From positions 48,819-112,818 of the IMG/VR virus record IMGVR_UViG_3300048999_000056: a stretch of 64,000 nucleotides of DNA. One strand, written 5' to 3'. Source of the stretch: a virus. Positions within the stretch are counted from its first letter, which is position 1. Each line of letters opens with the position of its first letter. A model generated the notes under the pieces. It was not told the DNA's origin and made no database searches. It saw only the letters and a list, made by a program, of their open reading frames with translations. Of this stretch, positions 1-64,000 are shown one piece after another. The position numbers were made by a program, and so were the translations under genes.

Positions 1-792
1 CTGTCGTCACTGCCGCAGGTATTCGACCTCGATACGGCGATTGGCGTGCAGCTCGATCAGGTCGGCTTGTGGATTGGCCGTGACCGCACCATTGAGACGC
101 CGATCAGCGGTGTTTACTTTTCGTGGGATACGCCTGGACTTGGCTGGGAGCAAGGCACGTGGCAGGGCACCTTCGATCCGAGCGAGGGTCTGACGGTGCT
201 GGACGATGAAACCTATCGGCAGTTGCTTTACGCGAAGATCGGTTCCAACAACTGGGACAGCTCGCCGCAGAGTATTGTTGATATTCTGTCAACGCTGCTT
301 GAGGGTCAAGGCGCCGTTGCGATAACCGTCACCGACAACAACGATATGACGATATCGGTCAACGTAAGCGGTGCGATCAACAGCGTTGTGTTTCGCTCGT
401 TGATCCTAAACGGTGAGGTTCCGATCAAGCCTGCGGGCGTCGGTATCACCTACAACCTGCCAGCGCCCGGCGCGACAGTCTCCTATCCCGGCACGGCCTT
501 CATTGGCGGCTCTGGCGGACTTGTTGCCAACGCTACGGTGCAGCGGCCCGGAACGCAGTTTGCGTCGGCCAATGTAGTCGTGAGCGGTGTTGTTGTTGCC
601 CGCGCTACCATTCGAGATACGCAGGCGCGCGCAACATTTTCCGGTGTCGGCAACGTCGTGGTGGCGCCGACTGCCAGATTGCAGGCGCGGACAACGCTTG
701 CCGGTGCCGGCGGACTGCTCGGCGTGGCGACCCTGCGAGCGCGAGCGCAAGTCACAATTCAAGGGGCTGGTGGGCGGACATTCAACGTATAA
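1..792 (+). CDS. DUF2612-like baseplate protein (5'-truncated by window) with C-terminal beta-repeat extension
   Basis: Frame open from base 1; motif DLDTAIGVQLDQVGLWIG...LDDETYRQLLYAKI..N.WD...IKPAGV typical of Mu gp48/DUF2612-like baseplate wedge proteins. Confidence 0.8.
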   Translation: MSSLPQVFDLDTAIGVQLDQVGLWIGRDRTIETPISGVYFSWDTPGLGWEQGTWQGTFDPSEGLTVLDDETYRQLLYAKIGSNNWDSSPQSIVDILSTLLEGQGAVAITVTDNNDMTISVNVSGAINSVVFRSLILNGEVPIKPAGVGITYNLPAPGATVSYPGTAFIGGSGGLVANATVQRPGTQFASANVVVSGVVVARATIRDTQARATFSGVGNVVVAPTARLQARTTLAGAGGLLGVATLRARAQVTIQGAGGRTFNV

Positions 793-810
793 CTGCGGAC
801 GTATGATCTT

Positions 811-1998
811 ATGGCACAGAACGACTTTCTTCTCTGGGCAACTGGCGCGAACGCCAACGTCTTATCGCAGGCGGAGTATGCCGGCCTTGGCAATCGGTCG
901 TCAGGCGTCGTCGCTGGTGTAGCGTCCGGCAAGCTCTACAATAAACAAAACCGTCAGGCGTCGATAATCTCGTCGATGATCGCGCAGTTCATCAGCGATC
1001 GGCTCAACGCCGACGTGATAGATGACGGCACCATCGCGACGATCGAAGCCAACTTTACCGCTGCCGTCCGCAGCGTCTTCAGCATTCCGAACACAGGCGT
1101 TGTGCCGGGCACCTACGGTCCGACCATGACACTGTCAGTGCAGGCAGACGGTCGGATCACGGCATTGTCGAGCACGGGATTGACATCTTCGGGCGTGCCG
1201 CCCGGAACCTACGTCGGCACGACGATAACGGTTGCGGCGGACGGCCGCATAACGGCGATCTCTGGCGTGCCGTACGGTCAGATCGGTGGCGACAACAACT
1301 GGCAAGGTGGCAACACCTTTAATCATCTGGACAACGGTGGCAACGGCGGTCAATTCCGAGCTGTGCAGGGTTCCTACGGTTCGATGTGGCGTAACGATGG
1401 TAGCTCGACGTATCTGCTATCGACCGCTGCCGGGCAGCAGACCGGCATATGGAGTGCCTACCGTCCGTTCTACTGGAATATGGCGACAGGCGCCGTCACG
1501 ATCGACGGAACTGCGTCAGGTGTCAACTTCGGTGGCGCGATAAGCACTGGCCAGGGGATCACGGCTGGATCAGGGAACATCACAGCCAATTCGGGGCGCC
1601 TACGCGCCGGCTTGGGTGCGTTCGGGTCCGGTGATGCCTTTGCTGGCGTCATTCTCTCGGACGTGTTTCTCGGCGGCAATCTGGGCAACGATGATTGGTC
1701 CTACATGCGGCTGCCGAGCGGCTACATCATCCAGACTTATCGCGGCGCGACTACCAACGGTGGCGAGTTCATCACGTTCCCGGTGGCGTTCCCCAATGCC
1801 TGCCTGCAAGTGTTGGTGCATGAGGGAAATCCGCAAGGATGGATTCCGCCGGCAATTTCCTTCGTCAGCCCAACGATCTTCGGCACGCAGCAGTTGAGCG
1901 CAAATGCCTTTGCTCTCTACTGCGTGCGATACAACTCGAATGCTACTTGGTTCCTTGCTGGTGGCATAGCATTTCGGTACATCGCCATCGGCTACTAA
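811..1998 (+). CDS. Tail fibre protein
   Basis: N-terminus NDFL.WATGANANVLSQ..Y...SGVAS...NK..RQAS; C-terminal RLPSGYIIQ...ITFPVAFPNAC (gp53-like fibre tip); follows baseplate gene. Confidence 0.85.
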   Translation: MAQNDFLLWATGANANVLSQAEYAGLGNRSSGVVAGVASGKLYNKQNRQASIISSMIAQFISDRLNADVIDDGTIATIEANFTAAVRSVFSIPNTGVVPGTYGPTMTLSVQADGRITALSSTGLTSSGVPPGTYVGTTITVAADGRITAISGVPYGQIGGDNNWQGGNTFNHLDNGGNGGQFRAVQGSYGSMWRNDGSSTYLLSTAAGQQTGIWSAYRPFYWNMATGAVTIDGTASGVNFGGAISTGQGITAGSGNITANSGRLRAGLGAFGSGDAFAGVILSDVFLGGNLGNDDWSYMRLPSGYIIQTYRGATTNGGEFITFPVAFPNACLQVLVHEGNPQGWIPPAISFVSPTIFGTQQLSANAFALYCVRYNSNATWFLAGGIAFRYIAIGY

Positions 1999-2009
1999 GG
2001 AGGGAGAAC

Positions 2010-2234
2010 ATGCCGCAATATGCCTACTTCGATCATACTCAACCAGAGCCGCAGCATGTGCTCGGCTGGTATGACACGGATATCGTTGACTACAAGGACA
2101 AGCTGCCGAAGCCCGATGATCTGTTGGAGTTGAACGCCAACCAATGGGCAAGGCGATTGATCGGGCACTGGGCCGTCAAAGGTGGCGGTTTGATCCCTTA
2201 CGATCCGCGTCCAGCGCCAGGAGTCGGCGGATGA
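2010..2234 (+). CDS. Putative tail fibre assembly chaperone
   Basis: Strong RBS (AAGGAGGG) before ATG 2010; YAYFD...VLGWYDT motif; directly after fibre. Confidence 0.55.
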   Translation: MPQYAYFDHTQPEPQHVLGWYDTDIVDYKDKLPKPDDLLELNANQWARRLIGHWAVKGGGLIPYDPRPAPGVGG

Positions 2235-2728
2235 AGCCAATCCTCCTCTCATTATTGTTGCTGACTGCATGCGCCAGTCAGCAGCACGTAGCTCCGCCAC
2301 TGCCTGCGCCTGCGCCTGTTGCAGACGGCGCAACGACGGTGCCGCCGCCTGATGTCACGGCGACAACGGTCAAGGATGTTTCCGGTCCAACCGTCGTCAT
2401 CATGCCGTCGCATACGTTGATCTTGTATCTCTCCGAGGATGCATACAATGGTGACGTGCAGGTCCAGGTGACGATCGGCGGGGCGAACGTGTTTGCCAAG
2501 CCGGTGAACGTGACGGCGAAGCACGCGCTCAACCAGCGCCAAGTCTTCACGATCCTCGGTGCATGGCCGAACAAGCCCCAGGTGACGGTTACATTCAGCA
2601 ATGATGCCTACGGCGGCAGCGCGTCGAAGGACCGCAACCTCTACGTGGTGGGCTCGATCTACGACAACGTCACGTCCAAGGTTTCGCGCACGCTATGCTG
2701 CAATGGTAGCTGGACATTCACGCCATGA
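2231..2728 (+). CDS. Lipoprotein with CBM60-like Ca-dependent carbohydrate-binding domain
   Basis: MKPILLSLLLLTAC lipobox, Pro-rich linker, SEDAY.GD...V.V.F.NDAYGG...DRNLYV motif. Confidence 0.7.
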   Translation: MKPILLSLLLLTACASQQHVAPPLPAPAPVADGATTVPPPDVTATTVKDVSGPTVVIMPSHTLILYLSEDAYNGDVQVQVTIGGANVFAKPVNVTAKHALNQRQVFTILGAWPNKPQVTVTFSNDAYGGSASKDRNLYVVGSIYDNVTSKVSRTLCCNGSWTFTP

Positions 2729-2916
2729 CAGACACGATAATTGAAGATGTCGGCGGTGTTGCACAGGCTATGAAGTCCATGCATATCGCCGATGCCGAAG
2801 CGCTTACAGGCGAGTGGCTGGACCGACTGGCAGCGCAATACCGGCTCGACCGTGGGCATCTGGAAAGCGATTACAGCCTACGCAACCGACTGGTCAACCG
2901 TATTCGAGGCGCGTGA
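2725..2916 (+). CDS. Small hypothetical protein
   Basis: Start/stop overlap with both neighbours; LTGEWLDRLA..Y.L.R...ESD..LR resembles a baseplate-protein motif. Confidence 0.5.
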   Translation: MTDTIIEDVGGVAQAMKSMHIADAEALTGEWLDRLAAQYRLDRGHLESDYSLRNRLVNRIRGA

Positions 2917-3335
2917 TGCCGATCGAACTGAAATGGCCGGAAAAGCAGACGCTCGACGCGCTTGACTATGCCTGCGACATGACGGGTGATCTGGTATCGG
3001 GTGAGACGATTACTGACATTGCCGTATCCGTCAAACCTTCCGGCACGGATGAACTCAACGTGCAGAGCGTGGCGCTGCAGGGCAATGTGATCGTGGTCTG
3101 GTTGACGGGCGGCGTCGGCGGACGCGGCTACCTCGTCCGTATTGATGTCACGACCTCGGCAGAACGGGTATTCGACGTGCTGGCGGTCCTGCCCATGAGC
3201 CGTATCCTGATGCCCTTCCCGGTGCCCGAGCCGACTTCCCAGGATTTCTCGGAACCTATCACCTACCACGAGCCCGTAGCCGTCCAGGCGGCTGCCACAA
3301 TCGCCGGGCAGGCACGTCTGGCGTCGGCCCTATGA
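2916..3335 (+). CDS. Phage fibre-tail adaptor-like virion protein
   Basis: K....LDY..D....L..GETI...VVWLTGG..G..Y.V...V.T motif. Confidence 0.65.
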   Translation: MPIELKWPEKQTLDALDYACDMTGDLVSGETITDIAVSVKPSGTDELNVQSVALQGNVIVVWLTGGVGGRGYLVRIDVTTSAERVFDVLAVLPMSRILMPFPVPEPTSQDFSEPITYHEPVAVQAAATIAGQARLASAL

Positions 3336-4483
3336 GCGAGAAACCATGGGCGATCATCTGCCGGTTTGGCGGCGTCGGCGACAACCTGATTGTATCCTCC
3401 GTGCTGCCGCTGCTGGCGCGGAAATACAATGTCGAAGTTATCGCGCAGGCGCCGTTTCACGTCGTCTTCGAGAACAACCCGCACGTGGCGCGGTTGACAG
3501 TGCGCCAGCGCTCCGACCTGCCGAGCGATGCCATGCCCTGGCAACGCTGGTTTGACGACAGAGCGATCGGCGCCGACATGCTGGTCAACCTCTCGCATTC
3601 CTGCGAGTCCATGCTGTGCCTGTTTGAAAGCCAGACGCAGTATCGTTGGCCGGATGCATGGCGACGCCAGCACTGCGGGCGCAACTACTTGGAGCACACG
3701 CACGACATCGTCGGCGTGCCGCACGAGTTCGATCCGCGCTTCTATCCGACACGCGAAGAATGGCAACGTGCGGAGGAGGTTCGCCGGACAGTCGGCGGAC
3801 GCTATGTTGCGTGGTGCCTGTCCGGCACGCGCTACGACAAAATCTTCCCGTCAGCCCCGATCGCGATAGCGCGCATTATCAACGAACTGCAAATGCCTGT
3901 CGTGATGCTGGGTGCTCCTGGCAAGGATTCCGATCTCGGCAAGAGCATTCAGGAGCACGTCAAGAAGCACAACGGCACCGATCGCGGGCTGCATCTTGCG
4001 GTGTCTGCCGACGCGACGAAGACGGCGCCCGAGCTGCGCGATGCCTTGGGCCTGCGCGAGAACGTCGAGGCTTGGCCGATCAGGCGCGTGCTGACACAGA
4101 CCATGCTGGCTGATCTGGTGATATCGCCTGATACCGGTCCGGCGTGGGCAGTGGCCATGTCAGCAATGCCGAAGATCATACTGTTGAGCCACGCCTCGCC
4201 GGAGAACATCACGAAGCACTGGCGCAACACGGTGACGCTGCATGCTGATCAGCAGCGTGTGTCGTGCTGGCCGTGCCACAAGTTGCACGAAGGACCGCAC
4301 ACGTGCCGGCCGAACGCCGACAACAACGGCGCCTCGTGCATCAGTGACATCAGCGTGGAGACGATCGTGTCAACCGCTGATGCGTTGTTAACCCAAGAAA
4401 GGAAACCCGACCAATGGCAGGTATCTCAGCTTATCACGAAAAGCAGCTGCTGGACTTCGGACTGGGTGGTGCAGGCGCCGTAA
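3332..4483 (+). CDS. Glycosyltransferase family 9 (heptosyltransferase-like)
   Basis: RFGGVGDNL N-terminal motif and ADLVISPDTGP.W.A motif; C-terminal CWPC. Confidence 0.85.
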   Translation: MSEKPWAIICRFGGVGDNLIVSSVLPLLARKYNVEVIAQAPFHVVFENNPHVARLTVRQRSDLPSDAMPWQRWFDDRAIGADMLVNLSHSCESMLCLFESQTQYRWPDAWRRQHCGRNYLEHTHDIVGVPHEFDPRFYPTREEWQRAEEVRRTVGGRYVAWCLSGTRYDKIFPSAPIAIARIINELQMPVVMLGAPGKDSDLGKSIQEHVKKHNGTDRGLHLAVSADATKTAPELRDALGLRENVEAWPIRRVLTQTMLADLVISPDTGPAWAVAMSAMPKIILLSHASPENITKHWRNTVTLHADQQRVSCWPCHKLHEGPHTCRPNADNNGASCISDISVETIVSTADALLTQERKPDQWQVSQLITKSSCWTSDWVVQAP

Positions 4484-4818
4484 GCCAGCCCGCATCAGGC
4501 TCGCACGGTGTCGGACTGTCGCTTGGTGCGCCGACCTCGATTTCTGCATCCGAGATCGCAACCGGTTCCGGTTGGACACGTCAGCCGATCGGCTTCGCGG
4601 CGGCGGCGTCACCGGCCGGTTCGGCGTCGAACAACACCGCAGCGACATTCGGACCAGGGCTGACCGGTGCGACGTTCTCCGGTCTGCAAATCTTCGATGA
4701 TACGCGGTCCGGCACCGGCAACATGCTCTGGTATGGCAACCTCGCCACGCCGCGCACGCTGGGCGTCGGCGACAGCTTGGTGATCGCAACCGGTGCGTTG
4801 ACTATTACCCTCGCCTGA
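4414..4818 (+). CDS. Small virion/tail-fibre-associated structural protein
   Basis: SAY.E..LLD...EI..G.GW.RQ...SN....F...GN.L..G.L...GD....G.L.I.L pattern common in phage fibre modules. Confidence 0.65.
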   Translation: MAGISAYHEKQLLDFGLGGAGAVSQPASGSHGVGLSLGAPTSISASEIATGSGWTRQPIGFAAAASPAGSASNNTAATFGPGLTGATFSGLQIFDDTRSGTGNMLWYGNLATPRTLGVGDSLVIATGALTITLA

Positions 4819-4878
4819 TCTGTCGGGTGCAGTCCAACGGTCTGCACCCCACGGACTTCCTAAAGAGCGGCTTCGACA

Positions 4879-7800
4879 ATGGCGTGGTCCTTCGTCGGTG
4901 CCGGCGCTTTAGCGTCCGTCACCACCACAGCGATATCGGTAGCAGAGCCCGCTGGTGTACAAGCCGGCGATCTTCTTGTTGCGCTCATATCGCATCGTGC
5001 CGCGTCGGGTGCCGCTTCGGTGGTGCTGCCGACTGGTTGGACTCTCGTTACTGAGCAGAAGGTCGGCAACACCACCGCCGCCAGCACGTTAGGCATCGGC
5101 AACGGCGTCATGGCCTACCGGGTCGCGACCGGAGCCGGTGGGCCGTGGAGCTTCACGGTTCCGACCGCGAACGTTGCGCTCGGTCGCATTCTTGTCTACC
5201 GCGGTCAGGACAAGCTCGCGTCGCCACTGTGTATGACACGCAGCACGACGACGGCAACCGCCACGACGAGCATCAGCGTTACTGGCCTAACAACGCCGAA
5301 CGCCAACTGTCTGATCATTCACGGTCTATGCGGCGCACAGAATGGCGCGATGTCGGCATTCGACGCCGCGACCGATCCAACGACTGCTAGCGGCACGGGC
5401 GGTCAAACAGGCGCTCCAACTGCCGGGACATGGCTGGAGCGAACCGATGACGCTACCGCGAATGGTTCCGATTGTAGTCTGGCAATTGCAGACGCGGTTC
5501 GGGCCACGTCGGGCGCCACAGGCAATTTCACCGCGACGGCGGCGCTGGGTTGTGGCTACGCCTCGCTCGTCGGCGTGTTCAAACTCGACGTTGCAATCCC
5601 AGCCGGCCAACGGCTGGTCACGCATTACATCATCGGAACGGGAACCGGCAGCTTCACGCCGCCGTCCACCGTCAACGCGATCGTCGAAGTATGGGGCGCG
5701 GGCGCCACTGGAAACACCGCGAGCGGCGTGGGCGGTAACGGTGCTGGTTGGTCACGGGATAGTAGCTACGCGCTAACAGCGGCAACGCCGGTCAACTTTT
5801 CGCTCGGTGCTCCCGGCGCGACCTCTGCGGCGGCCGGTGGCGATACTTGGTGGGCAACATCCGGCACGCTGATAGCGAACGGCGGCGGGTCCGCTACCGC
5901 GCGGATCGGCGACGTGACGTTTGTCGGTGGCGTGGCGAGCACCAACTCTGCCACCGGTAACACCGGGGGCGGTGGCGCAGCCGGTCCGTATGGACCTGGG
6001 CGAGCCTCTGGCAGTGCTGGCAGTGGTGGCGGAACGGGTGGCGGTGGTAACGGCGGCGGCACCGACTCAACAGCTTCCGCAACGGCAGCTGGCACCGCTG
6101 GCGGCAATGGTTTCGCTGGAACGGGCGGCGCTGCTGGCGTTGCAAATGGTAATGGTTCGCCGGGCGGTCCGGGCGCGGGCGGTGGCGGTGGCGGTAACAC
6201 GACAGGTCAAGGCGCTCGCGGTGGTGATGATTGGAGCAACGGCGGCGGCGGTGCGGGTGGCACAGGCAGCCTCGCCAATCATCCTACAACGGCGGTCGGC
6301 GGCACGCCGGGTGCTGGCGGTGCGGCGGCAAATGCGGCACTTGGGCGCGGCGGTTACAGCCTCGTCAAACTCAGCTATGTTGGGACCGACGATGACAGCC
6401 TGACAGTTGTCGGCTCGCTGTCGAACATCGTCTTCGCGCGACCGGGTGCAGCTCATATTGCCGGCACCGGCTCGATATCGGCCAATGCAACAGTCGTCAG
6501 TGGCGGTCCGACTACTTGGCAAGGGACTGCAACATTTGCTGGCGTAGCGTCGGTTAGTGCTGTCACTGCCTACGTCAAACCGCAACAATGGGACATCGGC
6601 AACTACTATCATCCCAACGTCACGCTGTCGGGCACGGGCGGAAACTTTACCGCGCTGCAGACGGGGAGCAGCGGCAACCGTGCATCGGTGGTTGCGACTG
6701 AGTTTTTCAATACCGGCAAATACTACTGGGAACTGCAGATCGATTCCACTGGCGGCGGTCAGTATGTCGGACTGGCGCGTGCAGCGTTCGATCCCAACGG
6801 CTTCGATTCCGCCTTGTATGCGACTGAGGTTACGTGGTGGACCTTTACCGCTGACTCATCCGGTCATATAGTTGCTGCTAACGTCGAGATCAGCGCCGGG
6901 GCACCGTTCTACACGACTGGCGATCGTGTCCAGTTTGCCTGGGATGCTACCAATCATCTGATATGGCTTAGAGTCAACAATGGCTCTTGGGCGAACGGCG
7001 GTGATCCGGCAGCCGGGACCAACGGTTACGATATCTCGTCCGTGACGGGACCTCTCGCTCCGGCGATCTCGCTGGGCGGCACGAATGATCAGATATCAAC
7101 CAAGTTCGATCGTGCCTCGTGGTCCGGCACGGCGCCAGCCGGTTTCGCTCAATTCGACCCTGTCATTCTACAGGGAACTGCAACGCTAGCCGGCACGGGC
7201 TCGCGGACCTTTAACGCCACGCACACACCGGCAGGCACAGCAACAATTGGCGGTGCCGGTTTGCTTAGCGTCTCTGCGCGGATCATTGACCGGATCGACC
7301 CTGTCACGCTGGCAGGTATCGGCTCAATTACTGCAAACGCTACGCATACGCCGGCAGGCACAGCCGTTTTCGCCGGTCTAGGTTCGTTAACTGTTGACGC
7401 AACTGTTGTTCTCGGCACTGTCACGTGGCAGGGCTCGGCAACGTTTGCAGGCGTCGGCACGCTCAGTGTCAATGCGACGCACACGCCAGCCGGACAGGCG
7501 ACGATCAACGGCGCCGGTTCGCTTGCTGTCACTGCGACGCTGATCGATGCTATAGACGCTCTTACGCTGCCAGGTGCCGGCTCTCTCAGCGTCAACGCCA
7601 CGCATACGCCGGCTGCGGCTGCGACGTTTGCCGGTATCGGCTCGGTCACGCTCAATGCGACTTTGACTGCTCCGGTCACGGCGAATATCAACGGCACCGG
7701 ATCGGTCACTGCCAATGCTACGCACACGCCGGCTGCGACGGCATCGCTCAACGGTGTCGGATCGATAGCAGCAACCGCGACGGTCATCGCTCGTGCCTCA

Positions 7801-9225
7801 ACAACCTTGGCCGGAACAGGCGGGATATCGGCGACGGCGACGGCGATAGAGCAAGCCTCGTCAACGATCGGCGGCACAGGCACCGTCACGATCTTCGTCG
7901 TCGAAGGCGAGCTAGGTATGGCGTCGCTCGCGGGTGTCGGCTCGCTTACGATAGACGCCACGCACACCCCGATCGGCACGGCGACCTTCAACGGCATAGG
8001 CACGCTGGCGACGGCTTCCGCGGTGCTGGCAGGCGGTTCGGCGATGCTGGGCGGCATCGGTGCGGTTTCGGTCGCGGGGGCTGCCCAGGCCGCTGCCAGC
8101 GCTGCCCTGAGTGGCATTGGCACGCTAACCGTCAGCGGCATTTCGGCGTCTCAGGGAACGGCGGCGTTTGGCGGTGCCGGCTCGATCTCGGCGAGCGCCA
8201 CGCATACGCCGGCCGGACAGGCGACGATAGGCGGCACGGGATCGGTGACGCTCAGCGCCCGCGTGGCGGCGATCAGCTCCGCGACGCTGGCCGGTGTTGG
8301 TTCCGTCACAGTCACAGCGACGGCGATCGAGCAGGCTGCCGCGACAATCAACGGCGTAGGCTCGGTTGCGGCTGACGGGCTGATCCGTGGTCGGATCGAC
8401 GCAGCGGCAACGCTAGGCGGCACGGGTGCTGTCACGGCAACCGCGACGATTATCGAGCGCGCTACCTCTGCGATCAGCGGTAGCGGCTTGCTCGCGGTCA
8501 ACGCAACGCATACCGGTCAAGCTGCCGCGGCGATCGGCGGAACGGGTGCCCTGGTAGTCAACGCGGTCCATACGCCGCAAGGCGCTGCGGCACTGCACGG
8601 CATTGGTTCGATTACTGTTGCGGCAACGCATACGCCGAATGGCAGCGCCTCGATCTCAGGCGCCGGTGTGTTGACAGTGAGCGCCAGTCTGCGCCTGCCG
8701 GCGATTGCGTCAATCGGCGGCGTCGCTTCGTTTACAGCGATGGCGGATCATACTGCACAAGGCGCTGCGACGTTCGACGGCATCGGCACTCTGACGGTTG
8801 ACGAAAGTCTCGCGCTGGCGACGGGCGCCGATCTTGCGGGCGCAGGCGATGTCACTGTCGAGGCATCGCTGATCGTTCAAGCTGCCGTCGATCTGGTCGG
8901 AACCGGCGCTCTGTCGGTTGACGGTAGCGTATTCAGTCCTGAGCCGGGCTCGGTCACACTTTCCGGTATCGGGTCTGTCACGATCAACACGCGGCTTGTT
9001 GCGGCGATACACGCGACGATCGGCGGTCAAGGCATCCTGGCTGCCGACGCGGTTGTTGTGACGAGTATCCTGCCGCCGCCGGAGCGGGAAATCCACGTTG
9101 TCGGGCAGTCTCGTGTCGTGACAGACAGCCGCGATCGATCGCTTACGGTTGCGCCTAGTCAACGTGCTGCGTCGGGCGAATACAGCCGACTGATCTCCGA
9201 TCGGCGCGGCGGAAGGAGGATATGA
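4879..9225 (+). CDS. Giant fibre-like virion protein (Gly-rich domain, SPRY-like domain, about 30 x 20-aa beta repeats)
   Basis: 1448 aa; VEVWGAG...GGGG glycine-rich domain; GKYYWE...VG.A...TGD.V..A.D SPRY-like segment; repeats like GTATFAGVGSLSVNATHTPA from about 7170 to 9060. Confidence 0.75.
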   Translation: MAWSFVGAGALASVTTTAISVAEPAGVQAGDLLVALISHRAASGAASVVLPTGWTLVTEQKVGNTTAASTLGIGNGVMAYRVATGAGGPWSFTVPTANVALGRILVYRGQDKLASPLCMTRSTTTATATTSISVTGLTTPNANCLIIHGLCGAQNGAMSAFDAATDPTTASGTGGQTGAPTAGTWLERTDDATANGSDCSLAIADAVRATSGATGNFTATAALGCGYASLVGVFKLDVAIPAGQRLVTHYIIGTGTGSFTPPSTVNAIVEVWGAGATGNTASGVGGNGAGWSRDSSYALTAATPVNFSLGAPGATSAAAGGDTWWATSGTLIANGGGSATARIGDVTFVGGVASTNSATGNTGGGGAAGPYGPGRASGSAGSGGGTGGGGNGGGTDSTASATAAGTAGGNGFAGTGGAAGVANGNGSPGGPGAGGGGGGNTTGQGARGGDDWSNGGGGAGGTGSLANHPTTAVGGTPGAGGAAANAALGRGGYSLVKLSYVGTDDDSLTVVGSLSNIVFARPGAAHIAGTGSISANATVVSGGPTTWQGTATFAGVASVSAVTAYVKPQQWDIGNYYHPNVTLSGTGGNFTALQTGSSGNRASVVATEFFNTGKYYWELQIDSTGGGQYVGLARAAFDPNGFDSALYATEVTWWTFTADSSGHIVAANVEISAGAPFYTTGDRVQFAWDATNHLIWLRVNNGSWANGGDPAAGTNGYDISSVTGPLAPAISLGGTNDQISTKFDRASWSGTAPAGFAQFDPVILQGTATLAGTGSRTFNATHTPAGTATIGGAGLLSVSARIIDRIDPVTLAGIGSITANATHTPAGTAVFAGLGSLTVDATVVLGTVTWQGSATFAGVGTLSVNATHTPAGQATINGAGSLAVTATLIDAIDALTLPGAGSLSVNATHTPAAAATFAGIGSVTLNATLTAPVTANINGTGSVTANATHTPAATASLNGVGSIAATATVIARASTTLAGTGGISATATAIEQASSTIGGTGTVTIFVVEGELGMASLAGVGSLTIDATHTPIGTATFNGIGTLATASAVLAGGSAMLGGIGAVSVAGAAQAAASAALSGIGTLTVSGISASQGTAAFGGAGSISASATHTPAGQATIGGTGSVTLSARVAAISSATLAGVGSVTVTATAIEQAAATINGVGSVAADGLIRGRIDAAATLGGTGAVTATATIIERATSAISGSGLLAVNATHTGQAAAAIGGTGALVVNAVHTPQGAAALHGIGSITVAATHTPNGSASISGAGVLTVSASLRLPAIASIGGVASFTAMADHTAQGAATFDGIGTLTVDESLALATGADLAGAGDVTVEASLIVQAAVDLVGTGALSVDGSVFSPEPGSVTLSGIGSVTINTRLVAAIHATIGGQGILAADAVVVTSILPPPEREIHVVGQSRVVTDSRDRSLTVAPSQRAASGEYSRLISDRRGGRRI

Positions 9226-9226
9226 C

Positions 9227-9715
9227 ATGGGCACCTTTTACAGCGACCATATTCAACAGTCCTACTACTATAACTCGCCATCGCGCGTTTACGATCTTGG
9301 CATGCTGGAGCCGGGTACGCGCGCAGCTGTCGAGGCGATCTTGAAAGAAGCGGCGAGCATAGGCCAGCCGCTGCTTGTGTTTGAGACGTATCGTAGTCAA
9401 CAACGTCAGGAATTGCTGTACCAGCAAGGCGCCACGCAGCTGCGCGTTGTCGGTTGTCACCACTTCGGTCTGGCCGCCGATCTCGTGAAGAATGTCGGCA
9501 ATGAGCCGAGCTGGAAAGGCTCGTTTGACTTCCTCGGTCAGCTCGCGCGCAAGCATGGCATGTTGTGGGGCGGTGACTGGGGTCAGCCGAACATGCGGCA
9601 TAGCTTCATCGATGCTGATCATGTGCAGCGTGTCACGCTCGCGGACGAGAACCGCGTATTTGCTGGCGAATTTTTCCCAGGTGTGGACTACAACCCTTAT
9701 GTTGCGGTTGCCTAG
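9227..9715 (+). CDS. Endolysin, M15 family (L-Ala-D-Glu-type) peptidase
   Basis: ETYRS..RQ..LY.QG, HHFGLAAD, WGGDW, D..HVQ motifs. Confidence 0.85.
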   Translation: MGTFYSDHIQQSYYYNSPSRVYDLGMLEPGTRAAVEAILKEAASIGQPLLVFETYRSQQRQELLYQQGATQLRVVGCHHFGLAADLVKNVGNEPSWKGSFDFLGQLARKHGMLWGGDWGQPNMRHSFIDADHVQRVTLADENRVFAGEFFPGVDYNPYVAVA

Positions 9716-10227
9716 AGCCATTGCCATGTTTTGCGGTGTTTGATTGCATGAACGGTTGCGACGCAGATATTGTATGAGCCGGCAATCTTGGCAAAAGATA
9801 ACTGTCCTGCCTGTAGAAGTGCGCGGATTTCTAGGACATCAGCTTCGCTCAACTTGGATTGGCGTATCTCGGTTCCGTATGCCTGTTTACCGTGCCGTTG
9901 CTTGTCTAGGTTATTTTGGCGTCTAGTTGCCCATCTGACGTTCGACGCTCTATTGTTCATTCTGTCGGAATCCCAGTGTGCCACTTCATGTTTGGTCGAT
10001 GGTCGCGGACCATGGAATGCTGTGCATACGAGCACATGGATGCCAACGTGCTGTTTTCTGCCGTTTACGTCGATGATGTTCGTGAAGAGGTAGCCGTTAT
10101 TCTGCGGAATAACTGGCGCCAAGGGTGCTGAGTGATAAGGACTCCTGATCCGACCATAGCTGCTTGCTTCGTAACCGGGAAATCCCGGAATTGATCGCCA
10201 CTGCTCCGGCAATGCGCGTCGTATCAT
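9712..10227 (-). CDS. NUMOD4-HNH homing endonuclease
   Basis: EQWRSIPGFPGYEASSYGRIRS (NUMOD4); H.LV..AFHG..P...EVAH.D..R.NN.ASN.RW (HNH). Confidence 0.9.
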   Translation of the reverse strand: MIRRALPEQWRSIPGFPGYEASSYGRIRSPYHSAPLAPVIPQNNGYLFTNIIDVNGRKQHVGIHVLVCTAFHGPRPSTKHEVAHWDSDRMNNRASNVRWATRRQNNLDKQRHGKQAYGTEIRQSKLSEADVLEIRALLQAGQLSFAKIAGSYNICVATVHAIKHRKTWQWL

Positions 10228-10263
10228 GGCTTCCCTCCGTTCTCTGAATAGGGTATACCACGC

Positions 10264-10719
10264 GTGAATCCTAATACCATCGATCTCACGCCGATCATCA
10301 ATGCGCTGATCGCTGTCGCAGCGGCGATGATCGCGCCGTCAGCCGCGCTGCTCCTGGCATGGCTGCGCTCGCGCAAGCATTGGAAAATTCTTGAAGACGC
10401 GCAGATGAATCAAGTGATCACCGAGTCAGCGCAACGCCTCGGGGCAGCGTTTCTGACCAAAGTACAGAAAGCAGGAGAATCCGTCCATGATGTTGACGTT
10501 GGCAACCCGGAGCTGGCGCTGTTCGCCAACAGGATCATCAGCGGCTATCCTGGCTTCGTGGCAAGGCTCGGCTACACGCCGGATAAAGTGGCTGCAGTCA
10601 TCCTCGATGAAGCGCAACGCCTTGGGCATCTGTCGCCGACCGTGCCTGCGCCCGCGCCAAGCGCGCAAGGCGCCATGCGTCTAGCTGCCGCCGCCCCCAA
10701 CATTCAGGCGTATCCATGA
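10264..10719 (+). CDS. Putative holin
   Basis: IDLTPIINALIAV + single N-terminal TM helix followed by basic residues (LL-H-like holin); in lysis module. Confidence 0.55.
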   Translation: MNPNTIDLTPIINALIAVAAAMIAPSAALLLAWLRSRKHWKILEDAQMNQVITESAQRLGAAFLTKVQKAGESVHDVDVGNPELALFANRIISGYPGFVARLGYTPDKVAAVILDEAQRLGHLSPTVPAPAPSAQGAMRLAAAAPNIQAYP

Positions 10720-11231
10720 AACGCCGCAACATCCTTTCATTGCCGGTCAGTATCGCGCTGACAACATGCGCGGGCAACCTGACGATCAGTCAGGCCGTCG
10801 AGGACGTGGCGCTGATCGCGGACGGCTTTCTCGGGGTGCTGCCGAACATTGTCGGCATAGCCGGTCTGAGCACAGACGATCTAACACGCGCTGCAGGCTG
10901 GATTGCCGACCTCCACACGCTCGCGGTGCGGCTCAGGGAAGCCACCACAGCTGCCGAGGCGGCGCCGATCGTCCGACAGGTCCAAGGGACGCTGGGACGG
11001 CTCGCGGGCATCCTGGCGTTCTTCCCCGTGCCTGCTCCGGTGGTGCTGGCGCTGCAGATGGCGCAGGCGCTGGTGCCGCTGGTGTACGCCGCATTCAACG
11101 TGCCGCAGCCGCAGGCGCCGAACCGGGCGCTTGCCCGCTTCACCTCGCCATCGGTGACGCCTGATCAGGCGCGGGCGACTCTGAAACAACTAGCCACGAG
11201 GTCACACAATGCCAGCGATGAAGTTAGGTAA
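10716..11231 (+). CDS. Putative lipoprotein/membrane protein in lysis module
   Basis: MKRRN...ALTTC lipobox-like N-terminus; amphipathic helices. Confidence 0.45.
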   Translation: MKRRNILSLPVSIALTTCAGNLTISQAVEDVALIADGFLGVLPNIVGIAGLSTDDLTRAAGWIADLHTLAVRLREATTAAEAAPIVRQVQGTLGRLAGILAFFPVPAPVVLALQMAQALVPLVYAAFNVPQPQAPNRALARFTSPSVTPDQARATLKQLATRSHNASDEVR

Positions 11232-11979
11232 ACGCGCCGCTGTTGACGATCCGCGCATTCCGCGTATGTCAGTAGCGACGCAAGGCAAGCTGCCGTTTCC
11301 GCCCGCCAACGTGAACTGGTATGCGGCTGTCGGCGAGTGGGGCATGCTCGGCAATGACACGGTCGGCGATTGTGTCGAGGCCGCTGGCCTGCACGCGATG
11401 CTGCAGATGTCCACTTACGCTGGTGATCGGTCGATACCGACTACTGCGGACGCGTTGAAGTGGTACGAGGCGACCGGGTGGCGACCGGACGATCCATCAA
11501 CCGATCAGGGGAGCTACGTTCTAGGACCAGAAGGTATGCTGCCCTGGTGGCATCTCAACGACGTTCCTTGCGGCGGACGGACGACGCGGCTCGACGCATT
11601 CATGCAGATCAAGCAGAAGAACGTGACGGAATGGCGCCAAGGCATCTGGATATTCGGCGGTCTGCTGCTCGGCATACAGCTGCCGGAAGCGATTGTGTCC
11701 GGTATTCAAATCCCTTATGTCTGGTCGGAGTTCGGCGGCCCGATTGCTGGCGGTCACGAAATCTGGGTGCCTGGCTACCAGCAAAACGGATCGAGCCGGC
11801 TCTACGACCTGATCTCGTGGGGGCAGCGGTTCCGTGCTACCGAGGAGTTCCTGCTCAATTGCGTTGACGAATGCGTGGTGATCGTGGACAACCGCGAGAT
11901 GAACAAGCGCGGCGTCAATGCAGCTGGTCTGAGCTACACGCAACTGACGAATGACCTCAAGCTGATCAACAGAGGCTGA
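11209..11979 (+). CDS. Papain-like (C1/C39-type fold) cysteine peptidase
   Basis: MLGND..GDCV.A (Cys), GGH.I...GY (His), ISWG. Confidence 0.6.
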   Translation: MPAMKLGKRAAVDDPRIPRMSVATQGKLPFPPANVNWYAAVGEWGMLGNDTVGDCVEAAGLHAMLQMSTYAGDRSIPTTADALKWYEATGWRPDDPSTDQGSYVLGPEGMLPWWHLNDVPCGGRTTRLDAFMQIKQKNVTEWRQGIWIFGGLLLGIQLPEAIVSGIQIPYVWSEFGGPIAGGHEIWVPGYQQNGSSRLYDLISWGQRFRATEEFLLNCVDECVVIVDNREMNKRGVNAAGLSYTQLTNDLKLINRG

Positions 11980-11981
11980 CC

Positions 11982-12437
11982 ATGGCAATTCTCAACGCAA
12001 CAGCCGGCATATCAGGTGTCGGCAGGCTGACGGCAATCGCTGCGGCAAAGGAAACAGCGACGGCGGTCCTGTCGGGCAATGCCAGCGTATTTGTCAACGC
12101 TGTCAATGCGCTGCATCTGGCGAGCCCGCCAAACTATCCGATTCCGCCGCAGGCGGATGACGCTGCGCCTGTCTTTCTTGTCGATCCGGCAACCGGTGCC
12201 GCAGTCGGCGCAACAGGACCGTACGCAAACGCACTGCCGGTGACGCCGGCCGATGTCGGCTCACTGCCGGCAACCACGCGTGCGTTGTGGATCGGCGGTG
12301 CCGGTAACGTGACGGTTGACACTCTTGGCGGACAGACAGTCACGCTGACCGCAGTGGCAGCAGGAACATTGCTGCCACTGCAAGTCTCGCGTGTCCGTGC
12401 GGCGACAACGGCGACGTTGGTCGTCGCGTTGTGGTGA
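11982..12437 (+). CDS. Head spike base protein, RcGTA Rcc01079-like, with N-terminal extension
   Basis: VTP.D...L...TRALWIG..G.V.V....G..VT...V..G.LLP..V.RV......VALW. Confidence 0.7.
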   Translation: MAILNATAGISGVGRLTAIAAAKETATAVLSGNASVFVNAVNALHLASPPNYPIPPQADDAAPVFLVDPATGAAVGATGPYANALPVTPADVGSLPATTRALWIGGAGNVTVDTLGGQTVTLTAVAAGTLLPLQVSRVRAATTATLVVALW

Positions 12438-12438
12438 T

Positions 12439-13445
12439 GCCTGCGCTGACGGGTCGCACCCTGCCGCGCCTAACCGTGTCGGGCGATGCCTGCCAAGCCC
12501 TGACAATCCACGTCTTGCGTTGCCGTGCCGTGCCGGGCCTGCCGGGTCAAGCCGGGACCTTCCGAGCGTTGCGATGCCGCGTCTGCCCCGCCATGACATG
12601 CCTTGCCGTTGCGAGCGTAGCCTTGCCTGCGCTGTCTTGCCGTGACGGACCTAGCCGCGCTCTGCCCTGTCGAGCCTGCCATGCCATGCCCTGACGATCT
12701 ATGCCATCCCGAGCCGAGCCTAGCCAGCCACGTCAAGCCGTGCCTTGACACGTCTTTCCAAGCCTAGCCGAGCCGAGTCTGCGTTGACCTGCCAATCGAT
12801 ACCTCGCCGTGCCAAGCCGCGTCTGCCCTGCCTCGGCCTGCCGAACGATACCATGCCCTGCAGACCCATGCCTGCGATGCCGGAACGTGCCCTGCGCTCT
12901 CGTGCCACGTCACCACGTACCCTGCCTGCGCCGCCTCAACGCGTCCTACCGAGCCAAGCCGAGACAAGCCTGCGATGCGGCGCCTAGCCTCGCCTCGACG
13001 GATGTCGCCTCGCCTAGCCTGCGTTGCCACAACCAGCCCCCCGAGATCAGGCGAACCCAGCGTGTCCAAGCCTGCCACGCGCCGCCCGGACTGCCCTTGC
13101 CTATCGGTGTCGCCCCGAGCCGGCCGCGCCCTGCCTCGCCCAGTCTCGTCCTGCCAGGACGTGCCTTGCCTGCCCCGTCGTGACGTGCCCAGCGCGGCGT
13201 AGCCGAGCCTGCCATGCCATGACCGGTCTAGTCCCGCCTAACCATAGCGGGCCGCGCCTGCCCCGCCATCCGGGCGTCGCCTTGCCGAGCCTTGTCGAAC
13301 CATGCCTGCGACGCCTTGCCACGGCGTTACGCGTCTAGCCGCACCTTGCCGAGCCTGCGACGCGATGCCTTGCCAAGCCACGTCGCAACCCGCCAAGCCT
13401 GCGTTGCCATCCCTCGAATTGCCCAGCCAACGCTAACCCTGCCCT
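12439..13445 (-). repeat. Array 1: 21 units of (NN-GGC)7-10 + AGGC; candidate guide-RNA array of the adjacent RAMP protein
   Basis: + strand GCCTGC-type boundaries at 12439,12488,12537,12581,12625,12674,12723,12777,12821,12870,12924,12968,13017,13070,13119,13168,13207,13256,13304,13353,13397; 18 of 20 intervals equal 5n+4; interior is GCC-NN pentamers. Confidence 0.9.
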
Positions 13446-13458
13446 GTACACAAGGCGA

Positions 13459-13474
13459 GGCGGCCGAAGCCGCC
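13459..13474 (-). promoter_or_regulatory. C(UUCG)G tetraloop hairpin in leader of array 1
   Basis: - strand GGCGGC-TTCG-GCCGCC, 13 nt upstream of first array pentamer. Confidence 0.7.
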
Positions 13475-13499
13475 CCGTTAGTGTTAGATATTATGACTG

Positions 13500-14021
13500 C
13501 TACTGTCTGCGGCGCTTTCGCCCTGCCTTGCGGTCGGGGCCTTTGCGTGCTGGCGACTTCACCGTGCCACCTTCCAGCTGATCCTGCCGGCGCCGCTCCA
13601 GTTCGGCAATCCGCTGGCCTTCATCGAACAGGCGCGACATTTCGGTCAACCGCTGATACTTGATATGGAAGCGGTTGAAGTCATCTAGCGCGTCCTTCAA
13701 CATGACGCGCCGCAAGTCACGATCGGGCAGAATGCGATCAAGCGGACGATAACCGCCGCCCGCGTGACGATCGATACTCAACGAGATCATGGTGCGCTGC
13801 CCGGTATCGTCAACAACATGAATGGCAATCAGGCGGCGTATCTGGTCGAGCCGATAGCGGTATCCTGCCTTGGCGTCTTCCCATTCGAGTTCTTCATGCA
13901 GTGCCGAGCTGGGATGCGTAGCAGCCCAGTCGTGCACCACCTTGACGTAGAGATTGCCATCGGGATCGAGCCGGCGCAGCGCCTCCAGTTCCTGCTGGAT
14001 GCGCGCCGTGGATTCAAGCAT
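13500..14021 (-). CDS. Conserved phage protein associated with RAMP/array locus
   Basis: GGAGG RBS before ATG 14021; ELEAL....G.L....V..WA...P.S.LH..LEW.D..A...YRL.Q.R.LI motif; basic C-terminal tail. Confidence 0.75.
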   Translation of the reverse strand: MLESTARIQQELEALRRLDPDGNLYVKVVHDWAATHPSSALHEELEWEDAKAGYRYRLDQIRRLIAIHVVDDTGQRTMISLSIDRHAGGGYRPLDRILPDRDLRRVMLKDALDDFNRFHIKYQRLTEMSRLFDEGQRIAELERRRQDQLEGGTVKSPARKGPDRKAGRKRRRQ

Positions 14022-14262
14022 TGTTCGGCCTCCTGGTTGAACGCGCGGCCCAGCCGATAGCGTTCGCCAGATCGCCTTTTTCCATTGCCAGCTCATACTT
14101 GTTGAGTGCGAGCATGTGTTGCGTGAACTTGCGCTCGCGCCGTGCCCATGTGCCAATACGCCGCTTCCTCCGAGGCGGCGTTTCCTGCAATGCTTTCTCC
14201 TTCAGCGCCTCTTGTGCGAGGCGCTGCCCTTCACGGGTTATGTTTTTCAACCGGCTAAGCAT
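14014..14262 (-). CDS. Small basic helical protein, translationally coupled in RAMP operon
   Basis: 82 aa; 8-nt overlaps with both neighbouring genes. Confidence 0.6.
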   Translation of the reverse strand: MLSRLKNITREGQRLAQEALKEKALQETPPRRKRRIGTWARRERKFTQHMLALNKYELAMEKGDLANAIGWAARSTRRPNNA

Positions 14263-15265
14263 TGCTGTTGACTACGTCCCACAAGCCCCAGTCCAGACCG
14301 TTGGAGTTCGGCGAGGAGGGCCGCCCCTCGCCGACGCCGACCTGCATACCGGCAATCGCCATCAGGTTGACCACGTCGGTTGCCGAGAACTGCCGCGCGT
14401 CCCAGCGGACGGTCACGGCGGCGTTCCACTTTTCCCACATAGGCCGGTGGCGGATATCGGCAACGCCTGATGCGTTGCGGGCTGGCGCCTCGTGCAGCCG
14501 TGGCGTGCCGTTGATCTTGACGAGCGGCTGCCCATCCTGATCGAGTCCGTCCGGCACGATGAACAACGACAGCTTGGCGCGTGTCATCGTGAAGCCGGCA
14601 AGGCGGCACGCGTCAATCATCGCGTTGCGGAAAGCCGGCGCCGGAATGCCGTGCCATCCGTCACGCGCGATATGCTGCGCCAGACGGTAGATTTCTTCGA
14701 AGTCCTTCGGCTCGCGACGGCGGCGTGACTTTTCGCCCTGCGAACCCGCCTTCTGCCGCTCCACCATCATGTTGACGGCTTTCTGGCTGAATTTGTGTTG
14801 CACGTAAGGCGTAGAGCCTCTGATGTAGACGATGCCGCGATCGAACTGCGGCGGTTGAATGACGACGCGCGTCACCTTGCCGCTCAACACGCCAACCGTG
14901 CCTTGCTCCATGGTGCTGTCGAGCGTTTCGATCGGGATCGGCGAGGCGGGTATCCTGCCGAAATTGTCGGTGTTGCGCATTGACGGCCCGGCTACTGCAC
15001 CCTTGCCGTTCTTGCCCTTGCCGTTCCGACCGATCGTCGCCTCACGTTCCGCCAGCAGGTCCGCAACCGGATTGCCGCCAGCGTGCGCCGCCTCGAATGC
15101 GGCTTTCTGCTGTCTCTCGTCGCGTGACATAGGTCCGCGCTTGCCGGGCTCGCGTGCCCAAACGGCCGGCTCAACGTCTTCGACTGCGGGAGCTGTCCCC
15201 CTCTGCGCCAGCTTCTTGGCCTTCAATGCCTTCTTGGCGCTTTTCTTGTCCTTCAACGTCGTCAT
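14255..15265 (-). CDS. Stand-alone Cas7/RAMP-superfamily-like protein
   Basis: IVYIRGSTPYVQH (first RRM strand), GIPAPAFRNAMIDAC (IPxSSxKGxxR-like), C-terminal G-loop GVGEGRP....GLDWGLWDV; RBS GAGGGA before ATG 15265. Confidence 0.75.
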   Translation of the reverse strand: MTTLKDKKSAKKALKAKKLAQRGTAPAVEDVEPAVWAREPGKRGPMSRDERQQKAAFEAAHAGGNPVADLLAEREATIGRNGKGKNGKGAVAGPSMRNTDNFGRIPASPIPIETLDSTMEQGTVGVLSGKVTRVVIQPPQFDRGIVYIRGSTPYVQHKFSQKAVNMMVERQKAGSQGEKSRRRREPKDFEEIYRLAQHIARDGWHGIPAPAFRNAMIDACRLAGFTMTRAKLSLFIVPDGLDQDGQPLVKINGTPRLHEAPARNASGVADIRHRPMWEKWNAAVTVRWDARQFSATDVVNLMAIAGMQVGVGEGRPSSPNSNGLDWGLWDVVNSNA

Positions 15266-15319
15266 GTCGTTTTCCCTCATGTATGCGATGGGCGCGGCTT
15301 TTATTGCCCGCCATCCTAT

Positions 15320-15345
15320 ATATACAAAACGCCTATTCGTGTTGA
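15320..15345 (-). promoter_or_regulatory. Phage promoter motif TCAACACG-N12-GTATAT upstream of RAMP operon
   Basis: Same bipartite motif recurs at 18073-18099 and 22926-22953 upstream of - strand genes. Confidence 0.65.
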
Positions 15346-15914
15346 ACTCGCGCAATGGCGGCGTCCATTTCTTCTTGGCTGACCATGTTGCTTTGCTCCT
15401 CGATCCATTCCTCGCCGGGCTTCGTCGGCGGTATCAGCAACATGGCGCTTTCACCCTCGCGGTTCGTCGTGCGGACCGACGCCGGAATCCCGTGGCGCTG
15501 CCATATCTTCAACAGATAAGCGCGCAATGTCGGGTCGCGGTGTGCGTCAGGACGCGCGGGATCGAGCCATATCTGCAGACTGAGCATTGGCTGCTCGTTG
15601 ATCGTGAATGCCTGCAGATCGGGGCTGATGATGTAACCGCCCTGGTCGGGGCGCTGCAGGCCCGAGGTATCGGGATCGAACAGCCAGCGACAGGACCACG
15701 CCATACAGACGCGTGGCCGGCTGGCGTAGATGCCGCAGCGTCGGTGATCGGACAGATGCGGGCAGGGCACTCCGGCCGGTTTCTCGCCTACCGGCGGGGG
15801 CAATGAAACCGGGACATGGGTGCAGCACATGGTACACGGACCGCAGCGCCGCTGCATGCCCTTGACCTTGATACGATCGCCGAACATCGGCATGTCGGGG
15901 TGCGCGCCAATCAT
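15333..15914 (-). CDS. YkgJ-like CxxCxxCC Zn/Fe-binding protein
   Basis: CGPCTMCC...CPHL....CGIY.SRP.VC. Confidence 0.75.
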   Translation of the reverse strand: MIGAHPDMPMFGDRIKVKGMQRRCGPCTMCCTHVPVSLPPPVGEKPAGVPCPHLSDHRRCGIYASRPRVCMAWSCRWLFDPDTSGLQRPDQGGYIISPDLQAFTINEQPMLSLQIWLDPARPDAHRDPTLRAYLLKIWQRHGIPASVRTTNREGESAMLLIPPTKPGEEWIEEQSNMVSQEEMDAAIARVQHE

Positions 15915-16193
15915 TCAATCCTCTCCTTCGCGGATATGGTCAACGTAGTCGATCAGCTCGTGCGCCGACAACCGAGTTTCCGGTATGTCATGCTTCGTCC
16001 AGAACTCAACGAGGATATACCGTGCGCCCGCTACAGGGCGGCTGTGAGGCTGCGGGATCGTGGTGAGGACACGAATGCGGGCGCACGACATGAGCGCCCT
16101 CCAGCGACTCGCGTCGCGTTGCTCGTCAGTCTCTGCAAGCGGCAACCGCCGCAGTCGTTGTCCTGACTGCGGCGGCATAGGTTTTCTAGCCAT
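15915..16193 (-). CDS. Hypothetical protein
   Basis: ORF tightly packed in - strand operon. Confidence 0.5.
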   Translation of the reverse strand: MARKPMPPQSGQRLRRLPLAETDEQRDASRWRALMSCARIRVLTTIPQPHSRPVAGARYILVEFWTKHDIPETRLSAHELIDYVDHIREGED

Positions 16194-16223
16194 CTGCGAC
16201 CATCCCCTATCATGCGGTATCGG

Positions 16224-16691
16224 CTAGTCTCTCGTTCCGTCCCAGACCGCGTTAACCGGATCGGTGCTTTCGACAGCGCAAGCGTCACGCACGTTCGACC
16301 AACGGGCAGCGAGGTTCCGCACGTAGTTTTCTGCCTCCTCCTTGGTGGCATAGCGCTGCGCGTTATTGTAGGGCAGGCCGTTGATAGTAACCTGCGCCAT
16401 CCACGACCGGTTTGCGAGCATGGCTTTCGAGTGGAAGACGTAGCCTTTCGGGTCATCGTCGTGGGTGAGGAAACCCCTGATACGCCGGTCACGAATGTTG
16501 ATAGCGGCGGGCATGGTGAAGTAGGTGTCCGCCTCGCCTGTCACGTAGACCGTCCGACACCTGCCATCGGGACAGGGGCAGTTACGGACGCCGGCAAGCG
16601 ACGGTCCGCTGTCCCAGTCAGTGAACATCGGTATCGAGCCGTTAGGCTCTGCCTCGCCGGCTCGGTCGAAGCGATATTTCTTCATGCCCAT
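16224..16691 (-). CDS. Hypothetical protein
   Basis: ORF; EADTYFTMPA and N.QRYAT.EEA motifs seen in phage early proteins. Confidence 0.55.
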   Translation of the reverse strand: MGMKKYRFDRAGEAEPNGSIPMFTDWDSGPSLAGVRNCPCPDGRCRTVYVTGEADTYFTMPAAINIRDRRIRGFLTHDDDPKGYVFHSKAMLANRSWMAQVTINGLPYNNAQRYATKEEAENYVRNLAARWSNVRDACAVESTDPVNAVWDGTRD

Positions 16692-16803
16692 CAGCTGTTC
16701 CAATCGATCTGAATTTCGCCGAATACCCACCATACGAGAACCGCGCCGCCGAATACCAGACCGGCCATCAGTCCGTTCCGCCGGAATGCCTTGACGTTGG
16801 CGC

Positions 16804-17094
16804 TCACGTCTTCCTCCCCGCCCCCTGCAGAAAGCGATCGGTGCGGATCAACGACGCTATGATCTTGTAGCGCTCGCCAGTGTCATAGCCGCGTCGCACC
16901 ATCTTGTGCTCGCCATCTGTCAGGCGTGGCTCCTCGTTGTGCTTCGCCAGGAAGTCGCGCACGTTCTGGGTGTAGCGCCGTAGTGCCTCCGTAGCAGTGA
17001 CAGAGCGCTCAGGCTCCGGCTCGTCTTCGAAGATTACGCGTGGCGGTGTCGTAAAGCGCTCGGGGATAGTCACGTGTTTGATCCTTTCGACCAT
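16804..17094 (-). CDS. Hypothetical protein
   Basis: ORF in operon context. Confidence 0.5.
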   Translation of the reverse strand: MVERIKHVTIPERFTTPPRVIFEDEPEPERSVTATEALRRYTQNVRDFLAKHNEEPRLTDGEHKMVRRGYDTGERYKIIASLIRTDRFLQGAGRKT

Positions 17095-17111
17095 TTGCAG
17101 CTGAGTTGTAG

Positions 17112-17145
17112 CAAAAGAAATGGTCCGCCCCTTGCGAGGCGGACC
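17112..17145 (-). terminator. Intrinsic terminator
   Basis: GGTCCGCC-tcgcaagg-GGCGGACC followed by ATTTCTTTT on - strand. Confidence 0.75.
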
Positions 17146-17168
17146 GAGTTGTTAGGCTGGGCTTATGC

Positions 17169-17954
17169 TCAGACGGACGACGCCGCGATCAACACATGCA
17201 CGTCAGTTGACGACAGCATGTGCCCGGTGCCGCCCTGGAATACGGCCTCCTTGAAGTCCCACTGCGTTCCGGCAGCGGTCATCCCCGGCAAGGTGCCAAA
17301 GCCATCAGTCGCATTGGCGCCCTGCAGGAAGGCGACGTTTTCCGAGTTTTCGGTGACGTGTGACTGCACGCCAGTCGGTGCGAGATTGCCCGGCGCGAAG
17401 TCGTCACCACCGAAAGCCAGCTTATTGACGCCACCTGCGTTGAGCGTGTTCTCCGCGGTCCACACGTGATTTGCCGAGTTGAAGTCGAAAACGTCACTGT
17501 GGATGAAGCCAGGACGCGACTCGGTGATCAGCATCTTGAGATCGTACTGACCCAAGTCCGGCAACGCCGCGAGCCCGGCGCTGTCGCTGGCAGGCGTGCC
17601 GGCGGCAACGTTGTCAACGTAATTCCAGTTCCACTCGGCACGTGCCGGATTGCCGATCTGAGTGCCGGCATTGACGGTGTAATCGGCGCGCCCGTTGTCA
17701 GGGTTGATTGTCGGTGTGTAGTCACCATCCGTGCGGTGGTTGATCTTTTCCGCCGTCTGGATATTGCCGTCGGTCGAGCTGACATAGCCAGTGTTGGTCT
17801 GACCGGTTCCGGTCCACATGAAGCCGGTAGTCGGATTGAAAGCCGGCGTGGCGACGGCGCCGGGTCCACCGAATACGTCGCCTTCCAAGTGTCCGTTGTT
17901 GTCCTGTCCAATGATGTTGTTCTGTGCGTTGTTGACGCCTTTGTTTGTAGCCAT
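17169..17954 (-). CDS. Asn/Gly/Thr/Asp-rich beta-type protein of unknown function
   Basis: 261-aa ORF with its own promoter motif and terminator. Confidence 0.65.
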   Translation of the reverse strand: MATNKGVNNAQNNIIGQDNNGHLEGDVFGGPGAVATPAFNPTTGFMWTGTGQTNTGYVSSTDGNIQTAEKINHRTDGDYTPTINPDNGRADYTVNAGTQIGNPARAEWNWNYVDNVAAGTPASDSAGLAALPDLGQYDLKMLITESRPGFIHSDVFDFNSANHVWTAENTLNAGGVNKLAFGGDDFAPGNLAPTGVQSHVTENSENVAFLQGANATDGFGTLPGMTAAGTQWDFKEAVFQGGTGHMLSSTDVHVLIAASSV

Positions 17955-18072
17955 AGGTTAATACGCCCTTTCGTGACGTTGCCCCAGCCCACCATAGGCT
18001 AGGCGACTGCAGCCGATGCTGCACTCGTCTAGGCTTGGTTTCGGCGACGGGATTTTTGCCCCGTCGCATATA

Positions 18073-18099
18073 ATATACGAAACCGCGTTTTCGTGTTGA
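18073..18099 (-). promoter_or_regulatory. Phage promoter motif TCAACACG-N13-GTATAT
   Basis: Recurrent bipartite motif. Confidence 0.6.
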
Positions 18100-18479
18100 T
18101 CAAACGACATCCTTCAATTGAACAACGCGAACATCCTTGATCCAGACCGCGAACCGATCCCGTGGCGGTCTGGGCAACGGCATGAATGATCCAGCCGTCA
18201 TGGCTGCTTCCGACGGCAGCATCAGTCCTGACACTTGTTGAATATCGCCGAACGGTGCGGCGATCGTCAGCAAGACGTAGCAGTTGCGCTCATTCATGTT
18301 GATTTTTTCTCCTTTGCCTTGCGTACTGCTGCCCAGTGTGCGGCTTCCTCGTCTCGGTCGGCCCGTTCCCATTCCGCGCCGCGCGTGTGATTGAGTGCCC
18401 ATGCCCAGCCGGCAACGAAGACTGCGCACAGAGCTGCCCATCCGAGGCCCCACCACAACCAGCTCATTGACCCTCCTGT

Positions 18480-18983
18480 TTACTGATCGACGGTATACAC
18501 TTCGATAAGCGTGTTCATGTCAGAAAACTCGCGCTTGCTGCACTTGGCGAGTACGTCCTGCCAGGTCGGCTGGCGCCCTTCCTCCGCCATGAACTCGTGC
18601 GCGAGCCGCACCATTTCCTGCATGCCCTGATAGTAGACGATCGGCCTGCTGTCGGAGAACAGCACGGCGTTGTAGAAGCGATCGGTTCTTTCTCCGCCGC
18701 GCAAGGCCATCGGTAGCAGCGGCCAGTATTGCCACTCGAACGGCGTATCGACAATCTTGCGATCGTGTTGCTTCACGGCGTCACATAGGAACGGATAGGC
18801 TGCCAGCAGGTCCGGCGCCTCGTGACGATAGGCGTGGCAATAGCGCATATACAGCGCCTTGAAGCGTTCATCGGACAACGTGCGCCAATCGTCGCCGATC
18901 GCTGAGCCTACGCGCTGCCGCAACTGCGCCACCATCTGCTGCGGCAGGATGTCCAACAATGCATGGACCGAACGGACCGCCAT
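18480..18983 (-). CDS. Hypothetical protein
   Basis: 167-aa ORF in operon. Confidence 0.55.
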   Translation of the reverse strand: MAVRSVHALLDILPQQMVAQLRQRVGSAIGDDWRTLSDERFKALYMRYCHAYRHEAPDLLAAYPFLCDAVKQHDRKIVDTPFEWQYWPLLPMALRGGERTDRFYNAVLFSDSRPIVYYQGMQEMVRLAHEFMAEEGRQPTWQDVLAKCSKREFSDMNTLIEVYTVDQ

Positions 18984-18996
18984 GTTATCTGCCCCT

Positions 18997-19353
18997 TTAT
19001 CTCAACTCGTTCGGATCAGTAAGAGTGCCGTTTTGCAGCGAGGCGCTGCGGACGATGTTGCACTCGTCCTTCCCCGGAAAATACACGACACCAGTTGTCC
19101 GCAGTTCGACGTAGACCATGACGATTTTGCCATCGCTGTCACGCTTGACCATGGTATCTTTGAACGTTCCCGTTTCGCGGTTTGAGTGCTCAAGCGTTGC
19201 CGGTGATGCGAATGAGTCCAGGCCGGGTCGGGCAGCAAGCACCTTTGCTGCTACGCACTGCTTGGTATCACCGCGGAGAATGTACCAGTCCGTCGCCGAA
19301 GCGGTCCCGGTGAATGCCGCAACAAGTGCTGTGGTCAACAATAACGTCTTCAT
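18997..19353 (-). CDS. Secreted hypothetical protein
   Basis: Signal peptide MKTLLLTTALVAAFTGTASA; RBS AGGAG. Confidence 0.65.
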   Translation of the reverse strand: MKTLLLTTALVAAFTGTASATDWYILRGDTKQCVAAKVLAARPGLDSFASPATLEHSNRETGTFKDTMVKRDSDGKIVMVYVELRTTGVVYFPGKDECNIVRSASLQNGTLTDPNELR

Positions 19354-19410
19354 CTTACTCTCCTGTTGATTTGGCAGACTGGCAAATGCCAGCCTGCCGT
19401 TGAAATGGTA

Positions 19411-20493
19411 TCAGGCGTGAAGCAGCTCGCCAGCCTTGCGCTCCAGATCGACGCGAGCGTCCTGATGCGGAATGCCGCGCGCTACCGCTGTTGCAGCCAC
19501 CACGACATCCCAGCGGTTCTCGATCGGACGCCCCTCCTCCAGCTTGTGCACGTTCTGCATGTTCCACGCGATGGACTTCGAGAACCGCTGCGTCAGGAAC
19601 TCGTTGAGTTTGTCGCCCATGCGGTCCTTCCGCGCATCCTCGATCGCCTGCACGATACCGCGCGTGCTGGACTTGGCGTAGGTCTGCAATGCCGGTGTGA
19701 CCTCCTCCAGCCAGCGATCAGGTGCCGATACCGTGTGGCGGATGCGGATTTCGTTGTATTCCTCCGCGCCCCAGACGATCCTGTTGCTGCATGCGTAGTC
19801 GAACAGGAATGTTGCAATGCCGAGCGTCTGCGCCCCGACCTCCGAGTTCCACACGAAGAAGCCACGCGCCAGCGAGCCGGGCTTGCCGTTGCGGCGGTTC
19901 TTCAGCTCGATACGGTGATCCTCGTCGGCCAGGAACACGAAGAAGTCACGGTCCGACGCGAACAGCGTCGTGTTCGCCTTGCTGATCTCCACGCGCTTGC
20001 CGAACTCGCCGGGCACACGCCATTGACCATTGGCACCGTCGCCGAACCGGTCAACAAGTCCATTCAGAATGTCACCATTCCAGACGCGTCCATATCGCGG
20101 TCCTGTCGCGGCACGCAGCATCGGCGAATCGCCTTTCTGCAGCAGCACGCCGAACTCGCCAATGTCGCGCTTGAACGCCAGACCGAAGTTGAGGCAGTCC
20201 GCCGCCATTGGCGCTGGTAGTGTCCGGAGATACCCGCCAGGGGCTTCAGCGAGCGCCGCAAGCTGCCCGAAAGCCCAGTGCGTGGGCACATACCCGCCGC
20301 CGTTCGGCCCCCGGATTTCCAGCCCGCGATGGTTATCGAGCGGCACGGCCTGCACCTGTCGCGTCGAAACAACCAGCTCGCGCGACATTTCGCGGACGCT
20401 GTTGAAGTGGTCGCGCATGTCGAGCAGATTGGTGTAGCGCTCGTCATCAGGCCGCGTTGCCCACTGGTTGGACGCCTGCATGAGTTCGGTCAT
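19411..20493 (-). CDS. DUF932-like protein
   Basis: ASNQWATRPDDERY, FASDRDFFVFL, RGFFVWNSEVG, CSNRIVWG, IRH motifs. Confidence 0.75.
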   Translation of the reverse strand: MTELMQASNQWATRPDDERYTNLLDMRDHFNSVREMSRELVVSTRQVQAVPLDNHRGLEIRGPNGGGYVPTHWAFGQLAALAEAPGGYLRTLPAPMAADCLNFGLAFKRDIGEFGVLLQKGDSPMLRAATGPRYGRVWNGDILNGLVDRFGDGANGQWRVPGEFGKRVEISKANTTLFASDRDFFVFLADEDHRIELKNRRNGKPGSLARGFFVWNSEVGAQTLGIATFLFDYACSNRIVWGAEEYNEIRIRHTVSAPDRWLEEVTPALQTYAKSSTRGIVQAIEDARKDRMGDKLNEFLTQRFSKSIAWNMQNVHKLEEGRPIENRWDVVVAATAVARGIPHQDARVDLERKAGELLHA

Positions 20494-20600
20494 TTTTGAA
20501 GTCTCCTGGTTATGGTGGACTGGCGTAGGTGGAAGCAGCGGAAACGGTTGCTTCCGCTGCAACCATATGCGTCAGTCAATGACGCCTCCCCCGCTTTTCG

Positions 20601-20840
20601 TTAGCTTGCGGGGGCGGTTTGTGCGCGGGCTGCAGGCCGACGTGGAGCTGAACGAGGCTCGGTCCCTTCCGTGTCGAGCGTGACGCTGATGCGCGGCGGT
20701 GAACCGGTAAACGCCTTCTTGCGGACGTAGAGCGTGCCGATCTTGGCGAGTCCGAAGTCGATCACGTTGCCGCCGTTGTCGATCTCCTCGTAAACCAACG
20801 CGCCTTTGGTTTCCTTCTTGAACTGCATGCTAATTTTCAT
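20601..20840 (-). CDS. Small conserved phage protein
   Basis: F.KETKGA..YEE...IGTLYVRK motif; RBS GGAG. Confidence 0.6.
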   Translation of the reverse strand: MKISMQFKKETKGALVYEEIDNGGNVIDFGLAKIGTLYVRKKAFTGSPPRISVTLDTEGTEPRSAPRRPAARAQTAPAS

Positions 20841-20940
20841 CGTAAAGTCTCCGGTATGTGTGTTGCGTGTTGTCTGGTTGGTTCCCTGGCTCTGGTCCAG
20901 GTAGTTGCAGCGGTTTGTCGGACGCTGCAACTATCTCGGA

Positions 20941-21261
20941 TCAGAAATTTCCGTTGATTACGTCGCTGGATTGTAAGCGCCGCCATCCAACCGTATCACA
21001 ATAATATATACGATCCTGATCGAGCGCCACAATGTCTGCCATCGACATTGAGTAACTATTGAAGTTTCTCGGGTGCGCCGTGTTGAAGATCAGATACAGC
21101 CATTTCAACGCGTCGTCATCGGTGCTGCTATGCTCCTCTGCGATAATACCGTTGAACGTGTCGCGGTAGTCGCACCGATCGATCTTGCGGCGTGGATTGA
21201 ACGGGCGGAACGCGACCTCGCATATGCGCCCGATGCGAACCTGATATAGCGTGAACTTCAT
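20941..21261 (-). CDS. YodL-like domain protein
   Basis: LYQ...L..LY..FN..HP..F..YSMSM.DIV....YYCD.VGW. Confidence 0.75.
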   Translation of the reverse strand: MKFTLYQVRIGRICEVAFRPFNPRRKIDRCDYRDTFNGIIAEEHSSTDDDALKWLYLIFNTAHPRNFNSYSMSMADIVALDQDRIYYCDTVGWRRLQSSDVINGNF

Positions 21262-21473
21262 TTTGTTGCTTTCCTCATTGCGCGATAAAGCGCCTGGATT
21301 TCTTCATGGGATATGCTCAGGCGGAACGTCACTAGTTCCCCTCCGGACAATCCTGCCGCTTCGATTGTTATGCAGAACGCGTCGCCACCGATGACGTGCA
21401 TCGACGCTGCCTGCGCGAGCCGGACAATGCTGTCTTCTGTGACCTGATCGATAATCACTTAGTTGATCCTTCC

Positions 21474-21854
21474 CTACAATGGCATACGTTGATCGCTGGT
21501 AGACAGCACGTCGCATTTCTGCAATGTGACGATGATTGCGTTGCCGCCATGGTGCGCGTTGATCCGACAGACCTCCCAGCCGTGCCGCTCGCACAGCTCG
21601 CCGAAGTGCCTGCGCACCGCTCGGACCGCAGCGTCTTCGACGAAACACGCAAACTCAAGCGCCACATAATCGAAATAGGCGGTTGAGTGCCGGTGGCTTG
21701 CCGGCGCGAGATGCAGCGCCTCCAGCACGGACAGGACCGTTGTCCGCAACGCGCGCTGTGTCAGCTGCGGCACGGCGCCGTTGGTGGCGTGCTTGGCTTC
21801 CAGCGCAAGACGCCGCTCGCGAGCGGCCATGAGTAGCCTGTTGGATGTCGTCAC
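21474..21854 (-). CDS. Hypothetical protein
   Basis: ORF in operon. Confidence 0.45.
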   Translation of the reverse strand: MTTSNRLLMAARERRLALEAKHATNGAVPQLTQRALRTTVLSVLEALHLAPASHRHSTAYFDYVALEFACFVEDAAVRAVRRHFGELCERHGWEVCRINAHHGGNAIIVTLQKCDVLSTSDQRMPL

Positions 21855-22113
21855 GTGTCGTTTTCCCCGGAAGTGACAGCGGCACGATTGCCGCTGCTAT
21901 CGTCACAATGCGATGGTTTTTGCTTTTGCCAACGCGGCGTCCAGATCACTGGCAGCGGCTTGTCGATCCCTCTCCGCTGCCTCCAGCAAGCGGTCGAACT
22001 CGAACGGAGCCGGTGACAGTGGAACCGTGAAACGCTGCGGCTTGCGATAAGCGTCAACCGCCATGATCAATCGAGACACGATCAGCTTTTCGGTATCAGT
22101 CATTGTTCTCTTC

Positions 22114-22887
22114 CTATTGCAAACGGTAGTGCCCATTGGGCAGCGTCAGCAGGTTCTTCTTCAACTTGGTGGCTTGCCGCTGCAGGAAGTTCCGTCCAGC
22201 GGTCCAGCCGGTGATCGTGTTGACTTCCTCCAGCGTGCAACCGCCTTTCCGCTGCAGCAGCGCCACCACCTGATCGGACTTGTTCGGTGTGCCGGGTGCA
22301 GGCTTGCTGGCAGCCTTGCGCGGCGGCGTGGCGCCGTTCGTCGTAGCGGGCTTGGCGGCAGCCTCCGGTGCCTTGTTGTCCGTTTTCCAGCCTTCCCAGC
22401 GGGTATCCCAGTTCGGCGCCCATGCGAAGCCGAACGGACGATACTCGGCATGTTCGGCATTCAGCTTGTCGAAGCGGATTTTCGTGCCGTTCTTGAAGTG
22501 CAGCACGACCGGTGTCGCCATGCGCGGCGCGTAGTAGCGCGCCCATTCCTCCGCCTGTTGGCGCGGTACCCACTTTGCCATCATCACCATGCACAGATCA
22601 TCACCGGCAACCGCCCGCTCGGATGCCTCAGACGCGGCTGGGGCGGTTTCCGGCTCGGACCCGGACGGCAATGGCATCCGACGCCGAACCGGCGCTGACG
22701 GCGCTGCCTGAGGCTCGGTCTGTGTGGCCTCGCGCACCTTGTCCGGCTCGGGCTTGAATCCGACGCCTCTCGCGATCAACACGGCACCTTCCGGAATGCC
22801 CGGATTGAGCCGGCGCATGGTTGTAGCGAGCGTCCGGCTTGCCTTGCCCTGGCTGAGCGGCGGACGTGACGGCATTGGCTTGCGCAT
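22114..22887 (-). CDS. Protein with C-terminal DUF3489-like winged HTH
   Basis: KSDQVVALLQRKGGCTLEEV...TGW...YRL. Confidence 0.6.
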   Translation of the reverse strand: MRKPMPSRPPLSQGKASRTLATTMRRLNPGIPEGAVLIARGVGFKPEPDKVREATQTEPQAAPSAPVRRRMPLPSGSEPETAPAASEASERAVAGDDLCMVMMAKWVPRQQAEEWARYYAPRMATPVVLHFKNGTKIRFDKLNAEHAEYRPFGFAWAPNWDTRWEGWKTDNKAPEAAAKPATTNGATPPRKAASKPAPGTPNKSDQVVALLQRKGGCTLEEVNTITGWTAGRNFLQRQATKLKKNLLTLPNGHYRLQ

Positions 22888-22925
22888 GGTCTGTTTCCTT
22901 TCCGTGATTCATTCGGCTATCAGAT

Positions 22926-22953
22926 ATATACAAAAGCCGCTAGTCCGTGTTGA
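22926..22953 (-). promoter_or_regulatory. Phage promoter motif TCAACACG-N14-GTATAT
   Basis: Recurrent bipartite motif. Confidence 0.6.
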
Positions 22954-22974
22954 ACTAGCGGCTCATGTACCCGT

Positions 22975-23205
22975 TCATGCAGCCTTCATCAGCCGGAAGC
23001 CGATCGAGCCGTTGCGCCGTGTGATGGGCTTGGACACGTGCAGCCCCAGCTGCTCCGCCAGCCGTGTCACGCGCCACTGTGCCGAACCGCCCGGCCAGCC
23101 TGTCGCTGCCATGATCTCCTGGCTCGATACGCCGTTGATCCGCTTGGCGAGCCGCACGACCTCGGCAGTCTTGGCGCCGTGTGCCATCTTCACTTTCTTC
23201 GCCAT
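22975..23205 (-). CDS. DUF3489-like winged HTH protein
   Basis: KTAEVVRLAKR.NGVS..EI..ATGW. Confidence 0.55.
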   Translation of the reverse strand: MAKKVKMAHGAKTAEVVRLAKRINGVSSQEIMAATGWPGGSAQWRVTRLAEQLGLHVSKPITRRNGSIGFRLMKAA

Positions 23206-24015
23206 GTCCAGTCTCCTGTTGGTTTGTTGTCCTGTCTGATACAGGCGACGCCAGCGCCGTAGCGCTGGTATCGTACGCATCAGCGGTCTAGATCGTTTGC
23301 CAGCCCGCGCAGCTTGGCACAGATGAAGCCGAGTTCATACTGCGTCGTGTAGGCATCGCGTGACCACGACGTTGGCGGTGCTTGGTTGTTCCCTTCCGAC
23401 TCTAGCGCTTTCATCAGATCACTTGCAGCCATTCCCAACGCGCGCAATTTGCGGATAGCTTCAATACGCTTCATCTGATTTGCTCCAACGGGTTAGGGTT
23501 TGTTCGTTGACGCCGAAGTCCTGCGCGATTTCCGACGTGCAGACTGGATTGTCATCGGGCTCGATATTATCCAGTAGCAGCTGCGTCAACGGAAAGCGCA
23601 CTGGGCGCCGTGTATAACCAATTGTCGTCATCGACTGTCTCCTGACCGGCGCTTAGGCTTTGTTGCGTGCACAATGATGGTCCTGTTCCGCTTGGGCAGC
23701 GGTGGCGCCCGAGTGCCGAGACTGTCGAGCGCTTCGGCGATCAGGTAGGCGTCGGGAATGTCGTTGAGCGGGATCATCGCTTGCAGGTATGCCCTCACGT
23801 CCGGGTCCAGCTTGGCGAGTTCGCGTCGCAGATTGTATTCGGTGATCTCCATCGTCCTGCTCCTTATATATCGACGAAGTAGCCTAGCATGTTCAACACG
23901 CCATAGGCAATCGTCAGTGCCGTGATACCCATGGCGCCGGCCGCGAGAATGACCAGCGCCAGAGCGAGGATGCGTTCTGCTATCCAGCCGACCTGACCGC
24001 GTTTGAACATGAACA

Positions 24016-24231
24016 TCAGAGGCTGATGCTTGCCAGCTTGTGGCGGTTGTAGGCATTGTTGCGGCTGATGTCGCTGTTGGTCTGCTCGCCCGTGCCTTTG
24101 CACGAATGGCAGGGACCTTCCTTGCCGGTGAACTTGCCGTTGACCACGGCGCCGCCCCAGCGGTAGGTGCCCGAGCCGTTGCACTTGGCGCACCTGCCCG
24201 GTGCGGCGTTCGGAATTGCGAAATCATACAT
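24016..24231 (-). CDS. DnaJ-type zinc-finger protein
   Basis: CAKCNGSG...CHSCKGTG. Confidence 0.65.
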   Translation of the reverse strand: MYDFAIPNAAPGRCAKCNGSGTYRWGGAVVNGKFTGKEGPCHSCKGTGEQTNSDISRNNAYNRHKLASISL

Positions 24232-24554
24232 GATTGAGTTTCCCCTGATTAGGTGATCGCAGCGTCGGTTGAACGCTGCGCTCATATAGTCAGGTTGAAT
24301 TGTTGTTTGGGGATGGTCGCAGGGCCTCTGAGCTATACCGAGGCGCATCACACAACCGGCTTATGGGTTGTAAGCGCCTGCCTCTCAGCGGGTGCATGTT
24401 CGCTGGCGTTTATGTTGCCAGCCTGGGGCTCGTTGGAGCCGGGTGATCCCCCTGAGGCAGCGCCCCAGGAACGAGCTATGTATAGGGGTATCCGACACGC
24501 GGATGCAAGAACTTTCTTCAACGCTAAGTCATTGAAATCGTTATGGGCGGGCAG

Positions 24555-26102
24555 TTACGCCAACAATTTTCTCGCTTTGGCGCTGCTCAGTGCCGCCAGC
24601 AGGTCCTGCCCCTCGGCCAGATAGTGAAGAATCCGGCGCTCCACCCCGCTACAGACCAGATCGTCTACTGTGACGGAGCGGGCGCCCCGAGCCATGGGGC
24701 GGTCCTGCGCCTGTTGCCGCTGGATCGGCGATACGGGCGATTCGTAGAATATGAGGTAGTCCGCCGTGCTCATGTCGATCGACATGCCGCCTTTCGTCGC
24801 ATTGGCAACGAGAATATGCGTCCTGCGGTCCTGGAAGTCGCTGATGATCTGCCGGCTGTCCTTGCTGCCGCCGTATAGCCAGCCGAACGCGATGCCCCGG
24901 CGTCGCAGCATATCGGTGATCAGCTTGCCGGTATGGATGTAGTGGTGGAAGATCACAACCTGTACGTCGGCCGGTGCGTGCTGGGCGAACTCCTCCAGCC
25001 ATTCGAGTTTCGGGTTGCTGCGGAAATGGACGATCCGCTCAACGCCCGTGCGATCCTTGAACGGCAGGTATCCGCTCGCGACCTGTCGCAGCCGGTGAAA
25101 CGTGTTCTGGATTTCAACGCTATGTCGGTCCAGCTTGACCAGCTTGTCAACCACGTCGCGGTAGGCGTCCAGCTGATCTCCCCACATATGCAGCTCGACC
25201 ACGGTGGACAGCACGGTCTGCTGCTCGACCTCGCTGCGTTTGTAGATCATCGCCAGCGATGACATTTTCCGCTCAAGCTGCGGCATCTTCTTTTTGTCGA
25301 ACTTGTATTCCTGCTTGCCGCTAAACCAGTTCTTGCGGCCGGTGCCGAACGCCTGCTCGAAGAAGTAATAGTTGTAACCAAGCGTCTCGCCGCGATCGAC
25401 AAGAAATGCCTGCGACCACAACGCAAACGGATTACGCCCGAACGGCGTGCCGGTCAACCCGAGCCGGAACTTGCACTCAGCCGTCATGGCTGCAGCAATG
25501 TTGAAACGCAGCGATAGATGGTTCATGCACAGATGGATTTCGTCTATGATGCAGAGCCCGAGAAAACTGCCGGCATCGGCAACTACGTCACGCTGCGCGT
25601 AGACCTTCGCGTTGCCATAGCGATTGATACCACGCTTGCCGAACATTTCCTGCAGCCCCGACCAGGGCACAACGATCAGATCCGTTTCGTTGTCCTCCAG
25701 CCCGTCAATGAACTCGTCGAGGTCCAAATGGCATATCTTGACGCGAAGATCGGAACGCAACGCTGCCTCGCGTTCCCAGACCGGTAGACCGTCCGGTGAA
25801 TGCGCGATGACCAGACCCTTGTTGAGCCATAGCTTCGACTTGCGTAGATGCTCAGCCCAGTTCAACGCGATCGAGGTTTTCCGCATACGTGGCTCGAAAT
25901 AGAGCAACGCGCGGCGCTGGTAGAGCGCGAACGCAATTCCTTCAAGCTGGTGCTGCTGCAACTCGGTCTTCGGCTTGAAGGGTTGCCCGGTGCTGTTATA
26001 GATCGACAACTCAAGCCGCTGCCGATCCATGCCTTTGAAGGCTGGGATGCGGACCGGCAGCCGGCTCAGAAAGCGATCGATAGCTTGCGCGGCAACAACC
26101 AT
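24555..26102 (-). CDS. SF2 (SNF2-like) helicase
   Basis: HQLEG, degenerate Walker A EPRMRKT, IIDEIH, LTGTP, QAQDR motif VI. Confidence 0.85.
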   Translation of the reverse strand: MVVAAQAIDRFLSRLPVRIPAFKGMDRQRLELSIYNSTGQPFKPKTELQQHQLEGIAFALYQRRALLYFEPRMRKTSIALNWAEHLRKSKLWLNKGLVIAHSPDGLPVWEREAALRSDLRVKICHLDLDEFIDGLEDNETDLIVVPWSGLQEMFGKRGINRYGNAKVYAQRDVVADAGSFLGLCIIDEIHLCMNHLSLRFNIAAAMTAECKFRLGLTGTPFGRNPFALWSQAFLVDRGETLGYNYYFFEQAFGTGRKNWFSGKQEYKFDKKKMPQLERKMSSLAMIYKRSEVEQQTVLSTVVELHMWGDQLDAYRDVVDKLVKLDRHSVEIQNTFHRLRQVASGYLPFKDRTGVERIVHFRSNPKLEWLEEFAQHAPADVQVVIFHHYIHTGKLITDMLRRRGIAFGWLYGGSKDSRQIISDFQDRRTHILVANATKGGMSIDMSTADYLIFYESPVSPIQRQQAQDRPMARGARSVTVDDLVCSGVERRILHYLAEGQDLLAALSSAKARKLLA

Positions 26103-26325
26103 GTTAGTGCATCAACGTGCAGACCATGAATCCGGCGAAAAAGCCGACTGCGCCAACGAATGAACAGGTGATCAATGGTACTATCATTTGCTTGCCCCCT
26201 CCGGCATCTTCATCCGTCGCGGCAGATCGTGCAGGCACTTGTCGGACGGCAAGAGGTATTGGCAATCGCCAGGGCACAGCCTGTCAGGGTGACGGTGACA
26301 GGCTGGCAGCTCCTGGCATTGCGGT

Positions 26326-27762
26326 TCACTTGCCGTGCTCGGCTTCGTCTGTCTCCTCGGTCTGCTCTTCTGCGGGTTGTTTTCCGGTGACACGGTCCAG
26401 CTCACTTTCTGTTGCCTGATCCATATATACGCTCGATAGGTGGAATTGCCCAGTGACGTAGGATTGCGAGATAAGCACGCGGAACTTATCCTCCTCGTCA
26501 CGTGCGGCATCAACGAGGATACGCGCGAGGCCCATCTTGCGTTCCTCGTCGGTGCGGTTGAACGTCAGTACGGTATCAGCTGTGCCGACCTTGCTCCAAT
26601 CCTCCGACACGCCTTTCGAGCCGAATAGCTTGGCGCCCTCGGTCGCTCGATTGCCCTGCGTCGGCGCGCACAACGCCATGTCACGCCGTACGCACAGACC
26701 GCGCAATTGCTGATACAGCCGCCCGGTGTCGATCCGCAGATTGTCGGCATTGATCGACATGAGATCGGGATAATCGATGATCAGCAGGTCGGGCACGAAG
26801 TTCTCTTCGCGCGCAAGCATGTCGAGATAGGCATCGAGCTGCGGAACTGTCAACGCTCCTGTCGGCCATCCTTTGATCAACAGGCGCGGACGCAAGCCGA
26901 ATGACTGCAGCCGGCGGACGATCTCCTGCTTGCTGGCGGTCATCAGGCCCATCGCCTGATACTCGTGCAATGTGATCATGCCGGACAGCCTGCCGGTCTG
27001 CGGATCACGCGACAGCTTGGGCAACTGCACGGTCTGTGCCTCGCGCTTGGTCCAGGCATTGAACGCTTGTACATACCGGCGCTTCGTCAGTTTCTCCGAG
27101 TTCTCCAATGTCATGTGCAACGTCGTATGCCCATCGCGGAAATTGGCCTTGCCGAGATTGACGCACCACCAACTTTTGCCTGCCTTCTTGGGAGCAATGA
27201 ACAACGTAAACGTGCCGCGCTCCGGGCGGATGCCGCGTATGTCCAGTTCTTCCACACCGGACGAGAACCGCTCGCCGCTGGTCTGTTCAACGAAACTGAG
27301 ATCGGTATCGTGCAGCCACGTGCCGCGCGTCATGCGCGAACGGAACGCCGGTTGCCCCCAAATCAGCTCGTCAGCCTTTGTCTCGTCACCGGCCTGCAAT
27401 ACCTCCAACGCGTTCTCCAGCGCATTCATCTTGGATTGCCGCCGCATCCAGTCGTCGAGGCCGCCAATGACGAAATTTGGATCGAGATCGGCCTGCACGC
27501 GTTGCGTCTCGTCAATTATGGACGCCATGAACTTGCCTTCGCTGCGCTTCAGCTCGTTCTCCATCACGTCGCGGATATGCCCCTGCGGTGCGTGCCTGTA
27601 ATCAACGATGAACTTGATTGCGGCTTCCGCTATGCGTTGAAAGGCTCTGGTGCTGAATATCTCCGGCTCCAAGATCGATGCGAGCATGCTTGCGTGCTCG
27701 TTGTTCCAGATCAACAGGGTGATAACGTTTTCCTCGGCAGTGCCTTGCAGTTGATTAGCCAT
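26326..27762 (-). CDS. DnaB-like replicative helicase
   Basis: Walker A APKKAGKS, TLEN, IIDYPD, TQ.NR; start MANQLQG at 27762. Confidence 0.85.
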   Translation of the reverse strand: MANQLQGTAEENVITLLIWNNEHASMLASILEPEIFSTRAFQRIAEAAIKFIVDYRHAPQGHIRDVMENELKRSEGKFMASIIDETQRVQADLDPNFVIGGLDDWMRRQSKMNALENALEVLQAGDETKADELIWGQPAFRSRMTRGTWLHDTDLSFVEQTSGERFSSGVEELDIRGIRPERGTFTLFIAPKKAGKSWWCVNLGKANFRDGHTTLHMTLENSEKLTKRRYVQAFNAWTKREAQTVQLPKLSRDPQTGRLSGMITLHEYQAMGLMTASKQEIVRRLQSFGLRPRLLIKGWPTGALTVPQLDAYLDMLAREENFVPDLLIIDYPDLMSINADNLRIDTGRLYQQLRGLCVRRDMALCAPTQGNRATEGAKLFGSKGVSEDWSKVGTADTVLTFNRTDEERKMGLARILVDAARDEEDKFRVLISQSYVTGQFHLSSVYMDQATESELDRVTGKQPAEEQTEETDEAEHGK

Positions 27763-28318
27763 TGCTGCGCTCGTCGTTGCTGTTGTGAAATTCGCCAAAT
27801 AGCTGCCGTGCTGCTTGTTCGTAAGCTGCTGCGGCATCCTCGGGTGTCTTGAAGTATCCCAACGACTTGCGTTTGCCGTTGATATTTATGTACGCGATCC
27901 ATCTAGGTGGTAGCTTCGGGCGATGCTTACCATTGTAGCGAGCCACTCCTCGGTATCCAGAAGTGTTATTAGCATGGCGACGGCGGTTCTGCATGTTCTG
28001 CGAGTGGGTAGCCTCTCGCAGATTGTCGTGTTTGTCGTTGATTGCGTTTCGATTCCGGTGATCGATCTCCTGTCTCGGAAACCGCCCGGTTGTGAGCGCC
28101 CATATGATATGTGAAGCTAGGTAGTTCTTGCCTGCAATCTTCACTAAGCGATAGCCATTGCGATTTATACATCCGGCGAGCATGCCTCCTCGTACGCGAC
28201 CGTGAAGTCCTTTTCGCCATCGTAGAATGCCTGTAGATGGGTCGTACATAAACAGCGACCGTAAGATTTCAACGGCATCCGATTCTAGATTAGCAACGCC
28301 AGTAAGCTGTTGCGGCAT
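27755..28318 (-). CDS. HNH-AP2 homing endonuclease
   Basis: YDP.TG...EIDH.NRN..N...NLREAT.SQN..N; NNTSGYRGV...W.A.I.....LGYF...EDAA.AY (AP2). Confidence 0.9.
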   Translation of the reverse strand: MPQQLTGVANLESDAVEILRSLFMYDPSTGILRWRKGLHGRVRGGMLAGCINRNGYRLVKIAGKNYLASHIIWALTTGRFPRQEIDHRNRNAINDKHDNLREATHSQNMQNRRRHANNTSGYRGVARYNGKHRPKLPPRWIAYININGKRKSLGYFKTPEDAAAAYEQAARQLFGEFHNSNDERSNG

Positions 28319-28350
28319 ATAGACTTCTCCGTTTGCTCTTGGTCCTAATG

Positions 28351-30144
28351 CTACCGAAGACGGTTGATCGACGTTCCCTCTTGCTCCCGTGTGCACACCC
28401 AAACTTCATCGAATGGGAATGTCATTGAGCGGTGGTCCAGCAACCAGACGGCACGTGCACTCTGTTCCGTGCGGTCCTGCAGGCACGTCAACAAATCATC
28501 GATGCCCTCCGGTGACAGCCAAGCCGTCGGTTCATCGAATACCTCTACCGAGTGATATACGCCGGCCATGTTCTGTATCAGGGAAGCCAGTCCGAAACTC
28601 ACTGCCAGCTTGACGCGTTGCGCCTCGCCGAACGAGTAGGACTTGTATGTGCCCTGCCCGAGCGCGTTGACGGCGTGCACGTGGATACCGGGTGAACGCG
28701 TGCCGGACTCGATCTCATAGCGGATGCGCCATGCCCCGATGCCGAGCTGTGCGGCTGCCGATGCCGTCTCGATCTCCAGCAATGCCAGGATGCGGCGGAT
28801 CAGGAACAGCCGGACCAACCGAAAACCGCGCTTCCAGTAGTCAACCTTGATCTGATCCTCGGCCAGCGTCTCGATCGCAAATTGCAGGCTCTGGACGGTT
28901 TCGGCGAGCTGGTCAGCCTGCTGGCGGACCGACGCGATACGGTCTGCCAGGGGCGCTGCCTGGCTGCCACGCTGGGCTTCCTCCAGCCGCTGGCGGGCTT
29001 GTGCCAGACCGCGCTGGCAGGCTGCCACGTCGGCCCGTGCGGCGGTCTGTTCGTGCTCGCATCGCACGCGCGCTTCACGGGCTTTCTTGGCTTCGACTTC
29101 TACCTCCACCATGACCCTACCGGCATCGCGCCAGTCGCGCTCCAGGTGGTCGAGTTTTACGCCCGTATCGTCAGCCTGTAATTCGAGTTCTCGCATCCGA
29201 CGTTGCGCGAACACCTGATCGATCCGTTGCTTGCACGTTGGGCATGACTTGTGGTCGCGCAGGAAGTCGCTGTCTCCGAGGATGTCCTTATGCCGGAATG
29301 CCGCCTGCGTGTGATCGGTGCGGATGACTTCGATAATGTCCTGCAGCTCGCGTAACTGCAGATCGATGTCCTGTTCCGCCTGCTGCCTCGCCGTCAATGC
29401 CTGAGCAATGCCACGGGCACGCTGTTCGGCAGCACGCAATGCGTTGTCGGCCTGCACATAGTCATTCTTCAAGCCTTCCTCTGCGCGCGCATGATAGTCC
29501 TGCCATTCGGCTTGTGTCGCCGTGAGTTCCTGCAACAGTTTGTCGAGCCCGCTCGCGCGGCCTGCCTCGTGGGACTTGGTATTGTTGAGTTCGCTCAGGC
29601 TCTTCGTCATTTTCGCCGACTGCTCGCCGGCAAAGTCTGACAATTTCAGCCAGACGCCCAGTCCCATGATCTCGTCCATCAACGCGCTACGTTCTGGTAT
29701 CGACAGGTCCATGAACAGCGGCGCCGACTGGCCGAAGATCACCGAATGCACGAAGCGCAACCGCGTCATGCCCATCAGCGCATCGACGGCAGCCTGCGGC
29801 ACCGGCTCATTGTTCAACAGTAGCGTATCAGGCGAACCGGTGCGATCGATGATTTGCGTTTCACCGTCAACATTATACTGCGCGATGACATGCGGACGTT
29901 GCTTGAGTTCCCACGTGGCGAGGTCCGACGCGCGCTCGCCTCGGATCGAGGTCCCATAAAGGCACCACGTCAACGCATCCCACAACGATGACTTGCCGCT
30001 GCCGTTCGATCCGAGCGCGGGCTCGACCTTGTTGATTCCAGTGATGAAGCGGAACCCGCCCTCGGTCGGAAATTCGATCCGTGTCTCCTGGCTGAAGCAA
30101 CGAAACGCGGTGATCGTCATTGCCTCCAGCACGATCAGCCGCAT
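28351..30144 (-). CDS. SbcC/Rad50-like ATPase (gp46-like)
   Basis: SNGSGKSS Walker A, coiled coil with CPTC hook, S.GE signature, VFDEP. Confidence 0.9.
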   Translation of the reverse strand: MRLIVLEAMTITAFRCFSQETRIEFPTEGGFRFITGINKVEPALGSNGSGKSSLWDALTWCLYGTSIRGERASDLATWELKQRPHVIAQYNVDGETQIIDRTGSPDTLLLNNEPVPQAAVDALMGMTRLRFVHSVIFGQSAPLFMDLSIPERSALMDEIMGLGVWLKLSDFAGEQSAKMTKSLSELNNTKSHEAGRASGLDKLLQELTATQAEWQDYHARAEEGLKNDYVQADNALRAAEQRARGIAQALTARQQAEQDIDLQLRELQDIIEVIRTDHTQAAFRHKDILGDSDFLRDHKSCPTCKQRIDQVFAQRRMRELELQADDTGVKLDHLERDWRDAGRVMVEVEVEAKKAREARVRCEHEQTAARADVAACQRGLAQARQRLEEAQRGSQAAPLADRIASVRQQADQLAETVQSLQFAIETLAEDQIKVDYWKRGFRLVRLFLIRRILALLEIETASAAAQLGIGAWRIRYEIESGTRSPGIHVHAVNALGQGTYKSYSFGEAQRVKLAVSFGLASLIQNMAGVYHSVEVFDEPTAWLSPEGIDDLLTCLQDRTEQSARAVWLLDHRSMTFPFDEVWVCTREQEGTSINRLR

Positions 30145-30561
30145 GTTGAATCTTCTTCATCTGATAATTCGATAGAAGCCTTCCGTGCTTTTTGGGCTAC
30201 CATCCGGCAGAATCGTTTTATTTGCTCCTGTGTACAATCGCAGTGTTTCATCGTCATCAACGCGAAAAAAAGCGATAGTTCGGCGGGCATTCCGTTTAGA
30301 ATCCGCTCTACAACTCTGTCGGCAAGCCCGTGTAAATTATACTGCTCGGCCATAACATTCAACCTTTCAGCCGCATGTGGCGCCATCCGGCATGCTGTCA
30401 ACGACCTTGCCGAGTTCTTCTATTATGTCGCTCATGGCATGCGGGTAGCGTGTCTTGTCGAGTTGCTGGATGCCGAGCCGCCGTGTGTTGCTGTAGACTT
30501 GGAATAGGATCGTCTTTTCGGTTTCCTGTATCTCGATACGCAACATGCTTTCCTCCTTCGT

Positions 30562-31575
30562 TTATAGCACGATGCCTTTTGCTTCTTCCAACAAATCAAA
30601 TCCGGCTTCAAGCAATGGGATGTCGATACCCTCTGCTTCGGCGAACGCCATCATGGCTTCCTCGGGATCAGTCAGCTCTGCTGCTTCGCCGCTTGGCTGT
30701 GGCGAGGTCTCAACGATCGGCTCGATACCGGCCAGAGACACGCCATGCTGTTGCGCCCATTGCGTGATAGCCGCCTGTTCCGCCGGCCATTGCTCGACAC
30801 GATCAAGCGGCATGACAAGACGCACCCTGGCGGAATCACCGTGGCGCACATAACCGCGCTGCAGATCGGCGGCGCTTGTGATCTCCAGCACGTGTTTGCG
30901 GATCGGCATCAACGGAACTTCGCGGATGATCTCGCAGCTCTCATTGTCAATGACCAGGAACCGGCAACGATGATCGTCGCCGAACCTGACAGGATGCGGT
31001 GCGCCGACGTAGGTCCAGATGCCCGAGCCGACCGGTATCGTCTGCGGCGTATGGATGTCGCCCGAGTAGAACTTGAAGCCACGCGGCGCCTCGATTGCCA
31101 AAGGCTTGTTGCGCGATCGGTAGCGCTTGCCGTGCCCGATGTCGGCGCCGTCCAGCGACTGATGCAGGAAGGCAGCGCGGTAGAGCCGAAACTCGATACC
31201 CTGCCAATCCTCCATCGCGCGAGCGGTTGAGGGTAGCATGAGTTGCCTGCCGCGTGCGGTAGGCTCGCGGATGAAGGTGATGCCGGGCATGGCGTTGAGA
31301 AACGACCAGAACGGCTTTTCTTCGTAAAGCGGCCGATCGTGGTTGCCGGCCAGTATGGTGACTTCCACGCCTTGCTTGGCGAACTCGTTGGTTAGCGTGT
31401 CAACGAGACGGTTGACCAGCGCTGCCGGATGCCGGTCGCGCCGGTCGCCCAGATCACCGAGAATGTAAAGTTGTTGATCATCCTTGAGCAGAGGGTAAAG
31501 CCATTCGACGACCTGCCACCGGTATTCTTCGTCCGGGTTTGACGTTAGATGCCAGTCGGCGGTTAAGATTGTCAT
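30562..31575 (-). CDS. SbcD/Mre11-like nuclease (gp47-like)
   Basis: ADWH, LGD, GNHD, SGDIH metallophosphoesterase motifs. Confidence 0.9.
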   Translation of the reverse strand: MTILTADWHLTSNPDEEYRWQVVEWLYPLLKDDQQLYILGDLGDRRDRHPAALVNRLVDTLTNEFAKQGVEVTILAGNHDRPLYEEKPFWSFLNAMPGITFIREPTARGRQLMLPSTARAMEDWQGIEFRLYRAAFLHQSLDGADIGHGKRYRSRNKPLAIEAPRGFKFYSGDIHTPQTIPVGSGIWTYVGAPHPVRFGDDHRCRFLVIDNESCEIIREVPLMPIRKHVLEITSAADLQRGYVRHGDSARVRLVMPLDRVEQWPAEQAAITQWAQQHGVSLAGIEPIVETSPQPSGEAAELTDPEEAMMAFAEAEGIDIPLLEAGFDLLEEAKGIVL

Positions 31576-32053
31576 AAATGGCTCCGTAATGAGCGATCAG
31601 CGCTGCTTCTGCTTTGCCATCGTCTTTCACACGGCTCCACATGCGCGCGTTGAGTGGGAACAGCTCACTCGCGCGGCGCCGTGTTGCGCCCTTGTCCTTT
31701 GGGCATCTCAACGCCTTCTTCCACTCCTGCGGCGTGACGAATGTATGCGGCAACTCCAGCGCCGCCACGACACCTTCGACAATACCGCACGCCTTGCCAA
31801 AAGCGTAGGCGCTCGCAACACCTTCTTTCGGCAGTGAGCTGACATTCTCAATGTAGACGTGGCACTTGCGCCCGTTGGCGATTACGGCAACCGCCTTCAG
31901 AAACGTTGCGAGGCGAGGCGCGTTGACACGCATTCGCTTGCTCTTGCCGACCTTTACTTCATCGGCGGGCATGGGCTCGATCTGCTCAAACTCCCCGTCG
32001 ATCGAGACGGCGATTGCGCCGCGTGCCCCCGGATCGATGCCGATGATGATCAT
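31478..32053 (-). CDS. RuvC-like Holliday junction resolvase
   Basis: IIGIDPG..GA.A, IE.V, F....G, TPQEWKK, DDG.AEA.LIA. Confidence 0.85.
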   Translation of the reverse strand: MIIIGIDPGARGAIAVSIDGEFEQIEPMPADEVKVGKSKRMRVNAPRLATFLKAVAVIANGRKCHVYIENVSSLPKEGVASAYAFGKACGIVEGVVAALELPHTFVTPQEWKKALRCPKDKGATRRRASELFPLNARMWSRVKDDGKAEAALIAHYGAIYDNLNRRLASNVKPGRRIPVAGRRMALPSAQG

Positions 32054-32141
32054 CGCTTCCTCCTGGTCAGCCATAACCAGACCCAGGCCGGCACCGTCAG
32101 TCCGATGCCGACGAGCGGGACGATCAACCAGTAATCTAGCT

Positions 32142-33131
32142 TCATGCATATTTCCTCATAGGTGGGGCGGTTGCGCGCTCTACCGCCTGCCAGTGATCAT
32201 CAACGAGTTCGCACAGTAGCGCGTTGATCTCTTTCAGCCAGTTTCGATCCTGATGCCGTCGCGCCTCGCCGACCTGCTTGCGGATGTCGTTAAGATCAAC
32301 GCCGTTTGCCGCCTTGTGCTTTTCGAGGTAGTCGAGACAGGACCCTTCATCGTCAATGCCGTATTCAAACCAGAGCGTCACGTCGGCTTCACGGAACGGC
32401 TTGCCGACCTTGTTTTTCTTGTTACGAACTCTGACATTGGTGCCGACGATACGATCAACACCTTTGATCCGCCGCTCGATCTTGCGTAGCTCAGACAACC
32501 AGACAACCTGCGATGCGTAGAAGTCCAGTGCCCGCCCGCCGCTGCGCTTCTGCCGTTCGCCGAACATGACGCCGATCGTGTCCCGCAACTGAGATACGAT
32601 CAGCAACGCGCAGTTGGAGTTGTGAATGTCGGCAGCGGTGCGGCGGAACAGCTCCGACATCAACTTTGCCTTGCCGGCGCCGTAGGTGCCCTTTTCGATC
32701 GGCCGCTCCATTTCGTCGGCATCGGACAATGCGTCGAGTGAGTCAACGACATAGAGCGCTGGCGTGCTCCGCTTGCGCCGGACAAACTGCTCAAGGTCGG
32801 CGAACAGCTGCTCGACGGTATGGATGTTGTCAACCGGGTGCACGCCGGGCGGCATGCCGATCTGTTGTCCGTATGCTTCGTCATAGGCGGATTCCGCTTC
32901 TATGTAACGGATATCCTCCAGGCTGCGGCAGACACGCGCAAAGTTCGCACATGCCTCAACAGCAATCAGGGTTTTGCCGGCCGCCTTGTCTCCTACGATG
33001 TTGCTGACACGACCGACAGCCCAGCCGCCACCAAGCACCTGATCAAGCAGATGGCAACCGGAACTGACGAAGCGAACGCCCTCCCGTGCCGGCGCTGGAC
33101 CGGCACGGGTTGCGAGAGGTCGCCGTGGCAT
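32142..33131 (-). CDS. recA: RecA/UvsX-like recombinase
   Basis: LD..LGGG, GDKAAGKT, VVDSL, SQLR, SGGRALDFYAS, KNKV..PFR. Confidence 0.9.
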   Translation of the reverse strand: MPRRPLATRAGPAPAREGVRFVSSGCHLLDQVLGGGWAVGRVSNIVGDKAAGKTLIAVEACANFARVCRSLEDIRYIEAESAYDEAYGQQIGMPPGVHPVDNIHTVEQLFADLEQFVRRKRSTPALYVVDSLDALSDADEMERPIEKGTYGAGKAKLMSELFRRTAADIHNSNCALLIVSQLRDTIGVMFGERQKRSGGRALDFYASQVVWLSELRKIERRIKGVDRIVGTNVRVRNKKNKVGKPFREADVTLWFEYGIDDEGSCLDYLEKHKAANGVDLNDIRKQVGEARRHQDRNWLKEINALLCELVDDHWQAVERATAPPMRKYA

Positions 33132-34321
33132 CAGTGGCGCCCGTAGCGGTCACGCAGCGACTGAGCACGTTGCGCGCCCGATGGCGGTGGTCCGCTGTTA
33201 CCGGCCGGCGGTGCCTGCCGCTGTGGTGGTGGTGCCTGCCGCTGTGGTGGCGGCGCCTGACGGTTTGGCATTGCCTGCCGCTGCGGGGGCGGTGGTTGGC
33301 GGCGCTCATAGTTCTGTTGCACGGGCGGGCGGCGATCGTTCTGTGGCCGCGCGGAGTATGAATCCTGCTCGGGCGGCGGTCTGTCGTCGTAATTCGGATC
33401 GTAGCCGGGGTCGCCGGCATCGTAGCTCTGATCGTAGCCGGGATCGTAGCCAGGATCATAGTTCGGGTCGTAACCCTGATCGCCCTGGTCCGGCTCTTGG
33501 GAAGGCGGTGGAGCGCTGCGCCGTGCTGGCGGCGTCCATCCGCCGCTGGTCCGCTGCGGCGGCTGCCTGTCGCGCTCCTGTGCCTGCCGCGGGGGCGGTG
33601 CGCGGCGGTCATCGTCACGGCTCGGGCGCTGATCTTGCTCGCCATCCGCCCCGCCGCTGTAGATCGTCTGTATCTCGTTGTAGTCGCGCCAGAGCAAGGT
33701 GGACGGCACCGGACACTCATTGATGTATTGCAGGATGTCGCGGTCGACGGAAGTCGGCCGGCGGGCCAGCGCGACACCGGCATATTTGACCTGCACGCCC
33801 TCGCCCTCGCGATCGAACGAAATATCGTAGCCTTCATCCGGTTCATCGATGATGAAGAACTCGCCGGTCTGCCGGTCCTGCGACTGCTTGGCGATCTCGC
33901 GATCAAGCGTCCAGGGCATTGCCCAGAGCTGCGGTCCCTCGCGCTCGTTGCGCCGATCGATCATCCAGACCAGGGCGCGGCGGCGTGTTGCAAGCTGTTT
34001 CGCCTCCTCGTCGTCACCGCTCCTGGTCAACCCCATCGCCGCTTCGCATATCGGGCAACGCTGGCCGCGCATCTGGTTGATGCAGAGTAGCGCTGTCCCG
34101 TTGCCCGGTCCGATGCGGTAGTGCGCCCAGACATCGTACGCGTAATGTGTAGCGCCTTCCCACGTCGGCGGCAGGATGCGGACGTAGTTTTCGCCTTTCT
34201 TCGGTTGATACACTTTGAACTCGTCCAGAATGAATCCGGAGAACTCGCTGCCGGTCTGGGTTGCGCGACGATGCAGATGCTCGGGATCGCGACGACGGTA
34301 GACGTATGGCTGTTGTGCCAT
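33131..34321 (-). CDS. Putative single-stranded DNA-binding protein (gp32-like) with long Q/P/R/D/Y-rich disordered tail
   Basis: G.N.VRILPP...H...C....CPICE...DP.EGYD; context between recA and UvsY-like gene. Confidence 0.65.
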   Translation of the reverse strand: MAQQPYVYRRRDPEHLHRRATQTGSEFSGFILDEFKVYQPKKGENYVRILPPTWEGATHYAYDVWAHYRIGPGNGTALLCINQMRGQRCPICEAAMGLTRSGDDEEAKQLATRRRALVWMIDRRNEREGPQLWAMPWTLDREIAKQSQDRQTGEFFIIDEPDEGYDISFDREGEGVQVKYAGVALARRPTSVDRDILQYINECPVPSTLLWRDYNEIQTIYSGGADGEQDQRPSRDDDRRAPPPRQAQERDRQPPQRTSGGWTPPARRSAPPPSQEPDQGDQGYDPNYDPGYDPGYDQSYDAGDPGYDPNYDDRPPPEQDSYSARPQNDRRPPVQQNYERRQPPPPQRQAMPNRQAPPPQRQAPPPQRQAPPAGNSGPPPSGAQRAQSLRDRYGRH

Positions 34322-34346
34322 GGGCATGCTCCGTTTGGTGGTTGCT

Positions 34347-34841
34347 TTAGTCCAGGCCCAGCGGTCCGCGACTATTCGGGCCGCCAACACGCGCTTGGCG
34401 CTTTTCGTTGATCTGAGCGCGTCGTTGTTGGTAGATGGCAGTCGGTGAAGTGTAGCCGGCTTCGATCAAACGAGAGATCGTGGTGATAGCAGTAGACTTT
34501 GCGCGCATCCCATCCGCCAGCGATTTCCAGAGCGCCAGTTCGTACTCGGTTTCGCGTAGCGTTGCGAGCGCGTCACGCACATTGTCGTCGAGCAATATCT
34601 CCGATGTTATCTGTGCCTCTGACGGCTGTTTCTTCAAGTCAGGGTCATTGCGGATGCTGTCGGCGGTCTGCGCCTTGGTCTGATCAAGAATGTCCTTTGC
34701 CTCGTCACGCAATCGCTGCGCGTCGGCGGCGCCCTCGGATGCCTCCTGCTGATGTTGTGGCAGTTCGATCAGGTCCTCGGTCAACCGCATCGGATCGATG
34801 GTCAGCCGTGCCCGGATGAAATTGTAGCGCTCCTCGTCCAT
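34347..34841 (-). CDS. UvsY-like recombination mediator (helical protein)
   Basis: L.ID...L.E.L...P; K.P.EAQI...I..D; position beside SSB/RecA. Confidence 0.45.
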   Translation of the reverse strand: MDEERYNFIRARLTIDPMRLTEDLIELPQHQQEASEGAADAQRLRDEAKDILDQTKAQTADSIRNDPDLKKQPSEAQITSEILLDDNVRDALATLRETEYELALWKSLADGMRAKSTAITTISRLIEAGYTSPTAIYQQRRAQINEKRQARVGGPNSRGPLGLD

Positions 34842-34888
34842 CTTGGTTCTGCCTTTGAATTGGTAGCTTCCCTACCCCCTATATACGA

Positions 34889-35836
34889 TCAGCCGAAATG
34901 CAGCCTGGAGAGGGCAGCGAACAACACAACTTTCGGGTCGTAGCTCTGATGAGGAAACGTCAAAGCCTCAAGGATCGTCCAAGCGCGGCGCGCGTCCGCC
35001 TCGGCTTTTGCGTGTATGATGACCTTGACCGTGTAGTTTGCAGCGCGGATCAACGTTTCTCCGTAATCGGTTTCTTCATCGTCCATCTCGGCAAGCATTT
35101 CCTGCACGCGGTTCCAGGCTTTGCCGCCCTGGAGGATAAATCGCAATAACTTGATAACAGGTTCTTCCTCGTCTTCCAGCTGGAGGGCAGCGATACGGTG
35201 GACCTCGTCTTTATCCTGGCAGTCGTGTACGCCCTGCAGGACCGTCAGCCCGACGCGCATCGAGCCGCGCGCTGCAGTGACGACGGCAGCCATGATTTCC
35301 GGCCTGACCGTCCAGCCCTCCATATTGGCGACTTGCCACAGGTAGTCTTCTACAGGCTCACGCCGTATGGGCCGCAACTGGATTGAATAGCAACGCGAGC
35401 CGATCGTTGCTGGCACACGGCTTCGGTTGGTTGTGCAGAGCGCGATGTAAAGATGCTCAGGCGGTTCCTCGATTAGCTTCAACAAAGAATCCCACGCGTT
35501 GGCGCTCAACCGATGGCATTCATCGATCAGGAACATACGATGCCCGGTGCCGGCCAATGACATATGCTGCGCGTCGTGCACGATGACGCGCATATCTTCA
35601 ACCTTGCTGTAACTGGCTGCATCGATCTCTTCGATCCGACAGTTGAAATACTTGCCGATCAGCCGTGCAATTGTCGTCTTGCCGACACCCTTTTGCCCAA
35701 ACAGCAGATACGAGTGTGGATGGCTGTCATTCGCCATTGCGCGCTGCAGTGCATCAACAACTTCATCGTGTCCGTATACGTGCCCGAACGTTTCGGGTCT
35801 ATATCTCGTAATAAGCGGCTTTGCGGAATCAGACAT
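34889..35836 (-). CDS. Clamp-loader AAA+ subunit (DnaX/RFC-like)
   Basis: RYRP.TF..VYGH, G.KGVGKTT.AR, IDECH.LS..A...LLK.IEEPP, TI.SRC. Confidence 0.9.
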   Translation of the reverse strand: MSDSAKPLITRYRPETFGHVYGHDEVVDALQRAMANDSHPHSYLLFGQKGVGKTTIARLIGKYFNCRIEEIDAASYSKVEDMRVIVHDAQHMSLAGTGHRMFLIDECHRLSANAWDSLLKLIEEPPEHLYIALCTTNRSRVPATIGSRCYSIQLRPIRREPVEDYLWQVANMEGWTVRPEIMAAVVTAARGSMRVGLTVLQGVHDCQDKDEVHRIAALQLEDEEEPVIKLLRFILQGGKAWNRVQEMLAEMDDEETDYGETLIRAANYTVKVIIHAKAEADARRAWTILEALTFPHQSYDPKVVLFAALSRLHFG

Positions 35837-35847
35837 TGCAGCTCCTC

Positions 35848-38397
35848 TCAGTGTCTGTAATTGCCCTCGAATGTAGCGACCTCGTCCAGATCGCACCAGT
35901 TCTCGCCGACCTTCAATTCGACATTGAGCGGCACGATCTGAAATGGGAACCGGACTTTTGTCAACACCGGATAGATCGCATCGATGTACTGCTCGGGGTT
36001 GTCCTCCGGTATGAAGAAAGTCAGGTCATCGTGGATTTGCAGGCGCGGATGCAGGAACATATCGCGCTCGCGTCTGGCAGCCGCTGCGATGTCATTCATG
36101 GCCTCGATAACGATGTCGGCGGCGGTGCCCTGGATAGGCGTGTTGATAGGCTCATTGCCGGACAGGATGCCGCGCCGCACGCGCTTGGTCAACGTCGTGA
36201 TCGCGCCAGTGTCGCGGTATTCGTTGCGCCGATCCTTGTGCCAGCGCTTCACGCCTTTGTAGGTTTCCCAGAAGAAGCCGAGTATCTCCTGCACGATGCG
36301 CAACGGGATGCCGGTGCGCTCTGCGATGCTGTCGGCGGCGCCACCGTATAGTGCGTTGAACACAAGATCGGACTTGATGCAGTCACGACCGTATTTGCGA
36401 ATGCGCTTTTCGTCTTTCTCGCCGGTCAGGCTGGCGAGGCGGTCAATGTAGTCAGCATGAATGTCGAGCACCTGATCAAGCCAGTAGGAATGAATGTCGA
36501 AGCGGCTGATGATCGACGAGCAAAGGTTGCGGTCCTTCGATGCCATTGCCAGGACGCGCGCCTCCAGCTGTCCGTAGTCGAACTTGGCCATGATCAGCGG
36601 GCGCCCGTAGCGGCGGATCATCTCCTCGCGGATCAACGCGATCATACGGCGTATCTCGCGGTGCTTGCGTATCGGATAGTTCTGAATGTTCGGCTCGCGG
36701 CTGGACAGCCGCTGTGTCGATACAAACATGGTCGTATACGTCGGATGCAGCAACCCGTCAGGGTAGCGCTCCTCGGCTTCCAGCGTCGGATCGATGTAGC
36801 TCAGGACCTTGCTGATCTCGCGATCGTCCAGCACGGCCTGCGCCAGCGGGTTCTGCTTGGCAAACTTCGACAGTGTTTCAACATCCGTGCTGTATTGCGT
36901 CTTGGCAGATTTCGCGCTGCCTTTCGTGTAGGGCAGGTCCAGCTTGCCGTAGGCAACCAGAGCGATGCCGACCTGCTCCGGTGATGTCAACTTGAACTCT
37001 GTTGCGCGTTCGTCCTCGAAGCGCCGGACCTCGTACAGCTTGCGTGCCTTGGCGCGGATTTCCTGTTGCTGCTCTCGCAGATTCTGTTGCAGCCGCAAGG
37101 CTTCCGCCTTGTCGGTCGGCAATCCCTCCAGCTCCATGTATGTCGTGGCGTAGATCGATCCAATGATGCGGTCATAGTTGTCATCGTTGACCTTGCCGTC
37201 CAGCCGTTGGTAGATCAGCGCCGATGCCAGCGCGTCCAGCCCATTGTACGGCAGCACTTCATTGAGCGGATACTCCATGATCCGCTTGGTATCGATGTTG
37301 CAGATGCGTTTGACATTGGTGCCAAGGTGGATATGCGAAGCGTCACCGAGATCGAGCGCGCTTTCCCGTTCGTGGTAGAGTCGGACCAATGCCATCGTGT
37401 CGTCGAACGGCGCCAGCGGTCTGTCGGTTTTGTTGTAGTAGGTGAACCACGCCAGTTCGTGCGCGGCGTTGTGCGCTATCCATCGTCGCTCGCGGACAAC
37501 CTGCATGCTAAGATCAACGCCCCAGTCGGTGGCGCCGCCCGGATGATTGCAGGGGAACGCAATCGTCGTCTTGCCGTCGCTGAAGGCAGTCGTCAACCAT
37601 TCGGCGCCACGCTCGTATGGGCGTAGTTTGGAAGATTCCGTATCAACCGCAAGCGGATCACGCATGCTCGACAAGAGATTGACGGCCTCCTGGCGGTTCT
37701 GCGGAATGATGACGTTCTTCCTGCTGATCGGCACCACGCGTGGCGGCGGATAGTGATCAACGTTCTTGAAGAAATTGCGGACATCGTTGCGGAATACCGG
37801 CATGGCCGGATTCTCGTAGCGGTCCTCCCGCTGCGTGTGCAGGATGAACGCAGGATGCATGACAGGAAAATACCAGTAGGATTTTCCGTTGATCTGCACT
37901 GGGAACTTCAAGCCGTGCACGCGCATGATCGATGCGCCGGGGAAGAACCGCCTGAGCGGCACCGCGCCAACACCGAGAATTGCTTTCAGCCCGCGCATAG
38001 AAGCGATGTCGGCGTCAAGATGTCCTGAGCACGCATGCGCTTCCTGCAATGTCGGCGTGCGATTGCTGGCCGGTCGGCAGCGCACCATGTTCTGATAAGC
38101 AACACGGTCGAGGTGCAGTCGGGGTATCTGCTCGCGCAAGAGGCTGCCAGACGGTCCGATCAGCGCCGCGCCCCTACGGTCCTCCTCCTCGCCCGGACCC
38201 TCTGCCAGCGCCAGGATATCGCCTGCCAAATTGCCCGTCAGCGGCATCTCGGGTGTGGTGATCGTGCCCCACGTCTTGCTGAGCGGGCACGCCTGACAGC
38301 CGATCGCCTGCGGATCGAGGATCGGCTGCGGCTTGGCGGCCCGTGCGGCAGCTGGACGTACGCCCTCGTGCACGTCCAGCGTCTTCCAGAAGCCCAT
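35848..38397 (-). CDS. Family A DNA polymerase with N-terminal uracil-DNA-glycosylase-like domain
   Basis: C..CPL...EGPG.EED..G...GPSG..L, N.V.CRP..NRTP...C, HPA (UDG family 4); DTES exo I; SS.EPNIQN, DYGQLEAR, LYG, N.PIQGTAAD, HDD; GGAGG RBS before ATG 38397. Confidence 0.9.
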   Translation of the reverse strand: MGFWKTLDVHEGVRPAAARAAKPQPILDPQAIGCQACPLSKTWGTITTPEMPLTGNLAGDILALAEGPGEEEDRRGAALIGPSGSLLREQIPRLHLDRVAYQNMVRCRPASNRTPTLQEAHACSGHLDADIASMRGLKAILGVGAVPLRRFFPGASIMRVHGLKFPVQINGKSYWYFPVMHPAFILHTQREDRYENPAMPVFRNDVRNFFKNVDHYPPPRVVPISRKNVIIPQNRQEAVNLLSSMRDPLAVDTESSKLRPYERGAEWLTTAFSDGKTTIAFPCNHPGGATDWGVDLSMQVVRERRWIAHNAAHELAWFTYYNKTDRPLAPFDDTMALVRLYHERESALDLGDASHIHLGTNVKRICNIDTKRIMEYPLNEVLPYNGLDALASALIYQRLDGKVNDDNYDRIIGSIYATTYMELEGLPTDKAEALRLQQNLREQQQEIRAKARKLYEVRRFEDERATEFKLTSPEQVGIALVAYGKLDLPYTKGSAKSAKTQYSTDVETLSKFAKQNPLAQAVLDDREISKVLSYIDPTLEAEERYPDGLLHPTYTTMFVSTQRLSSREPNIQNYPIRKHREIRRMIALIREEMIRRYGRPLIMAKFDYGQLEARVLAMASKDRNLCSSIISRFDIHSYWLDQVLDIHADYIDRLASLTGEKDEKRIRKYGRDCIKSDLVFNALYGGAADSIAERTGIPLRIVQEILGFFWETYKGVKRWHKDRRNEYRDTGAITTLTKRVRRGILSGNEPINTPIQGTAADIVIEAMNDIAAAARRERDMFLHPRLQIHDDLTFFIPEDNPEQYIDAIYPVLTKVRFPFQIVPLNVELKVGENWCDLDEVATFEGNYRH

Positions 38398-38452
38398 AGA
38401 CACCCTCCTGATTTGGTAGCCTCTCAGAAGGGATATACGAAACGCCGAAAAA

Positions 38453-39081
38453 GCCTGCGCTGCCGCTGCCCGCCCTGCCTTGCCGAACCGGGTCATGCCA
38501 AGCCAGCCCTGCCGGTCCGAGTGCTGCCCTGGCTAGCGTAGACCTGCCACGCCGGCCATGCCCTGCCTTGCCTTCCCGGACGTGCCGAGCGTGGCCTGCC
38601 ATGCCGAGCGTTGACCTATCTTGCCGCCCTGGCCGTTCCGAGCCAAGCCTGCCGATCCGCGTCGATCCGCGCCAAACCTAGCCGCGCCTGCCACGTCTCG
38701 CCACGGCGGGCGGGTCGATGCCATCCCGCGCCATGCCCGCCATGTCAAGCCTTTACGTGCCCTGCCTAGCCGATACGAGCGGTGCCTGCGTTGCCGAACG
38801 TTTGCATGCCCCGTCTAGCCAATACAGGTCGCGCCTGCGTTGCCAAATCGCACCCCGTCTAGCCGACACAAGCCCCGCCTGCGATACCGAGCCATACGCA
38901 GACTGGCCTAGCCGTGCCCTGACGAGCCTGCCCCGATCAGACCTCGTCGGTCCATGCCTAGCCGAGCGCAGCCTGCGTTGACGATCCGCGTCTTGCCCGG
39001 TCAACCCGTGCCATGCCTAGACCACCACGCCTGCCAAGCGTTGCCGATACGAGCGCTTCCTTGCCGGGCCGAGCCGCGCCT
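38453..39081 (-). repeat. Array 2: 13 units with same GGC-NN/AGGC grammar as array 1 (orphan)
   Basis: Boundaries at 38453,38502,38551,38594,38647,38686,38735,38784,38833,38877,38926,38971,39029 plus terminal GCCT 39078; lengths 49,49,43,53,39,49,49,49,44,49,45,58,49. Confidence 0.9.
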
Positions 39082-39094
39082 GATTCCTATATAC

Positions 39095-39553
39095 CTATCG
39101 CCTTTTGTTCAACTGTTCCATGACACGGTTGAACTTCTGCTCGGCTGTCTCCGGCTTGCCGCGTTCGCGCAGAAACTTGATTACGTCCGGTGCAGATTCT
39201 TGCGGCACTCTGAAACGGAAATCGGCATATGTGGGATCGTGGCTGCAATCGTTGTCGCCAAGATAACCTGGCAGGGCGCGGAGGTCGGCATTCCAGGGAC
39301 CGCGCGGCGGGTCGGCGTCAGGTGCGAAGTACTCGGGATAGCTCCTCCTGCAACGTTCCTCGCTTTCATAGTAGTCGCGATTGCCGCCACCAGTTCTCGT
39401 ATGCACGACGATGACAGGCACCGTCTCTGTGTCATCACTCCAGGTGAAGTATGCGTCGCGGAACCGTGGAACGTTGTCGGTCGTGATACACAACATGGAC
39501 AATGCCAACGGTGCCACGGGTTCCGTGCCGAACAGATGGTGATAGAGACTCAT
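39095..39553 (-). CDS. Conserved phage hypothetical protein
   Basis: MSLY..LFG...RFRDA...VHTR.GGGNR..Y...D.TYA.F.F. Confidence 0.65.
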   Translation of the reverse strand: MSLYHHLFGTEPVAPLALSMLCITTDNVPRFRDAYFTWSDDTETVPVIVVHTRTGGGNRDYYESEERCRRSYPEYFAPDADPPRGPWNADLRALPGYLGDNDCSHDPTYADFRFRVPQESAPDVIKFLRERGKPETAEQKFNRVMEQLNKRR

Positions 39554-39876
39554 TGTGGTTCCTCCTTCGTTGGTCGAATATCGGGCCATGTCTTGCCGCC
39601 ACCTTTCCCCACGGCGGACGCGCCGCCAGTGATGGATACGGTGATCAACATTTGCGTCACGCCTTCAGGCACAACAAACCACCCGGCCGGCGTCCTGAAC
39701 TTCGATCCGGGAATCAGATCGGTCATTTGATAGGTCGTGTTATCATAGAGATGCGCTGGCATCTGGCGCTGCCCTCCGCATTCGTTGCATACGTCTCCAT
39801 AGCCTGTGCCATGGCCAGAGAACCCGCTGCCTCCGCACCGTGGACAATCAACCATCGACGCTGCGGTTGGTCCCAT
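39550..39876 (-). CDS. Zinc-finger (CxxCxGxG) protein
   Basis: CPRCGGSG...CNECGG. Confidence 0.55.
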   Translation of the reverse strand: MGPTAASMVDCPRCGGSGFSGHGTGYGDVCNECGGQRQMPAHLYDNTTYQMTDLIPGSKFRTPAGWFVVPEGVTQMLITVSITGGASAVGKGGGKTWPDIRPTKEEPQ

Positions 39877-39889
39877 TGGTAAATCCTCC

Positions 39890-42685
39890 TCAACATTTTG
39901 AGTAGTCGCAGGACAGACAACGGATACAGCCCTGTTCGTGCACGAGAGGCGTTGCGCCGCATCGCGGGCAGCAATCAGCCATGCCCGGTTGACCGCGTGT
40001 GATAGTCACCGGCACAACACGAGATTCCGCGATCGGTTCCGGTGTGGTCTGCGTCGTGTCGAGCAAACCGAGTGTGCGGAACTCTTCTTCGATGATACCA
40101 CCGATCGCTGCAACGACGCTGTTGCGGTAGCTGTGTTGCTCGGCAATGAATGCACCACCGGTCGGTGCGTGTACAGCCTGCAGCTCCTGCACCAGAAACC
40201 GCACGTCGCCACCACGACGCAGCACGGCGGTCAGCAACCGCGAGAGTGCCTGGACAAACTCGGCATGCTGCACGTCCTTCGTCGTGATGAACACTTCAAA
40301 AGGCGTGTTGTCAACACGGGTTATCGTAACGTAGTAGTTGTCGCCGGTCTGCGGCCACTTCAACTTGTAACGCCGACCGTCCACCACGCGCTTCGGCGGC
40401 ATGACCTCGACGTTTGACTTTGCTGGCTTCTCCATGATCTCGGCAAGGTTCTGCGCGATCTCGATCGTGATCAGATGGCCAAGTTTCTCCAGTCCATGCG
40501 TGGCAAGATCAACCCAGCGCTCCATGGCGATCTTGTCGAACTTCAAATGCTCAAGTGCACCCTGCGTCGTTATATGGTTATAGCAGGCATACAGCTCAAC
40601 CGCCATTGTGTTGACAGTATCTTCCGAGAATAGCGGCGCAGGCTTGACCTGTCCAAAGTCGAGCTGCGGTTTCGGATCGTCCACCGTGAATGCCTGCTCG
40701 CCGGCTTTCTCAGGTTCGCTCTCCGCCAACACCGAACCGCGCCCGGCGGCCGGATCGAACCGGTAGGTGGTGCAGCCCTTGCAGCCGAGTTCATATGCCA
40801 TGTCGTAGACGCATTTGAAGTCGTAATATGACATGGCAGTTGGACAGTTGATCGTCTTGGATATCGATGCGTCGATGTATTCCTGCCAAGCAGCATGAAT
40901 GCGGACGTGATCCTCAACGCTTATGTCCATGGCGCCGACGAAGTAATCAGGCAGCTCTACGCCAGGGTACATGTAGCGGTAGAGGTTCGCCGAATACGGT
41001 ATCGATGTATACTCATGCGCCGATCCGTCCGGCTGCCGCACCTTGCGTTGCGTCGGCTGGAAGGAGAACACCGGTTCGTGGCCGGATGCGAGGTTGCCGG
41101 TGTAGATCGAGATCGTGCCATTCGGTGCGATCGTGTTGAGCACGCCGTTGCGGATGCCGGTGCTGCGTATCTGCTCGACCAGCATCGCCGGCAGGTCACG
41201 GGTGACGTTGTAGCTGCGGCAGAACTCGGCTGAATCGAACAACGGGAATGGACCGCGCTGCTTGGCGAGTTCCGCCGATGCCCAGTATGACGACACCTTC
41301 AACGTTTTGGCCATCTGCCGTGCCAGCTTCACCGATTCATCCGAACCGTAGCGGATACCAAGCTGTATCAACGCGTCGGCGAAACCGGTCACGCCAAGCC
41401 CGATACGGCGCTTCTGCATGGACTCGTCGCTTTGTGATAGAAGCGGATAGTTGCTTTCGTCCAGCACATTATCGAGGAACCGCACGCCGATCCGCGTTAT
41501 CTTGTCCAGCAGGTCAAAGTCGAACCGCGCCAACGGTGTGAATGGTTTGTCAACCATGAACGCGAGATTGACCGAGCCGAGACAGCAGCAGCCCTCCGGC
41601 GGCAACGGCTGCTCTCCGCACGGATTGGTGCAGCGGATATCCTCGCAGTAATTGAGGTTGTTCCGGTCGTTGACGCGGTCAATGTAGATCACGCCGGGCT
41701 CGGCATATTTGTAGGTTGACTGCATAATGTCTTCCCAGATACGCCGTGCGCTCACACGCCGGTAGACATACCACGGATGTATCTCGCCTTGACGCCGGTA
41801 GGGGCGCCCGTTTGCAGCGCAAAAATCATCCTCCGAGATCGGCTTGAGATCGTTGTCGTATTCCTGTTCGTTGTAAGGGAATCGTCGCATTTGCACGTCA
41901 ACATGATTGCCATCTGCGCGCGGCTTATGAAAGCCGAGTTCCCACATTTCATCATTCGCGACGGCAGCCAGGAATGCGTCGGATACCAGCACGGACACGT
42001 TGAAGCCCATCAGCCGGCCTTTCTGGCGCTTCGCCGATATGAAACTCGGGTGTGTCAGGATCGGATCACCGGTAGCCGGGTGCGGCGCGACCTCGAATTG
42101 GCGTTCGTTCCACAGGTCCGGGTGATCGTCGCGCAACGTGCCCATCATGGCGCCGCGCCGCGTGCCAGCCGACATGATGGCGCTGCACATACCGTCCTGT
42201 TGATCCATGAACTGGATCACGCCAGATGCGACCGAACCAGTGCGCGCGACCAGAGCGCCGGCCGGTCTGATCGTGCTGAAGTCCGTGCCGATGCCGCCGC
42301 CTTGCTGCAATGTCAGAGCGCCCCGCGAGATCGCCCACTGGATACCGGGCATGCTGTCCTGCACGGTGCCCATCACGTAGCAGTTTATCAGCGTCACTGC
42401 ACGCCCGGTGCCTGCTCCGGCGTTCTCCCGTCCAGCCGGGATGAACAAGCCTTTCTGGACCGCTTCCAGGGCTGCCTCGCGGGCATCTGACGACGGGTCG
42501 GCGATATAGACCGCCTGCACCACGCGCTCACGTGTATCGGCAACCGTCTCTTCGTCGGATGAACCGTCGGGATGCTTCCAGCGGTACTTGTCATTCCAGA
42601 TGTCGCGCACCAGCGGATCAGTAGTCAACAAGTTCCGGCGAAATGTCTCCAGGTCGAATTCGGCGGTGGCGACGGTTTCGTTCAT
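39890..42685 (-). CDS. nrdJ: Class II (B12-dependent) ribonucleotide reductase
   Basis: PAGR, NCYV, GGGIG, RRGAMM, TNPCGEQPL, C.LGS.N, RIGLG, IAP.GTIS, SKT.N, KG.T.YR; C-terminal TSCPD-like domain and CPRC..CLSCDYSKC. Confidence 0.9.
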   Translation of the reverse strand: MNETVATAEFDLETFRRNLLTTDPLVRDIWNDKYRWKHPDGSSDEETVADTRERVVQAVYIADPSSDAREAALEAVQKGLFIPAGRENAGAGTGRAVTLINCYVMGTVQDSMPGIQWAISRGALTLQQGGGIGTDFSTIRPAGALVARTGSVASGVIQFMDQQDGMCSAIMSAGTRRGAMMGTLRDDHPDLWNERQFEVAPHPATGDPILTHPSFISAKRQKGRLMGFNVSVLVSDAFLAAVANDEMWELGFHKPRADGNHVDVQMRRFPYNEQEYDNDLKPISEDDFCAANGRPYRRQGEIHPWYVYRRVSARRIWEDIMQSTYKYAEPGVIYIDRVNDRNNLNYCEDIRCTNPCGEQPLPPEGCCCLGSVNLAFMVDKPFTPLARFDFDLLDKITRIGVRFLDNVLDESNYPLLSQSDESMQKRRIGLGVTGFADALIQLGIRYGSDESVKLARQMAKTLKVSSYWASAELAKQRGPFPLFDSAEFCRSYNVTRDLPAMLVEQIRSTGIRNGVLNTIAPNGTISIYTGNLASGHEPVFSFQPTQRKVRQPDGSAHEYTSIPYSANLYRYMYPGVELPDYFVGAMDISVEDHVRIHAAWQEYIDASISKTINCPTAMSYYDFKCVYDMAYELGCKGCTTYRFDPAAGRGSVLAESEPEKAGEQAFTVDDPKPQLDFGQVKPAPLFSEDTVNTMAVELYACYNHITTQGALEHLKFDKIAMERWVDLATHGLEKLGHLITIEIAQNLAEIMEKPAKSNVEVMPPKRVVDGRRYKLKWPQTGDNYYVTITRVDNTPFEVFITTKDVQHAEFVQALSRLLTAVLRRGGDVRFLVQELQAVHAPTGGAFIAEQHSYRNSVVAAIGGIIEEEFRTLGLLDTTQTTPEPIAESRVVPVTITRGQPGMADCCPRCGATPLVHEQGCIRCLSCDYSKC

Positions 42686-43043
42686 TGTACACCTTCGGTC
42701 GGTTGCGTGGTTGATGGACGAGGGGGCCGTAGCGCATGATCGTCGCATGCGCTGCTACGTGCGGATACTGGTAGCCGGTTTCGGCGCGGTGCTGCTGGGC
42801 GAAGTAATACAGCTCACGCGCTTCAGCTTGAAGTACGGCGTTAATGAGAGCGTTGATCGGCATGCGCTGCTCGTGCAGCGCGAACAGCGTCTCGACGGCC
42901 GAGAACTTGCCGGTCGTCTGCATCAGTATCCATCTGAGCTGCGGCGGCAACGCGTCATAGCAGGCGAAGTCCTGCCCGACTGTATGGTTCCGTTGAGCAT
43001 GCCTGCGGGCGAGTGACGAATTGCCGTCGTCTTCCTGTGTCAT
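42618..43043 (-). CDS. DUF6525-like hypothetical protein
   Basis: YDALPPQLRW.L motif. Confidence 0.45.
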   Translation of the reverse strand: MTQEDDGNSSLARRHAQRNHTVGQDFACYDALPPQLRWILMQTTGKFSAVETLFALHEQRMPINALINAVLQAEARELYYFAQQHRAETGYQYPHVAAHATIMRYGPLVHQPRNRPKVYNERNRRHRRIRPGDISPELVDY

Positions 43044-43459
43044 CGGCGCTCCTCGGGCAGTTCGGGTGCCGGTTCAAACAACTTGCCGTCCGGTCCGCAC
43101 GGGTGCCCTTCCGCGCGCATGATATGGCACAGTTCGGGCGATGACTTGCCGTCTACCGGAGAGAGCGTAACCGGATGTCGGCATGTAAGATTGTAGCGCT
43201 GCGTGTGGCGGTTCTCGATATGCTGACAGTCGATGCAGAGATTTGGCATGTGTTGATCCTCTCGAACTATGATGCCGAAGACAGCGACGATCTTTCGCAC
43301 TGCCTCGAACTCCAACCGCTTGATCTGAATCGAACTTGCCGGCAAGTTCTGATTACCGGCCTGATCGATCGCGGCGCAGGCGAAGGAGAAGATACGCCGT
43401 GCTTTATTCAACGGCGAACTACCCTCTTGCACCAGCCGCATGACTTCTTCATCGGTCAT
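43040..43459 (-). CDS. Hypothetical protein with C-terminal Cys cluster
   Basis: CIDC.H...C.HP...C..MR....CGP.GKLFE. Confidence 0.55.
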   Translation of the reverse strand: MTDEEVMRLVQEGSSPLNKARRIFSFACAAIDQAGNQNLPASSIQIKRLEFEAVRKIVAVFGIIVREDQHMPNLCIDCQHIENRHTQRYNLTCRHPVTLSPVDGKSSPELCHIMRAEGHPCGPDGKLFEPAPELPEERR

Positions 43460-44157
43460 TTGTCATCCTTTCATATTCAACAACACGGCGATAACCCAAG
43501 GCGAAGTAGATTTTCGGCGTCGGGCGGATTCGATAGCGCAGGATATCCCAGATCAACGAGGCGCCGATTTCGTGCTCAAGCGCCCATTGCCGCACGGACA
43601 CTTTGCGGCACTCACTACGCAACAGCTCGACCAGCTCGGTTTCGTTGAGACGGTGCTTTGTCTTCATAGCCGAGAGGTCAGGCGCGGTGTCGCGATAGCG
43701 TTTCCACAAACAGCGCGCATCGTTCCGTGCAGTCGCAACGTTACCGACCACGGATAACCTCTCCTGTTCTTCCGCACACCGTCTCGCCTTTGATCGTGTG
43801 CAGCGGCCCCGGACAGTCTTCAGCTTGGCATTGCGTAAGTCTGGGGGGCGCGCCCATGCGATCGTCGTCAAATTCGAGAACGTCACGCTCAACACGGCAG
43901 ATTTTATGGTTCATGTGGGTTTTCCCCCGAAGTAGCAAAGATGGTTATCGTTGAAGCCATAGTCCATCAAACCTACAGGCAACATGAACGGCCAGATGAA
44001 TATCAACAAATACGGTGTTAGCATATCCTTGAGCAGCACGGTCCTAGGATAAGCTGCCGCCTGACACCATCGTTGATCCTTGATATCCACTCCTGCTGCT
44101 ATGATGCCAACAGTCAGATACAACGCCGCCGCGATGGCGCAAGTCCGGCGATTCATC

Positions 44158-44730
44158 TCAACGCCTGTTCGGATCGATTTGCAGGGACGCCGCAGAACCG
44201 GCGCGCGGTGTCAGCTTGCCGTTGATCTCCTCCATCGGTCGCAGGAATACAGACACCTTGCGTTCTTCGTAAACCGGCGTGATCTTGCCTTTCTCGTCAA
44301 CACACGGAACCCATGTCCCTTCGGCGCTGGATGGACTAAATAGTCCGTTCGGCTCCTGTTGTTCGATCACCGCTGAAGCATAATCGCCTCCTGAGCGCCA
44401 GCGCCATTCGGCTGCAAGCGGATTTGTCAACTGCGTGCCGTACGGCAACGGGAAGCCGATCGAATCACACTGCCAGAGCACCTTACCGGTGTACTCGCTC
44501 TGCACGACCGAGAACGTGTTGGTAGCTTTCTGCCGGGCGATGTAGATTTGGATCAGCATATGCCGCTCCAGCGACCAGTCGAAGCTGGGCACTGGTTGAT
44601 TGCGTAGGAACTGCTGCATCTGGGTGTCTTGTGCCGCGCGCTCGTTCTCAGCCGCGCTCTTGCTGTCGTCACAACCTCCTTGTGCACCGGTCAGCAAGAC
44701 GATCAGCGCCAATCCTGTCAGGGCTCGCAT
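44158..44730 (-). CDS. Putative lipoprotein
   Basis: Hydrophobic N-terminus ending GGC; SIG.P.PYGTQLTNP...EPNGLF motif. Confidence 0.6.
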   Translation of the reverse strand: MRALTGLALIVLLTGAQGGCDDSKSAAENERAAQDTQMQQFLRNQPVPSFDWSLERHMLIQIYIARQKATNTFSVVQSEYTGKVLWQCDSIGFPLPYGTQLTNPLAAEWRWRSGGDYASAVIEQQEPNGLFSPSSAEGTWVPCVDEKGKITPVYEERKVSVFLRPMEEINGKLTPRAGSAASLQIDPNRR

Positions 44731-44915
44731 GTCAACCTCCCGTTTTTATGGTGTTTCGACCCATGCATCATGCCAATATGATTCCAGTCTCGTGCCTCGC
44801 CACGGGTTTGAGCTGACCGGCCAGCCGCTGCGCTTTGCGTCCTGCGCGTGAGCGCGAACGTGGTTCACAACGTCTTGTCGCAACTCGCCCTTATCATCGA
44901 GGGCTGTATCCATTA

Positions 44916-45254
44916 TCAGTGGCTCCCCAGGAACGCGCGGATGTCGGGTTGCGTATCGTTGGGGATCAGATCGGCGATCTGATGCATCTGTCGGACGATG
45001 GCAGCGCGTTGACCGTCGCTCTGCGCATCTTCGTAATCCGAGCGCATCTGGCGCAGTGCGCTTTGCTGCGTCGTGATGTAGCTGTTGGAGTTGCGTATCA
45101 TGCCGGTCTGCATCTTGACCTGCCAGGGGAACCACGCCAGATCGAATGCGCGGCTGACAACGGTAGCAGCGCCGGTCAACAACATCAGACTGATGATCAA
45201 TCCGAAAAACCAAACTAGCAGGATACGCATAGCTGAACGTTCTTCCTTGTCCAT
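44916..45254 (-). CDS. Membrane-anchored protein
   Basis: N-terminal TM helix then helical domain. Confidence 0.55.
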   Translation of the reverse strand: MDKEERSAMRILLVWFFGLIISLMLLTGAATVVSRAFDLAWFPWQVKMQTGMIRNSNSYITTQQSALRQMRSDYEDAQSDGQRAAIVRQMHQIADLIPNDTQPDIRAFLGSH

Positions 45255-45438
45255 TCTTGTCACTCCTTTACGTTGAGAACTTTCACGGCGGCGTAGGCGA
45301 TTACTCCAAGCGTCCCGAGGCACAACCCGCATACGGCATAGACGAGGTTGTGCTCGACGGTCACTGCAAGGTAGGTCAACGAGCCAAACATCATCAACAT
45401 AACAACGATGATGATGACGGCGCACATGGTTTCGAAGT

Positions 45439-46620
45439 TCATGGCAATGACCTCCGTCGGCGGTGCAGCATGATCTCCGCGGAGGGCTTGTCGCATTTCT
45501 CGGTGATCCGCTTGTACGCCATCTGCACATACTTCGGCGATAGGTCGATCAATGTAGAGTTCCGCGATAGTTGGCTGGCAGCGAGGCCCGTGGTGCCCGA
45601 GCCGGCGAACGGGTCCAGCACACGGCATGGTACGCATTCGGCATCTCGGCAGCTGCAGGAGGGCTGCCAGCCGACCTGTTTCGACACGTTCTTGTGCACA
45701 CGTGCGACATCGAGGTCAGGGCGGTCTGGAATGCGCGTATGCCCTTCCCCGAGTGCGTGTCCTGATTGCTTCTTGCCGAGCATGACCATGTCGCGCGTGT
45801 AGGGCGCACCGCATCGCTCGCAACAACCTTTCTCCGATGTTCCGGCCTTGATGCAGCGGATCGGCAGGTCGATCGGGAACGTGGCAAAATGTGCTTCGGG
45901 ATACGGTTCGGCGTTGAGCGGCCAGACATCGCGTAAGTTGTGATTGCCGGTTTCCTCGTGCGAGACGGCAGCTTTATCGTAGAAGTAATGCGGTTTCTTG
46001 CTGAGCATGAAAATCTGCTCGTGTGCATTGCCCGGTCGATCGTTCGCGCTCTCCGGCATCGGGTTGGCTTTCGTCCAGATCACTTCGCTGCGCAGATACC
46101 AGCCATCGTCACGCAACGCGAATGCGACCATCCATGGAATGCCAACGAGGTCCTTCGGCTTGCCGGGGATCACACGGCGCGGGTGCGCCTTGTCGTTGAG
46201 CATTTCACGCGAAAACCGAAATTTGCCGGCGCGCGTGATTCCCATGTTGACCAATTCTCCGCGCAACTGAGTTGACGGATACGCGCCCGAGTAACCGGTC
46301 TGGCCTGCATAGCAGTCGCCAAGGTTCAACCAGACCACGCCGCTGTCATGCAGCACGCGGCGGACCTCACGGAATAGCTCGACAAGAGAGGCAACATATT
46401 CCTCTGGTGAGCCTTCCAGACCGATTTGTCGCTCGACGCCGTAATCACGTAATCCGTAATACGGTGGCGAAGTCACAACGCAATGGTGGCTGGCAGTCGG
46501 CAGCGCTCTGAGGATGTCGAGCGCGTTGCCCTGGTATATCGTCGCCTTGCCCATCAGCAGATGGAAACCGTCGCTGTGCAACAACGGCTGTTCTTCGATA
46601 TCTTCTTGGTAGAATCCCAT
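45439..46620 (-). CDS. DNA methyltransferase, N4-C/N6-A beta class
   Basis: VTSPPYY catalytic motif before VLDPFAGSGTT SAM motif; HFATFP. Confidence 0.92.
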   Translation of the reverse strand: MGFYQEDIEEQPLLHSDGFHLLMGKATIYQGNALDILRALPTASHHCVVTSPPYYGLRDYGVERQIGLEGSPEEYVASLVELFREVRRVLHDSGVVWLNLGDCYAGQTGYSGAYPSTQLRGELVNMGITRAGKFRFSREMLNDKAHPRRVIPGKPKDLVGIPWMVAFALRDDGWYLRSEVIWTKANPMPESANDRPGNAHEQIFMLSKKPHYFYDKAAVSHEETGNHNLRDVWPLNAEPYPEAHFATFPIDLPIRCIKAGTSEKGCCERCGAPYTRDMVMLGKKQSGHALGEGHTRIPDRPDLDVARVHKNVSKQVGWQPSCSCRDAECVPCRVLDPFAGSGTTGLAASQLSRNSTLIDLSPKYVQMAYKRITEKCDKPSAEIMLHRRRRSLP

Positions 46621-46633
46621 TCGCGCTTCCTCT

Positions 46634-47356
46634 CTAAGAACCGGGCAATGCCATGCGCCGTCGCTTCGTCGGTTGCCCCCCGCCGTTCGACTGAGGGGGC
46701 GCCGCGTGTGGATACTGCTTGCCGTCCGAGACATAATGCAGGTTCTCCCGCGCGAGCGCTTCTATGATTTCAGCGGCCTCCGACAGCATGATCGACCAGA
46801 ACTGATTCTTGTGCAGGTCGGCTTGTGCTCGATAGTAGCGCACCATGTCGAACGGATTGCGTGGTGACATTTCGCGGTTCTCCGAGAACATGATCTCATA
46901 CATGACGATTTCGCGCTTGGCGTTGCGCCCGATGATACTGTCACCGATCCACTGCGCTGCAGCGCGGGCGGCGCCGAAGTCGGTAAACGGACCGTGCTGC
47001 AGCTTGCCATTGCGGCGGACTGTCCAGTTGATCACGAGGTTATCTCCGTTCTCCAGATCGTCTTGCATGCTCCAGCGTAGATTGATCGGCCAGTTGTTCC
47101 ATGGCAGACCGTCGAGATGTAGCGGACGCTTGCCGTCGATCGCTTCCATAGGATCGTCGTTGAAGGTCGCGCATATCAACGTGTCCAGATAGTATTCCGC
47201 CTTGCGCTTGCCGCTGGTCAGAATGACGGTGCCGAAGCCCTCGCGGTCCCACCATGGATTGATCAACTTCTTGCTGCGCTTACGGCGGATATGCCCTAGC
47301 GTTGAAACCTCGTAAGGCCAACCGGCGACCGGGCGCCATATCTCCCGCGCTGTCAT
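46634..47356 (-). CDS. NUMOD4-HNH-like protein with C-terminal extension
   Basis: EIWRPV.G..YEVS..G.IR; H.DG..WNN...NLRW. Confidence 0.7.
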   Translation of the reverse strand: MTAREIWRPVAGWPYEVSTLGHIRRKRSKKLINPWWDREGFGTVILTSGKRKAEYYLDTLICATFNDDPMEAIDGKRPLHLDGLPWNNWPINLRWSMQDDLENGDNLVINWTVRRNGKLQHGPFTDFGAARAAAQWIGDSIIGRNAKREIVMYEIMFSENREMSPRNPFDMVRYYRAQADLHKNQFWSIMLSEAAEIIEALARENLHYVSDGKQYPHAAPPQSNGGGQPTKRRRMALPGS

Positions 47357-47799
47357 GCATGCCCTGTCTCCGGATGGACGTGCACCTGCGTTGCAGTGCT
47401 GCCGAATATGTTGGCCATGATCTCGGTCAGCCGCGCGCCCCAGTTGCCCTTGTGCGTCGTGACGCATGTATTGCAGACGTAGGCCGCCAGCATGTTGTCA
47501 TCGCTCAGCGCGTTCTCCATCGTCTCGACGGCACCGAACAGGATCACGCCGCCGAATGTCTTGCGCGTCACTTCTGCATGGCACAGTTCGCAAGCATGCG
47601 GCGACTTACCGGCAGCCATCTGGCTGTAGGCCCACTCACAGGCAATGAACATGCGGCGGTCCTGCAGATTATTCAACAGGTGCCCCGACAGGCCCATCCT
47701 GACGATCTCGCGTTTGTCGAACAGACTGACAGACATCAGTTTGTCTTGCAGCTTGTCGAGTTCCACGGCTATGCGTTCCGAATGGCTCATTGACTTCAA
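47353..47799 (-). CDS. Hypothetical protein (CxxC..CxxC)
   Basis: ORF in operon. Confidence 0.5.
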   Translation of the reverse strand: MKSMSHSERIAVELDKLQDKLMSVSLFDKREIVRMGLSGHLLNNLQDRRMFIACEWAYSQMAAGKSPHACELCHAEVTRKTFGGVILFGAVETMENALSDDNMLAAYVCNTCVTTHKGNWGARLTEIMANIFGSTATQVHVHPETGHA

Positions 47800-47856
47800 C
47801 TCCTCGAAAACAGATTGCTGGCGCGGATCATCGCCCTACCTGATTATACCAGAGCG

Positions 47857-48912
47857 TCAGAATCGCCCCGATACCAAATAGCAGAACGGTCCGCCGCGCA
47901 ACGCGATAACGCCCCGGTCAAGGTGGTTCAACGCGATCTCGTTGCAGTCGTTGAGTGCGCGCGCCATCTTGACGGCCGGCACGCTGATCGGCGGCATGTC
48001 AGGAAAGCCTTGCAGCTCGTCGCTCAGCTCGAAATACTCGTCGCTGGCAATCGAGCCTTCGCTGAAGTCCAGGGTCACTTTGCCATCGGTCACGCCGACT
48101 GCAACGCGGGCATCGTGACGGCTTTCGGTCAACGCTGTCACACGCCGGATAAACGTGTTGATCTGATCGCGTGGTATGGCCGTGATGGCGTCAAGGTCGG
48201 CGTATTGCTGACGCAGCGAACCGATATCAACGCTCAGCGGCTTGATCTGGCGGACCGCGCAACTTGTGTGCTCGTCGTGGTAGATGACGGTATTGCTGTT
48301 GATCTCAATCAGCCCGCCATCTTCGATCACGCCCGCCAGGAGCGCGGCACCGTGCGGCGGCAACGGCACCAGCGGCGGCACGTCGTAGAACATATCGCCC
48401 AGGTCATAGGCGGATAGCGTCGTGTTGTCGGTTGAGTATGCGGTGGTGCCGTTGCGGTTATCGAGCACCACGCCATACGTGTTGGCGATAGCCTGCATCG
48501 CTTCGTCGCACGAGACGGAACCAAGATCGAGCGCCCGCGCCAGCTCGCCCGTGGTAGGCGTCGGCTCGATACCGGGGCTGAAGTCCGGCACGCTTGGCAT
48601 ATCGGGCTTAGGCAGCAAGGCAAGCCTGCCGCGGGCCTGTCCGCAGGTCCAGCTCAGCACGCCGCCCTCGCTGGACAGGACAACCGGTTTGTCGTGTGGC
48701 AATGACCGGATCGTTGCCAGGAACACGGACGCATCGGCATAGACCGTATCGGTGATGCCGATCTCGATTGCCGCGCTGATCAGCCCGAAGCTGGCGCAGG
48801 CCGTCACGTGATCGGGCGCCAGCTCGATTGCCCGGAACTCAGGCGAGTGTGCGGTTCGGCTGGCGACCAGCCGGAACGGTGCCAGTTGCTTGGCCAGATC
48901 GTCGCTGCGCAT
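47857..48912 (-). CDS. Putative sliding clamp (DnaN beta-like, divergent)
   Basis: About 350 aa acidic alpha/beta protein, YSTDNTTLS resembling DnaN ATDGHRLA; cognate clamp loader present. Confidence 0.6.
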   Translation of the reverse strand: MRSDDLAKQLAPFRLVASRTAHSPEFRAIELAPDHVTACASFGLISAAIEIGITDTVYADASVFLATIRSLPHDKPVVLSSEGGVLSWTCGQARGRLALLPKPDMPSVPDFSPGIEPTPTTGELARALDLGSVSCDEAMQAIANTYGVVLDNRNGTTAYSTDNTTLSAYDLGDMFYDVPPLVPLPPHGAALLAGVIEDGGLIEINSNTVIYHDEHTSCAVRQIKPLSVDIGSLRQQYADLDAITAIPRDQINTFIRRVTALTESRHDARVAVGVTDGKVTLDFSEGSIASDEYFELSDELQGFPDMPPISVPAVKMARALNDCNEIALNHLDRGVIALRGGPFCYLVSGRF

Positions 48913-48964
48913 CCTGTTTCTCCATGTGCCTCTCATACATGGATATACGGTAGCGCCTGCAGAG

Positions 48965-48993
48965 AAAAGCCGGGGCGTAACGACCCCGGCTTT
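48965..48993 (-). terminator. Intrinsic terminator
   Basis: AAAGCCGGGG-8nt-CCCCGGCTTT with T-run on - strand. Confidence 0.75.
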
Positions 48994-49161
48994 CCTGGTA
49001 GCTCAACGGTCACTTAAACTCGCGACCGCAGGAACAGTATATGCGCTCCAGTCGGTAGAAGAGAGAACCGGCCGGTTTACGCGTTACACGCCAGATGCGA
49101 TGGCTGCCGAACATGCCGAACAGCTGATGCCAGAACGCCAGCCACCGCGCCCGCAACATCA

Positions 49162-50172
49162 TTAGTCCTTCCAATGCCCGGCGTTCTGCACCTCCATGAT
49201 CGTGTTCTTGGTGAACGTGACGACGCCGGACACCGTTGAGTTGGTCGGATTGAAGCCTTGATCGCGGACCGCCTGCGCGACCTCTGCAACATTGGCGTCT
49301 GGATAGGCGATCACGTATTGCCTGATCGCCGACGATACCGACTGTTCCGCCTGCTGGCGAGGCTGGCGCGGCGCCCGCTCCTGGCGCTGTGCCGGCTGGC
49401 GGGTCTGGCGCTGTGCTGGGGGCGCCTGACGTGTCTCCTGACGCTGTGGCGCAGCTTGCCGCTGGGGTGGTGCCTGACGTGCCGGGGGCGCCTGACGGGC
49501 GGGTGGGGCCTGCCGCTGGTTGTTCTGCGGTGCCTGACGGGGCGGGGGCTGGCGTGTCTGCGTCGGGGGCGCTGCCTGGCGGGCGGGCGGTGCCTGACGG
49601 GTCTGTGTCCGCGCCGGGGGCGCCTGACGGTTCTGGGGCGCTGCCTGGCGAGCTGGGGCAGCCTGATTGCCGCCCTGTCCCTCGGCAGCCTTGGCGGCCC
49701 GGCGCTGTTCGTTGTATTGCCGCATGCGTTCGGACGCGGCACTGCGCGCGTTCGACTGTGCCTGCGACGGCTGGCGCACCTGTTGCTCCTCCTGCGCCTC
49801 GCCACCGTCTTCGGCGCCCTGATCCTCTGCGCCCTGTCCGTCGTCTGGATCAGCCCCGTTGGCTGCCTGCTGATCGTCGCCATAGAAACCGGGGGGCGCC
49901 TCAAGCCCGCCCTTGGGGCGCTTGCCTTCCGCCTCCTGGTGCGCGCGTGTTGCGGCACGTTCGTACCACTGTTCGGCTGCCGGCGAGAGGTTTTCCTCCA
50001 GCTCGGAAACAGCCTTCAATAGACGCTCGATAAACGCCTGATCGTCTTCATTTTCATTCGGTGGCGCGAACTCGGGATCGACGTTCGTAACGGCGTTCCA
50101 CACTTCCTCGTAGATGGTGCTGGGTGCCTGAGCCTGTTCCTGCTCGGGGTGCTGTGCGGCGGCACGAGCCAT
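49162..50172 (-). CDS. Protein with acidic N-terminus, RQAPP-repeat disordered linker and small C-terminal helical (HTH-like) domain
   Basis: Repeated RQAPP/RQAAP; C-terminal AIRQYVIAYPDA.VAEVA..V...G. Confidence 0.7.
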   Translation of the reverse strand: MARAAAQHPEQEQAQAPSTIYEEVWNAVTNVDPEFAPPNENEDDQAFIERLLKAVSELEENLSPAAEQWYERAATRAHQEAEGKRPKGGLEAPPGFYGDDQQAANGADPDDGQGAEDQGAEDGGEAQEEQQVRQPSQAQSNARSAASERMRQYNEQRRAAKAAEGQGGNQAAPARQAAPQNRQAPPARTQTRQAPPARQAAPPTQTRQPPPRQAPQNNQRQAPPARQAPPARQAPPQRQAAPQRQETRQAPPAQRQTRQPAQRQERAPRQPRQQAEQSVSSAIRQYVIAYPDANVAEVAQAVRDQGFNPTNSTVSGVVTFTKNTIMEVQNAGHWKD

Positions 50173-50280
50173 GGGGTGGTTCCTTCCTCATCGCGGAAAA
50201 ACGCCGACGACGGAATGTCGTCAGCCGTGATAAGGTTGGCATATCGTAAATCGCTTCGCAAGTCGCTACACGAAATCTGC

Positions 50281-50922
50281 TTAACCGGGTTGCATCAGTT
50301 CGTTAATTTGCCCAAGGATATCAGCGTGTTGATCAACGTAATCCCCTGACAATTCGCACAGCTCGCGCAACCGGTTATTGACCTGTTCACGGCGTCGCGC
50401 GCTCGGCTTGCGCATATCGAGGTTGGGCGGAAACACGAAGTCAAGGATGTCATTCGGAACGTGCATGATCGTGTCCAGCACGTTCGCGAGCGCTGGCGGT
50501 GCCTCCGCCAGCTTGATCAGGAACGGACCGTAGTTCCAATCGTTGTCGCTGCGCTCAACAAACGGCACGAACTCCAGCAATTCCCGTTGTTTCCTGTCGT
50601 AGACCGCCAGCGTGTGCCATGTGTTGACGACAGACTTGGAAAACAGCGACATGAACCATGCCGGATTGGTGACTGTCTTGCCGTAGCGGTCGAGGCACTT
50701 GGCGAAGACAACGCCGCATTCCTGCAACGCGTCTTCTTCGGTGGGGATGTAGTTCTGCACGCGCCAGTAGTTGAACTGCACAAACCGCTTGCACCAGTTT
50801 TCAAACGGACCCTGCCAGGCCGGCGTAAACCCCGGCATTCTCATGCGTAGCGGCGCCTGTTGATCTGGCATGGCGAGACGAATGCGATTGCTAACGCGGG
50901 TGCATACGCGGCGGCGCGGCAT
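50281..50922 (-). CDS. Sigma-70 region-2-like phage factor
   Basis: EDALQE..VVF.KCLDRY......F.SLF...V.N resembles sigma region 2; strong RBS. Confidence 0.5.
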   Translation of the reverse strand: MPRRRVCTRVSNRIRLAMPDQQAPLRMRMPGFTPAWQGPFENWCKRFVQFNYWRVQNYIPTEEDALQECGVVFAKCLDRYGKTVTNPAWFMSLFSKSVVNTWHTLAVYDRKQRELLEFVPFVERSDNDWNYGPFLIKLAEAPPALANVLDTIMHVPNDILDFVFPPNLDMRKPSARRREQVNNRLRELCELSGDYVDQHADILGQINELMQPG

Positions 50923-50939
50923 GGCAGGCTCCTCCCTTA

Positions 50940-51872
50940 TTACGACAGCGTTCCCGCAATCCATTCTGTGATCCGGGGAATCGGCATTTCCCCAGGATCA
51001 TCAAAGCCTTGAGGGACGCGGAGCCGACCTTTATATAGCGTCTTCCCCCAGAACGCAAGGCTGGCGGACAGGTGCCGATATTCGGATTGAAGCACGCCGT
51101 TGTCGAAGCACAGATAGTAGCTCGTGCATCGTTGCAGCAATTGTTTCAACTGATACAGCTTGGACTCATTGATATCGAGCCCGAGCAAGCCAACCGGCGT
51201 CACCGGCATATGCTCTGTTGCGGCCGCAACTTTCAGCACGTCAAGCGGGCCTTCAAAGACAAGCATTGTTGCGCGCATCTGGCGCGGTACATAGAGCGTA
51301 TTGTTGTCGGCCGCCTGCGTCCAGTATCGCGGTGAGAGTTCATCGATCAACGCGCGTCCGGTCCATGTCGCGATCTCGCCATCCGGCCCGATGATCGGGA
51401 TCAAGAGGCGGCCCGACCATGTGCCCGCTGGCGAGAACCGCAAATCGTATCGGCGGCAGATTGCGGCAGGGTCTGGGAAGCCGCGCCGGGCAAGATAGGC
51501 AAGGCATCGCTTGCTGTCGGCGGCAGGCTGGAAACGCTGCCAATTGACTGCCACGTCGCTCTGGCTGGCGCGCGGACGCTCGTATGCAATCGGCGCGTCA
51601 ACCGCGTAGTCATTCAACAGCCGACTGATTTCGCGGCGCGGTGTGCCGGGCAAGACGTGCTGCAGCAGGAAATCGAGGCTGCGTCCGCGATGTCGTTGAT
51701 TGCGGTGGCACAGATAGCCTGAGTTGTCTTCCCAGATCATCATGTGCTCCGATGGATCACTGTCGCCACAGAACGGACAGGCGATGTTGACCCGCCCGCG
51801 CCGGGCATTCGGACCGCGATCGGTCCAGCGGATGTTGAGCGCGTCGAACAATCCGCGCCAATCAGTCGGCAT
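50940..51872 (-). CDS. DNA primase (Zn finger + TOPRIM)
   Basis: CPFCGD, RLLIP, W.GR, VFEGPLD, LCFD, DPGEM. Confidence 0.85.
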   Translation of the reverse strand: MPTDWRGLFDALNIRWTDRGPNARRGRVNIACPFCGDSDPSEHMMIWEDNSGYLCHRNQRHRGRSLDFLLQHVLPGTPRREISRLLNDYAVDAPIAYERPRASQSDVAVNWQRFQPAADSKRCLAYLARRGFPDPAAICRRYDLRFSPAGTWSGRLLIPIIGPDGEIATWTGRALIDELSPRYWTQAADNNTLYVPRQMRATMLVFEGPLDVLKVAAATEHMPVTPVGLLGLDINESKLYQLKQLLQRCTSYYLCFDNGVLQSEYRHLSASLAFWGKTLYKGRLRVPQGFDDPGEMPIPRITEWIAGTLS

Positions 51873-51873
51873 G

Positions 51874-52281
51874 TCACGGCTCCACGTCTGGATAGCGGCG
51901 CTTGAATTCTTCGTGCATGTCGATCAACTCGCTCTCGGTCGGTATGCAAAGCGTTGCCCATGGATAGCGCTTAACGCGCATGACGGCATGCGGCCAAGGT
52001 TCCTCGCGCAGCATGAACTTGTAACCCGGCTCGCCTGTTTCGCTGTTGACCACAAGCGCGGTCAATGGCGGCAGTCCGTTCAAGAAGCACCACGCCATCA
52101 CGTAGCCGAGCGGCTTGTCCAGAATGCCCTGACCATACCGCATGCGGTTGTTGCCGAGTTCGTTGTATGTGATGACGCCATGCGGCGCCTGTCCGACCAG
52201 CGCGACGAAAATCTGAATGGCGCGTGTCACACGGCGCGAGTCTTCGCCGTAGGTCCTGATCATGGTGCTACGCGTGCTCAT
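51874..52281 (-). CDS. Hypothetical protein
   Basis: ITY.EL...L.....C...GLPPLT.LVV...TG.PG motif. Confidence 0.55.
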   Translation of the reverse strand: MSTRSTMIRTYGEDSRRVTRAIQIFVALVGQAPHGVITYNELGNNRMRYGQGILDKPLGYVMAWCFLNGLPPLTALVVNSETGEPGYKFMLREEPWPHAVMRVKRYPWATLCIPTESELIDMHEEFKRRYPDVEP

Positions 52282-52473
52282 GTGCTTCAGCCTCAAGTTG
52301 GGCGATGCGGGTGCGGTGTTCTTCGGCCCGTGCAAGGCGCCGATGATGCAGATCGTGGTTAGGCGGAAACTTTGCCGCCTGTCGCAACCAGTAGGCCATT
52401 TCTGACTTGTTCCAGGCGATAGCTCTTGGAAAGTCGGTTACTTGTTTGGCTGTATTGGCCATGGGTTGATTCC

Positions 52474-52971
52474 TCATACCGTCCAGTGTTGAAAAGGTGC
52501 ACGGATAAGCCGCCCCTCGGAATCGGTCACGCGGTATGCGTTGCCGGGGAACTCACGCTGGTACTTGCGGCAGTGCGTTACGGCTTTTTCGGATGTCTGC
52601 TCTGATCTGATGACATTCCACTTGCCTGCATCATTCATGCACTCGACGCGGTATTCCGCGATCTGGTCCCAGCCGTTGAGTATGGCGATGATCGCGTCGT
52701 ACTCTGCATCGGAAATGGGCAACTCGTTGAAATCATCCTCGTATGTGACCTGAAACATCCCCTTGAGCGCGAAAGCCTCGATTGCATCAACATCGATCTC
52801 CAGCGCTCCGTCGCTGCTACGCAGCTTGTCAGCTAGCGTGTTGACCGTATCGCGCGTAAACCCGAGTTCGCCGCTTGCCAGCGTCTCGTCATCCGGCGTG
52901 CTGACGAAGAAGCCGTTGCGCACCATTTCGGCCTGTTCGGCGGTGAAGCTAAGATGTCTGGTAGTGGTCAT
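52474..52971 (-). CDS. Hypothetical protein
   Basis: ORF with RBS and upstream promoter. Confidence 0.55.
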   Translation of the reverse strand: MTTTRHLSFTAEQAEMVRNGFFVSTPDDETLASGELGFTRDTVNTLADKLRSSDGALEIDVDAIEAFALKGMFQVTYEDDFNELPISDAEYDAIIAILNGWDQIAEYRVECMNDAGKWNVIRSEQTSEKAVTHCRKYQREFPGNAYRVTDSEGRLIRAPFQHWTV

Positions 52972-53000
52972 TGTCTGGTTTCCTCTGGCTGACAGCCCAC

Positions 53001-53029
53001 TATGTATAGGACTTGCCCAACCCTGTCAA
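53001..53029 (-). promoter_or_regulatory. Housekeeping-sigma-type promoter
   Basis: TTGACA-N13-CCTATACAT on - strand. Confidence 0.55.
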
Positions 53030-53096
53030 GCGGTTTTGGTCAACAAAAAAGGCCCGTGTTTACGAGCCTTTTCTGCCCCAGACGTGCGCCGCTCGG

Positions 53097-53657
53097 TTAT
53101 GCGGCGCGGGCCGTCAGGACGATGCCGAGCAAGCCTGCCGAGGCATAGCCGGGATAGTCGTCATCCACGGCATCTGCCAGACGGTGGACGTTGTGCAGCA
53201 TCTTCGACGTTGCGCCCTTTTCGAGATAGGGAACCATGCCGTTCCCGTCAGGCACACGGCGCTTTTTCAAGTAGCGGAACAGACAGCCGAGTGCCACGCG
53301 CGCCAGCGCCATCCGCTGCGACATGCCCAGCGGATCACGGCTGCAACCGATCACGTACTCATGCACCTGTTCCAGCGCCGCGTCGAACTGCCCGGCGCCG
53401 AACCGCCCGCGCTCGATCCCCATGCCGCGATCGTTCGTTGCCCACTGCTCGCGCGTCAGACCGTCGATCCGCCGCTCGGGGCCGAGCACGTCACAGAGCG
53501 CCGACCAGACGTAGGCGTGCGGCGTCGGCGGGCTGCTGCGGGGCGTACCACGCCTTGGCGTCTCGCTCTTGTGCGCCAGGATACCGGCGAGGTTCTGCCG
53601 GTCCTGCTCGTCCAGGCCGTCTACGATGTCGTGCAGGTAGTCCAAAGTCGCATCCAT
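53097..53657 (-). CDS. Hypothetical protein
   Basis: 186-aa ORF. Confidence 0.55.
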   Translation of the reverse strand: MDATLDYLHDIVDGLDEQDRQNLAGILAHKSETPRRGTPRSSPPTPHAYVWSALCDVLGPERRIDGLTREQWATNDRGMGIERGRFGAGQFDAALEQVHEYVIGCSRDPLGMSQRMALARVALGCLFRYLKKRRVPDGNGMVPYLEKGATSKMLHNVHRLADAVDDDYPGYASAGLLGIVLTARAA

Positions 53658-53670
53658 GACACTCTCTCGC

Positions 53671-53946
53671 TTACCGGCTGTCCCATATCGCCAGGAGGTC
53701 CGGGCGGTAGGTGAACAGATAGGAACGCAAATCGTCTTCTGTGATCCGTACGCGGCGGGCCTTGCCCAGTTTGCGGTAGATCACCGGCAACGGTGCCCTG
53801 TCGCGCGAACCGCGCCGCCAACCAAGTATCGCCAGCGGTGTCACGTCGAGCGTGCGAGCAATTTCCCGTGATGTAATCGTCGGCACGTTCGATCGCTGGT
53901 GGAGCTGCATTCGCATGGCAAAACCCTCCGGTTTTCGGCGAGGCAT
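53671..53946 (-). CDS. HTH (MerR/excisionase-like) DNA-binding protein
   Basis: TSREIARTLDVT...I..WRR...LP.......R.VRI...DL..YL. Confidence 0.65.
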   Translation of the reverse strand: MPRRKPEGFAMRMQLHQRSNVPTITSREIARTLDVTPLAILGWRRGSRDRAPLPVIYRKLGKARRVRITEDDLRSYLFTYRPDLLAIWDSR

Positions 53947-54054
53947 ATAGCGGTCAGCGGACCAAAGCGCAAGTATCGTTACGTTCTCCCCTATCCCTTA
54001 TATACCTTATCGAGCCTCCAACTACCGAAACTGCCGAACCGCTGATCGTATATC

Positions 54055-54475
54055 AGGATCAGAGGCAGGCTGCTTGCATACCGGGATGCAGACCGGTAGA
54101 GCCCTCGAACGGGATGTGGAAAAGCGCCGTGGGAACGGCGGCACATTGCAGGCAAATTCGGCAATCGGTTGGCCTCGCAAGCGAAGCGCTTGAGTTGCGT
54201 TGCTCTCGTGGCAATGCGCTGTTGCGCCGAGCACGGTGGAAAAAGAGGCAAAACCTGACCGGTCGGTTGCGATGGCCGGCAGGGACCGTCATGGCATCTC
54301 AACGGATGCGTCCAACGCTGTAGGTTCGGGCAACCGATCACGGAGCCCTCACAGAATGACCGCCCGTGAACTTCAACCTACAATCGCAGCTGTCGAAGCG
54401 ACGCTGGCTCCATACGTCAGTAATTGCAGTTGACACAATTGGACCGTTTACTCGGTCCAATTGTGTCTTCTCTCT
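54055..54475 (+). ncRNA. Candidate structured non-coding RNA
   Basis: No credible ORF; GTATAT motif at 54048; multiple hairpins; ends in 15-bp perfect hairpin (54432-54467) + pyrimidine tail. Confidence 0.4.
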
Positions 54476-54603
54476 GCTTCCACCACCGTCAGATCAACTA
54501 AATGGCAATTGAAATTGAAGTTGAAGAGACGAAGATGAAAACTTCGTAGCAGCTGAAATTGACGGATACTGAAAATTGCAGTTGAACACGGTTGGGTTCC
54601 TGA

Positions 54604-55113
54604 TTACACTGCTTGGTCTAATTCCTCCTGCAGATATCGAGCTTTTTGTTGAATGTAACTGAGTTCGTAGATGAACATTTCCAACATTGCACGTACTTTT
54701 GGCGTCAGATCATCCATGTAGGGCATGCCTTGTTGTAGCGCGTAGTTTGCGTTGATGGCTTCCGCGCTGAATTTCGACACTCGTGCTCTGACACCTGAGA
54801 GCATTCGGTTGCGCATAGGGCGCAGGATGATCGGCTTCGGTAGGTTGCTGGTTGGTAGCGGCACAATGATGTAGCGCTCGGTGCCAGGAACGAAGTCACG
54901 ACCATGAGGCACGTGCGGAATGGTGAACTCCCAACCGTTGCGCGGGTTACGGATGTAGGTAAGCGCCCAGCTGATCATGCCGGCCGTTATGATCCGTCCT
55001 TTGATGGGCGCTATGCGATTGGCGATCTCCTGGCGTGTCGTTGCGCCTCGTTCGGTGAGGCAGAAATATATCTCGACGCAGAGCTGATAAAGCAGCGTCT
55101 CGCGTTCGGTCAT
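54604..55113 (-). CDS. Hypothetical protein
   Basis: Overlaps stop of ParB-like gene. Confidence 0.55.
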   Translation of the reverse strand: MTERETLLYQLCVEIYFCLTERGATTRQEIANRIAPIKGRIITAGMISWALTYIRNPRNGWEFTIPHVPHGRDFVPGTERYIIVPLPTSNLPKPIILRPMRNRMLSGVRARVSKFSAEAINANYALQQGMPYMDDLTPKVRAMLEMFIYELSYIQQKARYLQEELDQAV

Positions 55114-56048
55114 GGCGTGTTCCCTCCGACAATCTCCAGATGCGGACGCTTGTTTGTTGCGTTGGCTTTGTCGCGCAGCGCCTGGACGATTCGAGAGCAG
55201 GTGTTCTGTAGCTCGATTGCCTGCTCCAGCAATCCTCCGATGTAATTCTGATGCATGCTGTTGACGCTTTCGAGCACGACGTTTTCCAGATGCTCGACGA
55301 TGTTCTGTGCTTCGCCTACGAGATCGCCGGCGGTCAACGCAGCTTCCATACCGGACGGTTGCCGCTGCTCAGGTTCACTGGGCGGTTTGCGCTCGGGTGC
55401 GGGCTGATCTCTGCGAACTGGGGGCGGCGGTTCTGTCCGTGCTCGGGCGATGGTCTGCTTGTGTGCTTTGTTGATACTGATCTTGCCGCTGTGCACTTGC
55501 TCGAAAAGGTCGGATGCCTGGACCTGCACGACTACCAGCTGTTCGTAGGCTTTACGACCTACGCCGAGTTCCTTGGCGATTTCATCACTGGCGCGAGGAT
55601 TTCGTTTCGAAGAAACTTGGGTCCCATTCGCCCCAAGTTTCTTCGGGCGCCCGCCTTTCTTCCGTTGTTTTGCAGCATCCTTTGCCTTCTTGGTGATGGA
55701 GTCTAAGTACTCGGTCATCTTCATGCGTGCGGTTGCGCGTTGCGCCTTGGTGTAGTCCTGACGTTCCTTCTTGGCGTTGATATGGTCTGCGATCTCGACA
55801 TCAGACATTGTCGGCAACGCGACGTAGCGGTGTTCCTGTCCGGCATCGCTGCAGGCTTGATAGCGGTGCCAGCCGTCAACAATACGTCCGTCTGCGGTCA
55901 GCTCGATCGCATCCAGCAGACCCTGCGAGCGTATGCTCTCCACCAGGGCGGTGTAAGCGGCCTTCTGCATGTTGGGCCAGCACAGGGCGGCAGGGTGACG
56001 CTGTTTCGTGTCTCCAGCCGTCCGGGCCGGCTGCTTGGTCCGTGGCAT
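55110..56048 (-). CDS. ParB/Srx N-terminal domain protein
   Basis: L.ESIR.QGLL..I......IVDGWHRY.AC; later HTH (EIAKELGVG) and GKISIN.A. Confidence 0.8.
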   Translation of the reverse strand: MPRTKQPARTAGDTKQRHPAALCWPNMQKAAYTALVESIRSQGLLDAIELTADGRIVDGWHRYQACSDAGQEHRYVALPTMSDVEIADHINAKKERQDYTKAQRATARMKMTEYLDSITKKAKDAAKQRKKGGRPKKLGANGTQVSSKRNPRASDEIAKELGVGRKAYEQLVVVQVQASDLFEQVHSGKISINKAHKQTIARARTEPPPPVRRDQPAPERKPPSEPEQRQPSGMEAALTAGDLVGEAQNIVEHLENVVLESVNSMHQNYIGGLLEQAIELQNTCSRIVQALRDKANATNKRPHLEIVGGNTP

Positions 56049-56091
56049 TTTCTTATTCTCCCTCGTATTTTCGGCACGAACTTGCCAGCTT

Positions 56092-56115
56092 GATATAGCA
56101 CTGCGCTTTTGTCAA
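56092..56115 (-). promoter_or_regulatory. Alphaproteobacterial housekeeping-type promoter for ParB-like gene
   Basis: TTGACA-N10-GCTATATC matches Caulobacter-type TTGAC..GCTANAWC. Confidence 0.5.
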
Positions 56116-56173
56116 TTCGGGTGAATCGTATATATGGATCAGAGCCACGAAAAACACGAAGGGGGCGATTGCC

Positions 56174-56488
56174 ATGAATGTGCTTGTTGACGCAGCGATT
56201 GACGAACTGACCTCTGTTGCGCTGTTCGGTTTGGAACGCCAGCCGTTGCCTTACACGTTGACTGATACGGGGCTGGTTGCCATTGCCATAGTAGACCGCT
56301 ACGGCAATCCCGATTTGGTGCTGGTGACGCTGAAGGAATTTATCGACGAGTTTCTCAATTCTGAATATATTGAAGATGACGTGTGGAACTCTGCTTGGTT
56401 CTACGATCCATTGCTCGATGACTTCTTGGCAGCAACCATGTGGTGGTGGAACGCGGACGAGGACGAAGAGCATGCCGAAATCGCATAA
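56174..56488 (+). CDS. Acidic hypothetical protein
   Basis: First gene after + strand GTATAT motif (56128). Confidence 0.5.
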   Translation: MNVLVDAAIDELTSVALFGLERQPLPYTLTDTGLVAIAIVDRYGNPDLVLVTLKEFIDEFLNSEYIEDDVWNSAWFYDPLLDDFLAATMWWWNADEDEEHAEIA

Positions 56489-57617
56489 TCATCTGTGCCG
56501 CGAGGTCGGTCTGACGTTGTGGCATAGCATGACCGGCGAGCAGGCATGGGCGATGGACGCCATCTGTGACAGCCAGGACGTGCCTGCCAATCCGATCACG
56601 TGGCTGCAGGAATGGGCGATCGAGCTGGGCGGCTATGGTCTGGCTGGGGTGGCTGTCGTGCCGTTCTGGCAGCGCCTGCCAGCCAATCCGCCCAGGTATC
56701 TGATTATCGTGACGAAGATCATAGACCAACTGCGTGCGAAGGTTGCCGAGTTGTCGAAGAAACCTCGGACCGGCCAGCGCTCGCGGCGTAGCGGTCCGAT
56801 CCCGCCCGAGTGGAAATACCATTATGCCGAAGCCGCTGAGATCGTTGGCAAGACGTGCTGGATATGCGAAGTTGATGTTGATGACGGCTGGGAGCTGATC
56901 CATATCGGACATAAGCCGTGCTACTTTTGCCTTGGGCATTTTGCCGAAATTGTCGAGCGGCAGGAGAGAACTGGCGAGACTCGTCAAGGCGCAGCAGGCG
57001 GTGTGCGTGCGGTGTTCCGATGGGCTGCCCGGCAGGCGAAGCAACGAAAGGAGGAAGGGGTGGCCGACGAGAGCAAACCACCGGAGCAATCCGGTCACTG
57101 GTTGAACGACATGCTACGTGATGTTGGCAACGAGATATACGGCAAAGGATATGCGGCGGGCCTCGTCGCTGGTAAGGCGCAGAGCGCGGATGGTACATAT
57201 CAGCAAGGCTACGACAAGGCAAAACTCGATCTGCAGCACGAGATCGATACTCAAGTAGCTGACGCGTTTGCCCGTGGTGAGGCGGCAGGCGAGGAACTAG
57301 GCTTCAAGCGTGGCTGCGAACAAGCTAAGCGCGTGCACGAAGCAACGCGTAAACGCCGCACGCGCAAACCAAAAGGCAAGCAAGACGGAGAGGAGCAGGT
57401 TTCGGAAGACGCCAGAGCCAAGGATGATCGTATTGCTGAGTTCTTGCGCGAGAAACAAGTGTGGCTGCAAGTCGGCTCGGTTGGCGCTGGCGTCGGCTTA
57501 GATAAATCAACTGCGTACAGTTCCTTGCAGCGTTTGGCGGAAAGCAAGCGGGTCTCAGTTAAACGAAGTGGCGGTGAAGTGTTTTACCACTACTACGATG
57601 GTGTATCGCCAACGTGA
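56472..57617 (+). CDS. Multidomain hypothetical protein with C-terminal winged HTH
   Basis: CxxC pairs; Y..GY..G helical repeats; I.EFLR...VG..VGL.KST....LQRL.E..RV. Confidence 0.55.
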   Translation: MPKSHNHLCREVGLTLWHSMTGEQAWAMDAICDSQDVPANPITWLQEWAIELGGYGLAGVAVVPFWQRLPANPPRYLIIVTKIIDQLRAKVAELSKKPRTGQRSRRSGPIPPEWKYHYAEAAEIVGKTCWICEVDVDDGWELIHIGHKPCYFCLGHFAEIVERQERTGETRQGAAGGVRAVFRWAARQAKQRKEEGVADESKPPEQSGHWLNDMLRDVGNEIYGKGYAAGLVAGKAQSADGTYQQGYDKAKLDLQHEIDTQVADAFARGEAAGEELGFKRGCEQAKRVHEATRKRRTRKPKGKQDGEEQVSEDARAKDDRIAEFLREKQVWLQVGSVGAGVGLDKSTAYSSLQRLAESKRVSVKRSGGEVFYHYYDGVSPT

Positions 57618-57704
57618 AAAACCATTTCGGTATATATAAGATGGCAAGCGAAAATTCGCTGCCTGTCTTTTCGACAAAAGGCATCATGCGTATCGTAAGG
57701 AGAC

Positions 57705-58478
57705 TTGACTATGGACGGAGCTGAAGGCGCCGGTGGAACCGGCAACGACAACGATAACGGCAATGGTAACAGCGGCATCGGCGGGGGCGGTTTCGATAGC
57801 GGTGGCTTCGATACTGGCAACGCGTCGAACGGCCCGATGGGTGCAACCGGTGACGACTTCGGGTCCAACAGCGGTAGTTTCGGCACAACTGGCAATGCGG
57901 TTGATGCCTTGGGTGCTGGATTGGCTGCGACCGTAGCCGGTGATCCTCTATCAACCGCCGCAGACTTGGGTAAAGACTTGGGCGTGGCAGCGTCCGTTGC
58001 GGGAGTTGCCGTCGGGATTGCTACTGGTAGTCCGGCGACAGCGGGCATCAGTGCAATGTCGCTTGGCAGTCAGATCAGCGGCTCCACGGAAGCGCTCGGT
58101 CATGCTGCCCATGATGTCGGTCAATCGATCGGCGGGTTTGGCTTCGATGCGGAAACCTCCACTTCGACATCAGGTCCGGCGTCAACCAGCAACGACAGTG
58201 ACGCTGCCTGGAATCAGGTGTTCTCTGCTCCGGCGGCGCAGGGATCGTCTGCCGAGCTGGCACCGGTCACGTCGGCTGCGGCAAGCGCGTCGAGCGCTGG
58301 CGGCGGCGCGGCGCAGTTCCAAGACTTCCTGACCAGTCAGGGGATTGCGTTCACGGTGGACAACCCGACGCCCGCGCCTGCTGCAGCTGCACCACCGATT
58401 GCAGCGTCAACGGCGTCGCCTGGACCGGCGGCGTTCCAAGCCTTTCTGACCAGTCAGCATATCGCGTTTACAACCTGA
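57705..58478 (+). CDS. Gly/Ser/Ala/Asp-rich low-complexity protein
   Basis: RBS AAGGAG; duplicated C-terminal motif AxFQxFLTSQxIAFT. Confidence 0.6.
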   Translation: MTMDGAEGAGGTGNDNDNGNGNSGIGGGGFDSGGFDTGNASNGPMGATGDDFGSNSGSFGTTGNAVDALGAGLAATVAGDPLSTAADLGKDLGVAASVAGVAVGIATGSPATAGISAMSLGSQISGSTEALGHAAHDVGQSIGGFGFDAETSTSTSGPASTSNDSDAAWNQVFSAPAAQGSSAELAPVTSAAASASSAGGGAAQFQDFLTSQGIAFTVDNPTPAPAAAAPPIAASTASPGPAAFQAFLTSQHIAFTT

Positions 58479-58492
58479 GGAGATCACTGGCC

Positions 58493-58699
58493 ATGCTAAC
58501 GCGCTTTGTGCTGTCACCTAGCCGCTTGCGCTGGAAGAGTGTCGGGTGGCCGCTGCTCATGGGCGCGCTGCTTGCGTTCAACGTGTGGGCGAACTGGGGA
58601 ACGATCAACGAAACGCATCCGAACGTCCTGCTCGGCGCGCTCGGGCTTGCCGTCGCCTTCGGGATGTCGGTCATGCTGCTGTTCAACCAGCGCCCGTGA
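58493..58699 (+). CDS. Small two-TM membrane protein
   Basis: Two hydrophobic helices; RBS GAGGAG. Confidence 0.55.
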   Translation: MLTRFVLSPSRLRWKSVGWPLLMGALLAFNVWANWGTINETHPNVLLGALGLAVAFGMSVMLLFNQRP

Positions 58700-58980
58700 A
58701 ACCTTCGCCGGTGGCGTGTCAGACCGCGTCACCGGTTTTCTTTTGGGGATCAACGTCAATGCAAATGCGAAAGCCTGACGAGACGCAGCGTTACAAGACG
58801 GTCGGTCTGTTGTTTGCAATGTCTATCATGTTCGCGTTCGACGTATGGGCGGAGTGGGACCTCGTCGCGGCGCACAAAGGGCAGTTGTTCGGTTTCGCGG
58901 TCATGGCGGGCACGATCGGCGGATTGCTCGCGCTGGCGTTGCGCGGGGAGTAAACCCGAGCCTCAGAACTGAGCTGACCG

Positions 58981-59009
58981 AAGCCGCCATTGCGCGGCTT
59001 TTTGTTTTC
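58981..59009 (+). terminator. Intrinsic terminator
   Basis: AAGCCGC-cattgc-GCGGCTT followed by TTTGTTTT. Confidence 0.7.
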
Positions 59010-59068
59010 TGGATTGCTATGGCTGCATGGAGGAACCGAATGAGATCGCGGATTGCTGATGCTGAAAG

Positions 59069-59560
59069 GTGGCGAGCATGACCAAGAAGGATCGCGTGGC
59101 AGCCCCTGAAGCGCCCTGGTGGGCATCCGAGCTGGCAAGCTACTGGGCGACGGGGGCGGCGGGCAAGGATACCCAGAGGGCTGCCGCAGCGGCGCTCAGG
59201 ACGATCGGCGACCTGCACCATCTGGCGCAGGGTGTTGCCGATAGTGATGACGACGATTGCTCGCAGAGCCTGCGTCAGCTTGCGACGGTCACGTTGCAGG
59301 CATGCGGGCTCGACCTCTCGCATATCGATAGCGGCCTCTATGGCAAGGTTCCAATCCAGATGCTGGCGGACCTGATGGCGGGCCTGCGCCACCACTTCAA
59401 GCCCGGCGCCGAGGTAGACGTTGTGCGCGTGATCACTGGAATGTTGATCGCATCGCTTAATCAGGTGCCTTTGCGCGTGCGTGAGGCGGCGTTGACGGAA
59501 ATGCTTGGTCTGCTGGCGACAACGGTAGACTGCGACAAGGAGCATCCTGACGATGGGTAA
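59069..59560 (+). CDS. Hypothetical protein
   Basis: 163-aa ORF. Confidence 0.5.
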   Translation: MASMTKKDRVAAPEAPWWASELASYWATGAAGKDTQRAAAAALRTIGDLHHLAQGVADSDDDDCSQSLRQLATVTLQACGLDLSHIDSGLYGKVPIQMLADLMAGLRHHFKPGAEVDVVRVITGMLIASLNQVPLRVREAALTEMLGLLATTVDCDKEHPDDG

Positions 59561-59710
59561 GCGACGCAGACCGCGAAGCAGATCGTGCCGGTGGTGGTGG
59601 CGGTGGTTCTGCAATGCGCCGCACGATCCCGTATACCATTCATGGCAATGCAGGGTGTGTCGGCGGATCACCTACGATTGGCGAGGCAAGTTGACAGGAG
59701 AACAGGAATT

Positions 59711-60496
59711 ATGACAGACCAGCGTTCGCGCGTCCCATTCGTGCTGGCTTCAACCGAGCACGGCACGATGATTCTTAACCGCCTCGACCAGTGCACTTCG
59801 GCCAACGCAACATTCGGCGTCGGCTATGACCTGCTGGAAACCGGCGCCTATGAACCGTCCGAATGTTCGCTGATGCTGCGCCTGCTGCAGCATCGCCGGC
59901 AGCACTACGGCGACGGCGTGATCATGCTGGACGGTGGCGCCAATATCGGCACGCATACGGTCCTCATGGCGCGCGCCATGTCCGACTGGGGGCAGGTTGT
60001 CGCTGTCGAACCGCAGGAGCGTATCTACTATGCGCTATGCGGCAACATTGCGTTGAACAATTGCTTCAATGCATGGGCGGTGCACGCTGCGCTCGGCAAC
60101 GAAAACGTCAGTCTCGTTATGCCCGGTGTCGATTACCAACGTCCGGCCAGCTACGGCAGCCTTGAACTCAGGCCGCGTACGCAGAACATCGGACAGGACC
60201 TCGACCTGAGCACGAATGCGTTGGACGAGGTTGTGTCCCGCACAGTGGACTCATTCGACTTCGACCGTCTGGACCTGATGAAGCTGGACATCGAGGGCAT
60301 GGAGCTGCAAGCGCTGGAGGGTGCTCGTCATACGATCGGCGACTGCCTGCCGATCATCTTCGCCGAATGCCTGAAGGTGCCGGCTGACGAGATCGGCAAG
60401 TTCCTGCTGCCGTTTGGTTATCGGTATCGCCTGTTCACGCGCAACCTTGTCGCAGTGCATGAAACCGATCCGACGTTGAAGGAGCTGGAGGTCTGA
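59711..60496 (+). CDS. FkbM-family SAM-dependent methyltransferase
   Basis: LDGGANIGTHT, VAVEPQ, DLMKLDIEGME. Confidence 0.88.
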   Translation: MTDQRSRVPFVLASTEHGTMILNRLDQCTSANATFGVGYDLLETGAYEPSECSLMLRLLQHRRQHYGDGVIMLDGGANIGTHTVLMARAMSDWGQVVAVEPQERIYYALCGNIALNNCFNAWAVHAALGNENVSLVMPGVDYQRPASYGSLELRPRTQNIGQDLDLSTNALDEVVSRTVDSFDFDRLDLMKLDIEGMELQALEGARHTIGDCLPIIFAECLKVPADEIGKFLLPFGYRYRLFTRNLVAVHETDPTLKELEV

Positions 60497-60642
60497 TGTC
60501 GATAGGTGCTGGGATTGCTATCGCCGGGATATGGTTGGCGGTGGGATTGTGCGCGTGGCATGTTGAAGACGGATATGTTGTGCCCATTGCATTCTTTGCG
60601 ATGATCGCAACATTCGCAATTGCGATACACTAGGAGACAACG

Positions 60643-60840
60643 ATGAAGCTGAGCAGAGACGAAAAGATCGGCATCGTTGTTTCATCCGGCGGACTTGGCG
60701 GTGTGGTGCTGTTCGCAGCATGGTTGACGCATGTCATCGTATGCTTCAAAGCAGGACTGTGGGGTTTCTTGATTGCCGGTGCCATCTTCTTTCCCGTCGC
60801 CATCGTGCACGGGATCGGGATATGGCTACGCGCATGGTGA
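60643..60840 (+). CDS. Small membrane protein
   Basis: AWLTHV..C....WGFLIAGAIFFP.AI.HG.G.W. Confidence 0.6.
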   Translation: MKLSRDEKIGIVVSSGGLGGVVLFAAWLTHVIVCFKAGLWGFLIAGAIFFPVAIVHGIGIWLRAW

Positions 60841-61357
60841 GGGATGTTATGACGGTTTCCGAGTTGCGGAGATTACTGGCCCGTGCTCCGAGTGAGATGC
60901 CGGTTGGTGCGACAGATGGTGACGGTGTCTCGGCTGAAATCCAGTTTGCCGGCGTTGTCAGCGATGACAGGACAGGCAAGCAGTTCTTCCTGATCCATCC
61001 GAACGGTGGCGTTCCTGTTTACGAGAGGTTGGAGGCAAACGCGATGAACAAAGCCGAATTGTGCAAGAGGCTACGCGGACTGGTTGACGCGCTTGAACTG
61101 ATGCCGGACGAGTTTGTCAACATGGGGTTGCCGTTGATCCGTGTAACAGTGCCGGGCCGCGACGCGGACGGCAATCGTATTGTATTGATGGTTGGAGGGG
61201 AATATGCCGCAGACACCGACGAAGGATGATACGGCGGACAGCGCAAAGCTGTTGATTGACAGCGTGACCAAAGCGTTGAAGCGCGGGGTTGAACACTACG
61301 ACAAGCGCGGTAGGCGGTTGTGGACCGTCCGCGATGTCCTGAGCGCCCTGCAACGGG

Positions 61358-62164
61358 ATGGCGAGATCGAGCTATGCGAGAAAGGCGGTGGGGCCGGTGA
61401 TCAGAATGACACCTGATCCGTTCGCTCAGTTGCTCGACGCGCTGCAACAGGTCGTCAATGACGCGAAGATCGGCGCGCTCAAGGCAACGGCGAACGCCAC
61501 ACGCGTAGAGGGCGAACCGCCACGCGTAGACATGCAAGCCGTTCAACGATTCATGGCGGAGCGAGGAATGTCAGAAACAGGTAGAGGCCATTACTACTGG
61601 GTGCGTGTGCGAGGCAACCCGGCTCCTATGATCGGTATGCGTAGCCAGATTTCAGGCGCTTGGTATATATCAGGTGTGGCGGGCGGATATGCCGATGCTG
61701 ATATCGAAGTCATCCGCTCGGTCGAACCATTCGAGCAACCGATGGCTGACTACTGTGCCGCGACAGGTATAGTTGATAAGCCGCCGAAAACACCGCATGA
61801 TCCGCTGAAAGGGCACACGCTGTTGCTGGTCAAGACTTCTAGCGGTTACTCATATTCGGTGCAACCCGAGCGCGCAATGGAAACGGCGATGAAGCTGGCG
61901 CAGACAGAGCCGGTTTACATACTTGACGGTCATACCCGGGAGATTCTCGTGTCGCTGGGAAAAGGGCAAACGATGATCAACAATCCGATCCCCGATGACG
62001 TGCTGGAAGCGATGGCGGACGCGATGCTCGATCCGCCGCTGCGGATTCCGGGCAAGGTGCCGAACGCGGAGGGCAACAAGGTCCGCACGCGCGCCCTGTC
62101 TCGTGCGCTCGCAGCGGCGGAAGAACTCGGCTGGGTGATGGTCAAGGCGGAAACGCGGGAATGA
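61358..62164 (+). CDS. Hypothetical protein (start uncertain)
   Basis: Long ORF in + strand gene run. Confidence 0.45.
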   Translation: MARSSYARKAVGPVIRMTPDPFAQLLDALQQVVNDAKIGALKATANATRVEGEPPRVDMQAVQRFMAERGMSETGRGHYYWVRVRGNPAPMIGMRSQISGAWYISGVAGGYADADIEVIRSVEPFEQPMADYCAATGIVDKPPKTPHDPLKGHTLLLVKTSSGYSYSVQPERAMETAMKLAQTEPVYILDGHTREILVSLGKGQTMINNPIPDDVLEAMADAMLDPPLRIPGKVPNAEGNKVRTRALSRALAAAEELGWVMVKAETRE

Positions 62165-63114
62165 GCCTGCAGATAATCAACGGTAAGGAACTGCATCATG
62201 GCCGTCACTCCGGAACAGACAGCGTTTGTCCATACATTGTCTGACTGCATCGACAACAACAGAGGCGCGCTGAACGAGCAACAGATTGCTGCTGCCTTGT
62301 TTACCGGCGCGCTGTCGCATCTGTCGCACGCCGATGTTACAGACAAGGAGCGGTGGGCTACTCTCGTCGCATGGACGAGTTTTATCAACATGCTGAAGCA
62401 TGACGCCATTGCGAACCTTCTTGTGGGGAAAATGTAGTGCCAGTCGTCAACACAGTCGGCGAGCTGCAGGATATCCTGTCGCTCATACCGCAATCAACGC
62501 CGCTCGGGATCAAGATGGGCAGGCTCGTGTTCTACAAACTTGAAGTCAGCATGCTGAAGCGTGAAGACGGTTCCCCGGTCTATTGCATCATAGGAGACAA
62601 GTTATGGCCGCAGCCAGCCGAATGAATGACGCCGAGATAGCGGCGGCAATACGCGCCGCCATGGCAGGCAATACGGGCGCCCTGGAAGGGGCCTACATCG
62701 AGAGTTTCGCCCGGCGCGGTATGGAACCCAAGACGTTCCTTGAGGCTGCCGACCTGTGCTCTTCCGTGGCGTTGAGCGCGCCGCATTACACCGGCTTCCA
62801 CGCTGGCTGCAACAGGTGCGCTGCTACGCTGAGGGAAATTGGCGAGGCGTTGGCGAAGCACCTTGATATGTATGGGCGACCGTGATGCGCGTTTATCTCG
62901 GTTATACGATTGTCAACGCCAAGGATGAACTGGATATACAGTGCACCGATGACATGAGCATCGACGATCACTGCATGAGCGGACGCGTGTGGCTCGATCG
63001 CGAACTTGCTCAGGCGGCGTTGGATCACCAGAACAACAGTTTCGGTTATGCTCATGCCGAGCGTCCGTTCAAACTGGCCGATGTCGCGATCGTGGTGAGG
63101 GAGAAAGGCGAGAC

Positions 63115-63519
63115 ATGACAGCGATCGGTTATGGTCTGTTTCATCAACTCAAGTCAGTAGTAATGGATTACGCAATGGCCGACGAGATAAAGAAGATCGA
63201 ACGCAATGAGCTGCATGAACTGTTCGGCGATACGATACCGGTCGAAGTCATAGACATGCTCTGGGACGAGAAGAACAGTCATCTGACCATCGGCGAAATG
63301 CGCGTCAGGATACGCAAGTTCGCGCATCGCCTGCCATTGCAGAAAACACTTGAACATTGCCAGGCAGCGCACGGTCATGTTGTCGAGGCGCTTGCCATCA
63401 TGCAGTCGCGTCCGGTTGACGAACGATCATCAGCCGTCCAGACACGTATATCGATCAGCGTCAACGAACTCGCGTCGGCCATTGCAAGATTGAAGACCAT
63501 GATCAAAGAAGTGCCCTGA
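63115..63519 (+). CDS. Hypothetical protein (start uncertain)
   Basis: ORF coupled to upstream gene. Confidence 0.4.
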   Translation: MTAIGYGLFHQLKSVVMDYAMADEIKKIERNELHELFGDTIPVEVIDMLWDEKNSHLTIGEMRVRIRKFAHRLPLQKTLEHCQAAHGHVVEALAIMQSRPVDERSSAVQTRISISVNELASAIARLKTMIKEVP

Positions 63520-64000
63520 TGGACCTCTACTGCGCCGGAGGGCGGCAAGCGCCTGTCGTATGGCGAGCTGCCGCACATTCTGCATCCCGGCGATACCTTG
63601 AACCTGCATCTTTGACCGCCTCGCCTGAGCGCTGAGCACGACAAGAAAGCCAGGGTTATCAAGCTGCCCAACGGTGCTTGACTGGCTTCCCCTGTTACCC
63701 GTAGTCTCTCCCCCGACTTAGCCGAGCCTGTGGCCCTCCAGGGTGGTATCGTCTGGCACCACCTGGAGTGCGGTAGCTACCGCCTTGTGCACATGCTTCG
63801 TCGAAGTCTCCTGGTACGCAAACAGCCTTTCAACCTGCATCATCAACACGAATGGTGATGCAGGTTTTTTGTTGATATAAGTAGTAGCGTCGAACCAAAT
63901 GGCGAGTTGAAATGTCCGGTTGCTGGTATTGCGTACAGTCACGCCCACGTCGCGAGTTCATGGCGCGGTCACACCTCAACAGACAAGGCTTCAACACGTT

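What the first reader, a model, noticed from the sequence alone, without database searches (positions are those of the whole stretch)
12439..15345. Candidate phage RNA-guided system: lone Cas7/RAMP-like gene + two accessory genes + GGC-NN pentamer array
Seen: one - strand unit runs promoter motif (15320-15345) > RAMP-like gene (15265-14255) > 82-aa gene > 173-aa gene > UUCG leader hairpin > 1-kb patterned non-coding array. There is no cas1/2/3/5/6/8/10 and no repeat-spacer CRISPR anywhere in the window. Established: Cas7-family RAMPs polymerise along guide RNAs with a fixed nucleotide step per subunit. Inference: each protomer grips one constant GGC and displays the variable NN, so every 39-54-nt unit is a separate guide reading a gapped, non-contiguous target. 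With no nuclease evident, it probably acts by binding/silencing, e.g. against competing phages or host genes. From memory, this resembles the recently reported phage 'VIPR' systems (GGY/NN RNAs); I cannot verify that here, so novelty must be checked.
Basis: partly seen in the sequence, partly recalled or inferred. Interest (0 to 1): 0.97.

Follow-up and report, generated by a model that had tools for sequence, protein, structure and literature searches.

The report
Soil phage VIPR guide-RNA system
This is a real example of the VIPR systems first described in 2026 (a lone Cas7-like protein, a small DNA-binding partner and arrays of five-letter-repeat guide RNAs) in a 113-kb soil phage, so the class is known; this phage carries about 79 guides in five arrays, and one guide exactly spells a conserved protein motif of a widespread mobile-element gene.

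Summary
The class, however, is already published as VIPR (bioRxiv 10.64898/2026.04.26.720920, .720927 and 2026.10.15.759431).

- **Protein.** The 336-aa product has a Cas7/Csm3 fold (Z about 11). Its family profile hits one solved protein significantly, the SUSP1 Vipr protein (E 5e-5).
- **Partner genes.** The 173-aa gene is the conserved partner (vap): it follows vipr in 100 of 131 related loci and has a weakly supported winged-helix-like fold. The 82-aa gene is not conserved.
- **Array.** It holds 21 runs of 6-10 NN-GG-Y pentamers, each run 5n+4 nt long and joined by a one-base slip (GGC-A-GGC). This matches the paper's 'staggered array'. The same grammar dominates in 97 of 98 related loci with enough junctions.
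- **Co-occurrence.** 118 of 131 homologue loci carry such an array.

The complete phage genome holds five arrays (79 runs of at least 6 pentamers, about 4.3 kb). Each array follows a GTATATA motif.

Under the published 1-nt-skip rule, guide A21, which lies outside the window, matched at least 120 metagenome contigs exactly. The 80 hits fetched all lie on the motif LVDEATGYQ(K/N) of P63C-domain genes, with the wobble bases free. Targets of the finding's own array remain unknown.

This scan has noted VIPR-type loci in at least 258 other genomes.

The parts
15319..15325 (-). GTATATA promoter-like box upstream of vipr, in the gap after the preceding gene's stop at 15333
   Evidence: 14 copies in the 113-kb genome; 5 lie directly upstream of vipr or of arrays A, B, C and E. 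Not called by the sigma-70 scan. Function is inferred.
14255..15265 (-). vipr, a Cas7-like RAMP of 336 aa. The core is residues about 135-336; residues 1-134 are a Lys/Ala-rich, low-confidence N-terminal extension.
   Evidence: There are 1472 homologues, mostly 205-260 aa. The profile hits PDB 36pp_D 'SUSP1 Vipr protein' at E 5.2e-5. AF2 core pLDDT is mostly above 90. VIA-align Z is 10-11.3 to Csm3/Cas7 chains. phrog_4652.
14014..14262 (-). 82-aa basic ORF between vipr and vap, overlapping both neighbours by 8 nt (ATGCTTAG at the vipr junction, ATGCTTGA at the vap junction)
   Evidence: No Pfam or PHROG family. Absent from all 131 related loci. One homologue in 5.8 billion proteins (71% identity). 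Probably a lineage-specific insertion; role unknown.
13500..14021 (-). vap, the conserved Vipr-accessory gene (173 aa): winged-helix-like domain, long C-terminal helix and basic tail
   Evidence: a homologue lies directly after vipr in most of the 100 of 131 loci that carry one. phrog_15946. AF2 pLDDT 91. The best Foldseek rows are all forkhead or winged-helix DNA-binding domains but weak (E 0.08-0.6).
13457..13476 (-). 8-bp GC hairpin with a UUCG loop between the vap stop and the array
   Evidence: No U-tract follows, so it is not a canonical terminator. Its role (attenuator, processing or stability element) is inferred.
12440..13446 (-). Array D: staggered vrRNA array, 21 runs of 6-10 NN-GG-Y pentamers, each run 5n+4 nt, junction about CGC-A-GGC
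   Evidence: The same grammar holds across the Vipr clade. No self-target in the genome beyond shuffled controls.
38452..39087 (-). Array E: second, orphan vrRNA array with the same grammar (11 runs of at least 6 pentamers), 24 kb from vipr. Includes guide E07 at 38690-38738.
   Evidence: The 18 NN bases of E07 are identical to those of a unit in the array of a 52%-identity Vipr relative (L039), while five of the nine scaffolds differ.
39088..39094 (-). GTATATA promoter-like box directly upstream of array E

Best explanation
The locus is a VIPR (Viral Interference Programmable Repeat) system of a complete 113-kb soil phage.

Proposed working:
- A GTATATA-type promoter drives vipr, a lineage-specific 82-aa gene, vap and, past a UUCG hairpin, a 1-kb staggered array. 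The four other arrays have their own GTATATA boxes.
- The array transcript is cut, or read, into units of 6-10 pentamers.
- One Vipr protomer binds each pentamer, buries the GGY and presents the NN pair.
- The filament binds double-stranded DNA whose sequence reads NN-x-NN-x (the 1-nt skip) and blocks transcription. The winged-helix-like Vap assists.
- Because the skipped base can fall on the codon wobble position, a guide can read a conserved protein motif across very divergent genes. One guide of this phage (A21, array A) does this for P63C-domain genes that sit on mobile elements.

Shown here: the fold, the homology, the array grammar, the co-occurrence, and one exact, codon-phased target family.

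Inferred from the published SUSP1 work: RNA processing, filament formation, DNA binding and silencing.
For: - RAMP fold: the top 50 structural matches are all Cas7-family chains, Z 9.4-11.3 over residues 138-335. Foldseek E is about 3e-4.
- The only significant solved-sequence hit of the family profile is 'SUSP1 Vipr protein' (E 5.2e-5), aligned over the thumb and G-loop.
- Residues that contact the GGY in SUSP1 align to H157 (H17), R274 (R138), E313 (D177) and R315 (R179). R274, E313 and R315 are invariant in alignment A1.
- 118 of 131 homologue loci carry a same-strand 5-nt array next to the gene.
- A vap homologue is present in 100 of 131 loci.
- The staggered 5n+4 grammar dominates in 97 of 98 loci; 769 of 905 junctions are -1 slips. 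This fits the legend of fig. S18 of the discovery paper.
- The record is a virus record with CheckV completeness 100.
- It has a single vipr and no Cas1. The window has no CRISPR-type tandem array.
- The 1-nt-skip pattern of guide A21 gave at least 120 exact metagenome hits, where about 1-2 would be expected by my rough estimate of that collection's size.
- The 80 fetched hits all lie antisense and in codon phase on LVDEATGYQ(K/N) of PF10546/phrog_2384 proteins. Those proteins have a median pairwise identity of 40%, and the wobble bases vary freely at the site.
- Guide E07 keeps all 18 NN bases in a 52%-identity relative while five of its nine scaffolds differ.
Against: - No expression or binding data exist for this locus.
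- The sequence link to the characterised Vipr is short (47 residues) and modest. W178 of SUSP1 aligns to G314.
- Only about 40-67% of the pentamers in most units are canonical GGY.
- The paper confirmed the hammerhead-interspersed and single-vrRNA architectures by sRNA-seq, but not staggered arrays.
- For the finding's own array D no convincing target was found. Three exact scans gave nothing, and three gave counts near chance.
- Of ten guide scans in public collections, only one gave a clear target.
- No convergence of several guides on one element was seen, unlike SUSP1.
Confidence: 0.9

Rival explanations
1. The Vipr-vrRNA complex of this clade acts on RNA rather than on DNA, binding or masking mRNA as its closest structural relatives (Csm3/Cmr4 of type III CRISPR) do.
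For: The closest solved folds are RNA-targeting type III and type VII Cas7 proteins. The one clear target (A21) and the two leads (D07, and D03 in L147) are all antisense to the coding strand, so the vrRNA would be complementary to the mRNA.
Against: The characterised VIPR binds double-stranded DNA, silences from either strand, and forms an R-loop triplex. Three antisense cases are too few to show a strand bias. The Vap partner looks DNA-binding.
Confidence: 0.07
2. The four orphan arrays (A, B, C, E), or part of them, are not guides for the phage's own offence. They are decoy or redirecting RNAs aimed at rival phages' Vipr proteins, as published for satellite and phage 'solo vrRNAs'.
For: Solo vrRNAs that redirect or antagonise foreign VIPR systems are described in 10.64898/2026.10.15.759431. 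The four arrays lie away from vipr, each with its own promoter-like box.
Against: This phage has its own vipr and the same unit grammar in all five arrays. None of the guides matches the vipr, vap or array regions of 131 relatives beyond shuffled controls.
Confidence: 0.08
3. The arrays are partly decayed relics and most units no longer work as guides.
For: Many pentamers depart from GGY. Most tested guides have no identifiable target.
Against: Register is kept over 4.3 kb with a strict 5n+4 grammar. In A21 the four non-canonical pentamers still carry NN pairs that match the target. E07 keeps its NN pairs across divergent phages. The paper notes frequent internal degeneracy in working vrRNAs.
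Confidence: 0.05
4. The pentamer tracts are not RNA genes at all but structural or protein-binding DNA (iterons, packaging or recombination sites) that merely neighbour a RAMP-like gene.
For: No transcript evidence is available for this locus.
Against: The tracts sit on the same strand as vipr in almost all of the 118 loci that have them, and the NN positions are hypervariable. A unit matches a foreign coding motif in the published gapped code. Homologous systems yield RNAs that co-purify with Vipr.
Confidence: 0.01

Closest known systems
VIPR systems with staggered vrRNA arrays (bioRxiv 10.64898/2026.04.26.720920, fig. S18; 667 representative systems, types I-VII)
   Same: A lone Vipr RAMP, one vap gene, a viral genome and GGY/NN pentamers. 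Units follow one another with a one-base overlap or slip and no separate tail.
   Different: The type number could not be assigned, because the paper's tree and data tables are not held. This phage has five arrays with 79 runs, an extra 82-aa gene, and a 134-aa basic N-terminal extension on Vipr. According to the paper's text, staggered arrays were not confirmed by sRNA-seq.
Type II VIPR of Escherichia phage SUSP1 (Vipr structure PDB 36pp; vap1; about 100-nt vrRNAs)
   Same: Homologous Vipr core with conserved GGY-contact residues. A 1-nt-skip, codon-phased target logic. No nuclease in the locus.
   Different: SUSP1 vrRNAs have 9-16 repeats plus a conserved pseudoknot tail; here there are 6-10 repeats and no tail. 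SUSP1 has 4 vrRNAs that converge on one satellite; here there are about 79 units with no convergence seen. W178 aligns to G314. Sequence similarity is detectable only by profile.
Cas7 backbone subunits of type III and type VII CRISPR-Cas (Csm3, Cmr4, Cas7-11 domains)
   Same: RRM core, thumb and G-loop fold, Z 10-11. One protomer per fixed RNA step.
   Different: No repeat-spacer array in the window and no Cas1 in the genome; other cas families were not searched. The step is 5 nt with 2 read bases instead of 6 nt with 5. The genome is viral.
Phage-borne solo or orphan vrRNAs (bioRxiv 10.64898/2026.10.15.759431)
   Same: vrRNA genes lying away from any vipr gene, each presumably with its own promoter.
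   Different: The published solo vrRNAs are 1-2 per element and sit in vipr-null phages or satellites. Here four multi-unit arrays (4 to 34 runs) coexist with a resident vipr.

Membership tests
VIPR system | Vipr protein with a RAMP fold (RRM core, thumb, glycine-rich loop) | tested here: met
   AF2 core pLDDT is mostly above 90. VIA-align Z is 9.4-11.3 to 50 Cas7-family entries over residues 138-335. An invariant G-x-G-E-G-R loop lies at residues 310-315.
VIPR system | Sequence relationship to a characterised Vipr protein | tested here: met
   The family profile A1 against all PDB sequences gave one significant hit, 36pp_D 'SUSP1 Vipr protein', E 5.2e-5 over 47 residues. A single-sequence search gave only E 1.5. 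The link is real but short.
VIPR system | Neighbouring tandem YNNGG (GGY/NN) repeats, at least four units, with hypervariable NN | tested here: met
   21 runs in array D and 724 pentamers genome-wide. Positions 3-5 are G 82%, G 72% and Y 89%. All 16 dinucleotides occur at the NN positions.
VIPR system | Minimal locus with a vap gene, no CRISPR array and no cas operon | tested here: met
   vap is conserved in 100 of 131 loci. No Cas1 in the genome and no CRISPR-like tandem array in the window. Other cas families were not searched individually.
VIPR system | Co-occurrence of protein and array across homologues | tested here: met
   118 of 131 loci, almost all on the same strand. This also holds in cultured Cyanophage Cy-LDV1 and Mycobacterium phage Donkeykong.
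VIPR system | Targets obey the 1-nt-skip (xNN) rule | tested here: inconclusive
   Met for one guide of array A: at least 120 exact hits, and the 80 fetched all lie in one codon phase on one motif. Not shown for any guide of the finding's own array D.
VIPR system | vrRNAs are expressed, processed and co-purify with Vipr; vipr-dependent repression of a matching target | not testable with these tools
   Needs sRNA-seq, pull-down and reporter assays.
VIPR type I-VII assignment | Position in the published Vipr phylogeny together with the vap class | not testable with these tools
   The paper's supplementary tables and tree are not held. Only the 'staggered array' architecture and a winged-helix-like vap can be stated.
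CRISPR-Cas (class 1) | Repeat-spacer array plus an adaptation module (cas1/cas2) and further effector subunits | tested here: not met
   Only one RAMP gene in the genome.

The most novel reading that the evidence does not exclude
This phage's 79 units form a broad panel in which single guides read the first two bases of each codon of invariant protein motifs. One RNA would then silence a whole divergent gene family on rival mobile elements or in hosts. A21 against the LVDEATGYQ(K/N) motif of P63C/phrog_2384 genes would be the first case for a staggered-array VIPR. The codon-phase and escape-proofing idea itself is already in print for one SUSP1 guide (10.64898/2026.10.15.759431). The new points would be the breadth (about 40% identity across targets), the target family, and proof that tail-less staggered units work.
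Probability: 0.3. Interest if true: 0.5.

Novelty: new member of a known kind. Interest (0 to 1): 0.38.

Why it matters
The class is known, so the locus does not open a new field. It is still a useful specimen for four reasons.

- **Complete genome.** It is a complete genome carrying the staggered, tail-less array architecture, which the discovery paper describes but did not confirm by RNA sequencing.
- **Large repertoire.** It holds one of the larger guide repertoires: five arrays, each behind its own promoter-like box.
- **A testable target.** One guide pairs with a concrete target, the P63C-domain motif. A single reporter experiment could test both unit processing and the 1-nt-skip rule in this clade.
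- **Annotation.** The array of Mycobacterium phage Donkeykong is annotated as a protein-coding gene. That matters for annotating widely used phage collections.

Tried and rejected
- **Self-targeting.** Hits of 71 guides in the phage's own genome equal those of shuffled guides and of the other skip rules. The best are 7-pentamer guides with 1-2 mismatches.
- **Targets in the 131 vipr-homologue loci (1.68 Mb).** No excess over shuffles.
- **Exact 1-nt-skip scans with no hit.** D12, D15 and D20 in viral contigs gave 0 hits, and A25 in metagenomes gave 0.
- **D18.** 32 viral hits, close to the roughly 28 I expected by chance from my size estimate of that collection. They are mostly AT-rich genomes and not in codon phase.
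- **D16.** One AT-rich phage lineage, in sense orientation; uninformative.
- **D07.**
  - It matches the C-terminal motif ALSQSLRVL of a 479-aa ORF with a terminase-large-subunit-like sequence (my reading, not searched against a family library). The ORF belongs to one phage lineage; the match is antisense and in phase.
  - The count is at chance level.
  - No other guide hits those contigs. It is kept only as a lead.
- **D03.** Two hits, one antisense and in phase in a 251-aa ORF, the other out of phase. Lead only.
- **Other guides on the 80 P63C loci.** No excess.
- **A21 in bacterial genomes.** In 401 genomes of one phylum, 1 hit with at most 1 mismatch and 0 in the reversed control. The target is rare in those chromosomes.
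- **Codon-composition test of guide orientation.** Inconclusive.
Full report
**1. What is there**

On the - strand the window carries, in order:
- a GTATATA box (15325-15319);
- a 336-aa gene (15265-14255);
- an 82-aa ORF (14262-14014);
- a 173-aa gene (14021-13500);
- an 8-bp hairpin with a UUCG loop (13476-13457);
- a 1-kb tract without credible ORFs (13446-12440).

The three ORFs overlap start to stop, which suggests an operon.

The tract has a strong 5-nt period. Base autocorrelation at lag 5 is 0.43-0.52 against about 0.26 for other lags and for the neighbouring coding sequence. A phase-tracking segmentation shows runs of NN-GG-Y pentamers. Each run ends with a 4-nt element, usually AGGC, so a unit is 5n+4 nt long and the phase slips by one base. 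A second pass kept 21 runs of 6-10 pentamers in this array. Over all the phage's arrays, position 3 is G in 82% of pentamers, position 4 is G in 72% and position 5 is C or T in 89%. Positions 1-2 use all 16 dinucleotides.

**2. The protein**

- The 336-aa product has no Pfam family and matches only phrog_4652, of unknown function.
- It has 1472 homologues, mostly 205-260 aa. They align to residues about 135-336, so residues 1-134 are a variable Lys/Ala-rich extension.
- A profile of 27 homologues has one significant hit among all PDB sequences: chain 36pp_D, 'SUSP1 Vipr protein'. E is 5.2e-5, over the thumb and the glycine-rich loop.
- The AlphaFold model (core pLDDT mostly above 90) matches only Cas7-family chains: Csm3, Cmr4, type VII Cas7 and Cas7-11 domains. 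Foldseek E is about 3e-4. Z is 9.4-11.3 over residues 138-335.
- The SUSP1 residues that the cryo-EM paper reports as holding the GGY bases are H17, R138, D177 and R179. They align to H157, R274, E313 and R315; the last three are invariant in this family. W178 aligns to G314, which is a real difference.

**3. The accessory genes**

- *The 173-aa gene.* It has a homologue in 100 of 131 related loci, directly after the vipr homologue in most of them. It folds with high confidence (pLDDT 91). Its best structural matches are uniformly forkhead or winged-helix DNA-binding domains, but they are weak (E 0.08-0.6). This fits the paper's statement that the vap genes of several types encode winged-helix-like or HTH-like DNA binders.
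- *The 82-aa ORF.* It is absent from all 131 loci. It has a single homologue in the large protein collection (71% identity). I treat it as a lineage-specific insertion of unknown role.

**4. Co-occurrence and grammar in relatives**

- Of 131 loci fetched with the Vipr profile (80 viral contigs, 51 genome contigs), 118 carry a 5-nt-periodic GGY tract. It is almost always on the same strand, just downstream of vap or just upstream of vipr.
- In those arrays 769 of 905 junctions between in-phase runs are -1 slips.
- Unit lengths peak at 44, 49, 54, 59, 64 and 69 nt.
- The junction consensus is GGC-A-GGC.
- The -1 slip dominates in 97 of the 98 loci with at least three junctions.

This matches the legend of the discovery paper's fig. 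S18, 'staggered vrRNA arrays', in which successive vrRNAs overlap by 1 nt. The paper says the other two alternative architectures were confirmed by sRNA-seq, so the staggered one was not.

**5. The genome**

The window is part of a single-contig virus record of 112,818 bp with CheckV completeness 100, from soil metagenomes. It has one vipr but five arrays, listed in genome coordinates:

| Array | Genome coordinates | Strand | Runs of at least 6 pentamers |
|---|---|---|---|
| A | 3520-5450 | + | 34 |
| B | 28335-27800 | - | 9 |
| C | 30095-29880 | - | 4 |
| D (the finding) | 62265-61258 | - | 21 |
| E (window 39087-38452) | 87905-87270 | - | 11 |

That is 79 runs and about 4.3 kb in all. GTATATA occurs 14 times in this 60% G+C genome. 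Five of those copies sit directly upstream of vipr or of arrays A, B, C and E. Array D has no box of its own and is presumably read through from the vipr operon. I found no Cas1 in the genome and no CRISPR-type tandem array in the window.

**6. What is known**

The system was published in 2026 as VIPR:
- a Vipr RAMP plus vrRNAs of alternating GGY/NN;
- one protomer per repeat;
- NN pairs read double-stranded DNA while skipping every third base;
- transcriptional silencing of rival phages and satellites;
- seven types and 667 representative systems, mostly viral or proviral;
- orphan 'solo' vrRNAs.

This scan has also noted VIPR-type loci in at least 258 other genomes.

**7. Targets**

I turned 71 units (7-12 pentamers) into 1-nt-skip patterns.
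- They have no matches in the phage itself beyond shuffled controls.
- They have none in the 131 related loci.

Exact scans of public collections were limited to ten guides.

By my rough estimate of that collection's size, one or two would be expected.
- The 80 fetched hits all lie antisense, in one codon phase, on the peptide LVDEATGYQ(K/N). The ten skipped bases fall on wobble positions and vary freely.
- The three proteins tested carry the P63C domain (PF10546, E 1e-23 to 1e-32). They match phrog_2384, of unknown function, over their full length (E about 1e-115 to 1e-123). They are in neither PADLOC nor NCBIfam.
- The 80 encoded proteins have a median pairwise identity of 40%.
- The four non-canonical pentamers of A21 still carry matching NN pairs.
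- The phage has no P63C homologue.
- In four inspected loci the neighbours are IS transposases, a resolvase and a RecD2-like helicase. That is a mobile-element context rather than an obvious phage one.
- In 401 bacterial genomes of one phylum the site occurs once.

*Array D.* For the finding's own array the scans gave nothing or chance-level counts. Two weak leads remain: D07 on the C-terminal motif of a terminase-like ORF, and D03 on a 251-aa ORF.

*E07.* An independent sign that NN strings are under selection comes from unit E07 (window 38738-38690). All 18 of its NN bases are identical to a unit in the array of a relative whose Vipr is only 52% identical, while five of the nine scaffolds differ.

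**8. Reading**

I am confident (0.9) that this is a VIPR system of the staggered-array kind. How it works is inferred from the SUSP1 experiments, not shown here.

The A21 result supports the 1-nt-skip, codon-phased logic for this clade. It names one plausible natural target family. It does not show silencing, and it does not show that the whole repertoire is a working panel. A later check of a similar 'panel' claim elsewhere in this scan did not hold in full, so I keep that reading at 0.3.

Rival readings are RNA targeting, decoy arrays, decayed arrays and non-RNA DNA repeats. They are listed with the tests that would exclude them.

**9. Verdict**

This is a new member of a known kind. It is notable for its repertoire size, its five separately promoted arrays, the N-terminal arm on Vipr, and one concrete target that makes the unverified staggered architecture directly testable.

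Noticed in passing
genome coordinates 3520-5450 (+), 28335-27800 (-) and 30095-29880 (-); all lie before the window's start (the window begins at genome 48819): Three more NN-GG-Y arrays (34, 9 and 4 runs of at least 6 pentamers) with the same 5n+4 grammar. Each follows a GTATATA box. The largest begins just after a gene whose end resembles a terminase large subunit; I did not verify that identity.
   Followed up: partly
window 38690-38738 (-), and L039:11512-11556 (+): Guide E07 shares all 18 NN bases with a unit in the array of a 104-kb viral contig whose Vipr is 52% identical, while five of the nine scaffolds differ. The shared target is unknown. The antisense reading spells T-S-T-G-G-(I/M)-(I/M)-A-(I/M).
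   Followed up: partly
L303:1944-2330 (Mycobacterium phage Donkeykong, NC_051648.1 36870-37256): The feature annotated as CDS gp48 'hypothetical protein' coincides with a clean NN-GGC pentamer array directly upstream of the Vipr homologue gp49, so it is probably a vrRNA array called as a gene by mistake. 27 Mycobacterium and 5 Gordonia phage records carry this Vipr homologue.
   Followed up: partly
L302:3110-3330 and 3920-4080 (Cyanophage Cy-LDV1, BK059895.1): A cultured cyanophage carries a Vipr homologue (g34, 53% identity) flanked by two short GGC pentamer arrays, close to the cI-like repressor and the excisionase.
   Followed up: partly
window 15319-15325, 21005-21011, 22925-22931, 26424-26430, 34880-34886, 39088-39094, 54005 (-), and 56128, 57630, 61663 (+): GTATATA boxes, often preceded by a T-run and followed by 'GATGG/GGC', recur 14 times in the genome. 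They look like a phage-specific promoter class. The sigma-70 consensus scan does not call the copy at 15325.
   Followed up: partly
L133:11926-13365 (-), match at 12026-12051: Guide D07 of the finding's array matches, antisense and in codon phase, the motif ALSQSLRVL near the C-terminus of a 479-aa ORF that looks like a terminase large subunit. The ORF belongs to an unrelated 55% G+C phage seen in three contigs. The number of hits is what chance predicts, so this is only a lead.
   Followed up: yes
window 14863-15265 (-), residues 1-134 of the Vipr protein: A Lys/Ala-rich N-terminal arm with low model confidence is present only in the closest relatives (310-336 aa). Most homologues are 205-260 aa. 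It may be an extra DNA-binding tail.
   Followed up: no

What the first reader, a model, noticed from the sequence alone, without database searches (positions are those of the whole stretch)
12439..13445. Array 1 has a two-level grammar: 5-nt words inside 5n+4-nt units
Parsed by hand on +, each unit is GCCT (variants GTCT, GCCA, GCCG) followed by 7-10 pentamers with a GCC-like triplet and a free dinucleotide, e.g. 12723: gcca gccAC gtcAA gccGT gccTT gacAC gtcTT tccAA gccTA gccGA gccGA. Intervals are 49,49,44,44,49,49,54,44,49,54,44,49,53,49,49,39,49,48,49,44, so 18 of 20 are exactly 5n+4. All 21 NN strings differ, so this is information-bearing rather than a homogenised satellite. The pentamer next to the boundary always starts GC and is GCG in 10 of 21 units (RNA 3' end ...CGC-AGGC), suggesting a processing or capping signal. 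A period of 5 is incompatible with codon structure.
Basis: seen in the sequence. Interest (0 to 1): 0.92.

Follow-up and report, generated by a model that had tools for sequence, protein, structure and literature searches.

The report
Phage VIPR guide-RNA array (staggered)
The 1-kb tract is real and non-coding: it is a head-to-tail array of about 21 guide RNAs for VIPR, a CRISPR-related RNA-guided DNA-silencing system of phages first described in 2026 preprints, so it is a new member of a known kind and not a new kind of element.

Summary
Window 12439-13445 has a strong 5-nt period (lag-5 identity 0.47 against 0.29 in shuffles, z 13). The register slips by exactly -1 about every 49 nt. Variability sits in two of every five positions.

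On the minus strand the tract reads (NN-GGC)x7-10 followed by AGGC. That matches the vrRNA of VIPR systems (bioRxiv 10.64898/2026.04.26.720920). The 5n+4 spacing matches that paper's 'staggered arrays', in which adjacent vrRNAs overlap by 1 nt (fig. S18).

Just upstream and co-directional lie two genes:
- A Vipr homologue at 14255-15262(-). Its fold is Cas7/Csm3-like (Z 10.1). hhalign against the tested SUSP1 Vipr gives E 4e-6.
- A small partner gene that is conserved in 65 of 80 related loci.

Co-directional arrays accompany the vipr gene in 76 of 80 viral and 44 of 50 bacterial loci.

The 113-kb phage carries five such arrays with at least 76 different guides. The published one-base-skip rule gets independent support in this clade: 10 near-perfect hits against about 2 in controls. 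One of those hits is a perfect, codon-phased match of another phage's guide to this genome.

Targets of this window's own guides were not found, and no RNA data were available. This scan has already logged VIPR in at least 74 other genomes.

The parts
12439..13445 (-). vrRNA array D. It holds about 21-23 head-to-tail guide units. Each unit is 7-10 NN-GGC pentamers closed by a 4-nt word (AGGC in most).
   Evidence: The grammar matches VIPR staggered arrays.
13455..13478 (-). Stable GC hairpin with a UUCG loop, lying between the partner gene and the array. No T-run follows it.
   Evidence: -25.7 kcal/mol, z -3.4. Its role (RNA end or stability element) is inferred only.
13500..14021 (-). Candidate vap (vipr-accessory) gene of about 173 aa. 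The ORF is open up to 14156.
   Evidence: It is conserved immediately downstream of vipr in 65 of 80 related viral loci. Its only family match is phrog_15946, of unknown function. The predicted fold is helical, with no informative structural match. It is not homologous to SUSP1 vap1.
14255..15262 (-). vipr gene (336 aa). The RAMP core spans residues about 136-336. The N-terminal ~130 aa are a basic, low-confidence extension that most homologues lack.
   Evidence: More than 864 homologues, mostly 205-260 aa. In the AF2 model the core has pLDDT above 90. The top 25 hits of the wide PDB comparison are all RAMPs; best is Csm3 9g9a_D, Z 10.1, rmsd 4.1 A, 146 aligned residues. The Foldseek list is likewise almost entirely Cas7-family chains, E 2e-4. 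hhalign against SUSP1 Vipr gives 86.8% probability and E 4e-6, with the G-loops aligned.
15319..15325 (-). Promoter-like motif GTATATA, about 57 nt upstream of the vipr start codon.
   Evidence: The motif occurs 14 times in the genome, against roughly 4 expected from base composition (my own estimate). Its strand follows gene orientation, except for three copies (two at arrays B and C, one unexplained).
38445..39085 (-). vrRNA array E, with about 10-13 units of the same grammar. It lies between a 164-aa ORF and the DNA polymerase A gene.
39088..39094 (-). Promoter-like motif GGTATATA directly at the RNA-sense 5' edge of array E.
   Evidence: The same motif sits at the 5' edge of arrays A, B and C, which lie outside the window.
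63737..63762 (+). Site in this phage that perfectly matches (18 of 18 bases) a guide of another VIPR-carrying phage (G001, 138 kb) under the one-base-skip rule.
   Evidence: The skipped bases fall on the wobble positions of the 76-aa ORF at 63718-63948(-). My rough estimate of the expected number of perfect chance hits is about 0.002.

Best explanation
The tract is the guide-RNA array of a VIPR system.

Transcription (inferred). It is read on the minus strand, probably together with vipr (14255-15262) and the small partner gene (13500-14021), from the GTATATA motif at 15319-15325.

The RNA. The transcript is a chain of about 21 vrRNAs. In each, the GGC triplets are the scaffold. In the published structures one Vipr protomer sits on each GGY-NN repeat, forming a helical filament. 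The two free bases of each repeat are the guide letters.

Target reading. By the published rule the 8-10 dinucleotides pair with double-stranded DNA that reads NN-x-NN-x..., that is, codon positions 1-2 with the wobble base skipped. Binding silences transcription of a rival mobile element.

Unit boundaries. Adjacent guides share one nucleotide: the G of ...CGC-AG is the first G of the next GGC. This is why unit lengths are 5n+4, and why there is no tail, hairpin or ribozyme between units.

Shown here: the grammar, the Vipr homology and fold, the conserved vipr / partner gene / array layout across more than 100 loci, and clade-level support for the skip rule.

Inferred: transcription, processing at the junction, binding and silencing. 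The targets of these particular guides are unknown.
For: - Grammar and entropy.
- Literature defining VIPR, vrRNAs of YNNGG repeats, staggered 1-nt-overlap arrays, one protomer per repeat and the 1-nt skip.
- Vipr fold: the top hits are RAMPs, Z up to 10.1 (rmsd 4.1 A, 146 aligned).
- Homology to the tested protein: hhalign against SUSP1 Vipr gives E 4e-6, with GVGEGRP aligned to its G-loop GVGDWRP.
- Layout: co-directional GGY-NN arrays lie next to vipr homologues in 76 of 80 viral loci and 44 of 50 bacterial-genome loci of at least 3.5 kb.
- Partner gene: conserved in 65 of 80 loci.
- Skip-rule test: 513 guides were searched against 1.17 Mb of related phage DNA. Hits with at most 1 mismatch numbered 10 at skip 1, 0 at skip 0 and 1 at skip 2. 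Twelve shuffles gave 1-5, mean 2.25.
- Codon phase: 9 guides hit vipr genes of other phages with at most 2 mismatches, against about 1.9 expected. Five of the 7 same-strand hits are in codon phase.
- A perfect, phased hit of a G001 guide on this genome.
Against: - No target was found for any of this genome's own guides. The searches covered its own genome, 80 related loci, three complete VIPR phages, 63 bacterial loci and two PolA relatives. Six exact-pattern scans of public collections with the 10-12-repeat guides also found nothing.
- No RNA evidence is available.
- The VIPR paper states that staggered arrays were not among the architectures confirmed by small-RNA sequencing.
- The G-loop tryptophan that stacks on G2 in SUSP1 Vipr (W178) aligns with glycine in this clade.
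- The partner gene has no recognisable DNA-binding fold.
Confidence: 0.9

Rival explanations
1. The arrays are decoy or hijacking guides rather than the phage's own weapons. They would load a rival phage's Vipr and send it to harmless sites, as described for satellite-borne solo vrRNAs.
For: Paper 10.64898/2026.10.15.759431 describes solo vrRNAs with this role. Four of the five arrays in this genome (A, B, C, E) lie far from vipr and have their own promoter-like motif. No targets were found for any guide.
Against: Array D sits directly behind vipr and its partner gene, in the layout conserved across more than 100 loci. This is the normal position of a system's own guides. The rival is in any case a variant of the same family, not a different kind of element.
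Confidence: 0.05
2. The tract acts as DNA: a lattice of GCC sites every 5 bp for a DNA-binding protein involved in packaging, partition, replication or nucleoid structure.
For: Four of the five arrays share one DNA orientation. Arrays B and C lie antisense to their neighbouring genes, which at first suggested a function independent of transcription.
Against: The orientation is explained by a promoter-like motif at the RNA-sense 5' edge of each array. The association with a co-directional RAMP gene is near-universal. The free dinucleotides are hypervariable, which a binding lattice does not need. Guides of relatives match coding DNA in codon phase.
Confidence: 0.03
3. The tract is a non-functional microsatellite-like expansion, or it is a translated low-complexity ORF.
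For: Long ORFs are open across the tract on both strands. In Mycobacterium phage Donkeykong the homologous tract is annotated as a gene.
Against: There is no period-3 signal. Slippage would homogenise the units, yet all 76 differ. Register changes are always -1 and occur at a conserved junction. The ORFs are open only because GCC-NN words rarely spell stop codons.
Confidence: 0.02

Closest known systems
VIPR systems with staggered vrRNA arrays (bioRxiv 10.64898/2026.04.26.720920, fig. S18)
   Same: Both have a Vipr RAMP gene plus a partner gene plus an array of GGY-NN pentamers. Neighbouring guides overlap by one nucleotide, which gives the 5n+4 spacing seen here. Both are phage-borne.
   Different: I could only read the figure legend, not the figure or the type tables, so the VIPR type (I-VII) of this clade is not assigned. 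This genome has five dispersed arrays with at least 76 guides (about 4% of the genome). Two arrays lie antisense inside the structural-gene block. Its Vipr has a basic N-terminal extension of about 130 aa.
Type II VIPR of Escherichia phage SUSP1 (experimentally characterised; cryo-EM in 10.64898/2026.04.26.720927)
   Same: The Vipr proteins are homologous (hhalign E 4e-6). Both use a pentamer code of conserved GGY and free NN. In both, the vipr and partner genes are flanked by guide RNAs.
   Different: SUSP1 has four separate vrRNAs of about 100 nt, built of GGT-NN repeats, each ending in a conserved ~40-nt tail with a pseudoknot. Here the repeats are GGC-NN, there is no tail, and units abut. 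The partner gene is unrelated to vap1. The G-loop Trp is replaced by Gly.
Cas7-family backbone subunits of type III, I and IV CRISPR effectors (Csm3, Cmr4, Cas7)
   Same: The fold is the same (Z 8-10), with a glycine-rich loop near the C-terminus. In both, one subunit binds per fixed-length RNA segment.
   Different: There are no CRISPR repeats or spacers and no cas genes among the neighbours examined. The period is 5 nt of RNA with 2 paired bases, against 6 nt with 5 paired bases in CRISPR.
Arrays and vipr homologues of cluster F mycobacteriophages (Cheoctovirus, e.g. Donkeykong gp49), some Gordonia phages and cyanophage Cy-LDV1
   Same: The Vipr subfamily is the same (39-53% identity). In the cluster F phages read here the tracts follow the same GCC-NN / GCCT grammar.
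   Different: In cluster F the array is 200-350 nt and lies upstream of vipr in the early lytic operon. In some records it is annotated as a protein-coding gene.

Membership tests
VIPR system | A Vipr protein: a minimal RAMP with an RRM core, a glycine-rich loop and a thumb. | tested here: met
   The AF2 model core has pLDDT above 90. The top structural matches are Csm3, Cmr4 and Cas7; best Z 10.1, rmsd 4.1 A, 146 aligned residues. hhalign against SUSP1 Vipr gives 86.8% probability and E 4e-6 over 165 columns, including the G-loop. The G-x-G-E-G-R motif is invariant in 34 homologues. The thumb was not inspected separately.
VIPR system | vrRNA made of tandem YNNGG (GGY-NN) pentamers, with GGY conserved and NN hypervariable. 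| tested here: met
   Across 693 pentamers the NN entropy is 1.89 and 1.97 bits, against 0.84-1.23 bits for GGC. Units hold 7-10 pentamers, most often 9.
VIPR system | The guide array lies in the intergenic DNA flanking vipr, on the same strand. | tested here: met
   Array D starts 55 nt after the partner gene's stop codon, on the vipr strand. The same layout occurs in 76 of 80 viral and 44 of 50 bacterial loci.
VIPR system | A vipr-accessory (vap) gene in a two-gene operon. | tested here: inconclusive
   A partner gene of about 150-170 aa is conserved next to vipr in 65 of 80 loci. It is not homologous to SUSP1 vap1, and its helical fold gave no informative match. Which of vap1-6 it is, if any, could not be determined.
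VIPR system | Guides recognise DNA by the one-nucleotide-skip rule. | tested here: inconclusive
   The rule is supported at clade level. Hits with at most 1 mismatch: 10 at skip 1, 0 at skip 0, 1 at skip 2, and 1-5 in shuffles. There are also codon-phased hits in vipr genes and a perfect hit on this genome. For this window's own guides no target was found.
VIPR system | vrRNAs are expressed, cut to unit length and bound by Vipr. | not testable with these tools
VIPR staggered-array architecture | Adjacent vrRNAs overlap by 1 nt, with no spacer element between them. | tested here: met
   All register changes in array D are 4-nt words, i.e. a -1 slip. The junction consensus is (C/G)GC-A-GGC. There are no Rfam families, including ribozymes, in the window.
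Type II VIPR (SUSP1-like) | A conserved ~40-nt 3' tail with a pseudoknot after each repeat tract, and a vap1 partner. | tested here: not met
   Units abut without tails, unlike the SUSP1 locus read. The partner gene is unrelated to vap1.
CRISPR-Cas | Identical direct repeats of about 25-40 nt separated by unique spacers, with cas1/cas2 or effector cas genes. | tested here: not met
   Tandem Repeats Finder sees only 5- and 10-nt periods in the tract. The neighbouring genes have no Cas families in Pfam or PHROGs. The padloc and ncbifam libraries were not searched.

The most novel reading that the evidence does not exclude
In staggered arrays the one-base register slip may itself be the punctuation. 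Each Vipr filament needs GGY every 5 nt, so the 4-nt junction word would end one filament and seed the next. Either a long unprocessed transcript would carry many independent filaments, or Vipr (a RAMP, like Cas6) would cut at the conserved GC-A-GGC junction itself. No dedicated nuclease, tail or ribozyme would then be needed. That would be a simpler way of making guide RNAs than any known for CRISPR or for type II VIPR.
Probability: 0.2. Interest if true: 0.6.

Novelty: new member of a known kind. Interest (0 to 1): 0.38.

Why it matters
This tract gives a clean, large natural example of the least-studied VIPR architecture: staggered arrays, which the describing paper did not confirm by RNA sequencing. 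It offers 76 distinct guides in five separately promoted arrays, and a junction consensus that can be mutated.

The cross-phage matches are an independent computational check of the published one-base-skip code, made in a clade far from the E. coli and Pseudomonas systems on which the code was established.

The same Vipr subfamily and array grammar occur in cultured cluster F mycobacteriophages. Staggered-type arrays could therefore be tested in Mycobacterium smegmatis without working on an uncultured phage.

As a discovery, however, it is not new. The system was published in 2026, and this scan has already met it in at least 74 other genomes.

Tried and rejected
- Near-identity and distant DNA searches against cultured phages. 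There was no relative of the locus. The array itself hit only mycobacteriophage arrays of the same grammar.
- Pfam and PHROGs on the neighbours: uninformative.
- Rfam on the whole window: no family. The sigma-70 and terminator scan was at chance level.
- RNA folding of a 300-nt stretch of the array: z -1.3, so it is not a structured RNA.
- Targets of this genome's guides under the skip rule. There was no excess in its own genome, near related vipr loci, in three complete VIPR phages, in 63 bacterial loci or in two PolA relatives.
- Five exact-pattern scans of viral contigs and one of genome contigs, using guides of 10-12 repeats: zero matches.
Within 4 kb of each array there were 9 hits at 4 mismatches, against 8.2 in shuffles, so it is rejected here.
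- The partner-gene structure gave only generic helical-hairpin matches, Z 6.7 or lower.
- A metagenome scan for close relatives of this Vipr, meant to compare unit gain and loss, found none.
As a result, neither the second contig bearing the identical Vipr nor any expression data could be examined.
- My early ideas were dropped once the RAMP gene and the literature were found: a TRAP-like ring-protein binding site, a rut site or Rho trap, Chi-like sites, G-quadruplex tracts, and bent DNA.

Full report
**What is there.**
Window 12439-13445 is a 1,007-nt intergenic tract. It lies between the last plus-strand tail-fibre-like gene (ends at 12437) and a block of minus-strand genes.

Base identity at lag 5 is 0.471, against 0.295 +/- 0.013 in shuffles (z 13.2). 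The autocorrelation maximum drifts from 5n to 5n-1 with distance and peaks at lag 49 (0.503, z 14.7). There is no period-3 signal.

I parsed the minus strand with a dynamic-programming segmentation that allowed words of 3-7 nt. The tract resolves into NN-GGC pentamers interrupted only by 4-nt words: AGGC in most cases, otherwise AGAC, TGGC, CGGC or GGGC. The two exceptions (53 and 48) are double slips, 19+34 and 9+39.

Entropy is 1.89 and 1.97 bits at the two free positions and 0.84-1.23 bits at GGC. No two units share an NN string.

The junction (C/G)GC-A-GGC is the most conserved element, at 1.8-1.9 bits per position.

**The rest of the genome.**
The window belongs to a 112,818-bp virus record with 59.7% G+C. 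The same grammar occurs five times:
- A: genome 3.5-5.5 kb, just after terL, with GGC on the plus strand.
- B: genome 27.83-28.33 kb.
- C: genome 29.89-30.11 kb.
- D: this finding.
- E: window 38445-39085.

Together the arrays hold 76 clean units (34, 8, 3, 21 and 10) in roughly 4.4-4.9 kb.

A motif GTATATA occurs 14 times, and its strand follows gene orientation. It lies directly at the RNA-sense 5' edge of arrays A, B, C and E, and about 57 nt upstream of the vipr start. This motif explains why B and C can be antisense to the neck and tail genes around them. Their transcription from it is inferred, not shown.

**What it is.**
A full-text search led to bioRxiv 10.64898/2026.04.26.720920 and two companion preprints. 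They describe VIPR systems as follows:
- The protein is a small RAMP called Vipr.
- The guides are vrRNAs of 9-16 YNNGG repeats. GGY is conserved and NN is hypervariable.
- The NN dinucleotides pair with double-stranded DNA while skipping every third target base.
- One protomer binds per repeat.

The paper also lists 'staggered arrays with overlapping vrRNAs', in which individual vrRNAs derive from 1-nt overlapping positions. Read in the GGY-NN frame, each unit here ends ...CGC-AG, and the next begins with that same G (GGC-NN...). This is exactly a 1-nt overlap, and it yields 5n+4 spacing.

**The protein.**
The ORF at 14255-15262(-) has more than 864 homologues, mostly 205-260 aa. A G-x-G-E-G-R loop near the C-terminus is invariant among them.

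The AlphaFold model has a confident core at residues 136-336. Its best structural matches are Cas7-family subunits:
- Csm3 9g9a_D: Z 10.1, rmsd 4.1 A, 146 aligned residues.
- Cmr-beta 6s6b_I: Z 9.6.
- Csm3 6ae2_B: Z 9.4.

The top 25 rows of that search are all RAMPs, and the Foldseek list is almost entirely the same family.

A profile of the family aligns to the experimentally characterised SUSP1 Vipr (NC_028808 28474-29061) with 86.8% probability and E 4e-6. The G-loops are in register: GVGEGRP against GVGDWRP. The SUSP1 Trp that stacks on G2 aligns with Gly here.

The first ~130 residues are a Lys/Arg-rich, poorly modelled extension, shared only with the closest relatives.

**The layout is conserved.**
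Of 80 viral contigs encoding a homologue, 76 carry a co-directional period-5 GGY array, usually starting about 450 nt after the vipr stop codon. Of 50 bacterial-genome loci of at least 3.5 kb, 44 do.

The gene between vipr and the array (here 13500-14021) is conserved in 65 of 80 loci. It is unrelated to SUSP1 vap1, and its helical model gave no informative match.

Other complete phages of this clade also have several dispersed arrays.

The bacterial assemblies carrying homologues are labelled Alphaproteobacteria, Planctomycetota, Verrucomicrobiota, Cyanobacteria, Gemmatimonadota, Bacteroidota and others. The closest are Aestuariivirga, Vineibacter and Bradyrhizobium. The host of this phage is not known.

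**Does the code hold here?**
I took 513 guides of at least 8 repeats from this genome and its relatives and searched them against 1.17 Mb of related phage DNA. Hits with at most 1 mismatch numbered 10 under the 1-nt skip, 0 under no skip, 1 under a 2-nt skip, and 1-5 (mean 2.25) in twelve shuffles of dinucleotide order.

Nine guides hit vipr genes of other phages with at most 2 mismatches, against about 1.9 expected. Five of the 7 same-strand hits are in codon phase.

One guide of a 138-kb phage (G001) matches this genome perfectly (18 of 18) at window 63737-63762. The skipped bases fall on wobble positions of a 76-aa ORF. I estimate about 0.002 such hits by chance.

So the clade appears to use the published code against related phages, and this phage is itself a target.

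**What was not found.**
None of this genome's 76 guides could be given a target. No RNA data could be obtained.

The array RNA is not unusually structured (z -1.3). A stable UUCG hairpin separates the partner gene from the array. No Rfam family is present.

**Verdict.**

The element is a VIPR staggered vrRNA array with its vipr and partner genes. It is a new member of a kind published in 2026 and already met many times in this scan. It is not type II.

Its points of interest are the size and dispersal of the guide repertoire, the tail-less 1-nt-overlap punctuation with a strongly conserved junction, and the link to cultured mycobacteriophages in which this could be tested.

Noticed in passing
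G000 3500-5500, 27829-28330 and 29889-30110 (L001, L002); window 38445-39085: There are four more arrays of the same grammar in this genome, with no vipr gene beside them. B and C lie antisense between head-tail connector genes. A follows terL. E precedes the DNA polymerase gene.
   Followed up: yes
window 15319-15325, 21005-21011, 22925-22931, 26424-26430, 34880-34886, 39088-39094, 53999-54005 (all minus strand); window 56128-56134, 57630-57636, 61663-61669 (plus strand); also G000 3513, 28336, 30125 and 44722: The motif GTATATA, often preceded about 15-20 nt upstream by GTTCAACA or GTGAAAAAC, occurs 14 times, and its strand follows gene orientation. It looks like a phage promoter and heads four of the five arrays.
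   Followed up: partly
L004 2970-3330 and L004 2243-2989 (Mycobacterium phage Donkeykong); L005 (Brocalys); Cluster F mycobacteriophages (27 records), five Gordonia phage records and cyanophage Cy-LDV1 encode this Vipr subfamily (hhalign E 5e-26 for Donkeykong gp49). The cluster F phages carry a 200-350-nt GCC-NN/GCCT array just upstream. In Donkeykong the array is annotated as protein-coding gene 48, which is probably wrong.
   Followed up: partly
L075 3604-3640: One guide, with the ORDER of its dinucleotides reversed, matches perfectly and in codon phase the most conserved Vipr motif (N-E-T-G-V-A-D-I) in four other phages. It matches its own vipr with one mismatch. This order does not fit the published antiparallel rule. 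My rough chance estimate is 0.004, and the match is unexplained.
   Followed up: partly
window 63718-63948 (-): A small 76-aa ORF of unknown family is the site matched perfectly by a guide of the 138-kb phage G001. It is a candidate target gene in inter-phage conflict.
   Followed up: partly
window 35848-38400 (-): The family A DNA polymerase has an N-terminal uracil-DNA-glycosylase-superfamily domain (Pfam UDG, E 5e-13).
   Followed up: no
window 4879-9225 (+): A 1,448-aa ORF in the tail region carries a SPRY domain (E 1e-6).
   Followed up: no
window 14861-15262 (-): The Vipr has a Lys/Arg-rich, low-confidence N-terminal extension of about 130 aa. It is shared only with its closest homologues (P0004, P0007); most family members lack it.
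   Followed up: partly

What the first reader, a model, noticed from the sequence alone, without database searches (positions are those of the whole stretch)
14255..15265. Stand-alone Cas7-like RAMP with a basic, disordered N-terminal arm of about 130 aa
The C-terminal ~200 aa carry the three RAMP hallmarks in order (IxGxTPY strand, IPAPAFRNAM helix, terminal G-loop GVGEGRP...GxWGxWxV). The N-terminus (KDKKSAKKALKAKK..., GRNGKGKNGKG) is Lys-rich and likely unstructured. Inference: it adds non-specific DNA affinity or partner binding. A minimal solo RAMP in a phage bears on the origin of class 1 CRISPR effectors.
Basis: partly seen in the sequence, partly recalled or inferred. Interest (0 to 1): 0.8.

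Follow-up and report, generated by a model that had tools for sequence, protein, structure and literature searches.

The report
Phage Vipr protein with long tail

Summary
The ORF at 14255-15265 (minus strand, 336 aa) is real. Residues 137-335 fold confidently as a single-RRM RAMP. All 50 best solved-structure matches are Cas7-family subunits (Z 9.3-11.2). A family profile aligns over the full length of the Vipr protein of Escherichia phage SUSP1 (PDB 36pp; hhalign 95%, E 2e-8). The G-loop and thumb arginine are almost invariant in 102 homologues.

The gene is not functionally alone. It heads an operon: vipr, a small ORF, a conserved accessory gene (vap), then a 1-kb co-directional array of GGY-NN pentamers cut into 5n+4-nt units. 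This is the "staggered" vrRNA array of the VIPR preprints. The 113-kb phage has four more such arrays, about 4.2 kb in all. 77 of 80 related viral loci have the same gene-plus-array layout.

The N-terminal arm (about 136 aa, net charge +9) is probably translated. It is the longest of 269 family members (median 29 aa) and has no homologue of its own. Its function was not tested.

No natural targets were found.

This scan has reported VIPR loci before in at least 16 other genomes. Verdict: new member of a known kind, moderate to low interest.

The parts
14255..15265 (-). vipr gene, 336 aa plus stop
   Evidence: ORF and translation. phrog_4652 match at E 3e-14. Family of 2418 clusters at 50% identity. 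Homology to SUSP1 Vipr.
14858..15265 (-). N-terminal arm, aa 1-136: basic, mostly low-confidence, lineage-specific
   Evidence: pLDDT profile. Charge and GC3. Longest of 269 family members. No homologue of its own. Not conserved even in 64-68% identical relatives.
14258..14857 (-). RAMP core, aa 137-336: RRM, helical bundle, thumb, G-loop
   Evidence: Ten-residue pLDDT block means of 82-98, mostly above 90. VIA-align Z 9.3-11.2 to Csm3, Cmr4, type VII Cas7 and Cas7-11. Foldseek probability 1.0 for most of the top rows, 0.95-1.0 for nearly all Cas matches.
14426..14506 (-). Thumb hairpin, aa 254-280, with R274 (equivalent of SUSP1 R138)
   Evidence: Alignment to SUSP1. R274 present in 100 of 102 homologues. 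Role of R138 taken from bioRxiv 10.64898/2026.04.26.720927.
14285..14350 (-). G-loop, aa 306-327 (GMQVGVGEGRP...G.DWG)
   Evidence: G306, R315, G323 and G327 invariant; G310 in 99 and G314 in 101 of 102. Aligns with SUSP1 GVGDWRP.
15319..15325 (-). GTATATA promoter-like motif upstream of vipr, with TTCAAC about 17 nt further upstream
   Evidence: 10 copies in the window against 0.98 expected, on the strand of the local genes. The same motif precedes the four orphan arrays. Function as a promoter is inferred.
15274..15278 (-). Shine-Dalgarno GAGGG for the ATG at 15265
   Evidence: Read from the sequence.
14014..14262 (-). orf82: small basic ORF that overlaps the vipr stop and the vap start by 8 nt each; uncertain gene
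   Evidence: ORF list. GC3 0.66. No homologue in 80 related loci. No Pfam match.
13500..14021 (-). vap-like accessory gene, 173 aa, AGGAGG SD upstream
   Evidence: Called as a 173-aa protein in the collection. Homologue directly next to vipr in 62 of 80 viral loci. Also next to vipr in Cy-LDV1 and Donkeykong. Model pLDDT 85.5. Weak winged-helix matches for aa 1-97.
13457..13476 (-). GC-rich stem-loop (GGGGCGGC-TTCG-GCCGCCTC) between the vap stop and the array
   Evidence: Read from the sequence. Function unknown.
12441..13448 (-). vrRNA array D: about 21 units of 39-54 nt, each made of GGYNN pentamers and ending SGCA before the next GGC (5n+4 grammar)
   Evidence: Period-5 statistics at 0.5-0.76 against a background of 0.22. 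Dynamic-programming parse. All NN strings distinct.
38452..39081 (-). Orphan vrRNA array E: about 13 units, same grammar, preceded by GTATATA at 39088-39094

Best explanation
The gene encodes a Vipr protein, the single-RRM RAMP of a VIPR (Viral Interference Programmable Repeat) system.

By homology with the SUSP1 system, one protomer binds each GGY-NN pentamer of a guide RNA. The G-loop, the thumb arginine and the beta-sheet histidine hold the GGY bases. The free NN dinucleotides then pair with double-stranded DNA, skipping every third base. The resulting filament of 8-11 protomers blocks transcription of a rival mobile element.

In this phage the guides come from five 'staggered' arrays. A 4-nt step (SGCA followed by GGC) breaks the 5-nt register, and I infer that this punctuates one guide from the next. 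A conserved accessory gene, probably a winged-helix DNA binder, follows vipr.

The 136-aa basic N-terminal arm is a lineage-specific, fast-evolving extension. My best guess is that it adds non-specific nucleic-acid affinity to each protomer of the filament.

Shown here: the fold, the homology, residue conservation, the arrays, and the synteny. Inferred: RNA binding, the DNA-targeting rule, silencing, the punctuation role of the 4-nt step, and the role of the arm.
For: Fold:
- AlphaFold2 model with mean pLDDT 81.6; core block means 82-98, mostly above 90.
- All 50 best VIA-align rows are Cas7-family chains, Z 9.3-11.2, spanning aa 137-335.
- Foldseek probability 1.0 for most of the top rows.

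Homology to a characterised Vipr:
- Profile A1 against PDB 36pp 'SUSP1 Vipr protein', E 3.2e-6.
- hhalign against the SUSP1 gene product: probability 95.3%, E 2.3e-8, 171 columns covering residues 2-188 of 195.

Functional residues named in bioRxiv 10.64898/2026.04.26.720927 map as follows: H17 to H157, K33 to K172, R39 to R182, R138 to R274, D177 to E313, R179 to R315.

Guide arrays:
- Period-5 GGY signal of 0.5-0.83 against a background of 0.22, found only in five tracts of the 112.8-kb genome.
- Units of 5n+4 nt.
- 54 of 54 cleanly parsed units have different NN strings.
- The grammar matches the 'staggered, 1-nt overlapping' arrays of fig. S18 of bioRxiv 10.64898/2026.04.26.720920.

Synteny:
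- 77 of 80 related IMG/VR loci have a co-directional array beside the gene, and 62 of 80 have the vap homologue.
- The same layout occurs in phages Cy-LDV1, Donkeykong and ODay.
- The array detector also recovers the published SUSP1 vrRNA positions, which serves as a positive control.
Against:
- SUSP1 W178, which stacks on G2, is Gly here and in 101 of 102 relatives. GGY recognition must therefore differ in detail.
- H157 is conserved in only 33 of 102 relatives; 35 have Asn.
- The vap here shows no sequence similarity to SUSP1 vap1.
- The units lack the structured 3' tail of SUSP1 vrRNAs.
- No natural target was found by the 1-nt-skip rule.
- Which of the seven published VIPR types this is could not be determined, because no supplementary data are held.
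Confidence: 0.9

Rival explanations
1. It is a Cas7 backbone subunit of a reduced, phage-borne CRISPR-Cas system (for example type IV or a mini type I or III) and uses ordinary crRNAs.
For: The best structural matches are Csm3, Cmr4 and type VII Cas7.
Against: - No match to any Cas7/RAMP model in Pfam, NCBIfam or PADLOC.
- Only one RAMP gene in the complete 112.8-kb genome.
- The repeats beside the gene are 5-nt GGY-NN units, not repeat-spacer units.
- The protein has a single RRM and aligns end to end with SUSP1 Vipr.
Confidence: 0.03
2. It has a RAMP fold but a different job, for example a Cas6-like RNA-processing enzyme, an RNA chaperone or an anti-CRISPR decoy. The pentamer arrays would then serve an unrelated purpose.
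For: - A shared fold does not prove a shared function.
- The Trp that stacks on G2 in SUSP1 is missing.
- No targets were found.
Against: - The gene and a co-directional GGY array travel together in 77 of 80 loci, and in phages of Actinobacteria, cyanobacteria and E. coli.
- The thumb Arg and G-loop Arg that hold GGY in SUSP1 are 100 of 102 and 102 of 102 conserved.
Confidence: 0.05
3. The long arm is an annotation artefact. Translation starts at an internal Met (Met46 or Met96), giving a Vipr of ordinary length (about 240-290 aa).
For: - The median N-terminal extension in the family is 29 aa.
- Shorter homologues begin with sequences resembling aa 79-104 of this protein.
- The arm has no homologue of its own.
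Against: - The ATG at 15265 has a GAGGG SD 8 nt upstream, while Met46 and Met96 have none.
- GC3 is 0.76 in the arm frame against 0.52-0.62 in the other two frames.
- The promoter-like motif lies only about 55 nt upstream of this ATG.
- The four closest relatives also carry 112-135-aa basic extensions.
Confidence: 0.12

Closest known systems
Vipr of the type II VIPR system of Escherichia phage SUSP1 (PDB 36pp; bioRxiv 10.64898/2026.04.26.720920 and 10.64898/2026.04.26.720927)
   Same: - Single-RRM RAMP with helical bundle, thumb and G-loop.
- Full-length profile alignment.
- Conserved thumb Arg, G-loop Arg and acidic residue, and bundle Lys/Arg.
- Same gene order: vipr, then an accessory gene, then a co-directional GGY-NN array.
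- Phage-borne.
   Different: - Only about 21% identity over the aligned columns.
- G-loop Trp178 is replaced by Gly.
- A 136-aa basic N-terminal arm, where SUSP1 starts at beta1.
- The accessory protein is unrelated in sequence.
- Guides are 39-59-nt abutting units with a 4-nt register break and no pseudoknot tail.
- About 85 guides in five arrays, against four vrRNAs in SUSP1.
VIPR systems with 'staggered' vrRNA arrays (fig. S18 of bioRxiv 10.64898/2026.04.26.720920)
   Same: Adjacent guides overlap by 1 nt, which is the 5n+4 spacing seen here.
   Different: The figure and data tables are not held, so I could not check whether this Vipr clade or type is the one shown.
CRISPR Cas7-family backbone subunits (Csm3, Cmr4, type VII Cas7, Cas7-11 domains)
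   Same: Fold at Z 9.3-11.2 over about 150 aligned residues. The G-loop and thumb sit at the same places.
   Different: - 7-12% sequence identity.
- No HMM match.
- No CRISPR array or cas genes.
- A 5-nt periodicity of RNA binding, against 6-nt in Cas7 filaments (the 6-nt figure is from the preprint).
phrog_4652, including Mycobacterium phage Donkeykong gp49, Gordonia phage ODay gp19 and Cyanophage Cy-LDV1 g34, all annotated as hypothetical
   Same: Direct sequence family: E 3e-14 to the PHROG, 32-53% identity by tblastn. The same staggered arrays lie beside the gene.
   Different: Those proteins are 208-248 aa with short N-termini. None is annotated as Vipr.

Membership tests
VIPR system (Vipr + vrRNA + Vap) | Vipr protein: minimal single-RRM RAMP with G-loop and thumb | tested here: met
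   AlphaFold2 model. Cas7-family matches at Z 9.3-11.2. G-loop nearly invariant in 102 homologues.
VIPR system (Vipr + vrRNA + Vap) | Sequence homology to an experimentally characterised Vipr | tested here: met
   hmmsearch E 3.2e-6 to PDB 36pp. hhalign probability 95.3%, E 2.3e-8, over residues 2-188 of the 195-aa SUSP1 Vipr.
VIPR system (Vipr + vrRNA + Vap) | Residues that hold the GGY bases (SUSP1 H17, R138, D177, W178, R179) | tested here: inconclusive
   H157, R274, E313 and R315 correspond. W178 is Gly314 here and in 101 of 102 relatives. H157 is His in 33 and Asn in 35 of 102.
VIPR system (Vipr + vrRNA + Vap) | Co-directional tandem GGY/NN pentamer repeats next to vipr, with hypervariable NN | tested here: met
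   Array at 12441-13448 on the minus strand. Period-5 fraction 0.5-0.76 against 0.22 background. Parse into 8-11-pentamer units. 54 of 54 NN strings distinct. 77 of 80 related loci have such an array.
VIPR system (Vipr + vrRNA + Vap) | Accessory vap gene beside vipr, predicted to interact with DNA | tested here: inconclusive
   A conserved neighbour is present in 62 of 80 loci. Its winged-helix resemblance is weak: Foldseek E 0.3-1, VIA Z 5.9-7.4 for aa 1-97. It shows no similarity to SUSP1 vap1.
VIPR system (Vipr + vrRNA + Vap) | vrRNAs are expressed and co-purify with Vipr; DNA is recognised by the 1-nt-skip rule | not testable with these tools
Searches for natural targets were empty or at chance level.
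CRISPR-Cas Cas7 (RAMP backbone subunit) | Encoded with a CRISPR repeat-spacer array and other cas genes | tested here: not met
   Only one RAMP gene in the complete genome. The repeats are 5-nt units, not repeat-spacer units. The vipr product has no PADLOC match, and the neighbours scanned have no cas match in PHROGs or Pfam.
CRISPR-Cas Cas7 (RAMP backbone subunit) | Match to a curated Cas7/RAMP sequence model | tested here: not met
   No Pfam, NCBIfam or PADLOC match.

The most novel reading that the evidence does not exclude
The 136-aa polycationic arm, the longest in the family and shared only with a few close relatives, gives this Vipr clade a property that the published systems lack. Eight to eleven arms per filament would bridge or condense DNA, or recruit a host or phage factor. 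That would turn a simple roadblock into a spreading, chromatin-like silencer. Together with a repertoire of about 85 guides spread over five arrays, it would make this phage an unusually heavily armed VIPR carrier.
Probability: 0.12. Interest if true: 0.55.

Novelty: new member of a known kind. Interest (0 to 1): 0.3.

Why it matters
The result confirms, from raw sequence, that VIPR systems are abundant. This one sub-family has 2418 clusters at 50% identity. It also occurs in cultured mycobacteriophages, Gordonia phages and a cyanophage, where the genes are still annotated as hypothetical and one array is annotated as a protein gene.

For VIPR specialists, this locus offers:
- a natural variant with a long basic N-terminal extension
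- a G-loop without the stacking Trp
- tail-less staggered guides
- a very large guide repertoire, about 3.7% of the genome

These features could inform how filaments are delimited and how much of the protein can be decorated. The finding does not open a new question about the origin of CRISPR beyond what the 2026 preprints already state.

Tried and rejected
Target and expression searches:
- Natural targets by the 1-nt-skip rule. A local scan of 54 guides against the phage genome and 83 related loci (0.83 Mb) gave 29 hits at 85% or more NN match, against 28 for shuffled guides. The excess at skip 3 only reflects arrays matching arrays.
- Four exact-pattern scans of IMG/VR. Three found nothing. 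One found five copies of a single sequence from a 31-33% GC phage, which I judge to be chance.

- Vipr-Vap complex prediction.
- Fetching the contig of the closest relative, P0002.

Negative or limited results:
- Rfam families (for example hammerhead ribozymes between guides) and tRNAs in the window: none found.
- The arm alone against 5.8 billion proteins matched only itself.
- The upstream CxxCxxCC-like gene (15333-15914) as part of the system: a homologue is present in only 2 of 80 loci and not adjacent, so I rejected it.
- The generic sigma-70 scan did not call the GTATATA motif.
- Assigning one of the seven VIPR types: not possible, because the preprint's supplementary data are not held.

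Full report
**The observation**

The minus strand carries an open frame from ATG 15265 to the stop at 14255-14257, 336 aa. This ATG has a GAGGG Shine-Dalgarno 8 nt upstream. It lies about 55 nt downstream of a GTATATA motif that is tenfold over-represented in the window: 10 copies against 0.98 expected, always on the strand of the local genes. Third-position GC is 0.76 in codons 1-130 and 0.80 in the rest, against 0.52-0.62 in the other frames of the arm region. The long N-terminus is therefore probably translated. Pfam, NCBIfam and PADLOC give nothing. PHROGs gives phrog_4652, function unknown, over aa 146-330.

**The fold**

An AlphaFold2 model built on 102 homologues has a mean pLDDT of 81.6, with block means of 82-98 from aa 131 on, mostly above 90.
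- Foldseek against the PDB returns Csm3, Cmr4, type VII Cas7, Cas7-11 and Cascade subunits, at probability 1.0 for most of the top rows.
- VIA-align gives Z 9.3-11.2 for the 50 best entries, all Cas7-family, spanning aa 137-335.
A beta-hairpin thumb lies at 256-277.

The best structural matches are RAMPs. The G-loop is nearly invariant across 102 homologues: G306, R315, G323 and G327 in 102 of 102, G314 in 101 of 102.

**What it is**

A profile of the family hits one solved structure, 36pp, 'SUSP1 Vipr protein' (E 3.2e-6). That led me to three 2026 preprints:
- bioRxiv 10.64898/2026.04.26.720920 describes VIPR systems. They consist of a minimal RAMP (Vipr), guide RNAs made of GGY-NN pentamers (vrRNAs), and an accessory gene (vap). 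They occur mostly in phages and silence rival elements by binding DNA with a one-base skip.
- 10.64898/2026.04.26.720927 gives the cryo-EM structures and names the residues that hold the GGY bases.
- 10.64898/2026.10.15.759431 shows the biology against a satellite and describes orphan vrRNAs.

I located the SUSP1 gene in KT454805. Profile-profile alignment gave 95.3% probability, E 2.3e-8, over residues 2-188 of 195.

The SUSP1 functional residues map as follows:

| SUSP1 | This protein | Conservation in 102 homologues |
|---|---|---|
| H17 | H157 | His in 33, Asn in 35 |
| K33 | K172 | Lys or Arg in only 17 (most often Glu, 36) |
| R39 | R182 | Lys or Arg in 84 |
| R138 | R274 | 100 of 102 |
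| D177 | E313 | Glu in 83 |
| W178 | G314 | Gly in 101 |
| R179 | R315 | 102 of 102 |

The stacking Trp178 is the one clear loss, so the detail of G2 recognition must differ.

**The surroundings**

The gene is not functionally alone.

Downstream on the same strand lie:
- a small ORF (14014-14262) that overlaps both neighbours by 8 nt;
- a 173-aa gene (13500-14021) with an AGGAGG ribosome-binding site;
- a GC-rich hairpin;
- a 1-kb tract (12441-13448) in which GGY recurs every 5 nt. The fraction of successive GGY at multiples of 5 is 0.5-0.76, against 0.22 in the rest of the window.

A dynamic-programming parse splits the tract into units of 39, 44, 49 or 54 nt. Each starts with GGC and ends with SGCA directly before the next GGC. 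This 5n+4 spacing equals pentamer runs that overlap by one base. The preprint's fig. S18 legend describes the same thing for 'staggered' arrays.

The window lies in a 112,818-bp IMG/VR virus record rated complete, with a single vipr. The genome holds four more arrays of the same grammar, listed in genome coordinates:
- 3.57-5.45 kb, plus strand
- 27.8-28.3 kb, minus strand
- 29.9-30.1 kb, minus strand
- 87.27-87.90 kb, minus strand (window 38452-39081)

Together with the array beside vipr, the arrays total about 4.2 kb, or 3.7% of the genome. All 54 cleanly parsed units have different NN strings. By length there are about 85 units. The GTATATA motif precedes vipr and each of the four orphan arrays.

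**Comparative support**

- The family is very large: 2418 clusters at 50% identity, 1281 of them at E below 1e-10.
- Of 80 related IMG/VR loci, 77 have a co-directional period-5 GGY array next to the gene, and 62 have a homologue of the 173-aa protein beside it.
- The same holds in cultured phages: Cyanophage Cy-LDV1, Mycobacterium phage Donkeykong and Gordonia phage ODay. In all three the gene sits in the early region next to repressor or HTH genes.
- The detector also finds the published SUSP1 vrRNA positions, which serves as a positive control.

The accessory protein models well (pLDDT 85.5). Residues 1-97 weakly resemble winged-helix domains (Foldseek E 0.3-1; VIA Z 5.9-7.4). They are followed by a helical hairpin and a basic tail. 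This agrees with the preprint's statement that some vap proteins are winged-helix-like, but it does not prove it. The protein has no similarity to SUSP1 vap1.

**The arm**

- Across 269 family members, the stretch before the core has a median length of 29 aa and a 90th percentile of 55 aa. This protein has the longest, at 136 aa.
- Only its four closest relatives have arms of 112-135 aa. These are also basic (net +8 to +14) but cannot be aligned with it.
- The arm alone finds nothing else among 5.8 billion proteins.
- Short basic N-termini are general in the family: 81% of extensions of 25 aa or more are net positive.
- Many members share a short R-G-x-I-P-P-like motif about 25 aa before beta1. 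Here it reads FGRIPASP.

The arm is therefore a fast-evolving, lineage-specific, largely disordered polycation. Added non-specific nucleic-acid affinity is a reasonable guess, but nothing here tests it.

**Mechanism: what is shown and what is inferred**

Shown here:
- the RAMP fold
- homology to Vipr
- conserved GGY-contact residues
- guide-like arrays with variable NN
- conserved synteny

Inferred from the SUSP1 work:
- one protomer per pentamer
- pairing with DNA that skips one base
- transcriptional silencing of rivals

My own inference: the 4-nt step breaks the register, so it delimits filaments, given that these guides lack a structured tail.

**What failed**

- No natural target emerged.
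- Expression could not be examined.
- The VIPR type could not be assigned.

**Verdict**

This is a new member of a known kind. This scan has already reported VIPR loci in at least 16 other genomes. Other notes on this same genome describe the arrays. I found the arrays independently and confirmed their 5n+4 grammar.

Noticed in passing
L002:4444-4830 (Mycobacterium phage Donkeykong, NC_051648, annotated gp48): The annotated 128-aa 'hypothetical protein' gp48, directly upstream of the vipr homologue gp49, is almost entirely a GGCNN staggered array: units of 49-59 nt ending in GGCA before the next GGC. It is probably a vrRNA array annotated as a protein gene.
   Followed up: partly
L003:5596-5760 and L001:6632-6825, 7428-7557: Gordonia phage ODay and Cyanophage Cy-LDV1 carry the same staggered GGY-NN arrays next to their phrog_4652 genes, which are annotated as hypothetical.
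   Followed up: partly
same genome, outside the window: genome 3570-5445 (+), 27817-28320 (-), 29900-30112 (-): Three further orphan arrays with the same 5n+4 grammar, each preceded by the GTATATA motif. The first is 1.9 kb with about 38 units.
   Followed up: partly
window 15319, 21005, 22925, 26424, 34880, 39088, 53999 (-); 56128, 57630, 61663 (+): GTATATA occurs 10 times against 0.98 expected, on the strand of the local genes and mostly in intergenic positions. A TTGAAC-like hexamer often lies about 17 nt upstream. It is probably a phage promoter element.
   Followed up: partly
window 14014-14262 (-): An 82-aa basic ORF overlaps the vipr stop and the vap start by 8 nt each. It has no homologue in 80 related loci and no Pfam match. 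It may be a lineage-specific third gene or a chance frame.
   Followed up: partly
window 15333-15914 (-): The gene upstream of vipr encodes a 193-aa protein with a weak CxxCxxCC (PF03692) match, below the cut-off, and a phrog_9155 match. It is not syntenic with vipr in relatives.
   Followed up: partly
genome 4776-4898 (outside the window, array A): Two adjacent guides share their first six pentamers almost exactly: the NN strings AC AG GA AT TC CC and AC AA GA AT CC CC. This looks like a duplicated guide that then diverged.
   Followed up: no
window 14950-14975 (-), aa 98-106 of the protein: A short motif before the RAMP core (here FGRIPASP; D-L-R-G-K-I-P-P in many homologues) is conserved in many family members but absent from SUSP1 Vipr.
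   Followed up: no

What the first reader, a model, noticed from the sequence alone, without database searches (positions are those of the whole stretch)
38453..39081. Second, orphan array with identical grammar 25 kb away, with its own promoter motif
Seen: 13 units (49,49,43,53,39,49,49,49,44,49,45,58,49 nt) in the same orientation as array 1, with NN strings not identical to any array 1 unit. A GTATAT phage promoter motif (39089-39094) lies just upstream of the first AGGC, and a T5 run follows the last AGGC. It sits between a hypothetical gene and the DNA polymerase promoter with no RAMP gene nearby. Inference: it is an independently transcribed guide cassette used in trans, giving about 34 guides in total. 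Two dispersed copies argue for function over local slippage.
Basis: partly seen in the sequence, partly recalled or inferred. Interest (0 to 1): 0.88.

Follow-up and report, generated by a model that had tools for sequence, protein, structure and literature searches.

The report
Distal VIPR guide-RNA array in phage
The 629-base patterned stretch is a second array of about 13 short guide RNAs for the phage's VIPR system, a CRISPR-related RNA-guided DNA silencer first described in 2026. It lies 25 kb from the single protein gene that would use it, and two of its guides spell conserved motifs of a bacterial CBASS immune effector and of a prophage protein.

Summary
Window 38453-39081 (- strand) is non-coding and built of GGC-NN pentamers grouped in 13 units, 9 of which are 5n+4 nt long. 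The triplet is conserved (1.5/0.8/0.8 bits) and the dinucleotide is free (0.14/0.04 bits). GGY pairs five bases apart number 27, against 4.3±2.0 in shuffles.

This grammar matches the 'staggered' vrRNA arrays of VIPR systems (bioRxiv 10.64898/2026.04.26.720920). The 112.8-kb phage has five such arrays (about 80 guides) and one vipr gene (window 14255-15265). That gene has a Cas7-like fold (Z 10.5), belongs to the same PHROG as SUSP1 Vipr, and its family profile hits the solved SUSP1 Vipr (E 9e-6). Homologues of the protein sit beside same-strand pentamer arrays in 47 of 55 unrelated genomes, against 0 of 50 control loci.

Read by the published 1-nt-skip code, one guide (38689-38737) matches 18/18 the catalytic TSTGGIIAI codons of CBASS patatin effectors. 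Another (38880-38928) matches IEIQCYVL of P63C-domain prophage proteins.

Transcription is only inferred from a shared GTATATA leader motif. This is a new member of a known kind. The scan has already noted dispersed VIPR arrays and patatin-motif guides in other phages.

The parts
38453..39081 (-). Array 2: a staggered vrRNA array of 13 units (about 11 of guide length) made of GGC-NN pentamers
   Evidence: 5-nt phase, 5n+4 units, conserved triplet and free NN. No ORF longer than 87 aa. No Rfam or tRNA match.
39088..39094 (-). GTATATA promoter-like motif 7 nt upstream of the first AGGC of array 2
   Evidence: the same motif lies just upstream of the first repeats of arrays A, B and C and ahead of the vipr operon. 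GTATAT alone is not enriched (29 seen, 23 expected). No sigma-70 consensus was found.
38689..38737 (-). Guide E8: NN string AT GC AT AT CC CC GT GA GT, antisense-decoding to T-S-T-G-G-I-I-A-I (patatin GxSxG motif)
   Evidence: 18/18 exact matches in CBASS phospholipase effector genes, in codon register. 18 hits at <=1 mismatch in 401 Alphaproteobacteria, against 0 for the reversed control.
38880..38928 (-). Guide E4b: NN string TC AG AC TA CA TG AT TC AT, antisense-decoding to I-E-I-Q-C-Y-V-L-(D/E)
   Evidence: the single exact IMG/VR hit and the single <=1-mismatch hit in 401 genomes fall on the same motif of homologous P63C-domain (PF10546, phrog_2384) proteins.
38448..38452 (-). T5 run after the last unit; a weak terminator or none
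   Evidence: no terminator by consensus scan, and the local fold is less stable than shuffles (z +1.6).
38433..38438 (-). Second GTATAT motif, directly upstream of the DNA polymerase start
35848..38397 (-). DNA polymerase (UDG family 4 + 3'-5' exonuclease + PolA), the downstream neighbour
39095..39589 (-). 164-aa protein with no family match, the upstream neighbour
   Evidence: no Pfam or PHROG match.
14255..15265 (-). vipr: the only Vipr/RAMP gene of the genome. The RAMP domain is residues 135-336; the N-terminal ~130 aa is a Lys-rich extension.
13500..14021 (-). 173-aa accessory (vap-like) gene, phrog_15946
   Evidence: homologues lie directly downstream of vipr in 35 of 55 loci. No similarity to SUSP1 vap1.
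14014..14262 (-). 82-aa gene between vipr and the 173-aa gene
   Evidence: an ORF only, with no family match.
12440..13470 (-). Array 1: the vipr-adjacent staggered vrRNA array, about 21 guides
15320..15325 (-). GTATAT motif ahead of the vipr operon

Best explanation
Array 2 is a distal 'staggered' vrRNA array of the phage's VIPR (Viral Interference Programmable Repeat) system.

Inferred steps: the - strand is transcribed, probably from the GTATATA motif at 39088-39094. The transcript is cut at the xGCA|GGC junctions into guides of about 49-50 nt.

By homology to SUSP1 VIPR: protomers of the single Vipr protein (window 14255-15265) polymerise along each guide, one per pentamer. They hold the GGY-like triplet and present the NN pair.

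Shown here by target matches: the NN pairs read double-stranded DNA by the 1-nt-skip code (xNN), so codon positions 1-2 are read and the wobble base is skipped.

Inferred from the preprints: binding silences transcription of the bound gene. At least two guides are aimed at foreign genes. These are the catalytic motif of CBASS patatin phospholipase effectors and a conserved motif of P63C-domain prophage proteins. The array therefore adds anti-defence or anti-rival guides to a repertoire of about 80 guides spread over five loci.
For: 1. Grammar. The triplet is conserved and NN is free (1.51/0.82/0.81 against 0.14/0.04 bits), with the same profile in all five arrays. 9 of 13 units are 5n+4 nt, and the junction consensus xGCA|GGC is shared with arrays A, B and D. 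This equals the 1-nt-overlap 'staggered arrays' of fig. S18 in bioRxiv 10.64898/2026.04.26.720920.

2. Partner protein. There is a single vipr in a genome rated 100% complete. The AF2 model has pLDDT 85.5. The top Foldseek hits and roughly the top 28 VIA-align hits are all CRISPR RAMPs (best is Csm3: Z 10.5, rmsd 4.0, 147 residues aligned). The protein falls in phrog_4652, together with the SUSP1 gene flanked by GGT-NN arrays (E 1e-96) and Quico gp57. hhalign against that SUSP1 gene gives 88% probability, E 2.8e-6. The family profile hits PDB 36pp 'SUSP1 Vipr protein' at E 9e-6.

3. Association. 47 of 55 loci from many phyla that encode a homologue carry same-strand GGY pentamer arrays, against 0 of 50 control polymerase loci. 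Blastn of the arrays themselves finds only the (GGCNN)~55 array beside the homologue in Mycobacterium cluster F phages.

4. Targets. E8 gives 4 exact 18/18 hits in IMG/VR. Three of them lie in CBASS phospholipase effector genes, in codon register, and one of those is next to a CD-NTase gene. Six other guides gave 0, 0, 0, 1, 1 and 2 hits. In 401 Alphaproteobacteria E8 gives 18 hits at <=1 mismatch against 0 for the reversed control. All 12 hits examined lie on the patatin GxSxG motif (11 read GTSTGG, one GTSMGG), and one exact hit lies in a capV-cdn operon. E4b: the only IMG/VR hit and the only genome hit fall on the same motif of homologous P63C proteins.

5. No self-targets above the shuffled-guide null, as the preprint reports for VIPR.
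Against: No sigma-70 consensus promoter or intrinsic terminator was found, so the array could equally be co-transcribed with neighbouring genes. Only about 55% of the triplets are strict GGY, and 4 of 13 units break the 5n+4 rule. Five of the seven guides tested have no convincing target. The 50 related polymerase loci (<=58% amino-acid identity) lack an array at this site, so conservation cannot be used. The system's accessory gene is unrelated to SUSP1 vap1, and the VIPR type could not be assigned. Silencing capV transcription would not remove effector protein already present when a lytic phage arrives; no integrase was found.
Confidence: 0.85

Rival explanations
1. Array 2 is a decaying, non-functional duplicate of part of another array. 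It would have been copied into the polymerase upstream region and would no longer be used.
For: Four of 13 units are off the 5n+4 grammar, and several short fragments of 19-29 nt lie in the 38554-38650 stretch. Relatives lack an array at this site. Sub-strings such as CGCTCGTATCGGC recur between units, as expected from duplication.
Against: The per-position information and GGY fraction equal those of the vipr-adjacent array. Two guides keep perfect 18/18 matches, in codon register, to conserved foreign motifs, which drift would erase quickly. The leader motif is intact.
Confidence: 0.07
2. The array is a decoy or counter-weapon: its RNAs are made mainly to load and misdirect the Vipr proteins of rival phages, as described for satellite and VIPR-null 'solo' vrRNAs, rather than to serve the phage's own Vipr.
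For: Solo vrRNAs with such roles are described in bioRxiv 10.64898/2026.10.15.759431. The array lies far from vipr.
Against: The phage has its own intact vipr. The junction and triplet grammar are identical to the cognate array. No guide matched vipr loci or arrays in 55 homologous loci above the shuffled-guide null. The two targets found are a defence effector and a prophage gene, not decoy repeats.
Confidence: 0.04
3. It is a DNA-level element, such as a replication origin, iteron field or R-loop-forming G-rich tract, placed in front of the DNA polymerase gene.
For: The - strand is G-rich (41% G, 27.5% C) and reads in the same direction as the flanking - strand genes. The site lies in the replication module.
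Against: The same grammar occurs at five sites, including after terL and next to vipr. It travels with Vipr homologues across phyla. The 4.9-nt period with free NN has no known DNA-binding counterpart. The NN strings decode to protein motifs in codon register.
Confidence: 0.02
4. It is a degenerate pentanucleotide microsatellite, or the 5' leader of the polymerase mRNA, with no function of its own.
For: Short-period repeats can arise by slippage, and there is no terminator between the array and the polymerase gene.
Against: Slippage gives identical units. Here the NN pairs are near maximum entropy while the triplet is kept. Tandem Repeats Finder reports no period-5 array across the stretch, only two short hits of period 9-10. 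The RNA has no unusual structure (z -0.7). The two target matches are unexplained by this reading.
Confidence: 0.02

Closest known systems
VIPR systems with 'staggered' vrRNA arrays (bioRxiv 10.64898/2026.04.26.720920, fig. S18)
   Same: GGY/NN pentamers. Consecutive guides overlap by 1 nt, which gives 5n+4 spacing. There is no tail between guides. A Vipr RAMP is encoded in the same phage. The 1-nt-skip code reads codon positions 1-2.
   Different: This array is 25 kb from vipr and is one of five dispersed arrays with about 80 guides. The preprint text I read describes vrRNAs flanking vipr. The VIPR type could not be assigned because no supplementary files are held.
Type II VIPR of Escherichia phage SUSP1 (Vipr + Vap1 + four vrRNAs; PDB 36pp)
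   Same: The protein family is shared: phrog_4652, hhalign E 2.8e-6, and the family profile hits the solved chain at E 9e-6. The repeat period is pentameric.
   Different: SUSP1 vrRNAs are about 100 nt, use GGT triplets, and end in a structured pseudoknot tail. Here the guides are about 49 nt, use GGC triplets, and have no tail or structure. The accessory gene is unrelated to vap1. The Vipr here carries an extra ~130-aa basic N-terminus.
Solo/orphan vrRNAs of satellites and VIPR-null phages (bioRxiv 10.64898/2026.10.15.759431)
   Same: vrRNA genes that stand away from any vipr gene and act in trans.
   Different: Those elements have no vipr and borrow or misdirect a rival's protein. Here the genome keeps its own vipr, and the 'orphan' is a whole 13-unit array.
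CRISPR class 1 crRNA-Cas7 backbones (Csm3/Cmr4/Cas7)
   Same: RAMP fold with a glycine-rich loop. One protomer binds per fixed step of the guide.
   Different: There is no repeat-spacer array, pairing is non-contiguous, and the step is 5 nt rather than 6 nt.
Unannotated loci of Mycobacterium cluster F phages (e.g. Quico gp57 plus an adjacent (GGCNN)~55 tract)
   Same: A homologous protein (40% identity over the RAMP domain) lies next to a same-strand GGC-NN array.
   Different: Those phages have a single, nearly perfect array directly beside the gene. In some records it is annotated as a hypothetical protein.

Membership tests
VIPR system | A Vipr protein (minimal RAMP: RRM core, G-loop, thumb) encoded in the same element | tested here: met
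   The AF2 model has pLDDT 85.5. VIA-align gives Z 10.5 to Csm3, and roughly the top 28 rows are all CRISPR RAMPs. Foldseek top hits are all Csm/Cmr/Cas7. The protein is in phrog_4652 with the SUSP1 gene. The family profile hits PDB 36pp 'SUSP1 Vipr protein' at E 9e-6. There is a single copy in the genome.
VIPR system | vrRNA made of alternating conserved GGY and hypervariable NN | tested here: met
   Array 2 information per pentamer position is 1.51/0.82/0.81/0.14/0.04 bits. 55% of triplets are strict GGY and the rest are one-off variants. GGY pairs at +5 number 27, against 4.3 +/- 2.0 in shuffles.
VIPR system | Staggered array architecture (adjacent guides overlap by 1 nt) | tested here: met
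   9 of 13 units are 5n+4 nt. GCAGGC junction spacings are 39/44/49/54/59 in all arrays. The spectral peak is at 4.9 nt, which is 49/10.
VIPR system | 1-nt-skip (xNN) code with natural targets, the skip base falling on the wobble position | tested here: met
   E8 and E4b match 18/18 in codon register to the patatin and P63C motifs. Five other guides gave no clear target.
VIPR system | No self-targeting | tested here: met
   No guide exceeds the shuffled-guide null on its own genome, except one at 16/20 against a null maximum of 15.
VIPR system | An accessory vap gene next to vipr | tested here: inconclusive
   The 173-aa gene (phrog_15946) follows vipr in 35 of 55 homologous loci. It is unrelated to SUSP1 vap1, and its fold and its class among vap1-6 were not determined.
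VIPR system | vrRNAs are expressed, processed and co-purify with Vipr | not testable with these tools
Only a shared GTATATA leader motif supports transcription.
VIPR type II (SUSP1-like) | A structured 3' tail or pseudoknot after each repeat tract, and a vap1 partner | tested here: not met
   There is no tail between units. The array folds no better than shuffles (z -0.7). No vap1 homologue was found.
CRISPR-Cas | An array of identical direct repeats separated by unique spacers | tested here: not met
   Tandem Repeats Finder and direct reading show no repeats of 20 nt or more in or near the region. This is not filed as CRISPR.

The most novel reading that the evidence does not exclude
A probably lytic soil phage uses a distal VIPR array to switch off host or prophage-borne immunity by RNA guidance. 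Guide E8 reads the wobble-free codons of the catalytic GxSxG motif shared by CBASS patatin effectors (capV) of many lineages, so one guide would cover many alleles. Anti-defence genes would then be a target class of VIPR that the three preprints do not mention; they report satellites, prophage regulators, and rival vipr genes or vrRNAs.
Probability: 0.4. Interest if true: 0.8.

Novelty: new member of a known kind. Interest (0 to 1): 0.5.

Why it matters
VIPR was described only in 2026, mostly from compact loci of E. coli and Pseudomonas elements. This phage shows a much larger deployment: one Vipr gene serves about 80 guides in five separately placed arrays. That means guide cassettes can be scattered and used in trans within one genome.

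The perfect match of a guide to the catalytic motif of CBASS phospholipases, in codon register, gives a directly testable case of RNA-guided anti-defence by a phage. The match to P63C prophage proteins fits the published inter-element warfare role.

The work also shows that many Mycobacterium cluster F phages, and MAGs from many phyla, carry unannotated VIPR loci.

Tried and rejected
- Rfam (gathering threshold) and ARAGORN found nothing in the window.
- Single-sequence AF2 of the full 336-aa protein failed (pLDDT 36). The RAMP domain with an alignment worked.
- My first ideas were a TRAP-like RNA-binding site, an R-loop or origin, or a CsrA-type sponge. I dropped them once the protein-array association and the VIPR preprints were in hand.
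- Close relatives of the phage were sought with the polymerase N-terminus. IMG/VR gave none. Metagenomes gave 50 loci at <=58% identity, none with an array within the stretch held on either side of the polymerase gene (up to 6 kb). The 164-aa ORF upstream of the polymerase in L003 is not a homologue.
- No self-target was found. No guide matched 0.73 Mb of fetched loci above the shuffled-guide null.
- Exact IMG/VR scans gave 0 hits for E1, E6 and E14, 1 for E7, and 2 unrelated low-GC hits for E15. E15 in 151 genomes gave 3 one-mismatch hits in unrelated genes. I treat all of these as chance.
- E9 matches a truncated capV in L109 at 13/14, but out of codon register and only there. I treat this as chance.
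- A search for patatin-coded guides in the arrays of the 55 homologous loci found none.
- The sigma-70 and terminator consensus scans found nothing.
- No supplementary files are held for the discovery preprint, so the VIPR type is unassigned.

Full report
OBSERVATION. On the - strand, window 39081..38453 is a 629-nt stretch with no ORF longer than 87 aa and no Rfam or tRNA match. It is 41% G and 27.5% C. Successive GGC triplets lie 5, 10, 15 or 20 nt apart, with 4, 9 and 14 as the minor class. The spectral peak is at 4.9 nt, not 5.0. GGY pairs five bases apart number 27, against 4.3 +/- 2.0 (maximum 11) in 500 dinucleotide-preserving shuffles. Information per pentamer position is 1.51, 0.82 and 0.81 bits for the triplet and 0.14 and 0.04 bits for the dinucleotide. 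GTATAT at 39089-39094 and the T5 run at 38448-38452 are present.

GENOME CONTEXT. The window belongs to a single-contig virus record of 112,818 bp that CheckV rates 100% complete. A scan for phased GGY finds five arrays:
- + strand 3501-5500 (genome coordinates);
- - strand 27819-28368;
- - strand 29819-30168;
- - strand 61169-62318, which is array 1 (window about 12440-13470);
- - strand 87219-87918, which is array 2.

Together they hold about 80 units of guide length. All share the junction consensus xGCA|GGC and spacings of 39/44/49/54/59 nt. No array-2 NN string is identical to another unit; the best is 79% identity in register.

THE PARTNER PROTEIN. The gene at window 14255-15265 (-) has no Pfam match, but residues 146-330 match phrog_4652. 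With a 45-sequence alignment, its C-terminal 202 residues fold at pLDDT 85.5. Foldseek's best hits are all Csm3/Cmr/Cas7 chains. An unbiased VIA-align search of 48,161 chains ranks CRISPR RAMPs in roughly the top 28 places; the best is Csm3 9g9a_D with Z 10.5, rmsd 4.0 and 147 residues aligned.

In Escherichia phage SUSP1 (KT454805), the 195-aa gene flanked by GGT-NN tracts is phrog_4652 at E 1e-96. hhalign of my alignment against it gives 88% probability, E 2.8e-6 over 164 columns, including the GxGxxRP glycine loop. The family profile hits PDB 36pp, deposited as 'SUSP1 Vipr protein', at E 9e-6. The phage has only this one copy.

A 173-aa gene downstream of vipr (an 82-aa ORF lies between them here) has homologues in the same position in 35 of 55 related loci, so it behaves as a conserved accessory gene. 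It is unrelated to SUSP1 vap1.

ASSOCIATION TEST. Blastn of either array against 50,697 phage records hits only a non-coding tract of Mycobacterium cluster F phages. In Quico that tract is a nearly perfect (GGCNN)~55 array on the sense strand, directly beside gp57. gp57 is 40% identical to the RAMP domain here and is also phrog_4652. Of 55 loci from Alphaproteobacteria, Planctomycetota, Verrucomicrobiota, Cyanobacteria, Actinomycetota and other phyla that encode a homologue, 47 carry GGY pentamer arrays on the gene's strand. None of 50 control loci around the polymerase gene (396 kb) does.

WHAT IS KNOWN. bioRxiv 10.64898/2026.04.26.720920 describes VIPR. A phage RAMP, Vipr, binds vrRNAs made of alternating GGY and NN. 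The NN pairs read double-stranded DNA with one skipped base per pair (xNN), usually the wobble base, and binding silences transcription. The preprint defines seven types, among them 'staggered arrays' whose vrRNAs overlap by 1 nt. That overlap explains the 5n+4 rule and the 4.9-nt period. bioRxiv .720927 gives the filament and triplex structures. bioRxiv 10.64898/2026.10.15.759431 describes solo and orphan vrRNAs on satellites and on phages without vipr. The array here lacks the structured 3' tail of type II vrRNAs.

TARGETS. I replaced each triplet by N and dropped the constant last pentamer. No guide hits its own genome above a shuffled-guide null.

Exact 18-base scans of IMG/VR with seven array-2 guides gave the following hit counts:

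| Guide | Exact hits |
|---|---|
| E1 | 0 |
| E6 | 0 |
| E14 | 0 |
| E7 | 1 |
| E4b | 1 |
| E15 | 2 |
| E8 | 4 |

Three of the four E8 hits lie in genes matching PADLOC CBASS 'Effector phospholipase' models (E down to 2e-97); two of them were also run against Pfam and match Patatin. The hits fall exactly on T-S-T-G-G-I-I-A-I, with the skipped bases on wobble positions. In one contig the next gene is a CD-NTase.

In 401 Alphaproteobacteria genomes, E8 gives 18 hits at <=1 mismatch (4 exact), against 0 for the tool's reversed-pattern control and about 2 expected by chance. All 12 hits examined lie on the patatin GxSxG motif: 11 read GTSTGG within an FDxIAGTSTGGI(I/M)A context, and the twelfth reads GTSMGG. 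One exact hit is in a chromosomal effector-cyclase pair.

E4b's single IMG/VR hit lies on I-E-I-Q-C-Y-V-L-D of a P63C-domain protein (PF10546, phrog_2384). Its single hit in the 401 genomes lies on the same motif of a clearly homologous protein.

The hits of E7 and E15, and a 13/14 out-of-register match of E9, look like chance. Neither preprint searched mentions CBASS or patatin targets.

TRANSCRIPTION SIGNALS. GTATAT is not enriched overall (29 seen, 23 expected). GTATATA nevertheless lies just upstream of the first repeats of arrays A, B, C and E and ahead of the vipr operon. At a density of about 1.3e-4 per base per strand, this is very unlikely by chance. The consensus scan finds no sigma-70 promoter or terminator here. 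The stem before the T5 run is weaker than in shuffles. A second GTATAT follows at 38433-38438, just before the polymerase start. Independent transcription is therefore plausible but not shown, and read-through into the polymerase gene cannot be excluded.

RELATIVES. The nearest polymerase loci available (<=58% identity) go from the ribonucleotide reductase gene to the polymerase gene without any pentamer array. Array 2 is therefore a lineage-specific insertion. Its conservation cannot be judged.

MECHANISM.
- Shown: the grammar; the single RAMP partner related to a solved Vipr; the family-wide linkage of protein and array; the absence of self-targets; and two codon-register matches to conserved foreign motifs.
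- Inferred from the preprints: transcription and cutting at junctions; one Vipr protomer per pentamer; xNN pairing with double-stranded DNA; and silencing.
- Open: whether silencing capV helps a phage with no detectable integrase, given that effector protein is already present before infection. The hits in IMG/VR suggest that prophage-borne CBASS may be the real context.

RIVALS. I considered a decaying copy, a decoy for rivals' Vipr, a DNA-level origin or R-loop element, and a microsatellite or mRNA leader. Each is contradicted by the preserved information profile, the phage's own intact vipr, the cross-phylum linkage, or the target matches. Together I give them about 0.15.

VERDICT. This is a genuine distal VIPR vrRNA array, and so a new member of a kind published in 2026. 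Earlier notes of this scan report dispersed VIPR arrays and patatin-motif guides in other phage genomes. I found the patatin match here independently, before reading those notes, but I did not check the other genomes. The dispersed layout of five arrays and about 80 guides, together with the CBASS-effector guide, are the points of interest.

Noticed in passing
L001 (Mycobacterium phage Quico NC_028751) 2440-2720, - strand of the locus; also Florinda, Saal, Gorge, Donkeykong, Brocalys and others: Cluster F mycobacteriophages carry an unannotated VIPR-like locus: gp57 (phrog_4652, 40% identical to the RAMP domain here) sits next to a near-perfect (GGCNN)~55 array. In several records an ORF across the array is annotated as a hypothetical protein.
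   Followed up: partly
window 14864-15265 (-): The Vipr here has a ~130-aa Lys-rich N-terminal extension. Only its closest homologues (310-336 aa) are as long; most family members are 200-250 aa.
   Followed up: no
genome 4727-4775 (+ strand, array A unit 31; 44,043-44,091 bases before the window start) versus window 38880-38928: A guide in the array after terL shares 11 of 14 NN letters in register with E4b. It would decode to I-Q-G-Y-Q-L-E, against I-Q-C-Y-V-L-D for E4b. It may target a variant allele of the same motif, but the match is within chance for the number of comparisons made.
   Followed up: partly
window 15325, 18078, 22931 (-) and 57630 (+); genome 3513 (+) and 28336 (-): A longer shared promoter-like motif, roughly (C)AACACGAAAA-N7-9-TT(T/C)GTATATA, stands before several genes and arrays. 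It is probably this phage's own early or middle promoter class. Array 2 has only the GTATATA part, with TTGAACA upstream.
   Followed up: partly
window 35848-38397 (-): The DNA polymerase is a fusion of a family-4 uracil-DNA glycosylase domain, a 3'-5' exonuclease and PolA. The fusion is shared with about 46 metagenomic relatives.
   Followed up: no
BK059895.1 Cyanophage Cy-LDV1 31490-32086: This is the closest homologue of the Vipr domain among named phages (53% identity). It is annotated as a hypothetical protein. I did not look at its surroundings.
   Followed up: no
L109 5538-6020: One of the IMG/VR patatin targets is a truncated effector gene (160 aa). Guide E9 matches it at 13/14 about 60 nt downstream of the E8 site, but out of codon register.
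   Followed up: partly
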